From positions 5,828,001 through 5,892,000 of the forward strand of contig OX597822.1 in the NCBI GenBank assembly GCA_951406725.2: a DNA stretch of 64,000 nucleotides, in the 5' to 3' direction. This DNA comes from Octopus vulgaris. Taxonomy: Eukaryota. The position numbers and the translations under genes were made by a program. The notes under the pieces were generated by a model. The model worked only from the letters and a program-made list of their open reading frames with translations. It was not told the origin of the DNA and searched no databases. This document shows, in pieces, positions 1 through 64,000 of this stretch (position 1 is the stretch's first letter; each line of letters opens with the position of its first letter).

Positions 1-470
1 TGTGCAATTTATAACTAACTAGAATCTCAGCCACGCTATCCCCTTTACTAGCTATAAATGATTACGCATTTATTCAGAGAAGGAATTTACACCTTTTAAA
101 TTACCATCCACAAATGGCCACTAAGCAGAATTCTGAATTATTTATAAGTGATAGCCTCTATGAATGACAAAATGAATGAAGATAGTTCTTCGTGTCTCTG
201 CAGTAATTCCAGTGTAAAATCTAATATGGAACAATGTCATTTATGGAAACTGGCGTTAATGGTGTATTTTGCTTGAAGATATTCCATCTGTTCACAATTG
301 TTATATAGCCTGGTGTGTGCAGCAAAGAGCACCAGAAATCAGAAGTCTGTTGCATGATTTGGTTTTTAAACATTATGTGCAATATGTTTTAATCATAAGG
401 GCTAGAGATACAAAGACAGAAATCGATGTACATGCAAGCACTTACACACACACACACACACACATAGGAG

Positions 471-788
471 CACTCCGTCGGTTACGACGACGAAGGTCCC
501 AGCTGATATGATCAACGGAACAGCTTGCTCGTGGAATTAACGTGCAAGTGACTGAGCATTCCACAAACATGTGCACCTTTAACGTAGTTCTCAGGGAGAT
601 TCAGCGTGACACAGAGAGTGAGAAGGCCAGTCCTTTGAAATACAGGTACAACTCATTTTTGCCAGCTGAGTGGACTGGAGCAACGGGAAATAAAGTGTCT
701 TGCTCAAGGAGACAACGCATCGCCGGGAATCGAACTCACGACCTTACAATTGTCAGCCGAATGCCCTAACCACTAAGCCATGCGCCTT
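471..788 (-). mobile_element. tRNA-derived SINE, family B (GTCCTTGAGCAAGACACTT central block)
   Basis: Reverse strand begins AAGGCGCATGGCTTAGTGGTTAGGGC (A box) ... GAGTTCGATTCCC (B box). Near-identical copies at 888-1203 and 39207-39522. Confidence 0.85.
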
Positions 789-887
789 CACACACACACA
801 CAGAGAAAGTCACAGACATATTCAAAAATACACAGACGCACATAGAAACACACATACACACGCACATACACACACACACACACACAC

Positions 888-1203
888 ATCGTTGCTTATG
901 ACAATGAGGGTTCCAGCTAAACCAGACAACAGAACAACCTGCTTGTAAAATTAACGTGCAAGTGGCTGAGCACTCCACAGACATGTGCACCTTTAATGCA
1001 GTTCTCGTGGAGATTCAGCGTGACACAGAGAGAGACAAGGCTGGTTCTTTGAAATACAGGTGTAACTCATTTTTGCCAGGTGAATGGATTGGAGCATTGT
1101 GAAATAAAGTGTCTTGTTCAAGAACACAATGTGTTGCCAGGAAGTGAACTCATGACCTTACAACTGTGAGCTAATTATCTTAAACTCTAAGCCACATGCC
1201 TTC
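888..1203 (-). mobile_element. SINE family B, diverged adjacent copy
   Basis: Colinear with 471-788, including the flanking CACAGAGAAAGTCACAGACAT spacer, suggesting a local tandem duplication. Confidence 0.8.
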
Positions 1204-1529
1204 ATACATACACACACACAGAAACACAGAGAAAGTCACAGACATATACAAAAATACACAGACGCACATAGAAACACACATACACAAAACAGAAATACAT
1301 AATCACACATGAACTCACTGGTATGGATCTCTATTGGCTTCCATGACAAGTAGTCCATTTGCTCAATCAAATGGATTACTTACTCATTGACTTATCAATG
1401 AGTGGCTGAGTATACCATGATACTTGTGAAAGTACAAATGACCTAGTGGTTAGGGTGTTGCACGTGTAATTATAAAATCATGGTTTCTATTCCTGGATTG
1501 CACAATTTATTGATTTTTTGAGCAAAGCT

Positions 1530-1648
1530 CTGGTTCAGGGTTCAGTCCCACTGCATGGCACCTTGGACAAGTGTCTTCTACTATAGCCTCGGACTGACCA
1601 AAGCCTTGTGAGTGGATTTGGTAGACAGAAACTGAAAGAAGCCCGTTG

Positions 1649-1684
<36 letters not shown>

Positions 1685-1895
1685 CTAATGTTTGCGTGTG
1701 TGTGTTTGTCCCTCCACCATTGATTGACAACCGATGCTGGTGTGTTTACGTCCTCGTAACTTAGTGGTTTGGCAAAAAGAGGCCGAGAGAATAAGTATGA
1801 GGCTTACAAAGAGTAAGTCTTGGGGTTGATTTGCTTGACAAAAGGCGGTGCTCCACCATGGCCGCAGTCAAATGACTGAAACAAGTAAAAGAAAA
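1530..1895 (+). mobile_element. tRNA-derived SINE, family A (internal TA/TG tract, TAAAAGAG tail), 5'-truncated
   Basis: GGGTTCAGTCCC B box, TTGGACAAGTGTCTTCT block, tail GCAGTCAAATGACTGAAACAAGTAAAAG. Many copies in the window. Confidence 0.8.
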
Positions 1896-2247
1896 AAAAT
1901 AAAGCATTTCATTTCATTTCCTATTGGTCTGTGATCGTTTCAACAACTGATGTGTGGAGCCACATTGCACCTGTACTGAGTGATGTTGATTTGATGAAGT
2001 GAGTGACCGAAAGTACAACACAAGCATTTGATCATTACAAACATGCAGAGTGCTCAGCCAAAGAAAAAAAATGAGAAGCCTTCATTTGTTGTTTATGTCA
2101 AGAGAGTTCCCCCCCCCCACTCTTCTCACAACCCCGTGACATTTGTATCCTCAACTGTTTAGCATTCAAATTACTCTGCCAAATGTAATGGCTATTTATT
2201 TACATTGTCTGAAATTAATCAAACATTTTGGGCTGGATATGGTCAGT

Positions 2248-2476
2248 TTAACCCTTTAGTGTTTGCATTATTCTGCCAAAATTAATGCTATTTTATCCAA
2301 ATTGTTTTGAACTAATCATGCCTTATCTTGTAGCTATGAGATTTTGATGCGGTAGCTGTTAATTTTTAAGATGATATTGTAGGGTTGGTGTGAGAGACCA
2401 GATATGGCCAGTTTGAACATTAAACAGGCAGAATACTTTTGGCCGGATATGGCCGGTTTAAATGTTAAACAGTTAA
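2248..2476. mobile_element. piggyBac-type MITE
   Basis: TTAA-CCCTTTAG left end and TTAA at the right end. A better copy at 38053-38282 ends AAAGGG-TTAA. Confidence 0.6.
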
Positions 2477-2510
2477 ATGTGATCATCAAGAATAACATTG
2501 TTTAACAAAA

Positions 2511-2568
<58 letters not shown>

Positions 2569-2571
2569 TTT

Positions 2572-3395
2572 CTGCCTTTGGTCAATAAGTATTATTTCCT
2601 ATTTGCTTCCATCTACAAATCAAAGGAAATGACCACTATTCCCTTTCAAACATTGCTTTTGTGACCTGGACATCAATGTTTTGAAACTGACCTATTTTCC
2701 ATTACATTTCAGACACATTCAATGTTGAGTTGCTGAAGCAGAAATATCGTTATACATTTTTACTTGTTTCAGTCATTTGACTGTGGCCATGCTGGAGCAC
2801 CGCCTTTAGTTAAGCAAATCGACCCCAGGACTTATTCTTTGTAAGCCTAGTACTTATTCTATCGGTCTCTTTTGCAGAATCACTAAGTTACGGGGATGTA
2901 AACACACTAGCATCGGTTGTCAAGCGATGTTGGGAGGACAAACACACATACACATATATATATATATACATATATACGATGGGCTTCTTTCAGTTTCCGT
3001 CCACCAAACCCACTCACAAGGCTTTGGTCGGCCTGAGGCTATAGTAGAAGACACTTGCCCAAGGTGCCATGCAGTGGGACTGAACCCAGAACCATGTGGT
3101 TCGTAAGCAAGCTACTTAGCACACAGCCACTCCTATGCCTTGTAACAAATATTCTGTTCAATACCATAGATCTGCTTGTCGTTTGCTTGACCTTAACCAC
3201 TTGAGTATGATGTCCCTTAGTGACTGATAATATGTGCAACTCTAATCATGAGCAGGAGTAGAATCAAAGACATGTGTTGAGAGAGATTCTTTGGGGTTTG
3301 AATAAATGTAACAAAAGCAAAATTTGAAGGAAATATTAGCCATTTTTCACAGTTTCTAGCAGAAAGCAAATAGGAAATAACAATTGCTACCCAAG
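2572..3395 (-). repeat. Unclassified interspersed repeat interrupted by a family A SINE (~2756-3139)
   Basis: Flanks are the reverse complement of 6487-6910. Confidence 0.65.
2756..3139 (-). mobile_element. SINE family A, full length
   Basis: Reverse strand starts GGCATAGGAGTGGCTGTGTG. Same body and tail as the other family A copies. Confidence 0.85.
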
Positions 3396-3679
3396 GAATG
3401 GAGTCTGGGCAGCGCTTCAGATGGTCACCTCCTGTCAAACCATCCAACTCATGCCAGCATGAAAAAAGGAACTTTAAATGATGATGATGATGGTGATGAT
3501 GATGATGATTGTCTCACCACCATTCAGCAGTGTTGCATCCAGCTCCCTCTGATCCTGCATTAATCTTTTCACCTAATCCTTCCTTCCTTCCAAAATTATT
3601 GGTCCTAAGGAATTCCTTCTTTACTAATGTCTTTTACACAGTTACCATACAATTTCCCCCTCTACCAAAATTTCTTTCA

Positions 3680-4392
3680 CATCATCATCATCATTGTTCG
3701 ACCGTGGTCGAGATAATAGAATTTACTATGTTATGCCAGACTTCACGGTCCACCATAGCATTGCAGAGGTCCTGTTGCTGGATGCCTGTATCCCTGGAGA
3801 TTACATCAGAGTAGGAGAGTGTGCGCCCTCTGGTATTGCGAGTAGATGGCTTCCAGAGGAGAAGAGTAGAGATTACCTCGTTTTCATCTCTACAACAATG
3901 TCCAGCAAACTGGACCCTTCTACTTTTCACAAGAGATGATACAGGTGGTAGTTTCCCATATATTTGTACTTTGGTTGGATGACGCTTCCATGAGAGATTT
4001 TGAGCTCTCATAAGGAAGCAAGTGTAAGTTCTATCCAACCTATTTCTTTATTACCCACAAGGGGCTAAACACAGAGGGGACAAACAAGGACAGACATAGG
4101 TATTAAGTCGATTACATCGACCCCAGTGCGTAACTGGTACTTAATTTATCGACCCCGAAAGGATGAAAGGCAAAGTCGACCTCAGCGGAATTTGAACTCA
4201 GAACGTAGCGGCAGACGAAATACGGCTACGCCTTTCGCCCGGCGTGCTAACGTTAACCGCCTCTCAAGCTTCTTTGATAACGTCCAGGTTTCTGAGCCAT
4301 TTGGTAGAATTGGTTCGACCGTGGCTTTGAAGATTTTAAGTTTGAAATCTCTACTTAGATTTGATGACCAGATCTTATGCATATCATTACAC
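3680..4392 (-). mobile_element. RTE-like LINE 3' fragment (RT thumb/C-terminus) with (TGA)n tail, interrupted by a SINE
   Basis: Peptides FKATVEPIL..GSETWTLSKKLERRL and QFAGHCCR..LLLWKP..AMVDREVW, ending in (TGA)n. Uninterrupted copy at 47788-48238. Confidence 0.75.
4041..4254 (-). mobile_element. SINE family C (Nin/Deu-like central domain, Tx1-like 3' tail), 5'-truncated
   Basis: Contains GCCTTTCATCCTTTCGGGGTCGATAAATTAAGTACCAG and tail TTTGTCCCCTCTGTGTTTAGCCCCTTGTGGGTAATAAAGAAATA. Short AACC duplication in the RTE host. Confidence 0.85.
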
Positions 4393-4641
4393 ACTCAAAA
4401 AGAATTTATTGCAGTTGACAATTTCCCAAATAGCTGCATAGTGGGACTGAACCTGAGACAAGGCAGCTGCCATACGGATTTCTTAACCACACTGTCATCA
4501 TTGCTTCATGTATGGCAGGAGAGGATATGAAAATTTTGATGATGAAGTTGAAGACAGCGACAAAAAGGATTCTGCTATCATTAATGTTGATGATGACAAT
4601 GATACCATAACTGCTGCTGCTGATGGTGGTGGTGAAGATGT

Positions 4642-4682
<41 letters not shown>

Positions 4683-4720
4683 GCTATATTTTATATAGTA
4701 ACTATATGTACTTTAAGTAA

Positions 4721-4759
<39 letters not shown>

Positions 4760-5373
4760 CATGTAGTTAAATAAATCAATCTTTAATTTGTTATTCTACA
4801 TTTCTTATCCCAAAAGGGTAAAAAGACAAAAAAAAACCCCAAAAAAAACCTAACCCATATTTAATCTTTTCTCCTTTCTGTTTTTTTTTTCTTCTTTATA
4901 TCGTTATTTCACACTATTTCATTATTGACAAGTAAAGTAATATTTTCAAATAAACAAATAATAGCGATATGTTCAATGTGCAATATAGAATATTTAAAGT
5001 TCCAAAAAGAGAACAAAAAAAGGAAGGAAATAAACCACAAAACAAAAGCAAACAAAATAAAGAGTAAAAAAAAAGAGGACACCATTTTGAAGTTGCATTC
5101 AAATTTAATTGGTTTTTGCCAAAATATAAGTTATCATGGCAATATTATTCTTTCTTGCCTGTCAAACAAATTGAGCAAAGCTTTACTTCTTTTACTTTTT
5201 TCTTTTCTTTATTATTAGTGTTTTTTTTTTCTGTCTTTCTCTTATTCATTGTGAATCGTTCTTGCTCAGACTGATGAATCTTTCTTTTGTTTTATTTTTT
5301 TCAATGAATGGATTCCACATTTTTCTACATGATGTAGAATTATCAAATTTCCCCCATATTATTGCAGCTTGTT

Positions 5374-5375
<2 letters not shown>

Positions 5376-5405
<30 letters not shown>

Positions 5406-5450
5406 GTTGTTGTTGTTGTTGTTGTTGTTGTTCTTCTTCTTCTTCTTCTT

Positions 5451-5531
<81 letters not shown>

Positions 5532-5557
5532 ATTATTATTATTATTATCATTATTAA

Positions 5558-5590
<33 letters not shown>

Positions 5591-5604
5591 CATCATCATC
5601 ATCA

Positions 5605-5651
<47 letters not shown>

Positions 5652-5655
5652 GTTA
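5376..5655. repeat. Compound trinucleotide microsatellite (TAT/TGT/TCT/CAT)
   Basis: Direct inspection. Confidence 0.95.
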
Positions 5656-6486
5656 TCAATTATTTTTTTCTTCCATTCTTTATCCCTTCTCTGTTGGAAC
5701 AACATCTGTGAGATTAAATTTCTGAGCTATTTACTTCACTGATATGAATTTCAAACCCTTCAACATTCAGGAAATTCAGACATTTGCTTTGCGTGACACA
5801 GAATCTTTACAAATGACTCAAAAGGTGTGTTGAATATTTAGCAGGTGATGGAGAGATGGGGGTGGGGTGGGGAATTGCTTAAATGGAATTGGGATGGACA
5901 GGTATAGAAAATGAATGACAATAGGTCGACAGGCTTCTTTTTTGTACTTTCTAAGTATGGAGGGGGCAGAAGTGTTCATGGCCTGGGTAGGCTCTTCTCA
6001 AACTGGTGAGATTTATGCTATTAACATTCTTCTAGAACTTTTCCATGTTGGAGTAAGACCAAGAGGGAGTGGATTCCAGAGAGAAGAATTTTTGGAAGGA
6101 AGGATTGGTGTATTAATTAGTGCAGGTGTGATAATGGGGATGGACAGAATGAGGAGGAGTAAGAAGATGAGATATGAATGGTTCAGGAATGAGTTAGGGT
6201 GAGAAACTCTGAGACAAGGAACAGGGGTCATTATGGTTGCAGTAGAAAAGGCAGCGCAGGGAAAAAGGAAGCAATACATTTGTTGACCAGAGGTAGGAGT
6301 TTGTTTGCCTGTTGGTGATTTTAGGCCAATCACTCAGGTGGCTCCTCTGTTTAAGATCTAAAATGTGTGTGCAGTAGCAGCAGCATCTAAGATGTGAGAG
6401 AAATAGACCATCATGGGCTTTGCTTGTGCATTGCAGGGTCTCAATAACATTGTGTAGCATGATTTTTGTCCTTAGGTAGCGGTTGA

Positions 6487-6910
6487 TATTTCCTATTTGC
6501 TTACCCCTAGAAAGTGTGAAAAGTGCCTAATATTTCCTTCAAATTTTGCTATTGTTAAATTTATCCAAACCCCAAAGAATCCCTTTCAACACATGGCTAT
6601 GATGCTCCGCCACTACTGTTGCTCATGATCAGAGATGTACATATTGTCAGCCACTAAGGGACATGATCAAGTGGTTATGGTCAAGCAACTGACAAGCAAA
6701 CCTGTGGTACTGAGAAGAATATTTGCTATAACAATATTCCTGCTTCAGCAAATCAGCATTGAATCTGTCTGAAATGTAATGTAAACAGGTCAGTTTCAAA
6801 ACATTGATGTTCCGGTCACAAAAGCAATGTTTGCAGGGAATGGTAGCCACTTCTCTTTATTCCTGGATAGAAGTAAATAGGAAATGACACTTACTGACCA
6901 AAGACAAAAA
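6487..6910 (+). repeat. Unclassified interspersed repeat (inverted copy at 2572-3395)
   Basis: Sequence match to the reverse complement of the 2572-3395 flanks. Confidence 0.6.
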
Positions 6911-7284
6911 AAAAAATTTATTTTGTGACACCATGTTAAGAGCTGAATGAAGTACCTTCTTACTTGAAAGAGAAGGGTCATTCATTGGAAGGCAATCCTA
7001 CGTCAAGGACATGCTTTTGCCGGGGGAGGTCCTTGGTGATATGAGACCCAATTATTGGAATGATTTTGTGGGTTCTAGATGAAGCTGATTAAGTGGGGTG
7101 TGATGTGATGATAGTTTCTTGATTTCCTGATATGAGTTGCATTTATGGTTTCTTGCGCTATTGAATGAGACAAGATTAACATGTGTCCTCACTGGAGGAT
7201 TTCAAAGAGGAAGCAATAAATAAATAATTAAATAAATAAATAAATAAATAAATAGATAAATAGTTAGACAGAGAGGTAGACAGC

Positions 7285-7380
7285 TAGATAATAAATAGAT
7301 AACAGAAAGATAGATAGTTAGATAGATAATTAGATAGATAGATAGTTAGATAGATAGATAGAGGGATAGATAGATAGATG

Positions 7381-7438
<58 letters not shown>

Positions 7439-7440
7439 GG

Positions 7441-7519
<79 letters not shown>

Positions 7520-7544
7520 GGATAGATAGATAGATAGATAGATA
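7285..7544. repeat. (GATA)n microsatellite abutting the 3' end of Tx1 element 1
   Basis: Direct inspection. Confidence 0.95.
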
Positions 7545-7841
7545 ACATTTTATTGTAGCCACACAGGGCTAAACACAGAATAAAAATGGACGAAATACAA
7601 TGTAGAATTTTTTTCTTTTCGAGGTGGGATGGGTGGGGAAAAAAAAAAAAAAAAAAACGTTTGATCAATAGGGATCTGTGGGTTGTGTGGTGTATAAAAA
7701 AGCAATATGTATATATATATAAGGTTCACAGTTTAGGTGTAGCCTTGGAAAGAAAAACCTACAAAAAAGACCAAGGTCACCTCAGGCAATTCGAAAAAGA
7801 ACACATGAGTAAGTCGCCTTACTTCTCGTTGTCTCTTTTGG

Positions 7842-10800
7842 TTACAGATTTATGCTTAAAATAGTGTCGTCTTTCATACTGACCATTTTTGCCACTTTTA
7901 CCCACTTTTTATTAAAACATTCGTTCGACAAAGTCTTCCTCTCTATTCTCATCCTCCTTTTCAAGTGGTACTTGAAAAAGTTGACGAGAGACTGACCAGA
8001 GAGGAAGGTGTTTGTTTGCAGTCCTTTCAAACGCGTCCACCACACACATTCTTTCGCCATAGCCATCAGCGTAACGAAAACAGTTTTCCCTTCCCATTTA
8101 AAGGAAGGTGGTGGAACAATATTCACGATAGACTCGGCCGATAGGCGAGCCTGACCTACACGTGACAACAGCTGTTCGACGAAGGACCACAGCTCTGAAA
8201 TATCTGGACACTGCACGAGTGCGTGCAGAACGGTTTCGTCGCTCTGACCGCATCTCGGGCAGGTCGGTCCGGTGATGGTTTTCGAACCGTGTCTGTAGCT
8301 CTTCTCTCGAACAGGTAGTGCGTCTCGATAGCACTGCCAAGCCAGGGATTTCTGGAAGTTATCCATAGGCCCCGGCCCGAACGTCGTCCTGAACAGGCGG
8401 GTTAGGAATTCTTCGTCGACGCCCAGGTTTGCCCCGAGTGTGTCGTCGGACCTCCCCTCCACTAGTCCTCTATAGAACGCTTTAGTCGTTTGTAAGTTGC
8501 ACAAGTTTGACCCCGGTCGGCAGAGCTGCTGTAGAGCTTGGCGACACTCTCGGTGCCAATCGCCCAGTTTCGGTCTCTTTTTGATCCACGTTTGCAGTTC
8601 GGTCAGTGAGACGAGCTGCGGGAAGTCGCGCCTCACAAACGGCGCCCACACCTGTTCACCGTCGTCGATGAATTTCCAGAGATGTCGCAGTCTCAGCGCA
8701 TGCCTGCGCATCATCAACCACGGCATGCCCAGTCCTCCATTCAACGGATGTTGACAGCAAATGGACTTCCTCACCATCGGAACGCCACCCTTCCACAGGA
8801 AGCGGAAGAGTATGCGTTCCAGTTTGGTGATGGTGGCGTCGGGACAAGGTACGACGGTCAGGCGGTAATCGATGACGGATGCGATGTACGCGTTCGCCAC
8901 CTCCGCCCGGCCTTTTAGAGACAGCTTTCTCTCGGCCCATGTTTGGCTGAGAGCGACCACTCTACTCGTGATCTCGTCCCAGTTCTTATCCATTTGGAGG
9001 TCCGGACTGAACCAGACCCCGAGCAATTTAACCGGTCCGTCCGTCCAGCGTCCCACTACTGAGCCGCAGTCGGACGGCATGGGCTTGCTTCTCCAGGTGC
9101 CGAGTAGCAAACCCACTGACTTTTCCGGGTTAATCTTTGCTCCCGTCACCGTTTCGTATTTTCTTAGTGTCTCGCCTATCATCTTGATGTGTTTGTCGCT
9201 CGACACTATGACGGTGACATCGTCCGCATATGCCGACACGCTCGTCTCGCAACCCAGTTCCCGTGGGATGCCCCTCAGTGTCGCCAGCTTCCGCAGTAGC
9301 GGCTCGAGAGTCAATACATACAGAAGCGCCGACAGGGGACACCCCTGACGGACCGAACGCGTGATGTCAAACGGTTTCGACAGGTGACCGTTCACCCGAA
9401 TCACCGATCGGATGCCGCTATACAAGGCAGCGATCCAACCGCGGAAGACGGGACCGAAGCCAGCCGCCCTGAGGACGGCCGCCAAGTACCGATGGTCGAC
9501 CCTATCGAAGGCTTTAGACTGATCCAAATTTATCAGCGCCCCACCCATGCCAGGATCCTTAACTACCCTGTCCACAATGTAGCGCATCAGATGGAGGTTG
9601 TCATGTATGGTTCTGCCCGGCACGGCGCATGTTTGCGCCCTGTCGACCAGTTTACCAATGACAAGCGCCAACCTCTCGGCTATTACTTTGGCCAAAATTT
9701 TCAAATCTGCGTTGAGCAGAGTGATGGGCCTGAAATTATCTATAAAATTCCCCTTGTTTGAGTCTTTCTTCAGCAACGTCACTGCACCTCGGCTCACGAA
9801 ACTGGGGATTCTCCCGTTTTGTTGCCAGTTGCAGTAGACTGATGCCAAGAGGTCGCCAAACAAGTCTGGCATTCGACAATACAGCTCGTAGGGTAAACCA
9901 TCCAATCCAGGCGACTTATCCCTCGCGCAGCCCGCCATCGCATCCCACACGTCAGCGGCTGTGATGGGACTTTCACAACACTCCGCTTCTCTTGCCGAGA
10001 GCCGCGGCAGGTCGGTCAGGTAGGCACTGAAATCCATCCCGCGTTCCGACCCACCACTCGCACCAAACAGTCGAGCAAAGTGCTGTTGAAAGGCCTCACA
10101 CATCCTTTCGGGTTTGAGTAAACTGCATCCCTGTTGATCTATTAGAGACCGAATGGTTGATCTGTTGCCACGCTGCGCCTCCGCTACCCGGGCCTCTCGC
10201 GCAGCTTCAATCCCTTCGTTCCTTAAGGCACGCATTTTAGCTCTGACGACGCAACCTTCGTGCTTGGCGTTGAGGTGTTGGTCGAGGGCCATCCTCGCAG
10301 CCAGCACGTTGGTTGCGCTGCCAGTGGTAAGTGCCTCTTCTAGTTTCTTAACTAAGTCTCCCTCTACTCTATTTCGTTCTATCGCTAATTCCTTGCTAAA
10401 CCTAATTGATTCCGATTTTATTGCCATTTTCAGGGCGTACCACCAGCGGTTGTTAACGACCGCTCCCGTCAGCGCCCTCTTAATTAACTCGCTAATCCGG
10501 TTCCTGTAAACCTGTCGCACTAACAGCGACGTGTTCAGTTTCCAGTAACCGGGACCCTGCCTATGTGTTTTATCTAAGTCGAGCGTACACATAACAAATT
10601 TGTGATCTGTGTAGCTGACTATTTTAAATTGTGGACATCCTACACTATCCCTATCCGCTGTCCTGCATAGAATTCTATCTAGATAAGATCTCGACGATCC
10701 GACGCGGTTTGTCCAAGTCCACGTTGGCACGTTCGGATGGTCGAGTCGGAACCTGTCAGACAAATGGAAACGTCTGAGCAGGTCTTTGAGGCTCTTACAC

Positions 10801-11290
10801 CCCCTTCTATTCCTATCCCTTCCCACATAATCTAGATGCGTGTCCAAGGTAGCGTTCCAATCCCCTACTAACAGTAAAGGTCTAGACGTACCCAGGAAAA
10901 CCTCTAGACGTCTGAAGAAATCTGCCCGACCCGTTAAGGACGGTGCATAAACTGCCATCAGACGGAATGCACACCCATTTCTGCCATCCACGTCCAAGAC
11001 AACCAGCCTACCCTCCGGGTCTAGGAATATTGCTCTTACTTTTACCTTTAGACTCTTTCGAAAAGCACCGCAGTACCTCCACCACCCATGTTCGGCAGAC
11101 AGGGAGAAAAATAAATGTCAAATTGATTGCCAAACATGGACTCGAGGGCCCGCGGCTTACTGAGTCTGGTTTCACTGATAGCTACTATATCCACGTCCAG
11201 TGACTTGATGTCGTTTAGAAGGTAACCTTGCTTCCAAGCCGACGCCAAGCCACGCGCATTCACACAACCTAATTTAAGCATACTTGACAT
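7842..11290 (-). CDS. Element 1 ORF2: apurinic-like endonuclease + reverse transcriptase + CCHC zinc finger (one frameshift near 11062 joins the 80-aa and 1051-aa ORFs)
   Basis: APE motifs CVNARGL, ISET, VYAP, GDWN, SYLDR, SYTDH. RT motifs PGLDGL, FRPITLLNADLKILAK, DQSKAFDRV, RQGCPLS, YADD. Tx1-type WKLN and GGLG. C-terminal CPRC..ETVLHALVQC. Confidence 0.93.
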
Positions 11291-11347
11291 TTACGAAAAT
11301 TGTGTTTTACACACTACATTAGAAGAGACAAGAGGCAAGAAGTGAGG

Positions 11348-13224
11348 TCACTTACTCATTTTAAAAGTTTCATTTTTTTCTTCTTCTTCTTTTGTATTGT
11401 TTTTGATGAGGTGTTTGTATAGTTTTTTCGACAGGTATCGTTGATACCCGCCTACCGCATTCGGAAATATTGTTTTCAGTATGTGGTGTTGTGCTTGTGT
11501 TATGTGTAAAATTCTGATGTGTTTCGGTGGTGTGGTGTGCGGATGATTGTTTGTCTTAAAGTCATCTTCACAGATGACCATGTTAGATTTGATGTAGTCC
11601 ATTAATTCTTTATTGTCTGTGTCTATTGCAGTTAGTTGTGTGTGTGGTTTTACGAGTTCATTACTTTTTTGATTGTCTAGGGGGATGTTGTCCTGAGTTA
11701 GATATCTCCCTGCTTTACTTCGTTGTTTGGTGGATTTTTTGGATCTTTTTCTTTTACCCCTGTGGCTATTTGCCATTCCGTCGAACTTTCGTCGTCCGAC
11801 GTATCAGTATGGGGTAGAGGCAAAACATTTGCATTACTATGTATGCTTGTATAAATTGTTGATGTTTTGTGCGGTGTTTGTGTTGTTGTGGTGTTAGGGG
11901 TAGCATTTGTCTTCTCGTCAGTGTTTTCTGTCTTTTTAATTGTCGTCCTGGGTGTGGGTGTGGTCTATTTTTTGTTAATTCAACAGGTTTAATTGGTTGT
12001 GAAGTCAACGGTGATTGTGTTGGTACTGTTTTTCTTGGTGATGTTGTTGGGGTTTGTTTGCTGGTTTGTTGTTTTTCTTGGCATTGTTCCATAATTGAGT
12101 GTGTTGGTGTTGGTGTTGGCAACAAAGGGATTTTATTTGTTTTCTGATTTGTTCTTTCTTGTTTTTTCTGTACCAGATCGCACTTGGCAATCAAATGTTC
12201 GGGGCTGCTACATTTGTAGCATCTAGGCTTTGTGCCTTCTGCCACAACATATAGGCATTGCCCATTCTCCAAGTGGATCTTATCCGGTAGGCTCTCGATA
12301 GAGGCCCCTCAATCTGGATGGTCACCACTATTGTTTTCCCACCCCAAATGTCGCCAGGGTACACGGCGGTCTCCAAAATATTAATATTTTTTAAATGGTA
12401 ACAGATTGCCCCTGTTATCCATTTGTTCGGAAGCTCGGAAGGTACATTTTTAATTGTGATTCGACTCACTCTCTGGTTTTTGTAGTATGGGACCATGATG
12501 ATTTCATCATTTCCCAGAGACTCAGTAGAGTGAGCTTTTGCCACTTCCTGGTTAGGGAAGCGGACCACTACTGTGTTAAACTGGGGACCCCAGTTTATAT
12601 ACTCTTTTTCTTTCATTATGTTTTTTAAACATTTTTCCACATCAGTTTTTGTAATCTGTTCATTTAGTTTTTTGTTTTTTCTAATAATTTTATATACAAT
12701 TGTCTTATTTTCTATTTCTTGCTTTATATGTTGAGGTGTATGCAGCACTAAATCTTGTCCACGGGTTGTAAAGAGAGCTCTTGTTTCTATGAGCTCTTCA
12801 TTTGTGAATGTTACTATTTCTTTCTTCTGGCGAAGAGTGTCCGCGAAATTTACTGTTGTTGATTTTTTTGTATTAACATCTTCACTATTAGATAGTTCAT
12901 TTTTATTGTTGTTCTTGTTGTTGCTGTTGTTTTTGTCAATAGTTTTCGTGCAGTTTTATTTTTATCATTTATGTTGGTCGTGGTAGTGGTGGTGGTGGAG
13001 GTGGTGGTGGTAGCAGTTGTTGTCTCGTGGTTGCTGTTGTTAGTGGTGGTGGTAGCGGTGGTGACAGGGCTGTTACCGCACGTGGTTGCAGCGTTCATTT
13101 TACCGATATTCATATTTGCAATTTCCATGCGTACGTTCTTTTTTTTCTCTATCGTTTCCAGACTAGGAAAATGTTGTTCCATAAAAGAACGCGACCAGCG
13201 TTCAACAATTAAATTTCTAGACAT
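11348..13224 (-). CDS. Element 1 ORF1 (gag-like nucleic-acid-binding protein), split by several 1-bp frameshifts
   Basis: Pieces 12850-13224, 12191-12748, 11766-12272 and 11348-11776. Zinc knuckle CYKCSSPEHLIAKC (CX2CX4HX4C). Colinear with element 2 ORF1. Confidence 0.82.
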
Positions 13225-13423
13225 TTTCTAATGTCGAGAAGAAAATTACAGAAATGAAATGGGTTGAAACTGCCCCTAGGGGCGAATTCCTCCCTTGGAA
13301 AAGCACTCAAATGAAAGTTGGGTGCCTTACACAACTTATTTACAAACATTTACACAAAAATTGGGCTATAAATAGTCAAAATAAACGATTACCTTCGGAG
13401 TGAAACGACATGACAGCACGTCC

Positions 13424-13726
<303 letters not shown>

Positions 13727-14035
13727 CTTTCTTTTATTAGCCACACAGGGCTGAATACAGAGGGGACAAATACAAATGCAGAGCTTTTCTTTTCGAGGGT
13801 GGAAAAAAAATTTTAAAAAAATGTAAGATTGCGATCAAAAGGGATCGAGAGGAGGAAAAAAAAAGGGAAAAAAAAAGGAAAATCGTGTATCAGAAATAAT
13901 GGTGTAAACATTGATATAACAAGATTGGGTTCATCCGTGGGAAGAAAAGCCTACAGAAAAGACCACGGGAACCCCAGTCAGGGAGGAAATAAACACATGA
14001 GGTCAAAAATGCTCTCTTTCTTTCTTTTTTACGAT

Positions 14036-17000
14036 CTACAGGATCATGCTCAAAATGGTTTCGTTACTAGCACGCACCATCTTTGCAACATTCACCCATC
14101 TTTTATTGAATCTTTCGCGAGACAAAACTTCCTCTCCATTCTCACCTTCCTTTTCAAGTGGTACTTGAAAAAGTTGATGAGCGAATGGCCAGAGAGGTAA
14201 GTGTTTGTCTCTAATCCTTTCGCTCGAGTCCACCACACACATTCTTTCACCATGGCCACCAGTACGATGAAAACTGCCTTGCCTTCCCGGTTGAGGGAAG
14301 GGGGCGGAGCAATTCTCACGATAGACTCGGCCGATAGGCGGATTCGTCCCACACGTGACAGCAGCCGTTCGGCATAAGCCCACAGGTCGGAAATGGTTGG
14401 ACATTGCACGAGTGCGTGCAGAACGGTTTCGTCGCTCTGACCGCATCTCGGGCAAGTCGGTCCAGTGTGTCTGGAACCGTGTCTGTAGAGCTTATCCCGA
14501 ACAGGTAATGCTTCTCGATAGCACTGCCAGGCCAGGGATCTTTGGTGATTGTTCATAGGTCCCGGCCCGAAAGTTGTCCTGAACAGGCGGGTCAGGTGTT
14601 CCTCGTCGACGCCCAGACTCTGCCCGAGTTCGTCGTCGCACCTCCCCTCCACTAATCCTCTATAGAATGCCTTTGTTGTGATGGAGTCGCACAAGTTCGA
14701 TCCCGGACGGCAGAGTTGCTTGAGAGCAACGCGACACTCGCGGTGCCATTCGCCTAGCCTCGGTCTCTGCTTGATCCATGACTGTAGTTCGTCCAAGGAG
14801 ACGAGCTGCGGGAAAGCGCGCCGCACAAAAGGCGACCACCCCTGTTCACCGTTGTCTATGAAGCGCCGGAGATGTCGCAGTCTCAGCGCATGTCTGCGCA
14901 TCATCAACCACGGCATGCCCAGCCCTCCATTTAGCGGGTGTTGGCAGCAAATGGATCGCCTAACCATCGGAACGTTTCCCTTCCACAAGAAGCGGAAGAG
15001 TATGCGTTCCAGTTTGGTGATGGTAGGGTCGGGACAAGGCACGACGGTCAGACGATACTCGATGACGGATGCGATGTACGCGTTCGCCACCTCCGCCCGA
15101 CCTTTTAGGGATAGCTTTCTCTCAGTCCATTTCTGGGTGAGAGTAGCCACCCTAGTCGTTATCTCGCCCCAGTTCTTCTCCATTTGGAGGTCCGGACCGA
15201 ACCAGACCCCGAGCAATTTAACCGGTCCGTCCGTCCAGCGTCCCACGATGGAGACGCTGTTGGACGGCATGGGCTTGCTTCTCCAGGTGCCGAGCCGCAA
15301 GCCCACTGACTTTTCCCGGTTAATTTTTGCTCCCGTTACCGCTTCGTATTCTTTCAGTGTCTCGCCGACCAGCTCGATGTGCTCGTAGCTCGACACTATG
15401 ACGGTGACGTCATCCGCGTATGCAGACACGCTCCTCCCGCATCCCAGCTCTCGTGGGATGCCCCTCAGCGTCGCCAGTTTCCGCAGTAGTGGCTCAAGAG
15501 TCAGTACATACAGCAGCGATGAGAGGGGGCATCCCTGACGAACCGAACGCATGATGTTAAAAGGTCTGGATAGATGACCATTTACGCGAACTACTGAGCG
15601 GATGCCGCTGTATAAGGCAGCGATCCAACCGCGGAAAACTGGACCGAAACCAGCCGCTTTGAGGACAGCCTCCAAGTAGTGATGGTCTACCCTATCGAAG
15701 GCTTTTGATTGATCCAAATTGATCAGCGCCCCACCCATGCCAGGATTTTTAACTACCCTGTCTATGATGTAGCGCATCAGGTGGAGGTTGTCATGAATAC
15801 TTCTACCCGGCACGGCGCATGTTTGCGCCTTGTCGATTAGTTTCTTGATGACAAGCGCCAACCTCTCGGCTAACACCTTGGCCAAAATTTTCAAATCTGC
15901 GTTGAGCAGAGTGATGGGCCTGAAATTATCTATGACGTCCCCCTTGTTTGGGTCTTTCTTGATCAGTGCCACTGCTCCTCGCTTTACAAAAGCAGGAATA
16001 CTCCCGTTCTGCTGCCAGTTGCAGTAGACAGCTGCCAAGACGCCTCCAAACAAGTCTGGCATATGAAAATAAAATTCGTAGGGCAGACCATCCAAGCCTG
16101 GTGACTTGTCTCTCGCGCAGCCTACCATCGCATCCTGTACGTCCGCAGCTGTGATAGGCTTTTCACAAGACTCCACCTCCCTTGCTGAGAGTCGTGGCAA
16201 GGCATGCAGGTAGGCACTAAAGTCCACTCTGCTTTCTGTCTCACCACTTGTCCCAAACAGTTGGGTGAAGTGTTGTTGAAAAACCCCACACATCCTTTTA
16301 GGCTCGAGCAATTCGCGCCCCTGTTCATCTATAAGAGACTTGATGGTGGCTCTGTTGCCTCGTTGCGTCTCCACCACTCGGGCCTCTTGGGCGGCTCCAA
16401 CTCCTTCGTTCCTCAGAGCACGCATCCTAGCTCTGACAACGCATCCCTCGTGTTTGGCGTTGAGGTGTTGGTCGAGGGCCAATCTCGCCGCCAGTACGTT
16501 GGACGCGATGCCAGTTCTAAGTGCCTCTTCTAAAACCTTAACTAAATCTCCCTCTATTCTATTTCGGTCTAATGCTAGGGCTCTACTGTATCTGACTGAT
16601 TCTGCTTTAATCGCTTTTTTAGGGCATACCACCATCTGTTGTTGATGATGGTACCCGTCAAAGCTCTCTTAACTAATGTGCTGATCCGGTCCCTGTAAAC
16701 CTGTCGTGCTGTAAAAGACGCGTTCAGTTTCCAGTAACCAGGACCCTGCCTATGTGTCTTATCTAAGTCAAGTGTACAAGTCACAAACTTGTGATCTGTG
16801 TAACTGACTATATGAAATTGTGGACAACCTACACTATTTTTATCTATTGTCCTACAGAATACTCTATCTAAGTATGATCTGGACGACCCGATGCGGTTAC
16901 TCCATGTCCACATTGGCACATTCGGGTGGTCCAGTCGGTACCTGTCAGACAGTTGGAAACGTCTGAGCAGGTCTTTGAGGCATTTGCATCCCCTTCTATT

Positions 17001-17489
17001 GCTATCTCTGCCCACGTAGTCTAGATGCGTGTCCAGGGTGGCATTCCAATCCCCCACTAAAAGTAAAGGACGAGACGTTCCCATGAAAGACTCTAGACGT
17101 CGAAAGAAATCTGGTCGGCCTGTTAAGGACGGAGCATAAACTGCTATCAGTCGAAAAGCACACTCATTGCTGCCATCGACATCTAAAACGACCAGCCTAC
17201 CCTCCGGGTCTAGGAAATTTGCTCTTACTTTGAGATCCAGACTCTTCCGGATAAGCACCGCGGTGCCACCTCCGCCCATTCTCGGTAGACACGGAGAAAA
17301 ATAAATGTTGAAATGTGTACCGAAAATGTGCTGGAGTGCCCGCAAGCTGTGGAGTCTGGTCTCACTGATGGCTATGATATTCAGATTTAGTGACTTGATG
17401 TCATTTAACAGGTAGCCTTGTTTCCAAGGCGACCCCAAGCCACGTACATTTATACTACCTATTCTGAGCATGTTCCGATAAAAGTGCAA
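14036..17489 (-). CDS. Element 2 ORF2: APE + RT + Zn finger (frameshifts near 16617 and 14131)
   Basis: 304-aa APE ORF + 847-aa RT ORF + terminal piece REVLSRERFNKRWVNVAKMV. Motifs QGCPLS, YADD, CPRC..H..C. Confidence 0.93.
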
Positions 17490-19491
17490 AAAAGGAAAAG
17501 GAGAGAGAAAAGGTTACTTGTTTTTCCGAAAGTTCTTTGTCTTTCACCTCACGGTCTTCTTCTATGAGGCTTTTATACAGTTTTTTTGATGAGTACTTTT
17601 GAAATCTCCCTACTGCATCAGGGTAAAGAGATTTCAGGGTGCTGTATGTGTTCTGTGTCACGTGTATTATTTTAATGTGTTGTGGTGGTGTTGTGTGTGG
17701 GTGGTTACTTGTTTTTATGTCGTTTTCAGTAATGTTAGTGTTTGACCTAATGTGTTCCATTAGGTCGTGGTTGTTTGTGTTAATGGCTGTCAACATTTTT
17801 GGGGGGTTTGATGATGGTGTGTTTGTGCTGATGTGTGTGTTTTCTGTGGATGTTTTTGTTTCGGGAGTGGTGTATCTTCCCGCTTTGTTTGTTATTTTTT
17901 CTTTTCTTTTTTTCCCCTTTTTCTTCTCCCCCCTGTGGCTATTTGCCAATCTTCCGTGTCTTCTTCGTCTAATGACAGATCGGACGAATCGGAGTCTGGA
18001 AGAGGGAAAGTATTGGGGTCTATTGTCGACTGTGTTGGTTTTGTTGTTGGTGTTGGTTGGTGAGCGTTTGGTTGTGGTGTATGCGGTTTTGGATGTGGGG
18101 TTTGGGTATTTTGTGTTTGAGTGATTGTGGGTATTGTTGTGTTGTTTAGGGTCTCAATTTTGTGGGGATTTGGAGTTGTAATTGTTTCTTCATTTTTGCT
18201 GGGTGTCTTTTTGGCAGATGTCCTTGGTTTGGGAGTTGGTATATTCTTGGTTGTTGTTGTTGTTGGTGATGCTGCTTCTGTTCTTGGTGCTGCAGTTGGT
18301 GTGGTTGTTTGTTTGGTGAGGTTTGTTCCTGCAAAAAGTGGTGTGGGTAGTAAACCTTGTTTATTTGTTTTTATTTCCGGCTGCTGTTGTTGTTGCTGTT
18401 GTTTTCTTGCGGCAGATTTGCAGTCTTTTTTGAGATGTTGCTCACTGCCGCATATGTAGCAACGTGGTCTTCTGCCATCGACGACCACATATAACTTGTG
18501 GTCGTCTGATACACATATCTGGGTGGGTATTTTTTTTTATATCTTCATGATGTATATGTAGAAGAAATTCTATTTTTTTTCCCACCCAGTTTTTATGCTC
18601 TGTGACTGTGGTTTCCAAAATAGTATAATTCGCCATTTTTATGCATAAGGCCTTTACAAGCCATAGACTATTGGCTATTTTGGGGACATTGTTTAGAGTG
18701 ATCTTAGTCACTTTCTGTCCCCGATAGCTTGGTGTAAGTTGGAGTTCATCTGAGTGAAGAGTTAGCGTTGAGAAATGTCTAGCTAACTCTTCGGTGTAGA
18801 AAACAACTTGTATGTGGGCAAATTTGTTCCACCAGGTTACATATTCTTTGTGATCCCAGATGGGTTTCAAGCACTTCTCTATTTTGCTTGTGTTGGCCTT
18901 CTCTGGGATTTTTGTTTTTTTGTTAACTATTTTATAAATGATTGTTCGTCTTTTTTCATTTTCCAAAATATCTTCTGGTATGTTTATTTTTACTATACCT
19001 TCTGATTCTGTTATTTTGATGTTCGTGTCCTGTATTTGTTGAGCCGTGAAGTATATTGTTGTTTTTTTTTCTTTAATCGCCTCAGCGAAATTTGTTGTTG
19101 TTTTGTTATTGTTGTTGCTTGTGGTGATGTTGTTGTTGGCTGCCGTTTGTAAAATTGGTGTGTTTGGTTCGATCGTGCAAGTAGGAAGGGGTGGAAAATT
19201 GCCTGCGTACTTTAGTCCTGCACTAGGGCAAATTTCGACATTTCGTTTGCTTGTCGTCGTTATTTTTTCACTTGTTGGTGATGGAGTGAGCAGTGGTTGA
19301 AGGGAATTGTTGTTGTCGTCGTTGTTGTTGTTGTTGTTGTTGTTATTGTCGTTCTTGGTGACGGCGGTGGTGTTGGTAGTATTAGTAGCATTGACGGCAC
19401 GGTCTTTGGTGGCGGTGATGGTGATGTTGGTGTTGTTGTTGGTGGCGATATCTTTAGTAGGGATAGCAGTTTTAGTAGCAGATTCTGCCAT
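17455..19491 (-). CDS. Element 2 ORF1 (Thr/Asn-rich N-terminus, CCHC knuckle, conserved C-terminal domain), two frameshifts
   Basis: Pieces 18442-19491, 17892-18488 and 17455-17949. Knuckle CYICGSEQHLKKDC. An in-frame upstream ATG near 19680 is separated by one TAG. Confidence 0.82.
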
Positions 19492-19897
19492 GGTGTTGGT
19501 GGTGGTGGTGGACTCACTGATGGTGTTGACGGTGCTTGGCCTTGCGACCTTTGTTTTGTATTTGTTGCTGTTGATGGTGGTGGAGTTGTCAGGTTCGGCG
19601 TATGCTAACAGAGCATCCTATTTTTCTGTTTGTGCGTCACGCTTGACTTGCAACTCAGCCTCGTGGTGGCCAGTGGCCATTTTGGAAATAAAATGGCTAA
19701 ATGAAACCACGAAGGCTATGAGAATTTTTTCTTTTAAATTTTGCCCACAAGGGGCAAAATTTTGTGTCGATATTTATCAAAGGTTTACAGTGGATGTTGT
19801 TACACAACTTTTAAGCACAAAATGTTTGTCAATATACACTTTTAAATAGTCAAAATAAATGATTACCTTCGGAGCTGAAACGACATCACATCCGTCA

Positions 19898-20212
<315 letters not shown>

Positions 20213-21520
20213 AGCAAACACTGATGGAGGAATTAATTGTATATATTTGATAAATTGTTGATCAGAAGCGCAACGCTAAAAAGGAACGGAGATATTACAA
20301 GGAAGTCTTTTATTTATCACTGAGGAAACAATGAATGATGTGACTGATTGAGTAAATCATTCAACAACGGGAGGAGGAGGAAATTAGTTGAAAGAAGACA
20401 CTCATTTATTCAACAGAAAAACTCTATAAATCAGGCCTCAACACATTACTACTTTCACATCAAAAAGAACGCTAATGAGTTATAGCCCCTTGCTTGACTC
20501 AGTTTCCTCGATGACAAATAATGTTAGTATTAGCTTATAACTGAGTGGCAAGCAGAAATGGAAGCTGTGTAGTTTAGAAATATAAAATTTCACAAACATC
20601 AATGTCATCATCATCTTCTTTTTTTCTCCTCCTCCCCTCCCTCCCCTCTCTATTCCCTCTCCTACTCAAAGACACACACTTCTCTTCCCCTGCACAAAGA
20701 CACACACACACACACACATATATATATACATATACTTAACGGTTTGGCAAAAGAGAGGGATAGAATAAGTACTGGTCTTACAAAGAATAAGTCTCGGGGT
20801 CGATTTGCTCGACTGAAGGCGGTGCTCCAGCATGGCCATAGTCAAATGACTGAAACAAATAAAAGAGTAAAAGAGTAAAGAGTATATATATATATATATA
20901 TATATACATATATATGACTGGCTTCTTTCAGTTTCTATCTACCAAATCCATTCACAAGGCCTTTGGTTGGCTCGAGGCTATAGTAAAAGACACTTGCTCA
21001 GGGTGCCACGCTGTGGGGGCTGAATCTGGAATCATGTGGTTGGGAAGCAAGCTTCTTACCACACAGCCACATCTGCACCTTATATATGTGTGTGTGTAGG
21101 AAGGGCATCCAGCTGTAGAAACTCTGCCAGATCAGACTGGAGCCTGGTGCAGCCCCTGGCTTCCCAGACCCCGGTTGAACCGTCCAACCCATGCTAGCGC
21201 GGAAAACGGACGTTAAACGATGATGATGATGATGATATGTCTAAACACACACATACACACATATATATATGTATGTATATATATATATATATAAATATAT
21301 ATATATATACACATATATGTGTATGTGTGTATAAAGCATATGCAGTAATGTACAAATGTCTGGAAAGCGAACAGTGTATAGTCAGATACATGCTTGTGTG
21401 TGTATGGAGGGGAGAAAATCAGGTGTAGTGTTGGCGAATCTCAGGAAGCATGGAAGTTTTGAAGGATGCAGTGCTCCGACAACTAACAACTGATGCTGGC
21501 AGCTTGTTCTATGTATATAT

Positions 21521-21823
21521 ATCACGTGATCACGTGACCGACCAGACCATCAGATGTTGTTACTCATCGCTGGTCACAATGCGTTCGCATTGTTTTAGCC
21601 TTCGAATGATGCCACCCCGCTGGCTAAGCGAGCAGGCCAACAGAAGAAAGAGTGAGAGAAAGAGTGGTGAAAGAGTACAGCAGGGATCACCACTCCCTGC
21701 CGGAGCCTCGTGGAGCTTTTAGGTGTTTTTGCTCAATAAACACTCACAATGCCCGGTCTGGGAACTGAAACCGCGATCCTACGACCGCGAGTCCGCTGCC
21801 CTAACCACTGGGCCATTGAGCCT

Positions 21824-21826
<3 letters not shown>
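21521..21826 (-). mobile_element. tRNA-derived SINE, family D (ATCACGTG tail)
   Basis: Reverse strand TGGAGGCTCAATGGCCCAGTGGTTAGGGCAGCGGAC. Second copy at 41742-42044. Confidence 0.8.
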
Positions 21827-21889
<63 letters not shown>

Positions 21890-22352
21890 GTATGTATGCA
21901 TGTATGTATATATGTATACGTATACACACACACACATACACACATATATAAAAATATATACATGTCTAGCTCCCACTCCCCAATCCTATCCTCATAGCTC
22001 TGTTTGTCTGTATCATTGCTATCCAGTGGCACCCCAACTCTGTATATACCCAGGTTTTTGCCACCTCCCCCTCTGCACTCTTTAATCACACTTCCTTCAC
22101 AATATCTTGCCACTTATATTATGGCGTTTTGAACCTCAAGGCTATTCCCTGGCACTTTCCACCGACTATATCTCTCTCTTCCTTCACTCATGTATCCCAT
22201 TTATATTCTGATCCCGTCCCTTGTGTGTAAGCCTGTCATTTTGCCACCATCTCTATCCTGCTGTTTCCCAATCTCTCTCCTCCTGCACTTTCCTCAGGTT
22301 GGGTAACCATGTATTTCTTTGCTGCAGAGCACTTGTTTTTGTCTCCATTCCT

Positions 22353-22423
<71 letters not shown>

Positions 22424-23137
22424 CCGGGTACCTTGTACTTCCTCCACAGTAAGACACCTGTTTCTGTCTCTCTGTCTCACTATAACCTTTCATCATTCGA
22501 CACAAGATCGCCTCCTCCAATGCCCCCTACCCTCTTGAAAGTTTTTATTTTGTCTTGCAAGTACTTGGTGACCCTTAAAAGCATCCAGTCCACACTGTAA
22601 AGTGGTTGGTGTTTGGAAATGCATCCAGTTGTAAAAACCTTGCCAAAACTGACCTCACTTGTGCTTGTGCTGCATAAGAAGCACTAAGTCCACTTTGCTG
22701 AGTGGTTGGTGTTAGGAAGGGCATCCAGTTGTAAAAATCCTGCCAAAACAGTCACAGAAGCCTGGTGCAGACTTCTGCCTGGCCAGCTCTTGTGAAACCG
22801 TTCCACCCATGCTAGCATGGAAAATGGATGTTAAACAATGAGGATGATATACGCACACACACACACACACACAAACACACAAACACACGTCTATATACAT
22901 ATATATATAAAAGTATCAGCTTTCTTGCCATCATCAAACAAACTGATGCTGGTGAGCAAACCAACACTTTGAAGTCACTATCAACCTCTTATGTGTAAAA
23001 CTTAATGAATATGTACTCTGCTAAAAGTGTTCAGTTTAATGCTAAATTGTTTATTTATATAACATGACAAAACTAAACATCAATATATGTATATATATAA
23101 ATGTATATATGGTGAAGAAATTATATGCATACACACA

Positions 23138-23188
23138 TCATCATCATTATCAACACCATCACTGTCATCCTCACCGTCATCATCATCG

Positions 23189-23244
<56 letters not shown>

Positions 23245-23311
23245 GTCGTCGTCGTCGTCGTCGTCGTCATCATCATCATCATCATCATCATCGTCATCAT
23301 CGTCGTCGTCG

Positions 23312-23358
<47 letters not shown>

Positions 23359-23374
23359 GTCGTTGTCGTCGTCG

Positions 23375-23406
<32 letters not shown>

Positions 23407-23416
23407 GTCGTCGTCG

Positions 23417-23469
<53 letters not shown>

Positions 23470-23546
23470 GTCATCATCATCATCGTCATCATCATCATCA
23501 TCATCATCATCGTTGTCGTTATTGTCATCAGCATCACCATCATCAT
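23138..23546. repeat. (CAT/CGT)n microsatellite
   Basis: Direct inspection. Source of the poly-H/D/S/M ORFs. Confidence 0.95.
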
Positions 23547-24167
23547 TGAATGTCCACTTTTCCATGTTTGCATAGGTCTGATGGAGATCTTTGAGGGAGA
23601 TTTTTCTGCAGCAGCATGTTCTTCCTCTTGCCAACCCACACCTGTTTCTAAGTAAGGGTATATTTCCTTGTGGCAAGACACAATCTGGCAGAATATTAGC
23701 AATGAACGACACTGCTTGTATGACAGTGACACTCCTTTACAACTATCATGCATTATCAAGACTAGGAGACACAAGTGTGCACACACTTGCATAAGCACAC
23801 ACACGCCCATGTGCACACACACACAGAGACCCCCCCCCACACATACACAATGGGCTTCTTTCAGTTTCCATCTACTAAATCCACTCACAAAGCATTGGTC
23901 ATGTCAGTACTATAGTAGAAGACACTTGCTTGTAGTATGCTGTGGGACCCCAGGGCCAAGTGGTTGAGAAGCAAATTTCTTACCACTCAGCCACACCTGC
24001 ATCTCTCTGATAGTTTTATAGAGAAGAGGTAAGTTACGTGAGCAAATGAAACACTCAGTTTTGTGGTCATTCTGTCTTCATTGTGCGATATGTTTTCTTT
24101 GCATTTCAAACTTAAAACATGGTCCTTATTTTAAAGGAAGACGCAGTTTCATTGAAGGGGATTTTCT

Positions 24168-24600
24168 CTTTTACTCTTTTATTTGTTTCAGTCATTTAAC
24201 TTCGGCCATGCTGGAGCACCGCCTTTAGTCGAGCAAATCGACCCCAGGACTTATTCTTTGTAAGCCTAGTGCTTATTCTATTGGTCTCTTTTCCCAAACC
24301 ACTAAGTTACGGGGACATAAACACACCAGTGTCGGTTGTCAAGCGATGTTGAGGGGACAAACACAAACACACAAATGTATACACACACATACATATACAT
24401 ATATACGACAGGCTTCCTTCAGTTTCCATCTACCAAATCCACTCACTCCTTCAGTTTCCATCTACCAAATCCACTCACAAAGCCCCGGTCTGCCCGAGGC
24501 TATAGTAGAAGACACCTGCCCAAGGCGCCATACAGTGGGAATGAACCCAGAACCATGTGGTTGGTAAGCAAGCTACTTACCAAACAGCCATTCCTGTGCC
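24168..24600 (-). mobile_element. SINE family A with a small internal duplication
   Basis: Family match. CTTCAGTTTCCATCTACCAAATCCACTCAC is repeated twice. Confidence 0.8.
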
Positions 24601-25983
24601 TGCAGGAGTTCTTCTCATTCTTAAACTTTCCTTAATAAACTGAAATGAATTAGAATTAATGTTGATGTTATTGTGTATGCTCATGTCACCTCTGATTGAT
24701 CGGAACCGTGGCCTGCACGAAGTTAATTGAAAAACAAGTTGTAATCCACATGTATAATGTTCCAGATGTTTGTTCATAGGTAATGTATCAATTACCTAAG
24801 CTAGCAGTGAACCCTGCTGGATATTCCAGCATATGTTGGTTAGTAATCCTTCCTACTAAAGACACAAGGCCTGAAATTTGGTAGGAAGAGGAATAATCAA
24901 TTATATTGACCCCAGTGCTCAACTGGTACTTACTTTATTGACCCTGAAAGGATGAAAGGCAAAATTGACCTTGGTGGAATTTGAACTCAATTTAAAGATA
25001 GGTCCAGGTGTAGCAGTGTGGTAAGAAGTTTGCTTCACAACCACATGGTTCCAGGTTCAGTCCCACTGTATGGCACCTTGGGCAAGTGTCTTCTACTATA
25101 GTCTTGGACCGACCAAAGCCTTCTGAGTGGATTTGGTAGACAGAAACTGAAAAAAGCCTGACACATATATGTGTATTCTAGGATGGAAAACGGACCTTAA
25201 AGGATGATGAATATGATGATGCTGATGAAGATGATGTCTTTGTGTCTGTGTTTTCCCCCTACCGCCACTTGCCAACAGGTGTTGGTGTGTTTACATCCCC
25301 TTAGCTTAGTAGTTTAGTAAAAGACACTAATATAGTAGGTACCAAACTTAAAAAGTAAATAAGTATCAGGGTCAATTAGTTTGGCTATAATTCGTCAAGG
25401 TAGTGCCCCAGGATGGCCACAGTCTAATGATTGAAACATGTAAAAGATAAAACACAAAAGATGAGCAAAATACTGCTGTGCATTTTGTCCTGTGTGCTAA
25501 TGATTCTGCCAGTTTGGCATCTCTATTGTGGTTAATAATATGAGTTGGAATTTGAACATGTAATGTTTTACTTAATGTCCAATTTTTTTTTTGGGTCTGT
25601 TGTTGTTATTGATTACTTCTTGCTTCCAGGTAAACTCTGATGAAGTAGACTTATAATCTAAAGGCACCTTAGCTGAGTCCCAAACTCAGCATGGTAAAAC
25701 CATATTATTCAATGTCTTGTGTTCTTCCTTTTATTTTTTTCTTTATGATTCCAGCCTATCCAAGATAACAAAAGACAAATTTCTTTTTTAAAATTGATCT
25801 AAATTAAAATCCTCCTTCAAAATTTCATTCAAGTTATATTCCCAACACCAGATTCAGAATGACAAAGTCGCCAGTGGTACGTAAAAGACAACATGTGAGC
25901 GAGGGTGTTGCCAGTGCCTCTGGACTGGCTCCTGTGCAGGTGACACGTAAAAACACCATTTGAGTGTGGCTGTTGCCAGTGCC

Positions 25984-26209
25984 TATTTCTTTACTACCCA
26001 CAAGGGGCTAAACACAGAGGGGACAAACAAGGACATACAAACGGATTAAGTCGATTATATCGACCCCAGTGTATAACTGGTACTTAATTTATCGACCCTG
26101 AAAGGATGAAAGGCAAAGTCGGCGGAATTTGAACTCAGAACGTAACGGCAGACGAAATACGGCTACGCATTTCGCCCGGTGTGCTTACGATTCTGCCAGC
26201 TCGCCGCCT
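25984..26209 (-). mobile_element. SINE family C nested in an RTE-tail-type repeat (25868-26405)
   Basis: Full head GGCGGCGAGCTGGCAGAA to tail AAAGAAATA. The host ends in (GAT)n. Confidence 0.85.
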
Positions 26210-26609
26210 TGACTGGCCCCTGTGCCAGTGGCATGTAAAAGCACCCACTACACTCTCAGAGTGGTTGGCGTTAGGAAGGGCATCAAGCTGTAGAAACTCC
26301 GCCAGATCAGATTGAAGCCTGGTGCAGCCACCTGGCTCACCAGTCCCCAGTCAAACCGTCCAACCCATGCCAGCATGGAAAATGGACGTTAAACGATGAT
26401 GATGGACGGCATTTCAACAAAGAATGTTAAAAAATTCGTTAATGTAGTGTGCAATGAGAAGGTGGCTTGGCTGCTGTTTCTTTCGGGTTGAATGAGTACA
26501 TAAAACCTTTCTCATTGACTCACTCTCTCCACGGCTGAGTTTGTTTCATATGTTTGTTGTGTGTCTGTAGATTATAAAAACAGCCACAGAGGAGACAGGT
26601 AAGAAGATA

Positions 26610-26803
26610 GGTAAGTTCCTGACTTTAAGGGTATCATGAAAGTCCTGGCCTTCCGAGTTCTTTTACATGACTTAGAAAAATTGAAGAACTGCTCCAATAA
26701 GTGTGTGAATCTGAGAGGGGAATATATTGAATAGAATCATAATTAACTGATCTTCCTGTATTTATTTTTGCACAAAGTCAGGAACTTTTCAGCACCTCCT
26801 TAT
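26610..26803 (+). mobile_element. mariner-derived MITE remnant (paralog at 27569-27790)
   Basis: Shared AATAAGTGTGTGAATCTGAGAGGGGAATAT (transposase C-terminal KCVNLRGEY) and GAACTTTTCAG terminus. Confidence 0.6.
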
Positions 26804-27045
26804 ATATTATATTTATATATATATATATAAAATTTAATAAGGGTAGAAATTGATATTAATCACTTAAAACCAGTGGCCCAGCATATTAAAAAAATCCGAA
26901 GATTAAAATATTTTTACATACAAAATTTAAAGGAATGACCATTTGAAAGATACACAAAAATATAATTGGTTGGACTCCATGCATGCGAGACTCCGGTCAA
27001 ACGTTTTTGCATCTAGTCCTGCAAATTGTATTTCTATATGACAGA

Positions 27046-27109
27046 CCATGCTGACGAGATTGCAGTTTATCCCTGCGGATATTAACAATCGAAACTGATC
27101 GGTACATGG
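27046..27109 (+). ncRNA. Type I hammerhead ribozyme
   Basis: CCATG-CTGACGA-GATTG...CAATC-GAAA-CTGATCGG-TA-CATGG. Stems I, II and III pair; GUA cleavage triplet, cut after 27104. Confidence 0.85.
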
Positions 27110-27493
27110 GTAATCATTTTTATTTCATATATTTTCATGTCTTGCTTATTTTTAATGCTTTGGTTTGTACTGAGTTTTTTATTTGAGAACATATTCTTTG
27201 TGGAAAATAGCGATTCGACGTCTATATCTAGCATGTTGACAGTCCACTTTTAGTGGTCAGTCCTTTAAATTTTGTATATATATATATGTAAATTTTTTTG
27301 TAGAAGATAAAAATTTCAGTTCACTTGTCAGTACTTTGCATCCACTGTAAGCACGATTTCGTTTTTTGGATGTAAAGTATTGACAACTGAAATTTTCATC
27401 TTCTACAAAAAATTTTTTATTATTCCTTAGCTCATAAACGAGCAAAAAACAGTTGTACTATACACGGAGTATTGTCTCCATTAAAAATTCTCT

Positions 27494-27559
<66 letters not shown>

Positions 27560-27568
27560 CACACACAC

Positions 27569-27790
27569 ACGAGGAGGTACTAAAAAGTTGCTGGGCTTAA
27601 GGGTGTCATGAAATGACTCGTTTGGGGCCAAAAATTCCTGAGTTCATTTACAGTGTTTAGAAAAACTGAAGGACTACTGCAATAAGTGTGTGAATCTGAG
27701 AGGGGAATATGTTGGATAAAATCGTATTTAACTGATCCTCCTGTATTTTCTTTTCCCCAAAGTCACGAACTTTTCAGCCCTCCCCTCTGT
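27569..27790 (+). mobile_element. mariner-derived MITE
   Basis: ACGAGGAGGTACTAAAAAGTT left end is roughly complementary to the AACTTTTCAGCCCTCCCCT right end. Confidence 0.6.
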
Positions 27791-28562
27791 ACACTGTACA
27801 CCTATCATTAGCAGTGTGTTCCCACCACAATATTTGGGGTTAAAGAAAACCTGTTGAACGTACTGATATTTTGTATCATTTATTTTTTTTATCTTTTACT
27901 TGTTTCCGTCATTAGACTGTGACCATGCTGGGGCACCACCTTGAAAAATTTTATCTGAAATTACTGAGCCCAATACTTACTATGTTTTTATAAAGCCTGG
28001 AATTTATTCTATCGGTCTCATTTGGCAAAGTGCTAAGTTACAGGGATGTAAATACACAGTTGTCAGTTGGGGGTAGGGGACAAACACAAACACAAAGACA
28101 CAGACAGGCACACATGCATGTGCACACACACTCACACACACACACACACATACACAAACATGATGGGCTTTCAGCTTTGGTTAGCCTGAGGCACTTGCCA
28201 AGGTGCCATGCAGTGGGACTGAATCTAGAACCATATAGTTGGGAAGTATGTGTATGTGTTCTTTATATTTTGTAGAGTGTGAATGGGAGAAATAGGATTG
28301 ATGCGGAACTCCAGATCAGTCTCAGTCAAGTTGCTTAATTGGTACACAGTCGGTTGGCTTAGCATTGGGGTAGCATTGTAGCCGTGTTTATGATTTAGGG
28401 GCTTTCACTGGTCATTTGACTCGCAATACCTTATATTTTATTGACTTACAATATATAATGACTCCTAATATCTCTAAGGTTATAGAGATAGCCATTAGCA
28501 ATAATATATTTCAATGCCTATCCCTTTCTCTCTCTCTTCCTCTTTATTGACCATCAGTTGCT

Positions 28563-28896
28563 GCTGAGACCCCCTTTGGTCATGACTGATTATGGGATTG
28601 TACCTAGAAAGCTACCTTCCCAGGCACAAGTCCGGGCAAGTTTGTTTATGGAAGACCAGCAGTCGCCCATGCATACCAGCCTCTCCTCTCCACACCACCA
28701 GTGTTATCCAAGGGAAAAGCAAAGGGGCCGATATTTCTTGGCACCTGTGACATCACAACTCATTTCTACAGCTGAGTGAACTGGAGCAACGAGAAATATA
28801 GTGTCTTGCTCAAGATCACGTGCAGCCTGGTCTGTGATTCGAACTCACAACCTCACGATCATAAGCTCGACACTCTAACCACTGAGCCATGCGCCA
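28563..28896 (-). mobile_element. SINE with family B head and alternative tail (copy at 51565-51901)
   Basis: Same tRNA head and TCTTGAGCAAGACACT block, different 3' half ending GGGGTCTC. Confidence 0.75.
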
Positions 28897-28999
28897 TCAG
28901 TATGGATTCCATAAAACCAAATTTGTTGGTAAATCTACTTTCCTTTGGCCCTCAGGTTGTGGGTTCTTGCCTTGAAGTAATTTGGGGAAAGAAATATCA

Positions 29000-29840
29000 G
29001 CATGCTTGACAAAGCTTTTGACTGTCTAGCATGCATACTTCCTATCTATAGATGTCAACCAGCTTTCATCTATTGGATCAGTAGCTTCCTCTCAGGTTGC
29101 CTCATTTGTAGACCTCTTTCTACCCATCATTCTATCAACTCTGACTTGCTTTCCAATTTTGTTTTTGTCTTACACTCTCTTCCTTCTCTTCATAACCAGA
29201 GAAGACAGATAACTTATTGGTCTAAAATCGGCCACATACAGACTCTTGCCTCTGGTCTTCAGGCACATTGTCTCCTCTCTCTGCCTTTTCTACTGCAAAT
29301 ATACTGGACTCTGCTTGTCATTTCAAAACTTCTCACCTTAGCTCATTTTACTTCCACTCTGACAGTCATACGTCATTCCTATGTCAATCTTATTTCTTTA
29401 AAAAGGACAAAAATACTCAAGAAAATATCTTTGCAGCATACACCACCTCATCATGAGCAGCACTCAGCTAGAGTGCTACTCCACTTGTTGGCTTGTAATC
29501 ACTGAAGATCTCAAAAGCATATCCTTAATCTACATAGGACTACATCTCAACAACCAGTCCTTTTCTTTAGGGTTGGGAGATACTTCAGCTCCTAATAATT
29601 ATTGGTATTCTACAAACCTCAGATGAAGCCCACAATAAAATATTGCTCTACCCACTACTCTTTCCTTCTCTCATCACTTTAGCTGTGTGCAACTCTACCA
29701 GCCTCTGCACTGATAACCTGATAACTACACCCAGTCCTTTTTTCCCTGACCATTAGCCCCCTGGAATTACCTCTCTGCTCATATTTTCCCTGCTAGTGTT
29801 CATTTACAGATATTCAAGAGGAACATTAATGGTATCAATG
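29000..29840 (+). mobile_element. Highly decayed CR1/jockey-group LINE RT fragment
   Basis: LDKAFD-like and ILFYKPQMKPTIKYCS-like remnants, with many stops. Confidence 0.4.
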
Positions 29841-31462
29841 TCACTGGTCCAGAAGGAACTGTGAAGGGTACAGGCATTGCCCTTTCTTCCAGACCCCACA
29901 AATAAAGAAATAAATAGCAGCCAATCTCCTTCGTATTTTACCCTACTGTCTTTAAGAATATACTGGATAACCAAAGCTCAGAAATACTACTTTTTACTAA
30001 AGGTACAAGGACTGAAATTTTGTGGGAGGGAACTAGTCATTTATATTAACTCCAGTGTTTCACTGCTACTTAATTTATTGACCCTGAAAAGATGACAGAT
30101 AAAGTGGACCTTCGTAGAATTTGAACTCAGAGCATAGTGACGGGTGAAATACCACTAAGCAGTTTGTGCAGTATGCTAACAATTCTGCCAGCTTGAAAAT
30201 ATCATAATATATATGAAAACAAAAGAGGTAGTCATGGCTGAAATGGCTGAAAAACACTGGCTGTTTGATCTTGTTGTTGTTGTTTAGTCCCAGATCCATC
30301 TGAATCAAGTAAACCTATGATCAGAGGTGTGGTCATCTCATCTTTTCCCAGTTTAAAAGGAACACATGATGCAAGTGTCCTTTTTTTGAGGGGGTGCAGT
30401 GTGATTAGAAGGAGATTTGACAGCTATTTCTTGCATCTCAAGCAACCACGTAGAGGCACTCACATTGGCATGATAATTTATTATCTCATGAATAATATTG
30501 GTAAGAGGAAGGACATTTTAATATTTTGAGACATTTCCTTCGTTAAATATGACAAACTTGATAGATAATTAGATAATCCTTTTTTATAGACCATAAACAT
30601 TTTGATTGATTTTTTCCAAATAGACACCCATTTAACTATGATACACCAAAATATATGTGTGTATGCATGTGAATGTGTATGCATGTGTATGTGTGTGTAT
30701 GTGTGAGTAAGTGTGTGTGTGTGTGTGTGTGTGTAGCATTTGCCAACAAATACCAACATGATAGAAGGATCAGCAATAGTTATTATCAAGGGATTAATTT
30801 GTCAAATAAATAATTAAATCGTTTATCTATTTCTCGTTAAATCAGTTTCAAACTTGAAAACATTTATTTCATGTATTTCACAAAGCAGTGATATAAATCC
30901 ATCCAGGATTATCTGTGTATTTATTTTTACTAGATGTTCGTTTTTTCCCCAATTTTAATGACAACTGTTCATTCGCATTTGTATATACTGGATGTAATTT
31001 AATATGAGTGAATCACATCTGGTCTACTAAATCATATGGGAACACTAAATACGGGATCTCTTTTCGCACGATTGTCTTCAGATGTAAAAGCTGACAGCTA
31101 TCAATGCTTGTTTTGTTCTTTTTATTTTCAAAGATATATTTACTGTTTGGCAAGTGACTTGATCTAAGATCAATCTCCTACTGAAACAGAAACAATTACA
31201 GTATAGAAGCATTATGTAAACCTTTTATAAAAACACAGTTATCATTACATAAGCTTTCTGCTTTATTTCTTAATGGTTAACCATAGATGCACTCATGGGT
31301 GTCTGGTTCAGAAGTTTGCTTCATGATCACAATATTGGGAGTTTGGTCCTGCTGCGTAGGTGCTGTCAGCTGGTATCCTGTGTAGCCATGGGATGGTGAT
31401 TTGACTAATAGTTTGCGAGTAAAAACCGGTAGATGGATAATGGATAAAGAAGCAGCCTGTTT

Positions 31463-31498
<36 letters not shown>

Positions 31499-31661
31499 TA
31501 AAAACGGTAAGATAACAAAAGAAAGAAAGAGACCTCAATATTATGTAAATAGAGGAAATTTATCTGTAACCGAAGTGATGGTGTTGTGGATTTCCACCTC
31601 GGCATCTGAAACTCAGAGTTTTATCTTGGCTACCAAATAATTGTCCCATATTATTTTACAG

Positions 31662-31696
<35 letters not shown>

Positions 31697-32053
31697 TACA
31701 TACATATACATGAGTGTGTGTGTGCTTTCTGAAACATGTACATATGAATATGAGGTGGTATCAAAAAGTACCAGGATTAGTTATGTTTAATAAAAAATAA
31801 CTTATTTACAAAATTTTTTTTGAAGGGCATCCAACCATAAAATCCCTGCCAAAACAGATACAATAGCCCAGGGTATTTTTTGTACTTGACTGGCTCTTGT
31901 CAATTACACTGTGCAACACTCAGAAAAGTACAAGAGATCTGTAGCCATTTTTATATGCAAAATGACATGGGAAATCCATTTCTGGCCTTCTTTTTGTTGA
32001 ATTAGGCATGGTTTCTACAGAATTGTCACTATATACTCTTTTTGTCATTATAC

Positions 32054-32285
32054 CTACTTCATTACTACCCACAAGGGGCTAAACACAGAGAGAACAAACA
32101 AGGACAGACGTAGGATTAAGTCGATTATATCGACCCCAGTGCGTAACTGCTACTTAATTTATTGACCCCGAAAGGATGAAAGGCAAAGTCGACCATGGCG
32201 GAATTTGAACTCAGAACATAACGGCAGACGAAATACGGCTACGCATTTCGCCCGGCATGCTAATGTTTCTGCCAGCTCACTGCCT
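32054..32285 (-). mobile_element. SINE family C inserted in the Chapaev3 5' region
   Basis: TSD TTTGTCATTATA on both sides. Confidence 0.85.
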
Positions 32286-32417
32286 TTGTCATTATATCGC
32301 ATTGTAAAATGGGTTTCAACCCAGGGCTGGAGACTAATCTTTGTAACACCTACAATGTGATTCAAAGCTTGTGTTTAATTTTATTTTTTATCTTTCAGAT
32401 GTTATTTGTTTTTAACA

Positions 32418-34080
32418 ATGAGTGCAAGACAGTGCAAAAATTATCCAAACAGATTCTTTTATATCTGTGGGGAATTGACTTTTGCTAAAGAAAAGCGCAG
32501 TGTTACACGCCTTGTCAAGAAAATATACAAGGCGTATTGCGATTGTTACTTAGGAGACCAGGATAAATCATGGGCTCCTCTTGTGTGTCACCTTACATGT
32601 GTGAAGGCATTGAGTGCCTGGTATGCAGGAAAAAACGTTCACATGAAGTTTTGTGTGCCAATGATTTGGTGTGAGCAGAAAGATCACTCTAATGATTGCT
32701 GTTTCTGTCACCATGACTTTACAGGCTGTACTACAGCAAAGAAAAAAAAGAAACATATTGTTTACCCAAATTTGCAATCAGCAATGCGCTCAGTAGAACA
32801 CTGAGAAAATTTACCTGTGCCCAAATCTCTAGATCAAGAAATGCAGAATTCCAGCAATGCTGATGGACATTCCAGTGGTGAATGTGTAGAGCCCAGTGAT
32901 CCAGAAAGCGAGAATAAACCAATGCCATTTTCTCAAGAGGCTCTAAATGACTTGTGTAGGGATCTCTATTTAACCAAAGAGAAAAGTGAGTTTCTGGCAT
33001 CAAGACTTCAAGAACGTAATCTTCTTGAGAAAGGAGTGAAGATAACACTGTACAGAAAAAGGAAAGAGGATCTGCTTGCATTATTCGCCATGAAGGATGA
33101 CTTATGCTTTTGTAATGACAACTGAACTTGTTGAGCAACTGGAAATACCATAGGATAAAACCAACTGGCAACTTTTCATAGATGCATCCAAGGACAGCAT
33201 CAAAGCTGTTCTGCTACACAATGGTAGCACTCTACCTTCTGTTCCCATAGCTTATACCACAACCATGAAAGAATCAGATGAAAATCTGAAAGCAATTCTA
33301 ACAAACATACAGTATGATGACCATACCTGGCATATTTGCACAGATTTTAAGGTTGTGGCCATTCTTACTGGCCTTCAGCTTGGCTATACTAAATTTTTTT
33401 GCTTCCTGTGCTTATGGAATTACAGAGCAAGAGCTGAACATTATGTATGCAAGGATTGGTCGATCTGAGATGAAATTGAGCAAGGAAAACACATCATGCA
33501 CAAACCCCCTGTGAAAAGTGATAGAATTTTTTTACCACCCTTACATATTAAACTTAGTTTATTTAAGCAATTTGTGAAAGCCTTGAACAAGGAATCCTCC
33601 GCATTTGCATATCTTGCAGAAAAGTTCCCTTTCCTGAATCAAGCTAAAATTAAAGAAGGTTCCTTCATAGGTCCCCAAATTCGAAAAATTGTACTTGCTG
33701 AAACCTTCATCACATGCCTCAAGAGAAAAGAGAAGCTTGTCTTTGAGTCATTGAAGAAAGTTTGCGATAACTTCCTGGGCAACCATCATTCAGAAGACTA
33801 TGTCCAAGTTGTGAATGATCAGCTGAGTCATTATCATGATATGGGATGTAACATGTCTCTCTGAAAGTTCATGTGCTTCACTCACATTTGGATGTTTTTG
33901 CGGAAAATCTTAGTGATGTGAGTAATGAACATGGTGAAAGATTCCATGAGGATATTTCAGTGATGGAGTGATGATTCAAAGGAAAATGGAATCCTGGCAT
34001 GCTGGCAGACTACTGCTGGGGTATAAAAAAACAGAAGATCACACTCCGCACAGGAGGCTTAGAAGGACAAATGCTGTTTA
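32418..34080 (+). pseudogene. Chapaev3 transposase pseudogene
   Basis: CKNYPNRFFYICG..LGDQDKSWAP..VPMIW..H..DC.FC; WQLFIDASK; LPPLHIKL; FLGN; GCNMSLKVH.LHSH; EHGERFH; MLADYCW. Stops and frameshifts present. Confidence 0.82.
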
Positions 34081-35362
34081 AACTGACAGGTGTGTTTTCA
34101 ATTCATAACCAATAAATTTTTTGTTTTGTTTTTTGTAACTTTCAGTATTTTCAATGTTGTGTTCAATACGCAATATTATGCAGGATATTATTAAACATAT
34201 GGTTCATGGTACAGGAAAACGGTGCCTAATCTGGAGATATAAAGGTCAGAATCAGAATCAGGGCAATTTTTTTGACCCAGAAACAAGTCTTACTTAACTT
34301 GTACTTTTTATGAACCTGAAATTTGTTGCACAGTGTTATGGCACCCATGGAATCAGTTCAGCTTCCAGGATTTGTAGCTCACACAGCCACTGATATATAG
34401 TATCGGGATACAACAGTGGCAACGAGGATACCTGCCACTATGTGATGGTGTTGTTATAACAACGGAAATGAGGTTGCGAATGCTTGTAGGAGTGTCAAAA
34501 TGGAAAACCTACATTCAAGAACGATGAAAGAAAGTTTGAAGGATTTGAACTCTAACACAGAAATTGAACTTCACTCAGTGGAAAGTAATATATACACTGT
34601 GAAAAATGTATAAAAAAGATTCTGAAGAAAAAAAAAAAAGAATACTAACACAGAATTGAACTACACATGGTGAAAAATTTATAAAAAGAGATTTTGAAAA
34701 AAAAAACTATGGTTCTGTGTGGAACAAAAAATCTTAATAATAATAAGTCTGTGCAAAGGATTTAATAATTCTGTGTGAAACAAAAAATAATTAGGGTTAG
34801 AAGGAAAAAAAGATGAAAAAGAATTAATGATACATTTAAAGCTAGAAGTCATGCTATGCTAGAAGATTTCAAACGTAAGTAGATAATATCTGTTGAAATT
34901 GAAAACGAACCAGTTGCTAAGAAAGTTAAGATGGACAAAGAAAACGTAAGCCATTTTGTGATTGAGGACACTAAACAAGTCCTCCTTGAAAAGACACCAG
35001 ATGAAATGTCGATGGACTAGTGAAGACCACACTGTAGAAAATTCTGAAATTAGAGAATCTGAGCCCTCTGTTACAGGAAACGGTCCTTCTGCTGAAAATG
35101 CTTCATAGAGGAATCGTTTTAATGTGAAAACTTTAAAAGATAATGAAAGTTTGCAGGCAACCAATCCAGTTTCTGCCGAGAAAAGTGTGATGGAAGGATA
35201 AGTCATGGAAAAGAAAAGTATATACATATAATAATGCTGTGTAATTTAAAAAAAAAAAAAAGTTTCTGTGTGGAATAAGAAAAAAAATCCAAATAAGAGA
35301 AAAATAATTCTGGTTAGAAGAAAAAGAAATGAAGAAAAAAAAATAATGTTGTGTTGAAAGAG

Positions 35363-35395
<33 letters not shown>

Positions 35396-35840
35396 TATGC
35401 TGTGAAGAAATAATAAATATAATTCTGTGTGGAACAAGGCAAAATAAGAGAAAATAAGTGTGTGTGAAGGATTTGTAGGAAAGTGAAATACAGCATCGAC
35501 TTGAAGAAATAGCAAAACTGGAACTTATTTGAATGAAAAATAATTCTGTGTAGAAGAAAAAGAAATGGAATATGAAAAAAAAAATCTCAAAGCGAGATTG
35601 GTGAGGAGTGGGCTGGTCCACTACTAATAAATAGTGGACTGACAGTCAGTAATGCTGTTTGGGCCAATACCGCAGAAATGACAAAATACATCATCATAAT
35701 GCAGGACATAACAATATATTATATATATATATGTGGAAATTGCAGTTAAGGTACTCATGCTGGTGACACATAAAAAGCATCGTCTGAATGTGGCAGATGC
35801 CAGCACCGCCTGACTGGCGTCCGTGTCGGTGACATGTAAA

Positions 35841-35965
35841 AGAGAGGTTAATTTCATCATTAAGAACATGGTGGTAGTATGTCCTTCTCCATCTGTAGAT
35901 AAAAAATCTACAGATGGAGAAGGACCTTCAACCACCATGTTCTTAATGATGAAATTAACCTCTCT
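35841..35965. repeat. Near-perfect palindrome (~60-bp arms)
   Basis: AGAGAGGTTAATTTCATCATTAAGAACATGGTGG ... CCACCATGTTCTTAATGATGAAATTAACCTCTCT. Confidence 0.9.
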
Positions 35966-36250
35966 GTCTATATATCTGCCCTCTTTGTAATGTTGGCAAA
36001 TGAAATAGGTATAAAAATGTGCATTGTCCGTTTAATTAAAAAATTCTATATGTGGCTGAAGATTGCTCGACATTTTAAAACTGATGTAATACTTACAGTG
36101 TTTAATAAAATGAAGTAGCATGAAACGATTGTACTACACTACCTTGGATATCCTTGTTGCTTATTTTGAGATATATATATATATATATATAGAAATATTA
36201 AAATTACTAAGTCTCTCTAAAAGAGAACAACGGCAGCGTTCCGGAAAATA

Positions 36251-36417
36251 ATAGTTATCGCCATACTAATATGGCATTCTTATAAAAATAAGAATAAAGC
36301 TGTCCGCTTATTATTTGTGTATCAAATAGCTAACTTAAGGCGATGGCCTCATGGAGCTAATAAGCGGACAGCTTTATTCTTATTTTTATAAGAATGCCAT
36401 ATTAGTATGGCGATAAC

Positions 36418-36420
<3 letters not shown>
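36251..36420. repeat. Inverted repeat (~63-bp arms) between TA tracts
   Basis: ATAGTTATCGCCATACTAATATGGC ... GCCATATTAGTATGGCGATAACTAT. Confidence 0.9.
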
Positions 36421-36476
<56 letters not shown>

Positions 36477-36639
36477 CACACACATGGTAGCCTCACACAC
36501 ATATACACACATTTATATGCACACACACACAAACACACACACACACAGATACACACACACAAGCCCACATAATTCTAAGTGGACCCACACATACATTCAC
36601 ATATGCTTGTGCACCCTAGTTCAGCCAGATCACTGTTAT

Positions 36640-37575
36640 TATCTCCCTTTCATTCAGCCTCTTTCTTCTGGTCATTTCATTAAGTCGGACCGTCTATGCA
36701 CGTTTTCTGCATCCAGGGCCCACATCTCACTACCATGGAATATAACCATTTGTACACAAGCATCATACAATTTGCCTTTCGCTCTGAGAGAGAATTCTTT
36801 TGTTTCTCATAAAGGTAATAGCTCTTTGAACTTCCTCCATCCCATTCTTATTCTAGCAACAATACTTTCAGAAGTATTCGATAATTCGATAACCTAGGTA
36901 ACAGAAATTATATAAAACTTCAAGGGAGCCTCCTGGGCATTTGAGAGAGTCTTATTCTTGTGTGTTCTTTGTGCTTATTATTCTTGTTCATCTGCCACAT
37001 ACAAAGACAACTTCTTTGTTAACCTATTTGTGATTCCACTGTACGTCTTATGTTTCAACAGCTTGCACTGGGTGCAACAAATAAATTTCTTCCAACACCT
37101 TTCCTACATATTGAACAGGGTATTTACTTGACAGAAAGAGAGTCTTATCTGCTCTCTTGCTAACAACAACTTTGGTTTTTGCAAGATTTACTTTAAGGCC
37201 CTTTGATTCCATACCTGGAATTTCTTCTCCAATTCCATTACAGACTCTGCTATACAAGCAAGGTCATCAGTATATAGTAGTTCCCATGGACAAGGAGTTT
37301 TAAATTCCTCTGTCATTGCCTGGAGGACTATGATGAATAAAAGGGAACTGAGAACTGATCCCCAGTCAACCCCTACTTGTGCACTACTTCATCACTGTAC
37401 TCAAGGCCAACTTTCACTCTGCTGTCAGTACTGTCATACATGGCTTGTACAGCTCTAACAAGCTACTCATCTACTCCTAACTTCCTTAGAGACCACCAGA
37501 TGACACAACAAGGGTCTCAGTCAAAAGCTTTCTCTAGGTCAATGAAAGCCAAGTACATTGGTTTGCTTTTAGCCA
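36640..37575 (-). mobile_element. RTE-clade LINE RT fragment, decayed
   Basis: YLAFIDLEKAFD, WWSLRKLGV, GSVLS.LLFIIVLQA, PWELLYTDDL, GLKVNLAKTKV. Confidence 0.8.
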
Positions 37576-38052
37576 TACATATATATTAGTTGTTATAAGG
37601 TGAGAGTGTTAAAGGAGTAGCAATTTTATATAATAGAAGATTATGTAACCTGCACACTACATGATGTGTTCTGTTTCCTTTATTTATAAAACCAAATATT
37701 GCTTTGTGTGTGTGTGTGTGTGAGTGCATGCATGTATGTATTTGCATGTATTTCTTGTGCATATGTGATTATGTAAGTGTAAAAAATCAATGTTTCCAAA
37801 GTAACTTGTTACAAAGTTTGTTAACTTCTCATCCCTGTTCTGTGAGATCAGTTCTACAACTCTGTGTTGAGGGTTTCTTCAAAGACCTTCAGTAATTTAT
37901 AGCAATAATTAATTATACATGCAAGATAAATTCTCTTTTGAATCAAACAGCAAATAGGAAAACTTGGTTGCAAGTAACATTGTAATGTTTCAGAATCCTG
38001 AGTCATCACAAACCCTAGGCTTCCTTACAGTTGTTCCTTTTCTTTTATGAGT

Positions 38053-38282
38053 TTAAACCCTTTAGTGTTCGCATTATTCTGCCAAAATTAATCCTTTTTT
38101 ATCCACTTTGTTTTGAACTAATCATGCATTATCTTGTAGCTGTGAGATTTTGATGAGGTAGCTGTTAATTTTTAAAACGACATTGTAGGGTTGGTGTGAG
38201 AGGCCAGATCTGGCCAGTTCGAACATAAAACAGGCAGAATACTTTTGGCCAGATATGGCCGGTTTAAATGCGAAAGGGTTAA
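38053..38282. mobile_element. piggyBac-type MITE
   Basis: TTAA(A)CCCTTT ... AAAGGGTTAA. Paralog of 2248-2476. Confidence 0.65.
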
Positions 38283-38352
38283 ACCCTGCTGGCTTTAACT
38301 ATGTTTCTTTTTGTTTTTATTTTATTGGTTCAATAGAAAATGGAGCAGTAAT

Positions 38353-38770
38353 ATACAGGAGTGGCTGTGTGGTAAGTAGCTTGCCTACCAACCACATGGT
38401 TCCGAGTTAAGTCCCACTGCGTGGCATCTTGGGCAAGTGTCTTCTGCTATAGCCTCGGGCCAACCAATGCCTTGTGAGTGGATTTGGTAGACGGAAACTG
38501 AAAGAAGCCTGTCGTATATATGTATATATATGTATGTATGTATGTGTATGTATATGTTTGTGTGTCTGTGTTTGTCCCTCTAGAATTGCTTGACAACCGA
38601 TGCTGGTGTGTTTACATCCCCGTCACTTAGCGGTTCGGCAATAGAGACCGATAGAATAAGTACTGGGCTTACAAAGAATAAGTCCCGGGGTCGATTTGCT
38701 CGACTAAAGGCGGTGCTCCAGCATGGCCGCAGTCAAATGACTGAAACAGGTAAAAGAGTAAAAAGAGTAG
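38353..38770 (+). mobile_element. SINE family A, full length
   Basis: Family match from head to TAAAAGAG tail. Confidence 0.85.
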
Positions 38771-39206
38771 GAGTTAATTCTATTGGCTACAAATCATTCT
38801 GTATAAAGTCTGGCTTCACGACCAGTTGGAAGGAGTCAATGTTGAAACTTTTCTCATGGATGTTAAAAATGGGGTAATTAATTAGCCAAGTAAACAGAGT
38901 AATTTGATTACTTATTTAGAAATTGTTATTATTTTTGTTGTTGTTATTGCCACTGCTTTCTTTTATCTTTTAGGGAGTAAGAAAGGCATAGGACAATGAG
39001 GATGGCAAAAAGGAGTGAGCGATTGAGATATGAACAATAGAGATGAGCTAAAGAATGCAATGTATGGAGAACCGCAGGGAACCAATAAAGATGCAGATAG
39101 AAGAATGTATGGCAAACAAAAGATAAGCAATAAATGCAAGGATGCAATGCATGGGGAACAGAAGCTTTGCTACGGAGGGGGGAGATGGTGAGGTGCATCC
39201 TTAAAG

Positions 39207-39522
39207 ACTCCGCCAGTTACGACGACGAGGGTCCCAGCTGATACGATCAACGGAACAGCTTGCTCGTGAAATTAACGTGCAAATGGCTGAGCACTCCACA
39301 GACACGTGTACCCTTAACGTAGTTCTCGGGGATAATCAGCGTGACACAGAGAGTGACAAGGCTGACCCTTTGAAATACAAGTACAACTCATTTTTGCCAG
39401 CTGAGTGGACTGGAGCAACGTGAAATAAAGTGTCTTGCTCAAGGACACAACGCGTCGCCGGGAATCGAACTCACAACCTTACGATCATGAGCCGAATGCC
39501 CTAACCACCAAGCCATGCGCCC
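39207..39522 (-). mobile_element. SINE family B
   Basis: Match to 471-788. Confidence 0.85.
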
Positions 39523-39659
39523 TCACGATGTGCATCTTACTAAAACTGGGATGTATGAAAGCAGTGTTTACATACGTGAAAGATGTCACCATTATGGTAT
39601 CAAACAGGAAATTATAGTGACTGAGGCTATTCTTGTGAAGTACTAGGAGGTATACGAGG

Positions 39660-39878
39660 GGGCGAGCTGGCAGAAACGTTAGCACACCGGGCGAAATGCG
39701 TAGCCGTATTTTATCTGCCATTACGTTCTGAGTTCAAATTCTGCCGAGGTCGACTTTGCCTTTCATCCTTCCGATGTTGATAAATTAAGGCACTGGGGTC
39801 GATGTAATCGACTTAATCCGTTTGTCTGTCCTTCTTTGTCCTCTCTGTGTTTAGCCCCTTGTGGGTAGTAAAGAAATA
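39660..39878 (+). mobile_element. SINE family C inserted at the left terminus of a mariner
   Basis: TSD AGGTATACGAGGGGG (39648-39662 / 39878-39892). Confidence 0.85.
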
Positions 39879-39882
39879 GGTA

Positions 39883-40753
39883 TACGAGGGGGTACCCAAA
39901 AGTAACTGGAAATGTTCTCTGTTGGACAAACCCATTGTAGTTCAGGCTTCCACTGCTAGATGCCACTTGATGTGATCCTCAGGCATCAGTCTGCCCACCA
40001 GTGGCATTGGGTAAAGTCATACTGCCACGTGGTGCTTCTTTGTTAGCAGTGCTTCCCCTCTGTTTGTTGGTTTTTGTGATGGCTGAAATGAAAGAGTAGT
40101 GTGCTTTTGTGAACTTCTGTTTTCTGTTGGGGAAAATGGTGGCCAAAACAGTTGCCATGCTTCAAGCAGCTTACAAGGATGCTGCCATGAGCAAAACTCA
40201 AGTTTACGAGTCGTTTCCATGCTTTAGGAATGGCCCCTTGTTGCTTGAGGACCAACCTCATTCAGGATGACCGTCGACCTCCTGAATGAATGAAAACGTC
40301 AGGTAAATTCATAAACTGATCTTGGAGTACCATCACCAAACAATTGATGAACTTGGCGTTCTGGAGCTCTTGCCAACAAATTTTGAGCGAAGAATTGTAA
40401 ATGAAAAGAGTTGCAGCAAAATTTGTGCCTTGCTTGCTCACGGAAGATCAAAAGTAGTCACAACTGAATGTGTGTTGTGAACTGAAAGAACAGTTGGAAG
40501 TTGATCTGGACCTATTTTTTAAGGTCAACACTGGTAATGAAAGCTGGTTCTATGGAATTTGCAGATGTAAAAAAGGTGAAGAAAAATATGACGGAGGTGT
40601 TAAAAGGCATCACTTCATAAGATTTCCATCACTGCTTCAAATAGTGGACATGTGCAGGCGATAAAAGTCTAAGGCAATAAATGTGTAACCATGTAAAAAT
40701 AAGTGAATAGAATAATACTGTAAAATTCTGGTTTCTTTTGGGTGCTCCTTGTA
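39883..40753 (+). mobile_element. Internally deleted mariner transposon
   Basis: TIR TACGAGGGGGTACCCAAAAGTAACTGGAA vs TTCTGGTTTCTTTTGGGTGCTCCTTGTA. Transposase remnants FCFLLGK..AMSKTQVYE, KRVAAKFVP, TGNESWFY. Confidence 0.8.
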
Positions 40754-41741
40754 CAAAGTATGTCTCAAAGAAGACAAGTTGTTGGGCTTGAAACTTATCC
40801 CTGGGGAGAAATGCCAATGTGGGATGGTTGTTTCTGAGGACTCAGTCATTGGACTTGATTTCTTGGTGGATAAAACTGAGAAAAGGCTAGGTTCCTGGAT
40901 GGTGAGTGGGGGTGGTCTCTATTTGTAAAGCTTGTCTCTTTCACAAAGCTGCAATCTTGGGTCAAGAAAAAATTAAAATTAGATGTCTGGCATTTAAAAT
41001 GTTGCCAGGCACTTATTGCCCTCTTTGAGAAGTACACCACGATTGGTGGAATTTTCACTTGAACAGTATGTAGAAAACTGGTGGTTGGGAAGTGCTATGG
41101 TATCCAAGGGAAAACTCTAGACATCACTGCGGTCAAACTGGCTGGAGAACTTTTGAACCAGTGATTAGTATGGATAATTTCCAGTTTGAGACAAATTCAT
41201 CAAGCATGGAAGTGCTGTCAAGCAAGAGCTTTTGAGATGCATGCAAGGCAATGAAACTGTATTGGATGCACCCAAATATTGCTGCATATGGATGCATTTC
41301 AAATAACTGTTGTCACATGTTGGATGAACTCATCTATCTGTTGAGTTCATTGTAAGCACCTCCCCATTACCCTTACCTAATTGAGCTCTGCGGGCAGTTT
41401 TCCATTGTTTGGTGACTCATTTGCGCAACAGAGGTAGTGTGGTGGATGAGGCTAGTTTATCAAGTTCCATTCAGAAAAGAAAGTGAGGATGAAAGATGAA
41501 GAACCCTCTTCTAATGAATTTGTTAAAAGTTGGGTGACAGTCGTGGAAACAATTATGGTGAATGTAACTAATTTAAGTATGTTCTTGTAGATTAAGAACA
41601 ACAGGTGGGTGAGAGCACCTGCTCTTGGTAGTCAGAGGGATCTTGGATCTGAGGTGTTCCTTGATTAGCTCTATTTGGAAGGTCTCCCATAATAGAAAGG
41701 CTGTGCCATCCATGGATTTATGTATTTTGTATACTATATAT

Positions 41742-42044
41742 ATCACGTGATCACATGACCGACCAGACCATCAGATGTTGTTACACATCACTGGTCACAA
41801 TGCGTTCGCATTGTTTTAGCCTTTGAATGATGCCACCTTGCTGGCTAAGCGAGCAGGCCAACAGAAGAAACAGTCGGAGGAGTGGTGAAAGAGTACAGCA
41901 GGGATCACCACCCCCTGCCGGAGCCTCGTGGAGCTTTTAGGTGTTTTCGCTCAATAAACACTCACAACGCCCGGTCTGGGAATCGAAACCGGGATCCTAC
42001 GACCGTGAGTCCGCTGCCCTAACCACTGGGCCATTGCGCCTCCA
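41742..42044 (-). mobile_element. SINE family D
   Basis: Match to 21521-21826. Confidence 0.8.
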
Positions 42045-42082
<38 letters not shown>

Positions 42083-42242
42083 TTACATACATATAAGAGG
42101 GAATTTACAACTATGTGGAAACCCTTATGCTAGAAGAAGATCTGCTATGGCCTTGCCACTAAGAATTGTTCTCTAGAAAATTTAGCAAACACCAGAAACA
42201 TAAGCGAGCAAGACAAATGAAAAGTAACAAAAATATAGATTA

Positions 42243-42317
42243 ATCATAAACATGTTTCACTATCAACAAATTACGTAATTTTACTTACATAATTTATCTG
42301 TAGATCTTCGGTATGAT
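42243..42317 (-). ncRNA. Hammerhead-like motif with variant core (CCGAAGA)
   Basis: ATCATA-CCGAAGA-long stem II-GAAA-CATG-TT-TATGAT. Stem I is perfect; the core has one substitution. Confidence 0.55.
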
Positions 42318-42549
42318 CGTCTAAACAAATATAATTTGCAGAACTACACGCCAGACATCAACACGAGGTCGAAAATGCATGCAGTTCTACCTATTCCAGT
42401 TGTGGTTATTTTTCAAAAGCCTTTGTTTTGGCGCGCTAAATTACCAGAAATAATACTGCATAAAATAATTCACTGCAGTAACCTTTGCCAGTTTGAAAAC
42501 GTATTAATTTAAAATTAAAATTTAAATGAGGGTAAAAAATTGGATATTA

Positions 42550-42583
<34 letters not shown>

Positions 42584-43271
42584 TTCTTCTCATTTCTCCT
42601 CAGTGTTTTTTCACGCAAAGCCTCACATACTGTAACCTATTTTTGTTATGTCCCCTTTACCTGGCACCCCTCTGATATAAAGAACTCTTCACCAGTATCG
42701 TTGTTGTTGTCTATTTGTTTTCAGCAAGTATGAATATGTTTATTTCTGCTTGCAGTGTTGGAATATAGGTGAATAAACTTTTAGAAGGATTTTCAAAAAC
42801 TGGTTGATATTTTCACATGCATAAGACATTTACAAGGCAAGTGAGTTTTTATATCATTTAAATCCCTTCCCATTTTGAAAATAAGAACTTCTGTTAAGCA
42901 TCACATTTCTTTTTTTGTTCAACTTGGCACTGAAGAATATTAACATTTTCCTCAGAAATTGGATTAATATTTTTTACACATTTTGTTCTCTAGTCTCATT
43001 TTACAAAGCAAGTGTTTTACATTTAATTGTATTTCTTTTATGCATTTCAGCCATGTGGCTATGGTCATGCTGGAACACTATCTCGATACATTTTTGTAAA
43101 CAAAAACAAAAAAAAATCTAATTGAACATTTTGGACTTTTTTGGTTTGATCGGTTTCACAAAGATATTAAATCAACTGAACAATGCTCACCAAAAAGTGG
43201 GGGTGGAAAAAAACAGACATTTCTTCTATAAATGCAAAGTTCAGAGAAAAGAGAAAAGATACAAAAAGATA

Positions 43272-43446
43272 GGCGCAGGAGTGGCTGTGTGGTAAGTAGC
43301 TTGCTAACCAACCACATGGTTCTGGGTTCAGTCCCACTGTGTGGCATCTTGGGCAAGTGTCTTCTGCTATAGCCCCAGGCCGACCAATGCCTTGTGAGTG
43401 GATTTGGTAGAGGGAAACTGAAAGAAGCCTGTCGTATATATGTATG

Positions 43447-43477
<31 letters not shown>

Positions 43478-43680
43478 TTGTCCCTCTAGCATTGCTTGAC
43501 AACCGATGCTGGTGTGTTTATGTCCCCATCACTTAGCGGTTCGGCAAAAGAGACTGATAGAATAAGTACTGGGCTTACAAAGAATAAGTCCCAGGGTCGA
43601 TTTGCTCGACTAAAAAAAGGCGGTACTCCAGCATGGCCGCAGTCAAATGACTGAAACAAGTAAAAGAGTAAAAGAGTAAA
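43272..43680 (+). mobile_element. SINE family A, full length
   Basis: Family match. Confidence 0.85.
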
Positions 43681-45772
43681 AGGTACAAACAAGCTTGTAG
43701 AAATGAAAATACCTTATATTCAAGAAAACAAAAAAGAAATGGTTTATTGAGTGATTCTTAGAACTTTCTCAGCAGCAGCAGCAGCAGGAGCAACAACAAC
43801 AACAGCAATAACACTGACACTTATGCACAGACATACAATCGTCTGAGTGAGAAATACTTCAGTAAATGTTTTGCCAGCTTAGTCCAAATTGTTTCAAGCT
43901 AAATATGGAAGCGGCAGAGTTCAAAACTAAAGGAAAGTTATATCTATAAGGACATGACCCACTTGTCTAAAGAATTTATTCAGAAGTGGCCAAGGAGAAA
44001 ACTAATGGGGCGTCTGCCGCAAAGGCATTTTTTCAAAATATGTCAGCCAAGATAAGTTAAATTGTCTGAAGTCGTAAGACTCCCTCTGTCCTCTTATTAC
44101 TATTCTTGTTTTTTCTTTTTATCTTTTGTTTCTTGTATTTATATTCGTGTGGCATCGTCCGTTTTTCTGTCCTTGTTTCGTATACATTCGATCCTTTTTC
44201 CAAGAAATCTAATGCTTGGAGCTTAGTTTTTCCTTGGGGCTGGCCGGATCGGAGCGATATCAGGATTAATCATCCGAAATTGCTAAGATGATCCGGTTCC
44301 TGACTGAAGATTAGAGGCTTCGAATGACCTGTCTTTTTTTCGTGTCGTCTCTTTGTGTAGTTTGCGTTCTTGTCCCATTTTATATATAAGTTTTGTACAT
44401 GAAGATTAACTTACCCTGTGCCCTGGAGGGACCAGACAAAGTAAGCTCTGGCAGGTGTCTACATTAATATCTTGTTTACAGAAAGCAGCAAAATATTCAG
44501 CATCATCTACCAGACCTTAAAGATCAAAGGTGCATCTCAGAAACAAGCAGAGATTCTGTACAAAAAAGCCATTCATAAGCTTGTGCTATCATACTGGGGC
44601 AATGTAATATACTCAGAAGAATTGGAAATGACATTAAATTTTGGCTCATTGTGGCTTTTGTAGTGCAATATGAGCAGATGATAAATGCATGAGTTGCAAG
44701 AAAAAGTATTTGGTGGTTGGTATCAGTATGAATTTGCAAATATTTATGATACCCCCATGACTGAAAAGCCATTCCAAAGATATGTTCCATTGCGCAAGTT
44801 GAGTGAAAGGTAACAAAACTGGTGATGCAGGACATAGATCCTAGTTGTTAAGCTTTTGGCAGAAAAATCCACTTGAGGACCTTCTGCCTTGAGGATCTCT
44901 AAAGATAAAACAGTAGAAGAGTAGCTAATGCAAGCAATAGAAGTTGTGATCTGAAGAGCACCACCAGTTATGTCACTGATTGTAGCTTTGTGGCTGGCTG
45001 GAAAATCGTCTATTGTTGATTCCAGAACCAAAAACTGACAACCTAGGCCTTGCCTATTCCTACTTCAGCACTCAGCACCACCATTGCTCTATTGACTTGG
45101 GGTGAGCAGAAGAGGGTAGAAGAATAAGAAGCTACAAACTGCTACTGAAATCCTTAGAAGTAAAACAAAAAAGGTATGGAAGGAAAAAGTGAAACCAACT
45201 GAAAGTGACTAAAAAGATTAAGGTGATCCCCACCTTGGGGTACCCTCGTGGGGTTAGAAGTTATGTAGTTGACAGTAATGTTGGCAGGATATACTGATAT
45301 AAGTTGCATTTTTGTTTCAGTGAATTTTCTCTCAAGACAGCTTTGTAAAAGAGAATGAATATAGACACATGGATAATGGACTATAGATAAAGAGATCACT
45401 AACTTGTTATTACTACCTGAAAGATGCATAACTCATGCATGTGGGAATTTCCACATGTGCCAACTCAAAAGAGATTAATGAGTACATTTGGATGGTGCAT
45501 CAGAACATTGATGGAAGCATGTTAGATAATCTGACTTAAGTTAGGCAAACTAAAAATAAAAAATGAAATTATATTTTGTTTTAACAATTTTATGTTTATG
45601 TGTAATCTTCAATTTCTATTTCCATGAAATTGTTCTATATTTCTAATGCGATTTAATATTTTCCTGCTTATATATTATATAATATCTTTGCTCTGCATCA
45701 TCTATTTTTTTTATATAATTTACTTGTTCATGCCATGTCTTTTAGTAAAACTCATGTATACAATGATGTAAG

Positions 45773-46990
45773 TCTGGTTTGGTCCAGACCTCTAGGTTGA
45801 GAAAAACTGGGATGACGTGACGAGCAGGGTAGCCAATCTCACCCAGAAATGGGCTGAGAGGAAGCTGTCCCTCAAAGGTTGAGTGAAGGTGGCGAATGCA
45901 TACATCACATCCGTCATCCATTACCACTTGACCGTCATCCCTTTCCCCATTTGCTGGTTGACCAAGCTGGTGCACTTACTCTTCTGCTTTCTGAGGAAGG
46001 GGGCATGTTCCACTGGTCAGGCACTCCATCTGCTGCCAACAGCCACTGAATGGAGGGCTGGACATGCTGTGGTTGCTGATGCACAGACATGCACTCAGGC
46101 TACGGCATCTCCAGCATTTCCTTGACAGTAAGCAGGTGTGGTCACCGTTTGTCTTACTTTTCTACAGCTTGTCTCTTTGATTACATGGATTAGGTGTAAA
46201 CTGAGGAGGGGCATTTGGCACCTCAAGTGTCATTAAGTGCTCACTACCCTCCAGGTGGGCAACACGGTCAGTGGTAGTCCCACTCTAGTGTTCTAGAGAG
46301 GGCTAGTGTAGGGAAAGTGCAACGATGTTCTTAGAGAAACTCTGGGCATTGATGAGGATTAACTAACCAGTCTGTTTCAGAGAACTTTAAGGCCTGAACC
46401 TATGGATAATTTCTAGAGATCCCTTGCCTGGCAGTGCTACCGAGGGGTACTGCCTGTTCAAGATAAACTTTACAGGCACAGAAGTACCATCAGCTGGGAC
46501 TGCCCAAGGTGTACCCAGAATGATGAAACCATTCTTCATGCCCTCGTCCAGTGTCCATGTATTGCTGACCTGTGGGTTTATGCTGAACACCTGCTGTCAA
46601 GTGTGGGATAGATCTGGCTATCAGTTGAATCCATAGTGAAAATTGCCCCGCTGCCCTCCTTTAGCTGGAGGGGCAGGCAGTTTTTATTTGTGTGCTGGCT
46701 GTAGCAAAAGCGGTAGTATGGTGGACTTGTCTGAAAGGGCTAAAGTCAAGTCAGACACTTTCCTCTTTGGCCAAGCCCTCGTTAACTTTTTCAAGTTTCA
46801 CTTGAAAAGGAAGTTTAGGGTGGTGAGGGAAGTGTTGCCTTCAAGCAAGTTTGTTGAAAGGTGGGTGAATGTTGGAAGAATGGTTAGTGTGAAAGGACCA
46901 ATTCTGAGCGTACACCTATAAAAAATGGAATTAAAGAAGGGCTTTTGCCCTGTTGATCAGGCACCTGTGGCTTTTGTGGGTTTTTCCACG
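45773..46990 (+). mobile_element. Old 5'-truncated Tx1-family ORF2 fragment (third subfamily)
   Basis: WFGPDL..KNWD, WAERKLSLKG, VANAYI.SVI.Y.LTV, PMDNF..SLAWQCY, CPRC..DETILHALVQCP, VNFFKFHLKRK. Stops and frameshifts present. Confidence 0.88.
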
Positions 46991-47787
46991 TGGACCTTAA
47001 AAATTAGTGGAAGTGTAGAAAGAGATAGTTTTGTTAGCAACAAATCAAAATACAGTGTAGTTATCTGTCAAAAGTCTTCTTTATGTCATCAAATGCTAGG
47101 TGTAGCTACTTACACTTAGCTAAGAACTTCTATTGCAGTTGTCTTACCAAGAACAAATATCTGAGGTAAACCACCCTGGTACAAGCTTGAACTGAATCTC
47201 ATTCAACCGAATTCTCTTCCTAGTCATTTGTACCGTTGCTCTTTCTGTCATACTCGGAACCTTGTCCGTCAATTTGATGCCCCAATACTTGTTTCTTTTT
47301 GGAGCTTCGCCTTTGCTTTTGTAGCCACTGACAAGGATACTGCTGCATCAATCATTGTGTATGACAATGCTCTGTACTACCTGATTGACTCTGTCTGTGA
47401 CAAGCACCAAATAATTTCAACACATCACTGACAATACATCATATTCCAATTGCTTTCCCTATCTTCATATCCTTTAATTATACTTTCACCATATAACTGT
47501 CAGCTTTAATAACTGATCTTTCTGTTGAATCTACTTGAAATAATTACTCTTTCTCTTGTGCGTTCTCCTTATTCAATAACATTTCTTAGTAGCACTTGCA
47601 AGCTTCTTTCTTCTTGGTATTAGTGAAGCTAAGTACACTGCTGTCGATCTGTATCTATTTTTTCCCATCCATTCACTCTGACACACTACCTGGCAAGCTG
47701 AGGCATCTCAAACCTTTGGTCTTCTCACTGCAAAACACTGGCACTTTTTTTATGTTCAGCCTCTCTTCAAATTATGTATAATTGGTG

Positions 47788-48238
47788 TATCATCATCATC
47801 ATTGTTCGACCGTGGTCGAGACAATGGAACTTACCATGCTAGGCCAGACTTCACGGTCCATCATGGCATTACAGAGGTCCTGTTGCTGGATGCCTGTATC
47901 ACTGGAGATTACATCAGGGTAGGAGAGTGTGCACCTTCTGGTATTGCGAGTAGATGGCTTCCAGAGGAGAAGAGTAGAAATTGCCTCTTTTTCAGCTCTA
48001 CAACAATGTCCAGCAAACTGGACTCTCTTACCTTTCACAAGAGATGACACAGGTGGTAGTTTCCCATATATTTGCATTTTGGTTGGATGGCGCTTCCACA
48101 AGAGATTTTGAGCTCTCATAAGGAGGCGAGTGTAGGTTCCATCCAACTGCCTCTCAAGCTTCTTTGATAACGTCCAGGTTTCTGAGCCATTTGGTAGAAT
48201 TGGTTCGACTGTGGCTTTGAAGATTTCAAGTTTGAAGT
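47788..48238 (-). mobile_element. RTE-like LINE 3' fragment with (TGA)n tail
   Basis: Highly similar to 3680-4392 without the SINE. Confidence 0.75.
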
Positions 48239-48447
48239 CTGGTGTATAGCAGCCTTCTATCTACCTGATATTGTTCTCTGCTCATCCTCTTCTTTCAACG
48301 TTTCCAAGCCTGTCTCTTAACTTTTTTCCATCTGTCTACAGTACCATTCCACCACTGTATCACATTCAGTCTAGTCGGAACCTTGCTCTGGCCATAGATC
48401 TGGTCTATCAATCACAGCAGGTTGGCTCATAGAAACTCTTCTCTAGT

Positions 48448-48662
48448 AAGGTAGCGAGCTGGCAGAAACGTTAGCATGCCAGGCAAAATGTTGAGTCTGA
48501 GTTCAAATTCCACTGAGGTTGACTTTGCCTTTCATCTTTTCGGGGTTGATAAATTAAGTACCAGTTATGCATTGGGGATGATGTAATCGACTTAATCCCT
48601 TTGTCTGTCTTTGTTTGTCCCCTCTATGTTTAGCCCCTTGTGGGCAATAAATAAATAAGAAA
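48448..48662 (+). mobile_element. SINE family C
   Basis: Family match. TSD-like AAA.TCTTCTCTA on both sides. Confidence 0.8.
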
Positions 48663-48899
48663 ATCTTCTCTAATGGGTCTCTATTTCTTATTCACTCTCT
48701 TCGTATGTGCTACCTTAGTCAAAAGTTTTGCAATATTTGCATGTATGAACGTAGCAAGTAGGCAGAATAGTTAGCACACCTGACAAAATAAGTACTAGTT
48801 GAATACTGACATTGATTGCTGGCCTTGCACCAAAATTTGAAACCAATATTTGTATATGTGCTAGTTTGTGACCTGTATATCATGTGACTAAATTAGTTC

Positions 48900-49262
48900 A
48901 AACCATGGGAGTTGCCCCTTGAGGTTGGTAGCGATGTGGCAGTTGGTGCTCTCAGAAATGCATTGCTTCAGTCGTCTGTGATTTGTAAGCCACACAGAGG
49001 AACAGGAAACGTAGTCTAATTTGAGAACTTAGGCTTTATGAGTTGGAACTGGGCCATAATGATGCGGAAACAAACAAAAATATTTGCTGTGTGAAAGGCG
49101 AAGGTGCACATGATCACAATATAGTAACTAGATGGTTCAAGAAATTTTGTTTGGGTTACAAGACCCTTGATAATCAGGCAAGGTCTGGTAGCTGTAAAAT
49201 TGAGGATTCCAAGGCTGTGTTTCATGCCATAAAGGCAAATCAATTAATTAGCATTCGACGGA
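48900..49262 (+). mobile_element. mariner transposase N-terminal remnant
   Basis: ELGHNDAETNKNICCVKGEGA..VTRWFKKFCLG..LDNQARSG (HTH region). Confidence 0.7.
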
Positions 49263-49515
49263 TATTTGCCCTCATCTTGTTTGTTGTTAACACAGCATTT
49301 TGGCTGATATACCTTCCAGCCTTCTTCAGGTGTCTTGGGGAAATTTCGAACCTGGGTTCCCATTCCTAAGGTCTTTTTCGATGTTATTATTATTATTTTT
49401 CATGTCATCCTCATACAGAATCTTGGAGTTAGTAGCCCACAGGCATGTGGCATAGTGATCAAGAGTGCGGTTTACTAACCACAAGATTCTGAGTTCAATT
49501 CCAAGCAGTGACCCG

Positions 49516-49604
<89 letters not shown>

Positions 49605-49797
49605 TAGTAATAACATTGAAAAATACCTTAGGAATGATAACCCAGGTTCAAAAGTTTCCTAAGACACCTGAGGAAGGCTGGAGGGTATATCAGCCGAAAC
49701 ATTATGGTAACAAAAAGCAAGATGAGGACAAATATCTGTCGAATGTAAGTAATGTAAATAATGCACATAATTCCTCATCTCTTAAATATAGAACTGT
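49262..49797. mobile_element. Penelope-like terminal sequence present as an inverted pair with decayed minimal hammerheads
   Basis: 49262-49395 is the reverse complement of ~49605-49738. Motif GACAC-CTGA(A/G)GA-AGGCTG..CAGCC-(G)AAA. Confidence 0.6.
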
Positions 49798-50099
49798 ATG
49801 AGGCTGCTTTTGTTTTAACTTGTCAAATAAAGCAAATAAGTTACTAAAACATTGTGAAACTTCTCACAAGGATACACAAACACACACACAAATATATATA
49901 TATATATATATATGTTATATAATTAGGGTTTAGTAAAAAAATTTACTTTACCACACACCGAACTTTTAGAAATAGCAGCCCAAAAATCTTAGCTACTTCT
50001 TCTATTATAAGAAAAATCTCCCAGACAATGCATACTCAAAAATAATTCACGCACGTATAGAGGGAAAAATAACGAAAGATCACACGTACATAAGATTAC

Positions 50100-50161
50100 T
50101 TGAGAACGGCCGTTTCTGGATTAGTTGAATATAAAGATCAACATTTCCTTCGTCAGCTCAA
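50100..50161 (-). ncRNA. Minimal type I hammerhead ribozyme
   Basis: TTGAG-CTGACGA-AGGA..TCCA-GAAA-C-GGCC-G-TT-CTCAA, with a palindromic GGCC loop III. Confidence 0.75.
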
Positions 50162-50184
50162 AGATTTCTTTTGATATATATATG

Positions 50185-50677
<493 letters not shown>

Positions 50678-50685
50678 TGTATATA

Positions 50686-50781
<96 letters not shown>

Positions 50782-50930
50782 CAAAAAGCAATAAAGATTC
50801 AAGTTAATTTAAATGAATTTACTTGAATATGGTACCTAACTTAGATGCACCAAAAAAAACTATACTGATTTAACAATACAGTAATGTGGGGTGATTATAA
50901 GCGAGAATGAAGCAACAAGAATGGATAGGT

Positions 50931-51021
50931 TTTTAGTACAATCGTTTCATACAAGGACAGGTTTTATTAAAAGTTGCAAAAATTACAGCATATAAACGTG
51001 TCCCGTACTCATCAGCTAAAA
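50931..51021 (-). ncRNA. Minimal type I hammerhead ribozyme with a long stem/loop II
   Basis: TTTTAG-CTGATGA-GTACGGGACA...TGTCCTTGTAT-GAAA-C-GATT-G-TA-CTAAAA. Confidence 0.8.
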
Positions 51022-51564
51022 TACATGTGAGTTCTCTAGACATCCTAGTGGTTGAGGCTATACTCATGAAGTAATGTAGATAATTAAGTAACATAAACAG
51101 ATTTCAAAAGTTCATTAAAGTTCTTTAAAGATGATGTACAGTCTTATCACAGAATTTTTAAAAAGTTTTAATAGCATCACAGAGAAGGTGACCTAATCCA
51201 TAGTGCACATATGAATTTCCAGAGATATGATGAGGGATTACATACTCACAGAAGACAAATTTATCCATTGTTAATTACAACGAGGTGGGTTTCAATTCAT
51301 GCTTATTAGCATTACAGAGAGGGTGAATTAATCCTTTGTATAGATGCACAATTTCCAATGGTGTAGATGTAAATTTCCAGAGAAATGAAGAGGAATTTCA
51401 TATTCACAGGCGATAAATTTATCAATGGTTGAACACAATAAGGTAGGTATCAATTCTTGTTATATGATTAGGTATTTGCCACATCAATCACATTACTGCT
51501 ATTTACAAGAGGCTGTAGCTATTTAACTTTTAAATATATATATATATACATGCATATATACGTG

Positions 51565-51901
51565 AAGGCGCATGGCTCAGTGGTTAGAGCGTCGAGCTTA
51601 CAATCATGAGGTTGTTGAGCTCGAATCCCGGACCGGGCTGCGTGTTGTGTTCTTGAGCAAGACACTTTATTTCACGTTGCTCCAGTTCACTCATCTGTAA
51701 AAATGAGTTGTGACATTACATGTGCCAAGCTGTATCGGCCCCTTTGCCTTCCCCTTGGATAACACTGGTGGTGTGGAGAGGGGAGGCTGGTATGCATGGA
51801 CGACTGCTGGTCTTCCATAAACAACCTTGCCTGGACCTGTGCCTGGGAGAGTAACTTTCTAAGTGCAATTCCATGGTCAGTCATAAACGAAGGGGGGGTC
51901 T
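51565..51901 (+). mobile_element. SINE with family B head and alternative tail
   Basis: Match to 28563-28896. Confidence 0.8.
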
Positions 51902-52007
51902 CAGATTTATATATATAAATAATAAAGGCAGCTTACTCAAAATTTACAACTGAAAGGCATGTATATATATGAGTTTGTGTATATATATGTGTGTCTGTGC
52001 ATGTGTG

Positions 52008-52032
<25 letters not shown>

Positions 52033-52042
<10 letters not shown>

Positions 52043-52381
52043 AATAAGTCAAAATAGAAAATGCTAAAATAATTTTATAAAGAACATTTCAGTACTGGTT
52101 TCAGTCATTTTGAGACCTTTTCAACTGTAACGATTAAATAATTAAATTTAGAAAAATTAAAAGAAATGTTTTTTTAAAGGTATATTTGTATATATTCAAA
52201 TATAAGTGGCATTTTCCTTGTTTCTGCCTTGCTCTTTAAAAAAACATTTCTTTTAATTTTTCTAAATTTAATTATTTAATCGTTACAGTTGAAAAGGTCT
52301 CAAAATGACTGAAACCGGTACTGAAATGTTCTTTATAAAATTATTTTAGCATTTTCTATTTTGACTTATTTTTTCATATAT
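52033..52381. repeat. Long inverted repeat (~145-bp arms, ~55-bp spacer) in a TA tract
   Basis: Arms are near-perfect reverse complements. Confidence 0.92.
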
Positions 52382-52407
52382 ATCAACTCGTGTGTTCCTT
52401 TTCAATC

Positions 52408-52451
<44 letters not shown>

Positions 52452-53127
52452 CACATATATGTATATATATTTATTAACAATGTATATGAAACAAGGGAGA
52501 GAAAGAAAGAAAGCCTATATGATTTGAGAGCATATGTACAATCCTAGCAGTTATTGATACTCTGAATAACAATAAACTGGCAGGATTAATAATTACTGAT
52601 TAGTTTAAACTTAGCACCCTTAGTTGATGTGGCTTCAGTGAGAAATGGGAAATAATTTGCCAAGTTCAATGAATTGCCATGTTGAACACGGTTGCTACTT
52701 CCCTAAATGAATCTTCACAGATGAAACCATTAGGAAAGAGAGGTAGAGGGAAAGTTGGAGACAGAGGAGGAGGGAAAGAGAAAGAAATAGGAGGATAGAG
52801 GGATATTATATAGTTTGTAGTAGTTAAGGATGTCTTTAATAAATAACAAAATCAGCACAAGTAATAATTATTTGATTAGCTTAAACTTAGCCCTCTTGGT
52901 CAGTGACACTTCCTTGAGTAGTGCAGAATAAAGCTCGACGTTCAATGAGCCTTTGTGTTGTACAAGGTGATTATCATCTATGAATCTTCACTGCATCAAT
53001 TACTATTCAAGGTTGCTGCCCTCATATTTTAAATGGAACAGAATAGGCATGCTGGGGAAGTGATACTGCTTGCCAGAAGGGTTGTCTCTAAATGTCGGTA
53101 AAAGTTACGAGTCGGGTGTAATTATCC

Positions 53128-53440
53128 TGTTGGCAGGAAGTGTAGCTGTCCCTCTATGTGGCATCAAAACATTCTTGGATTAATTCTGTAGTGTGCCAAC
53201 AGATGGCAGCACACGGTTGCGTGTGTAGTGAGAGCTGGCAGTGAGCATCATAAAGTTTGCTGAATGACGTTGCTGTGTTTACTTCACAAGTTGTGAGATT
53301 TGTGTTTTAGCGATCAGGTGTATGCTGTAGGCTGTGATACTTGCCATGAGCAGGAAGTTGGAACAAAGCGCCAATGTGAAATTTCATGTTACCCTTGAGA
53401 AGTCTGCTACAGCGATATTGAGCATGCTTTGGCAAGCAAT
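53128..53440 (+). mobile_element. mariner 5' remnant
   Basis: MSRKLEQSANVKFHVTLEKSATAILSML resembles a mariner transposase N-terminus. Confidence 0.65.
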
Positions 53441-54009
53441 AAGATATGTGCATGTATACATACACACACACACATGTACACACACATACACATATGCACG
53501 CACACATATACACTTATGCTCGGTTGCGGTTGTCTCCCTTGTCACCTACACCTCCAGCCAACTTCCTCTTTCAGTCATTTCAGCATGCTTTGACGGTTTG
53601 ACTCAGACACGTTTTTTCTTTCTTTCTCTCTCCTCATCTATCCTTTCTGTAGCAGAGCGTAGGCTCAAAATATTATAGACTTGTAATTTATCAGAGTATT
53701 GGCTTAATACACCATTTTTTTTAGACTATATATATACACACATATATATACATATACATATATATACATATGTATCATCATCATCATCATTTAACGTCTG
53801 CTTTCCATGGTAGCATGGGTTGGACGATTTGACTGAGGCCTGGTGAACCAGATGGCTGCACCAGGCTCCAATCTTGATCTGGCTGTTTCTATAGCTGGGT
53901 GCTCTTCCTAATGCCAAAACTATATATATATATATACATATATAAATGTGTGTGTGTGTATTATCAGCAGATGGTTTTTGAACCTAATTCATATTTGGAT
54001 ATGTATATA

Positions 54010-54236
54010 TATTTCTTTATTGCCCACAAGGGGCTAAACATAGAGGGGACAAACAAGGACAGACAAAGGGATTAAGTCGATTACATCGACCCCAGTGCGA
54101 AACTGGTACCTTATTTATCGACCCCGAAAGGATGAAAGGTAAAGTCGACCTCGGCGGAATTTGAACTCAGGACGTAAAGACAGACGAAATACCGCTAAGC
54201 ATTTTGCCCGGCGTGCTAACGAGTCTGCCAACGCCT
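54010..54236 (-). mobile_element. SINE family C
   Basis: Family match. TSD TTGGATATGT. Confidence 0.85.
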
Positions 54237-54732
54237 TGGATATGTGTATATGTATATAGTTATCCTTAAAGACGGTCACATTTTGCCAGTTTAACACATG
54301 CACTTCAGTTTTATTATTCTCTTTACTTCAGATTTATCATATTTTAGCCTGAGTTGGTACCTTTTTTTTATTGACTCTTGAAAGGATGAAAGGTGAAGTT
54401 GACCTTGGATATCTCATATCATATTAACTTCTAAACCCTATGCTTGTGTTGACTAAAGTTAAATGTTTCAGCATCCTGTATTTATTTTGTCCAAATTTAA
54501 CTGCAAGCGTCACACAGATGAGAAACTTCCAGATACATACAAACACAGATGCACACACACATACACACACTCTTACATATATACACACACTTACATACAT
54601 ACACACATAGATAGACAGCTAGCTAGCTAGCTAGCTAGATAGATAGATACATACATACATTCATACATGCATACATCCATACGTACATACATACATACAT
54701 ACATACATACATACATACATACATACATACAT

Positions 54733-54905
54733 AGGCGCAGGAGTGGCTCTGTGGTAAGTAGCTTGCTAAACAACCAAATGTTTCTGGGTTCAGTCCCCAC
54801 TGCGTGGCATCTTGGGCAAGTGTCTTCTGCTATAGCCCCGAGCCGACCAATGCCTTGTGAGTGGATTTGGTAGATGGAAACTGAAAGAAGCCTGTCGTAT
54901 ATATG

Positions 54906-54936
<31 letters not shown>

Positions 54937-55157
54937 TTGTGTGTCTGTGTTTGTCCCCCTAGCATTGCTTGACAACCGATGCTGGTCTGTTTACGTCCCC
55001 GTCACTTAGCGGTTCGACAAAAGATACTGATAGAATAAGTACTGGGCTTACAAAGAATAAGTCCCGGAGTCGATTTGCTCAACTAAAGGCGGTGCTCCAG
55101 CATGGCCGCAGTCAAATGACTGAAACAAGTAAAAGAGTAAAAGAGTAAAAAGAGAGA
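54733..55157 (+). mobile_element. SINE family A within an (ATAC)n tract
   Basis: Family match. ATAC repeats on both sides. Confidence 0.85.
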
Positions 55158-55557
55158 GTATACATACATACATACATACATACATACATACATACATACA
55201 TACATACATACATACATACATACATACATACATACATACATACGTACATGCATGGTACACAGATGGGATGCAGAATGCACTTTTGCTGAAAGACAAGAAG
55301 CTGAAGCCAAGATGGCAAGCAGACATAAAGTCAAATGGACATAAAGCTGAAAAGACATACAAAAATCAAAATATAAGATAATCATTTTATTCCTACAATA
55401 CAACCATTTGACAAACTAAAATGTAGAAAAAATGGATACATAAAACCACTTTTTAAGTAGGTTTCTTTACTGGATTTACAATGTAAACATACAAAAATAA
55501 TGCGATCAGATGTTTATTTTAAAATTATTACAATTGACGTATTAAAATGTACAAGAC

Positions 55558-56185
55558 AAAAATAAATAAGAGTATTTAAAAATAGGGAACCAAAGATTGT
55601 AGAAACACCAATGCTTCTTTATTATAAGAACCACAAATGGTTTTTATCCTATTGTTAATGGTATCATATTTTTAGTTAGGTTGTAATATGTCAATTCCTA
55701 TAGTAGCCTGCTCAATTAGAATTTCATTGGATGCTTGCTCATTTCTGATAACATTTAGTAGTTTGGTGACTGTGGGATGAGTGATGCAAAGTCATTTTTA
55801 AAAGCCTGATGCCAGCCTTCAAGAAAATTGTTTGTTCTCAGCAAATTGCCATGAACTTGAGTGTAGACAGACCAAAATAAATAAGAGTATTTAAAAATAG
55901 TGAACCAAAGATTGTAGAAACACCAATGCTTCTTTATTATAAGAATCACAAATGGTTTTTATCCTATTGTTAATGGTATCATATTAGTTAGGTTGTAATA
56001 TGTCAATTCCTATAGTAGCCTGCTCAATTAGAATTTCATTGGATGCTTGCTCATTTCTGATAACATTTAGTAGTTTGGTGACTGTGAGATGAGTGATGCA
56101 AAGTCTTTTTTTAAAAGCCTGATGCCAGCCTTCAAGAAAATTGTTTGTTCTCAGCAAATTGTCATGAACTTGAGTGTAGACAGAT
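55558..56185. repeat. ~315-bp tandem duplication of the MULE 3' portion
   Basis: AAATAAATAAGAGTATTTAAAAATAG...GTGTAGACAGA occurs twice, starting near 55560 and 55875. Confidence 0.9.
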
Positions 56186-57133
56186 CACAAATCAAAATAA
56201 AAAATTGGCTTCCTTTGACGCCCTCTCTGGACTATTCCTAATCATTTAATTTCAAAGTAAACAAAATAATCATTTAATAACTCATCAATTTCAGCATCTA
56301 AGGAATTCACCAATTTGTAAAATAATTCTTGCATATCTGTGGATGTAACTGTTTGATGGAAAGGGCATTACTGGTTTCAACATACCACTGTTGCAGTCCA
56401 CAAGACTGGATATTGCACCATAAACATTGCCCAGAATGAAAGAAACAACCCAGTATTGATGTATTTAGAAAGTTCTTCTTAATGCTGTTTATTGTTGCTT
56501 GTTTGAAATTGATTCTTATCGAATCTGGATCCTGAACACTTTGGCTTTTCAAAAATGTAAAAATTTTGTCTTACGTTTTCTCTTCTTTGTTAATCGTAAT
56601 GCAATACACCAATGGCAAGGTTTTGCTCCCTCGAACAATAATAGCATGTACAATACACAGCTGTTTGCCTAAGGGAGCAGAGTCAAATGTGCCATTGCCA
56701 AACCATGTTTGTTTACTAGATAGTAATTTTAGAATTTTGTCTGTTGATAAAATAGAAACAGCAGTAGTTCCATAAAGCTGAAAATTTTCTCCACGTGTTG
56801 TCATGTCCAAGTCTTCACTATCATCAATCTTTCTTGCTTGCCTTTCCATTCTCTCAACCACTTCTCTTTTAGGCAGAGAACCATCAATGCTGAGAGGCAA
56901 CTCTTCCATAACATTATTAATTACACCTCTTGTCGTCCCCTCTTCTCTCTGTTCAGCTCTAGTCTTCATTTTATCCAAAGCTTTTAAAACGTTAATATAA
57001 GCACCGTCTGGAGGATGTGAATTATTTGAAGCATTTCCCTGTTCGGTATCACTTACAGTTCTAATTCTAGTACTGCACACTTTTCGTTTTTCACACCTCC
57101 AGTAAGTGGTTTCCTTAACTTTTTTATCAACAA

Positions 57134-57514
57134 CTAGCAGTATCGCCCGGCGTTGCTCGGGTTTGTAAGGGAAATAACTATATAAGCATTTTTAGAGATG
57201 TAAAGTATAATAGCCATCTCAATATGGCTAACCACAAAGGGGGTGGGGTGTTACTGTAGCTTTTTACGTTCTGAGATTTAATAATAAATTTTTAGAGAGT
57301 TACTTCCCTTATATATGCCAAAAATGCATTAAAAATGGGAAAAATTGATGGTAAATTTTTTTTTTAATCGTAGACTCATTGTAGAAGGGCTCGATATGAA
57401 TTACGACTATAAGATACCCGGTTTTGGTTAAACTGCACCACAAAATGTGGGAGTAGTTAGGAATCTAAATCGTAGGAGACAGACAGCACACAACCTTACT
57501 TTTATATATAAAGA
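57134..57514 (-). mobile_element. Non-autonomous Helitron inserted in the MULE ORF
   Basis: TC...hairpin-CTAG with an A|T target. Excision restores the reading frame. Confidence 0.85.
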
Positions 57515-57629
57515 TGTATGTATATCCATTAAGAAGGAGCTTTCTACCACAATGTGCTGTTTTAGTGAATTCCATGGTCAAACTGTGGGGATAAAATGAT
57601 TTACTTAAAAAAAATGTAATTAAATTGTG

Positions 57630-57912
57630 AACTGTTTTTAATCTCATTAAATCTTAAGTGCTAAATTAGTGAATTGGTCATTAGACTATGTAGGTAGATA
57701 TATTTATTTTATTATAATTTTTATCTATTAGGAAAAGATCTTTTTGAGATTAACTATTTTTAATCTCGTTAAATCTTAAGTGACAATTGGTGAACTGGTC
57801 ATTAAATTATGTAGGTAGGAATGGTTTTTCCATTATTATTTTTAACTATTTTTAATCTCGTTATATCTTAAGTGCCAAATTGGTGATTTAATAATTAAAC
57901 TATGTTAGTAGG
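57630..57912. repeat. Three diverged ~95-120-bp tandem repeats upstream of the MULE ORF
   Basis: AACT(A/G)TTTTTAATCTC(G/A)TTA(A/T)ATCTTAAGTG occurs three times. Confidence 0.7.
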
Positions 57913-58022
57913 AATGTTTTTTTTTTATTATTATGTCCATTCAGCTCTATGTCTGTTCTGCATTGTGCATTTGGAATCCTGTCTGTGCACGATATGCATA
58001 CATACAGGTGTGTGTGTATATA

Positions 58023-58066
<44 letters not shown>

Positions 58067-58069
58067 AAT

Positions 58070-58395
58070 TTATATAAATTAGAGAAGAACCACCATGTAG
58101 CAATTCAACAATGATATACTTAAATCATACCATATATAAAAAAATTAAAGATACGATAAAACATTTACCTACAGCTAAATAAAGTACGAAATAATAAATA
58201 AATTGTATATAAATAGTCTATTTATTAATTATTAAATATATTAATTAATTAATTACATACAATTTATTTATTATTTCATACTTTATTTAGTTCTAAGTAA
58301 ATGTTTTATCGTATCTTTAATTTTTTTCTCTATGGTATGATTTAAGAATATAATTGTTGAATTGCTACATGGTGGTTCTTCTCTAATTTATATAA
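58070..58395. repeat. Long inverted repeat (~140-bp arms) next to a TA tract
   Basis: AAATTAGAGAAGAACCACCATGTAGCAATTCAACAAT ... ATTGTTGAATTGCTACATGGTGGTTCTTCTCTAATTT. Confidence 0.9.
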
Positions 58396-58488
58396 AGGTA
58401 TTATATATTGTGAAATTTGATTTAGTATTACTAAATTGAATTTTTCCCTGTAAGTTTGGAATCATATTCCCTAATATTATTATTGTTA

Positions 58489-58624
<136 letters not shown>

Positions 58625-58722
58625 CTTATATATATATAAGAGAGAGAGAAAGAAACATACTTCTTCATCCACATTCAAACATGCTTTCTAATCAGTCACT
58701 GGGCCAATAGTGGCAAATTAAG

Positions 58723-58758
<36 letters not shown>

Positions 58759-59059
58759 TATAAAAGGAGCAATGAGAAAATGGAGATAAAAATGGTAATT
58801 AATGAACATCAATTTTTTTTTATGTAATCAGTAAATAATAATTGATGTTTATCAATTATCATCTTTATCTCCATTTTCTTATTTTTCCTTAAATATAGAT
58901 AAACTTCAGTTTATTTCCTTACCTGTCATTTATGAGTATTGACACTAACAGTCTTAATCACATATAGGTAATATGCCAGCGATTCATTGGAAATAAATAT
59001 CCCTTAGATGTTTTTGTAACCTCTACTTGAACTCACCTATATGTGTGTATGTATGTATG

Positions 59060-59118
<59 letters not shown>

Positions 59119-59136
59119 AAATCTATCTATCTATCT

Positions 59137-59167
<31 letters not shown>

Positions 59168-59308
59168 TAACTTATAAACAAGGGCAAAAGAAAATATTTC
59201 TAATGCCAAATATGCCGAAACTAGACACATTGTCCATAACCATATAATTTATCACAATAAGTACATTACTCAAAGAAAGCCGACAGAAATTTTAAAAAAA
59301 TTCCGTTA

Positions 59309-59369
59309 TTACCATATCGGACCCGATTTCAGAATTAGTTCATAAGAACCTTCCCTTCGTCAGTGATAA
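59309..59369 (-). ncRNA. Type I hammerhead ribozyme
   Basis: TTATCA-CTGACGA-AGGGAA..TTCT-GAAA-TCGG-GT-CCGA-TA-TGGTAA. Confidence 0.78.
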
Positions 59370-59895
59370 ATGCAGCAAAGAAATAAATGAAATACTTACT
59401 TATACCCATGGAAGAAGCAAACACTAAGTCATGAGCACAATTAAGTACCCCAAATATATCCAAAATAGAAATTCTCCAGCCCATTCGAGACACGTGCGAT
59501 TTGAACTGAAACTCTCACAGAGTGAGAGAGTCCGGAAGTGAATACTATTAAATTTACATCTAATATAGGATAAAATTTTTCGAAAAAAATTTTATCCATG
59601 GCCAGCATATTAAAAAATTACCTTTAAAGGTTAGATTTATAAACAACTTATAAACAAGGGCAAAAGAAAAAATTTCTAATGCCAAATATGCCGAAAAGGT
59701 ATTTTTTAATATGCTGGCCATTGATAAAATTTTTTCGAAAAATTTTATCCTATATTATATGTATATATATATATACGTTTATATACGTTTATATATGTGT
59801 GTTTATATACCGAATATATATGTGTATATATATACATGTGTGTGTGTACGTATGCACACACACACATACTTATATTTATTTATATCTATATTGTA

Positions 59896-60128
59896 AGGCG
59901 GCGAGCTGACAGACACGTTAGCGCGCCGGGCAGAATGCTTAGCGGTATTTCGTCTGTCGTTACATTCTGTGTTCAAATTCTGCCGAGGTCGGCTTTGCCT
60001 TTCATCCTTTCGGGGTCGATAAATAAAAGTACCAGGTTCACACTGGGGTCGATGTAATCGACTTAATCCGTTTGTCTGTCCTTGTTTGTCCTCTCTATGT
60101 TTAACCCCTTGTGGTCAATAATGAAATA
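59896..60128 (+). mobile_element. SINE family C
   Basis: Family match from head to tail. Confidence 0.8.
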
Positions 60129-60391
60129 TATATTTATTTATATTGTCAATGGATCATATATCCGAAAAAGAAGCATGCTCTAAAAGATAGAGCAGTAATG
60201 CATTTAAATAAATAAATGTATATATATCTATATTCAGTAGGGTATCTGATATCACCTGCTAAAGTCAGAAACAATGTTCCAAAACCACCAGAAACTCACT
60301 ATAAAGATACACACATATATGTATATATATATGTATCTCTCTCCCTCTCCCTCTAAATATATATATATACATATACATATGTATGTATATG

Positions 60392-60430
<39 letters not shown>

Positions 60431-60470
60431 CATATACATACATACATATGTATATATGATGATGATAATG

Positions 60471-60517
<47 letters not shown>

Positions 60518-60598
60518 CATATACATACATATGTATATGTATATATATATATATATACATATACATACATACATATGTATATATGATGAAGATGATAA

Positions 60599-60665
<67 letters not shown>

Positions 60666-61432
60666 CCTGTCTTTCCTGATGTTGGAATGTTATAAATGAT
60701 AAATGATGTAATAATGTAAAGGACAAGAATGTGTGTTAGGATCCAAATTTATGCAGGGGACTTTGGTTTGCAAGAAGAGATAAAAAAATCAAAAACAAAG
60801 AGAAAATACAGAAAGAAAATATTTTGAAAATGGATCTTACCATTATTTGGATTGTGGTGTTAATGGTAGATATTTCCACATCATAAAAGTAATAAATTTG
60901 TTTTACTCTATTATAGAAAAGAAAAATGGCTTGAAAGCTTTTAGCCAGTCCCAACAATTAAGAAGAACCATAGCTTTTGTGTTTGCTGCTATGGATCTCA
61001 GAAGAATTTCAATTGCTATTTTATGTTTGTTGCAAAGTTACCATTCCAGAAACAACTCAATAAACGCAGGATTCTTTGCATGTGGGGTTGGGTTTTTTTT
61101 TTTTTTTTTTTTTTGTTTTTACAAAATTTCTTAACCTTAACAGGAAAATTTGGGAGAATCCAGCATTCAGTGTTTCTTTTATGCAACACTAACGTTTGTT
61201 TGTGTAGGAAACTTCCAATGAAAGTTTACGTTAAAACTAGTATACCCTTGCCGTAAAAAAACGATGGACAAGTGCTGCATGGCCATGGGCTAAACCTTTT
61301 GCTTCCCAACCACATGGTTCCTGATTTAGTCTTACTGTGTAGCACCTTGGGCAAATGTCTTCTACTATAGCCCCAGGCTGACAAAAGCCTCGTGAGTGGA
61401 TTTAATATACAGAAACCCTCGTATATATAGAA

Positions 61433-61554
<122 letters not shown>

Positions 61555-62296
61555 ATATGTGTGTGTGTGTGTATATACACACACAAACACATACATACAT
61601 ATATATATATGAATATGTGTATATGTGTGTGTGCATACGTGTATGTCTGTGTATATATGGATGTGTTTGTTTGTGTGTCTTTGTGTTTGCGTTTGTCCCT
61701 TGCCACTGTCTAACCACTGCTGTTGGTGTGTTTACATCCTTGTAGCTTAGCAGTTCAACAAAGGAAACTGGCAGAATAAGTACCAGGCTTAAAAGCTAAG
61801 TACTGGTCTTGATTTATCCAACTAAAAATCTTCAAGGCAGTGCCCCAGCATGGCCACAGTCTAATGACTGAAACAAGTAAACAGTGAAGGTATTTCAATT
61901 CAGGATTTTAATTCAACTTCATATTCTGTAGATGGATTTTCTAGAAAGCTATTTATATTTTCAGAATTTCTTCTGAATTTCTCCTTCATTGAAACTGGTT
62001 ATTTCAAAATGTCTTTCAAGGTTTATGAAAATATTAAATATAAACTTATACAATTGGAATGCAGAATGAAATATTTTCTTTACATTTCAGTTTTTAAATA
62101 TATTTTCAGATATTTAAAAATAGATGGCAAATTGACAGTCATTAAAACGTGAGATAAAATGTCATGCTGTATATGTACTGACTCTCTGTATTATGAGATC
62201 AAATCCTGCTAAAATCAGCTTTACATTTCATTTATTTAATTTTGAAGGGTATCTCTATGGATTTTTCCATAGAATTCTTCTATAGTCTTTTTTTAT

Positions 62297-62695
62297 AGGT
62301 GCAGGAGTGGCTGTGTGGTAAGTAGCTTGCTTACCAACCACATGGTTCTGGGTTCATTCTCACTGCGTGGCACCTTGGGCAAGTGTCCTCTACTATAGCC
62401 TTGGGCCAACCAAAGCCTTGTGAGTGGATTTGGTAGACGGAAACTGAAAGAAGCCCATCGTATATATGTAAATATGTGTGTGTGTGTATATGTTTGTGTG
62501 TCTGTGTTTGTACCCCAACATCACTTGACAACCGATGGTGGTGTGTTTACATCCCCATAACTTAGCGGTTCAGGAAAAGAGACCAATAGAATAAGTACTA
62601 GGCTTCCAAAGAATAAGTCCCGGGGTCGATTTGCTCGACTAAAGATGGTGCTCCAGAATGGCCACAGTCAAATGACTGAAGCGAGTAAAAGAGTA
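62297..62695 (+). mobile_element. SINE family A
   Basis: Family match. Confidence 0.85.
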
Positions 62696-63484
62696 TAGAA
62701 TTATTTGTAAATAAATACATCTATGTAAACAATGTGACTGAAGATAGACAAAATTGGTGATAAGCATACATGCATATTTCAAGGATTATTGTTCGTTCAT
62801 CAGCACCTCATCTCATCCTTCCAGCTATCTACGAACACTTTGCTTAATTGTCCACAAGGTTTAGTAGTATAACATGAATGGAGACACAGTGTTGTCTTAT
62901 AAACCTATGGTATACTTAGTAGTATATTATGATTACAAAACAAAATACTGTAGCCTTGCCAGCAACAAAATTTTGTCCATTTGAGATTGATTTAAAAAGT
63001 ATGAAAGTATCAATCCAGAGTGGGGACAGATGAAATTGTAAGAACATCAGACCAAATGCTTGGATACAAGGTGGTATTTGTATTGACTTTTGCATTCTGA
63101 TTTCAAACCCCACCATTGCTTGCTTATATATGATAGACTTAGATCATCAAACAATTTAATACCACAACTTGGCCCTCTGTGAGTTCACTTATGTGGTGAG
63201 CACCCAAGAAATGTCCTTCCCCGCTATCAAACTTGGTAACCTTGGAAAGAGATATGTGTATTGTCTTCCCTCTTGAATGAAATATCAAAAACATTTTAAT
63301 TGAAAGTTATTAAAAAAAAGAAAAACTCATATGAATATCATATCGTCAACGTCATAACACGCTCCCTTGCATTAATATTTTGCTATAAACATTAACCAGA
63401 AGAAACAGATTGATCAAGAGTAGTTACAGTATCAGTTGAGTCTCACTGGACAAGGTGCTTAGTGGTACTTCATTCATCTTCTTC

Positions 63485-63995
63485 ATGTTCTGGGTTCAAA
63501 TTTTACTGTGGTCGATTCTTTTTTTCCTTTCATTCTTATGAAATTGATGAAATAAGTACCCTTTCAGCACTGGGGTTGATGTAATCAACAATCAACTGAC
63601 CCCGCTCCCTTAAAATTTCAGGCCTTGTGTCTATAGTAGAAAGGAAAAGATTATTAGTTGAGCCCTGTCCATTTTTATATTCTGATTTCAAATTCTGCTG
63701 AGGTTGACTTTGCTTTCCTTCTTTCGGGGTTGTCGAAATAAATACCAGTTGTGTACTGGGGTTGATGTAATCTACAAGCCCCCGTTTCCCAAAAGGATGA
63801 ATGGCATTTTGTCCATTTTTATAATTCTAATTTCAAATTCCGCTGTGGCCAACTATGCCTTAGCTCCTGTCAGAGTTGATGAAGCAAGTACCAGTTGTGC
63901 ACTGGGGTTAATGTAATAAACAAACCCCATCCCACAAAAATTTCTGGCCTTGTACCTATAGAAGAAAGGAAAAGATTATTAGTTGAGCCCTGTGT
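63485..63995 (+). mobile_element. Tandem decayed family C-like SINEs with an alternative tail (GGCCTTGTG.CTATAG.AGAAAGGA)
   Basis: Nin/Deu-like domain repeated three times. Tail differs from the Tx1-like tail. Confidence 0.65.
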
Positions 63996-64000
63996 TATTG

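What the first reader, a model, noticed from the sequence alone, without database searches (positions are those of the whole stretch)
13726..13772. Tx1 3' terminus is shared with the tail of the abundant family C SINE (LINE-SINE partnership)
Seen: element 2 ends TTTGTCCCCTCTGTATTCAGCCCTGTGTGGCTAATAAAAGAAA and SINE C ends TTTGTCCCCTCTGTGTTTAGCCCCTTGTGGGTAATAAAGAAA (5 mismatches and 1 gap over ~43 nt). Element 1 shares TCTGTGTTTAGCCC exactly. All can fold a small hairpin (AGCC-loop-GGCT vs GCCC-loop-GGGY) just before AATAAA. Seven such SINEs are in the window, several with 10-15-bp TSDs. Known: stringent LINEs mobilise SINEs that carry their 3' end; this is common for L2/CR1/RTE and much less so for animal L1/Tx1. 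Inference: a Tx1-family RT drives this SINE. The SINE copies are not in GATA tracts, so the actual partner may be a non-specific relative, or specificity is lost in trans.
Basis: partly seen in the sequence, partly recalled or inferred. Interest (0 to 1): 0.78.

Follow-up and report, generated by a model that had tools for sequence, protein, structure and literature searches.

The report
SINE tail borrowed from Tx1-like LINE
A small parasitic repeat (a SINE) ends in the same short sequence as a microsatellite-targeting jumping gene of the L1/Tx1 group, which suggests that this group recognises its RNA by a specific end signal that the SINE copied, something well known for other LINEs but not found in the papers checked for animal L1/Tx1.

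Summary
The match is real: 37 of 43 columns at the exact 3' ends of LINE element 2 and SINE C, above all shuffles even without AATAAA. Both full-length LINEs (EN-RT-zf-RVT, L1 group, Tx1-like, flanked by (GATA)n) carry it. Sister-lineage elements from another assembly (42% ORF2 identity) end in a related C-rich tract, 4-bp stem with a CTNGT loop, and AATAAA (46 of 46 loci, one source; 0 of 28 testable distant relatives). A profile of those foreign LINE tails alone ranks the four tails of a second SINE family (D; same head and core as C) highest in the window. So the tail looks old in this LINE lineage and was probably passed to SINEs twice. Not shown: which family drives SINE C. 0 of 7 copies lie in GATA tracts, the hairpin is no more stable than shuffles, no host genome was available to exclude a better LINE match, and Tx1 placement lacks named references. 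Verdict: a probable stringent-type LINE-SINE pair in a clade for which the papers checked list none; new variant of a known kind.

The parts
13728..13770 (-). Element 2 3' terminal block shared with SINE C (pyrimidine tract, stem-loop at 13739-13752, AATAAA at 13733-13738, no poly(A))
13726..19898 (-). LINE element 2, L1 group, Tx1-like: ORF1 pieces with a weak zinc knuckle; ORF2 EN-RT-zf-RVT broken at two places
7548..7579 (-). Element 1 3' terminal block, same stem-loop (7557-7570)
7545..13423 (-). LINE element 1; open frame of 1091 aa, 80% amino-acid identity to element 2, 81% nucleotide identity over ORF2
7232..7544 (.). (GATA)n tract at the 3' side of element 1
13424..13725 (.). (GATA)n tract between element 2's 3' end and element 1's 5' end
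19899..20208 (.). (GATA)n tract at the 5' side of element 2
4043..4254 (-). SINE C copy 1, 5'-truncated, inserted in an RTE-like LINE fragment
25982..26210 (-). SINE C copy 2, next to or inside another repeat, no long TSD
32049..32286 (-). SINE C copy 3, 12-bp TSD
39657..39885 (+). SINE C copy 4, 15-bp TSD
48448..48657 (+). SINE C copy 5, internal deletion, about 15-bp TSD
54003..54230 (-). SINE C copy 6, 16-bp TSD with one mismatch
59895..60133 (+). SINE C copy 7, about 15-bp TSD
24847..24989 (-). SINE D copy (C-type core, different tail at 24861-24888 resembling sister-lineage LINE ends)
29990..30193 (-). SINE D copy (tail 30001-30029)
63448..63993 (+). SINE D copies (tails 63607-63632 and 63926-63957)
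19736..19762 (-). Perfect 11-bp hairpin in element 2's 5' UTR whose top 12 nt equal the SINE C stem-loop; absent from element 1; unexplained
45772..46921 (+). Degraded Tx1-like fragment, no GATA tract nearby, no recognisable tail
40889..41587 (+). Second degraded Tx1-like fragment, no GATA tract nearby, no recognisable tail

Best explanation
SINE C took its last 45 or so bases from the 3' end of a LINE of this Tx1-like lineage, most likely by a template switch, and is copied in trans by that lineage's ORF2 protein. The protein would recognise a 3' signal without poly(A) (pyrimidine tract, short GC stem with a CU-N-GU loop, AAUAAA), nick the DNA with its AP endonuclease and prime reverse transcription at the nick, leaving 12-16-bp TSDs. 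Shown: the homology, its position at both 3' ends, its presence across the LINE lineage, and the TSDs. Inferred: recognition of the stem-loop, the direction LINE to SINE, and trans-mobilisation. The driver may be a sister family without GATA specificity rather than elements 1 and 2; or GATA targeting may need repeat sequence on the LINE's own RNA, which the SINE lacks.
For: 37/43 identity at both termini; significant without AATAAA. SINE families C and D share head and core and part ways about 20 nt before the start of the LINE match, so the match covers most of a swapped tail module and none of the core; a blastn of the SINE head and core found nothing in 7200-20300. Contigs of other runs join the tail to the LINE 3' UTR (X8 record 25, 13749-14300; X4 record 17, 13739-13861), and just upstream of the shared block the commonest variants are LINE-type, like element 1 (83 and 89 contigs in two DNA runs). 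Sister-lineage LINEs end in a related block in 46 of 46 overlapping loci of one assembly. Two subfamilies there with about 50% ORF2 amino-acid identity and no blastn match in their 3' UTRs both keep it. In a quick RT tree of 94 rows, all 6 rows with DNA at hand in one 17-row clade (SH-aLRT 100) have the stem-loop; the other 11 are proteins without DNA. A profile of the foreign tails alone ranks the 4 SINE D tails first in the window (E 0.004, 0.012, 0.022, 0.16; next hit 1.3). Across 16 distinct tails 92% of stem cells pair and 3 of 4 pairs change on both sides. Two degraded Tx1-like fragments lie away from GATA tracts.
Against: 0 of 7 SINE C copies share the (GATA)n target of the two LINEs, whereas the one published Tx1-SINE link rests on a shared target (PMC4494074). 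The hairpin is not more stable than shuffles, and LINE and SINE stems differ in register. The covariation comes from about three related groups, and the structure was chosen after seeing them. The foreign LINE tails come from one assembly; the profile built on them did not find the tails of SINE C or of elements 1 and 2, and blastn found no match between those tails and the loci, so the link between C-type and D-type tails is a short motif only. The two degraded fragments have no tail to compare. An 11-nt piece of the shared block also occurs inside SINE family B. No host genome: a better-matching LINE of another clade is not excluded.
Confidence: 0.65

Rival explanations
1. The tail came from this LINE lineage but is now a relic: SINE C is moved by another, less choosy LINE (for example the RTE-like family in the window) through 3' microhomology.
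For: No shared target. SINE 3' ends overlap their targets by a few bases in several copies. RTE-type TSDs can be of similar length (recalled).
Against: The window's RTE-like family ends in a different sequence with (TGA)n repeats, which SINE C lacks. The tail is well kept in all 7 copies.
Confidence: 0.13
2. A LINE of another clade, not in this window, has the same or a closer 3' end and is the true partner; the Tx1-like lineage shares the tail through an old exchange.
For: Could not be tested: no genome, and pattern scans of three collections found nothing. A stem-loop before AATAAA is a common LINE end (recalled). Tail exchange is documented (PMC5786205).
Against: The best matches in the window are the two Tx1-like ends; the related tail is kept across the Tx1-like clade.
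Confidence: 0.11
3. The LINE lineage captured a SINE tail (direction SINE to LINE), or inserts into SINEs so that the 'tail' is target DNA.
For: A SINE with a similar core exists in an unrelated metagenome contig (L031), so such SINEs may be old. Some Tx1 families target other transposons (PMC4494074).
Against: No SINE head or core flanks either element or any sister-lineage locus. The match stops short of the core. The tail persists in LINE subfamilies about 50% apart in protein. The L031 SINE has a different tail.
Confidence: 0.08
4. Chance or convergence on a polyadenylation signal in pyrimidine-rich sequence.
For: The block is short and T/C-rich; part of it recurs in SINE B.
Against: 0 of 5000 shuffles reach the score without AATAAA; the match lies at the exact ends of both; the degenerate 23-mer has 8 matches against 0.00 expected (pattern made from these sequences).
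Confidence: 0.03

Closest known systems
Stringent LINE-SINE pairs (UnaL2/UnaSINE, Bov-B/Sauria, CR1 and L2 with bivalve SINEs; PMC3747384, PMC4824008)
   Same: SINE and LINE share a 3' terminal block with a small stem-loop; SINEs with one core carry alternative tails.
   Different: The LINE here is of the L1 group and target-specific. The table of pairs in PMC3747384 (58 SINEs by its text) lists no Tx1 and no animal L1 partner.
Maize/sorghum ZmSINE2/3 with LINE1-1_ZM, and Chlamydomonas SINEX-3_CR with L1-1_CR (PMC3747384, PMC3472496)
   Same: L1-clade LINE with a conserved 3' block of about 45-80 nt and a hairpin shared with SINEs.
   Different: Those are plants and algae (the algal pair ends in poly(A)); this is an animal, without poly(A), with another loop, in a microsatellite-targeting family.
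Crocodilian SINEU with Tx1-Mar (PMC4494074)
   Same: A SINE thought to be moved by a Tx1 family.
   Different: That link rests on a shared target and shared snRNA heads; the paper found no LINE sharing the SINEU-1 3' end. Here the tail is shared and the target is not.
Microsatellite-targeting Tx1 families Kibi (TC)n, Koshi (TTC)n and crocodilian (TTCC)n/(TTTC)n families (PMC4494074)
   Same: EN-RT LINE inserted in a simple-repeat tract.
   Different: The target here is (GATA)n, read (TATC)n on the coding strand; not named in the text read (the figure and supplement could not be seen).

Membership tests
L1-group LINE | ORF2 with AP endonuclease, RT and C-terminal zinc-binding domain | tested here: met
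   Pfam Exo_endo_phos, RVT_1 and zf-RVT in both elements; best solved relative human L1 ORF2p E 7.5e-55 against R2 at 1e-20
Tx1 clade | RT groups with named Tx1 references in a tree | not testable with these tools
   No homologue carried a Tx1 name; the tree has no named reference
Tx1 clade | ORF1 with a CCHC zinc knuckle (feature recalled) | tested here: inconclusive
   zf-CCHC E 7.5e-4, 19.9 bits against a cut-off of 20.8, in element 2 only
Tx1 clade | Target-specific insertion | tested here: met
   2 of 2 full-length elements have (GATA)n on both sides; they may be two insertions into one tract. Two degraded relatives have none
tRNA-derived SINE (SINE2) | Head derived from tRNA with A and B boxes | tested here: inconclusive
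   Box-like motifs seen by eye; ARAGORN found 0 genes and Rfam no tRNA match up to E 1
tRNA-derived SINE (SINE2) | Short, non-coding, dispersed copies with TSDs | tested here: met
   7 copies of about 230 bp, 4.5-10% from their majority sequence, long TSDs in 5 of 7
Stringent LINE-SINE pair | Shared 3' terminal sequence | tested here: met
Stringent LINE-SINE pair | Conserved stem-loop with compensatory changes | tested here: inconclusive
   92% paired, 3 of 4 pairs changed on both sides, but few independent groups, a register shift and no excess stability
Stringent LINE-SINE pair | Same insertion signature | tested here: not met
   0 of 7 SINE copies in GATA tracts; LINE TSDs cannot be read inside the repeat
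Stringent LINE-SINE pair | Concurrent activity | tested here: inconclusive
   SINE copies 4.5-10% diverged; near-identical element-2 contigs occur in other runs; no genome-wide ages
Stringent LINE-SINE pair | Tail required for retrotransposition | not testable with these tools
   needs a cell assay
Named SINE superfamilies (Meta, Deu/Nin, CORE) | Central domain matches a published consensus | tested here: inconclusive
   No likeness by eye to the BivaMeta, BivaMD and BivaCORE rows seen; motif searches in two other supplements found nothing; a Nin/Deu likeness is recalled only

The most novel reading that the evidence does not exclude
An animal Tx1-like lineage without poly(A) tails uses stringent recognition of a 3' CU-N-GU stem-loop, has handed two versions of that tail to two SINE families with one head and core in this genome, and moves them outside its own (GATA)n target. 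Template recognition and target choice would then be separable in one L1-group enzyme.
Probability: 0.35. Interest if true: 0.72.

Novelty: new variant of a known kind. Interest (0 to 1): 0.55.

Why it matters
Animal L1-group elements are the textbook 'relaxed' type that reads poly(A). Stringent L1-clade pairs were listed only for monocots and a green alga, which led to the proposal that stringency was ancestral and lost in parallel (PMC3472496, PMC3747384). An animal Tx1-like lineage with a conserved 3' signal and tail-sharing SINEs would add the animal case. It would also name a partner for an abundant SINE and offer a natural test of whether site specificity carries over in trans. The mechanism itself is well known, so this extends a rule rather than overturning one.

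Tried and rejected
No whole genome is held for the window. The tail pattern gave 0 matches in metagenome, viral and genome contigs. No relatives were confirmed in viral contigs. Earlier-findings look-ups were empty. ARAGORN and Rfam did not name the SINE head; the Rfam hits were below-threshold matches on simple repeats. Homologue names and the protein atlas did not settle Tx1 against other L1-group clades. blastn of SINE C and of both LINE 3' UTRs against 132 loci found no tail match. The distant relatives lack the motif: 0 of 86 loci, but only 28 reach the end of ORF2 and several have little sequence after it. The read-laying skipped 13702-13738, so it cannot say what follows the tail in other copies; its depths are not copy numbers, and SINE and LINE contributions to the tail peak cannot be separated. 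The careful tree did not finish; the quick tree was used. Motif searches in full texts and supplements found no published copy of the tails; the octopus repeat library of PMC13282606 lies on Zenodo and could not be read. The idea that the LINE inserts into SINEs was rejected because no SINE head or core flanks the elements. A Pfam scan of the sister lineage's ORF1 failed on frame and was dropped.

Full report
Observation. The window is animal DNA rich in simple repeats. The best named ORF2 homologue is from Argonauta hians at 65% identity, so the host is probably an octopod; this is an inference. Two LINEs lie head to tail on the minus strand, element 1 at about 7545-13423 and element 2 at about 13726-19898, with (GATA)n tracts at 7232-7544, 13424-13725 and 19899-20208. 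A scan with this tail finds element 2, seven SINE C tails (scores 40-60) and element 1 (46); the next hit scores 34, the maximum of 10 shuffled windows. Without AATAAA the match still beats 5000 of 5000 shuffles for each of the four copies tested against element 2.

The LINEs. Both encode an AP endonuclease, an RT and a zf-RVT domain; the nearest solved protein is human L1 ORF2p. They are 80% identical in ORF2 protein. A zinc knuckle in element 2's ORF1 falls just under the Pfam cut-off. Together with the repeat target this fits Tx1 (features recalled, and PMC4494074), but no named Tx1 reference was available for a tree. Neither element has a poly(A) tail; each runs from AATAAA through a few bases into the repeat. 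Between them identity falls to 45-60% in the middle of the 3' UTR and is 76% in the last window. Two older Tx1-like fragments (40889-41587, 45772-46921) have no GATA tract nearby and no recognisable tail.

The SINEs. Family C is about 230 bp, with A/B-box-like motifs seen by eye, and copies 4.5-10% from their majority sequence. Five of seven copies have TSDs of 12-16 bp and two do not. None of the seven is within 1.3 kb of a GATA tract. Family D has the same head and core but another tail. The LINE match covers about the last 45 bases of C and begins about 20 bases after the point where C and D part. No SINE head or core lies in or beside the LINEs. A SINE with a similar core and a third tail sits in an unrelated metagenome contig, L031. 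I could not assign the core to a named superfamily.

Is the tail a family trait? Of 24 listed runs, 18 hold at least half of the words of element 2's 3' part, under two organism labels. I laid 4 of them on 13702-14300. Single contigs join the tail to the LINE 3' UTR in X8 and X4. Just upstream of the shared block the commonest variants are LINE-type letters like those of element 1 (83 and 89 contigs in X1 and X14). This argues against a local capture. The bases after the tail were skipped as repeats, and depth is not copy number.

A sister lineage. A search of genome contigs found 46 overlapping loci with 41-43% ORF2 identity in one assembly labelled as a bacterial MAG, evidently animal DNA within it. 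All 46 hold the stem-loop motif. It recurs every 6.4-6.9 kb in head-to-tail arrays: 67 of 69 matches lie on these contigs. The ends read C-rich tract, 4-bp stem with a CTNGT loop, a second and variable hairpin, AATAAA, no poly(A). L081 and L083 are about 50% identical in ORF2 protein and have no blastn match in the 3' UTR, yet both end this way. In a quick RT tree of 94 rows, elements 1 and 2, the Argonauta protein and these elements fall in one clade of 17 rows (SH-aLRT 100); all 6 rows with DNA at hand have the stem-loop and 11 are proteins without DNA. The motif is absent from 86 of 86 distant loci, of which 28 reach the end of ORF2. A profile built only from 8 of these foreign tails ranks the four SINE D tails first in the window (E 0.004-0.16; next 1.3). 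The four copies count as one observation. The profile does not find the C-type tails, so the tie between the two tail types is the short motif alone. A motif scan defined after seeing the data finds 8 sites in the window (5 C, 1 D, both LINEs) against 0.1 in 30 shuffles. On 16 distinct tails, 92% of stem cells pair and 3 of 4 pairs change on both sides. These come from about three related groups, the two LINEs pair one base out of register, and no tail folds better than its shuffles.

Mechanism. Most likely (0.65) SINE C acquired the 3' end of a member of this lineage and is reverse-transcribed in trans by its ORF2 protein, which reads the terminal signal in place of poly(A). Homology, position, conservation across the lineage and TSDs are shown; recognition, direction and mobilisation are inferred. 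The missing GATA preference may mean that the driver is a non-specific sister family, which the two stray fragments hint at, or that targeting needs repeat sequence on the LINE's own RNA. Rivals: a relic tail with another driver (0.13), an unseen LINE of another clade (0.11), capture in the other direction (0.08), chance (0.03).

Comparison with print. PMC3747384 (passages and Table 1) lists no Tx1 or animal L1 partner; its L1-clade pairs are from maize/sorghum and Chlamydomonas. PMC3472496: passages. PMC5786205, a Repbase-wide SINE-LINE comparison, has 0 occurrences of 'Tx1' (passages). PMC4494074 (parts 2-4 of 5; supplement unreadable) links SINEU to Tx1-Mar by target and reports no shared 3' end. 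PMC4824008 (passages, part of the supplement) describes tail swapping. PMC4758252 (passages; one supplement file not searched), PMC10294476 and PMC7245038 (passages), PMC13282606 (passages and supplement search), PMC8967140 and PMC5804259 (supplement searches only) report no such pair in what I saw. Ten searches found none. Repbase, Dfam, SINEBase and subscription journals were not searchable, so a prior note cannot be excluded.

Verdict. This is a new variant of a known kind: a probable tail-sharing LINE-SINE pair in the L1/Tx1 group of an animal, with a possible second pair (family D). Interest 0.55.

Noticed in passing
window 7232-20208: Two full-length Tx1-like LINEs sit in (GATA)n tracts in the same orientation and share a 48-bp 5' terminus (94%). 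A GATA target was not named in the papers read.
   Followed up: partly
window 24861-24888, 30001-30029, 63607-63632, 63926-63957: SINE family D tails match the 3' ends of sister-lineage LINEs from another assembly; this predicts a D-type Tx1-like family in the host genome.
   Followed up: partly
window 19736-19762: Perfect 11-bp hairpin in element 2's 5' UTR (z -3.5) with a 12-mer identical to the SINE C stem-loop (0.01 expected); absent from element 1; unexplained.
   Followed up: partly
L081-L124, L127, L132 (genome handle G001): A GTDB assembly labelled as a bacterial MAG contains many contigs made of head-to-tail arrays of animal Tx1-like LINEs, units of 6.4-6.9 kb without poly(A) or spacer repeat: host contamination, and an unusual array that recalls telomere-type retrotransposons (recalled).
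   Followed up: partly
L125, L126, L128-L131: Other GTDB MAGs also hold eukaryotic LINE contigs.
   Followed up: no
L031 680-1000: tRNA-headed SINE with a core like that of families C and D and a third tail ending in short repeats.
   Followed up: partly
window 3681-4350 and 47789-48240: Two copies of an RTE-like LINE 3' end with (TGA)n tails (clade named from a recalled motif); SINE C copy 1 is inserted in the first.
   Followed up: partly
window 43265-43689 and about 12 other copies: Abundant SINE family B with an internal microsatellite, a (AAAGAGT)n-like end, an 11-nt piece like the C tail and a segment like the C/D core: modular mixing among these SINEs.
   Followed up: no
window 39890-40750: Degraded stretch after SINE C copy 4 that looks like a mariner-type transposon by eye; not tested.
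   Followed up: no
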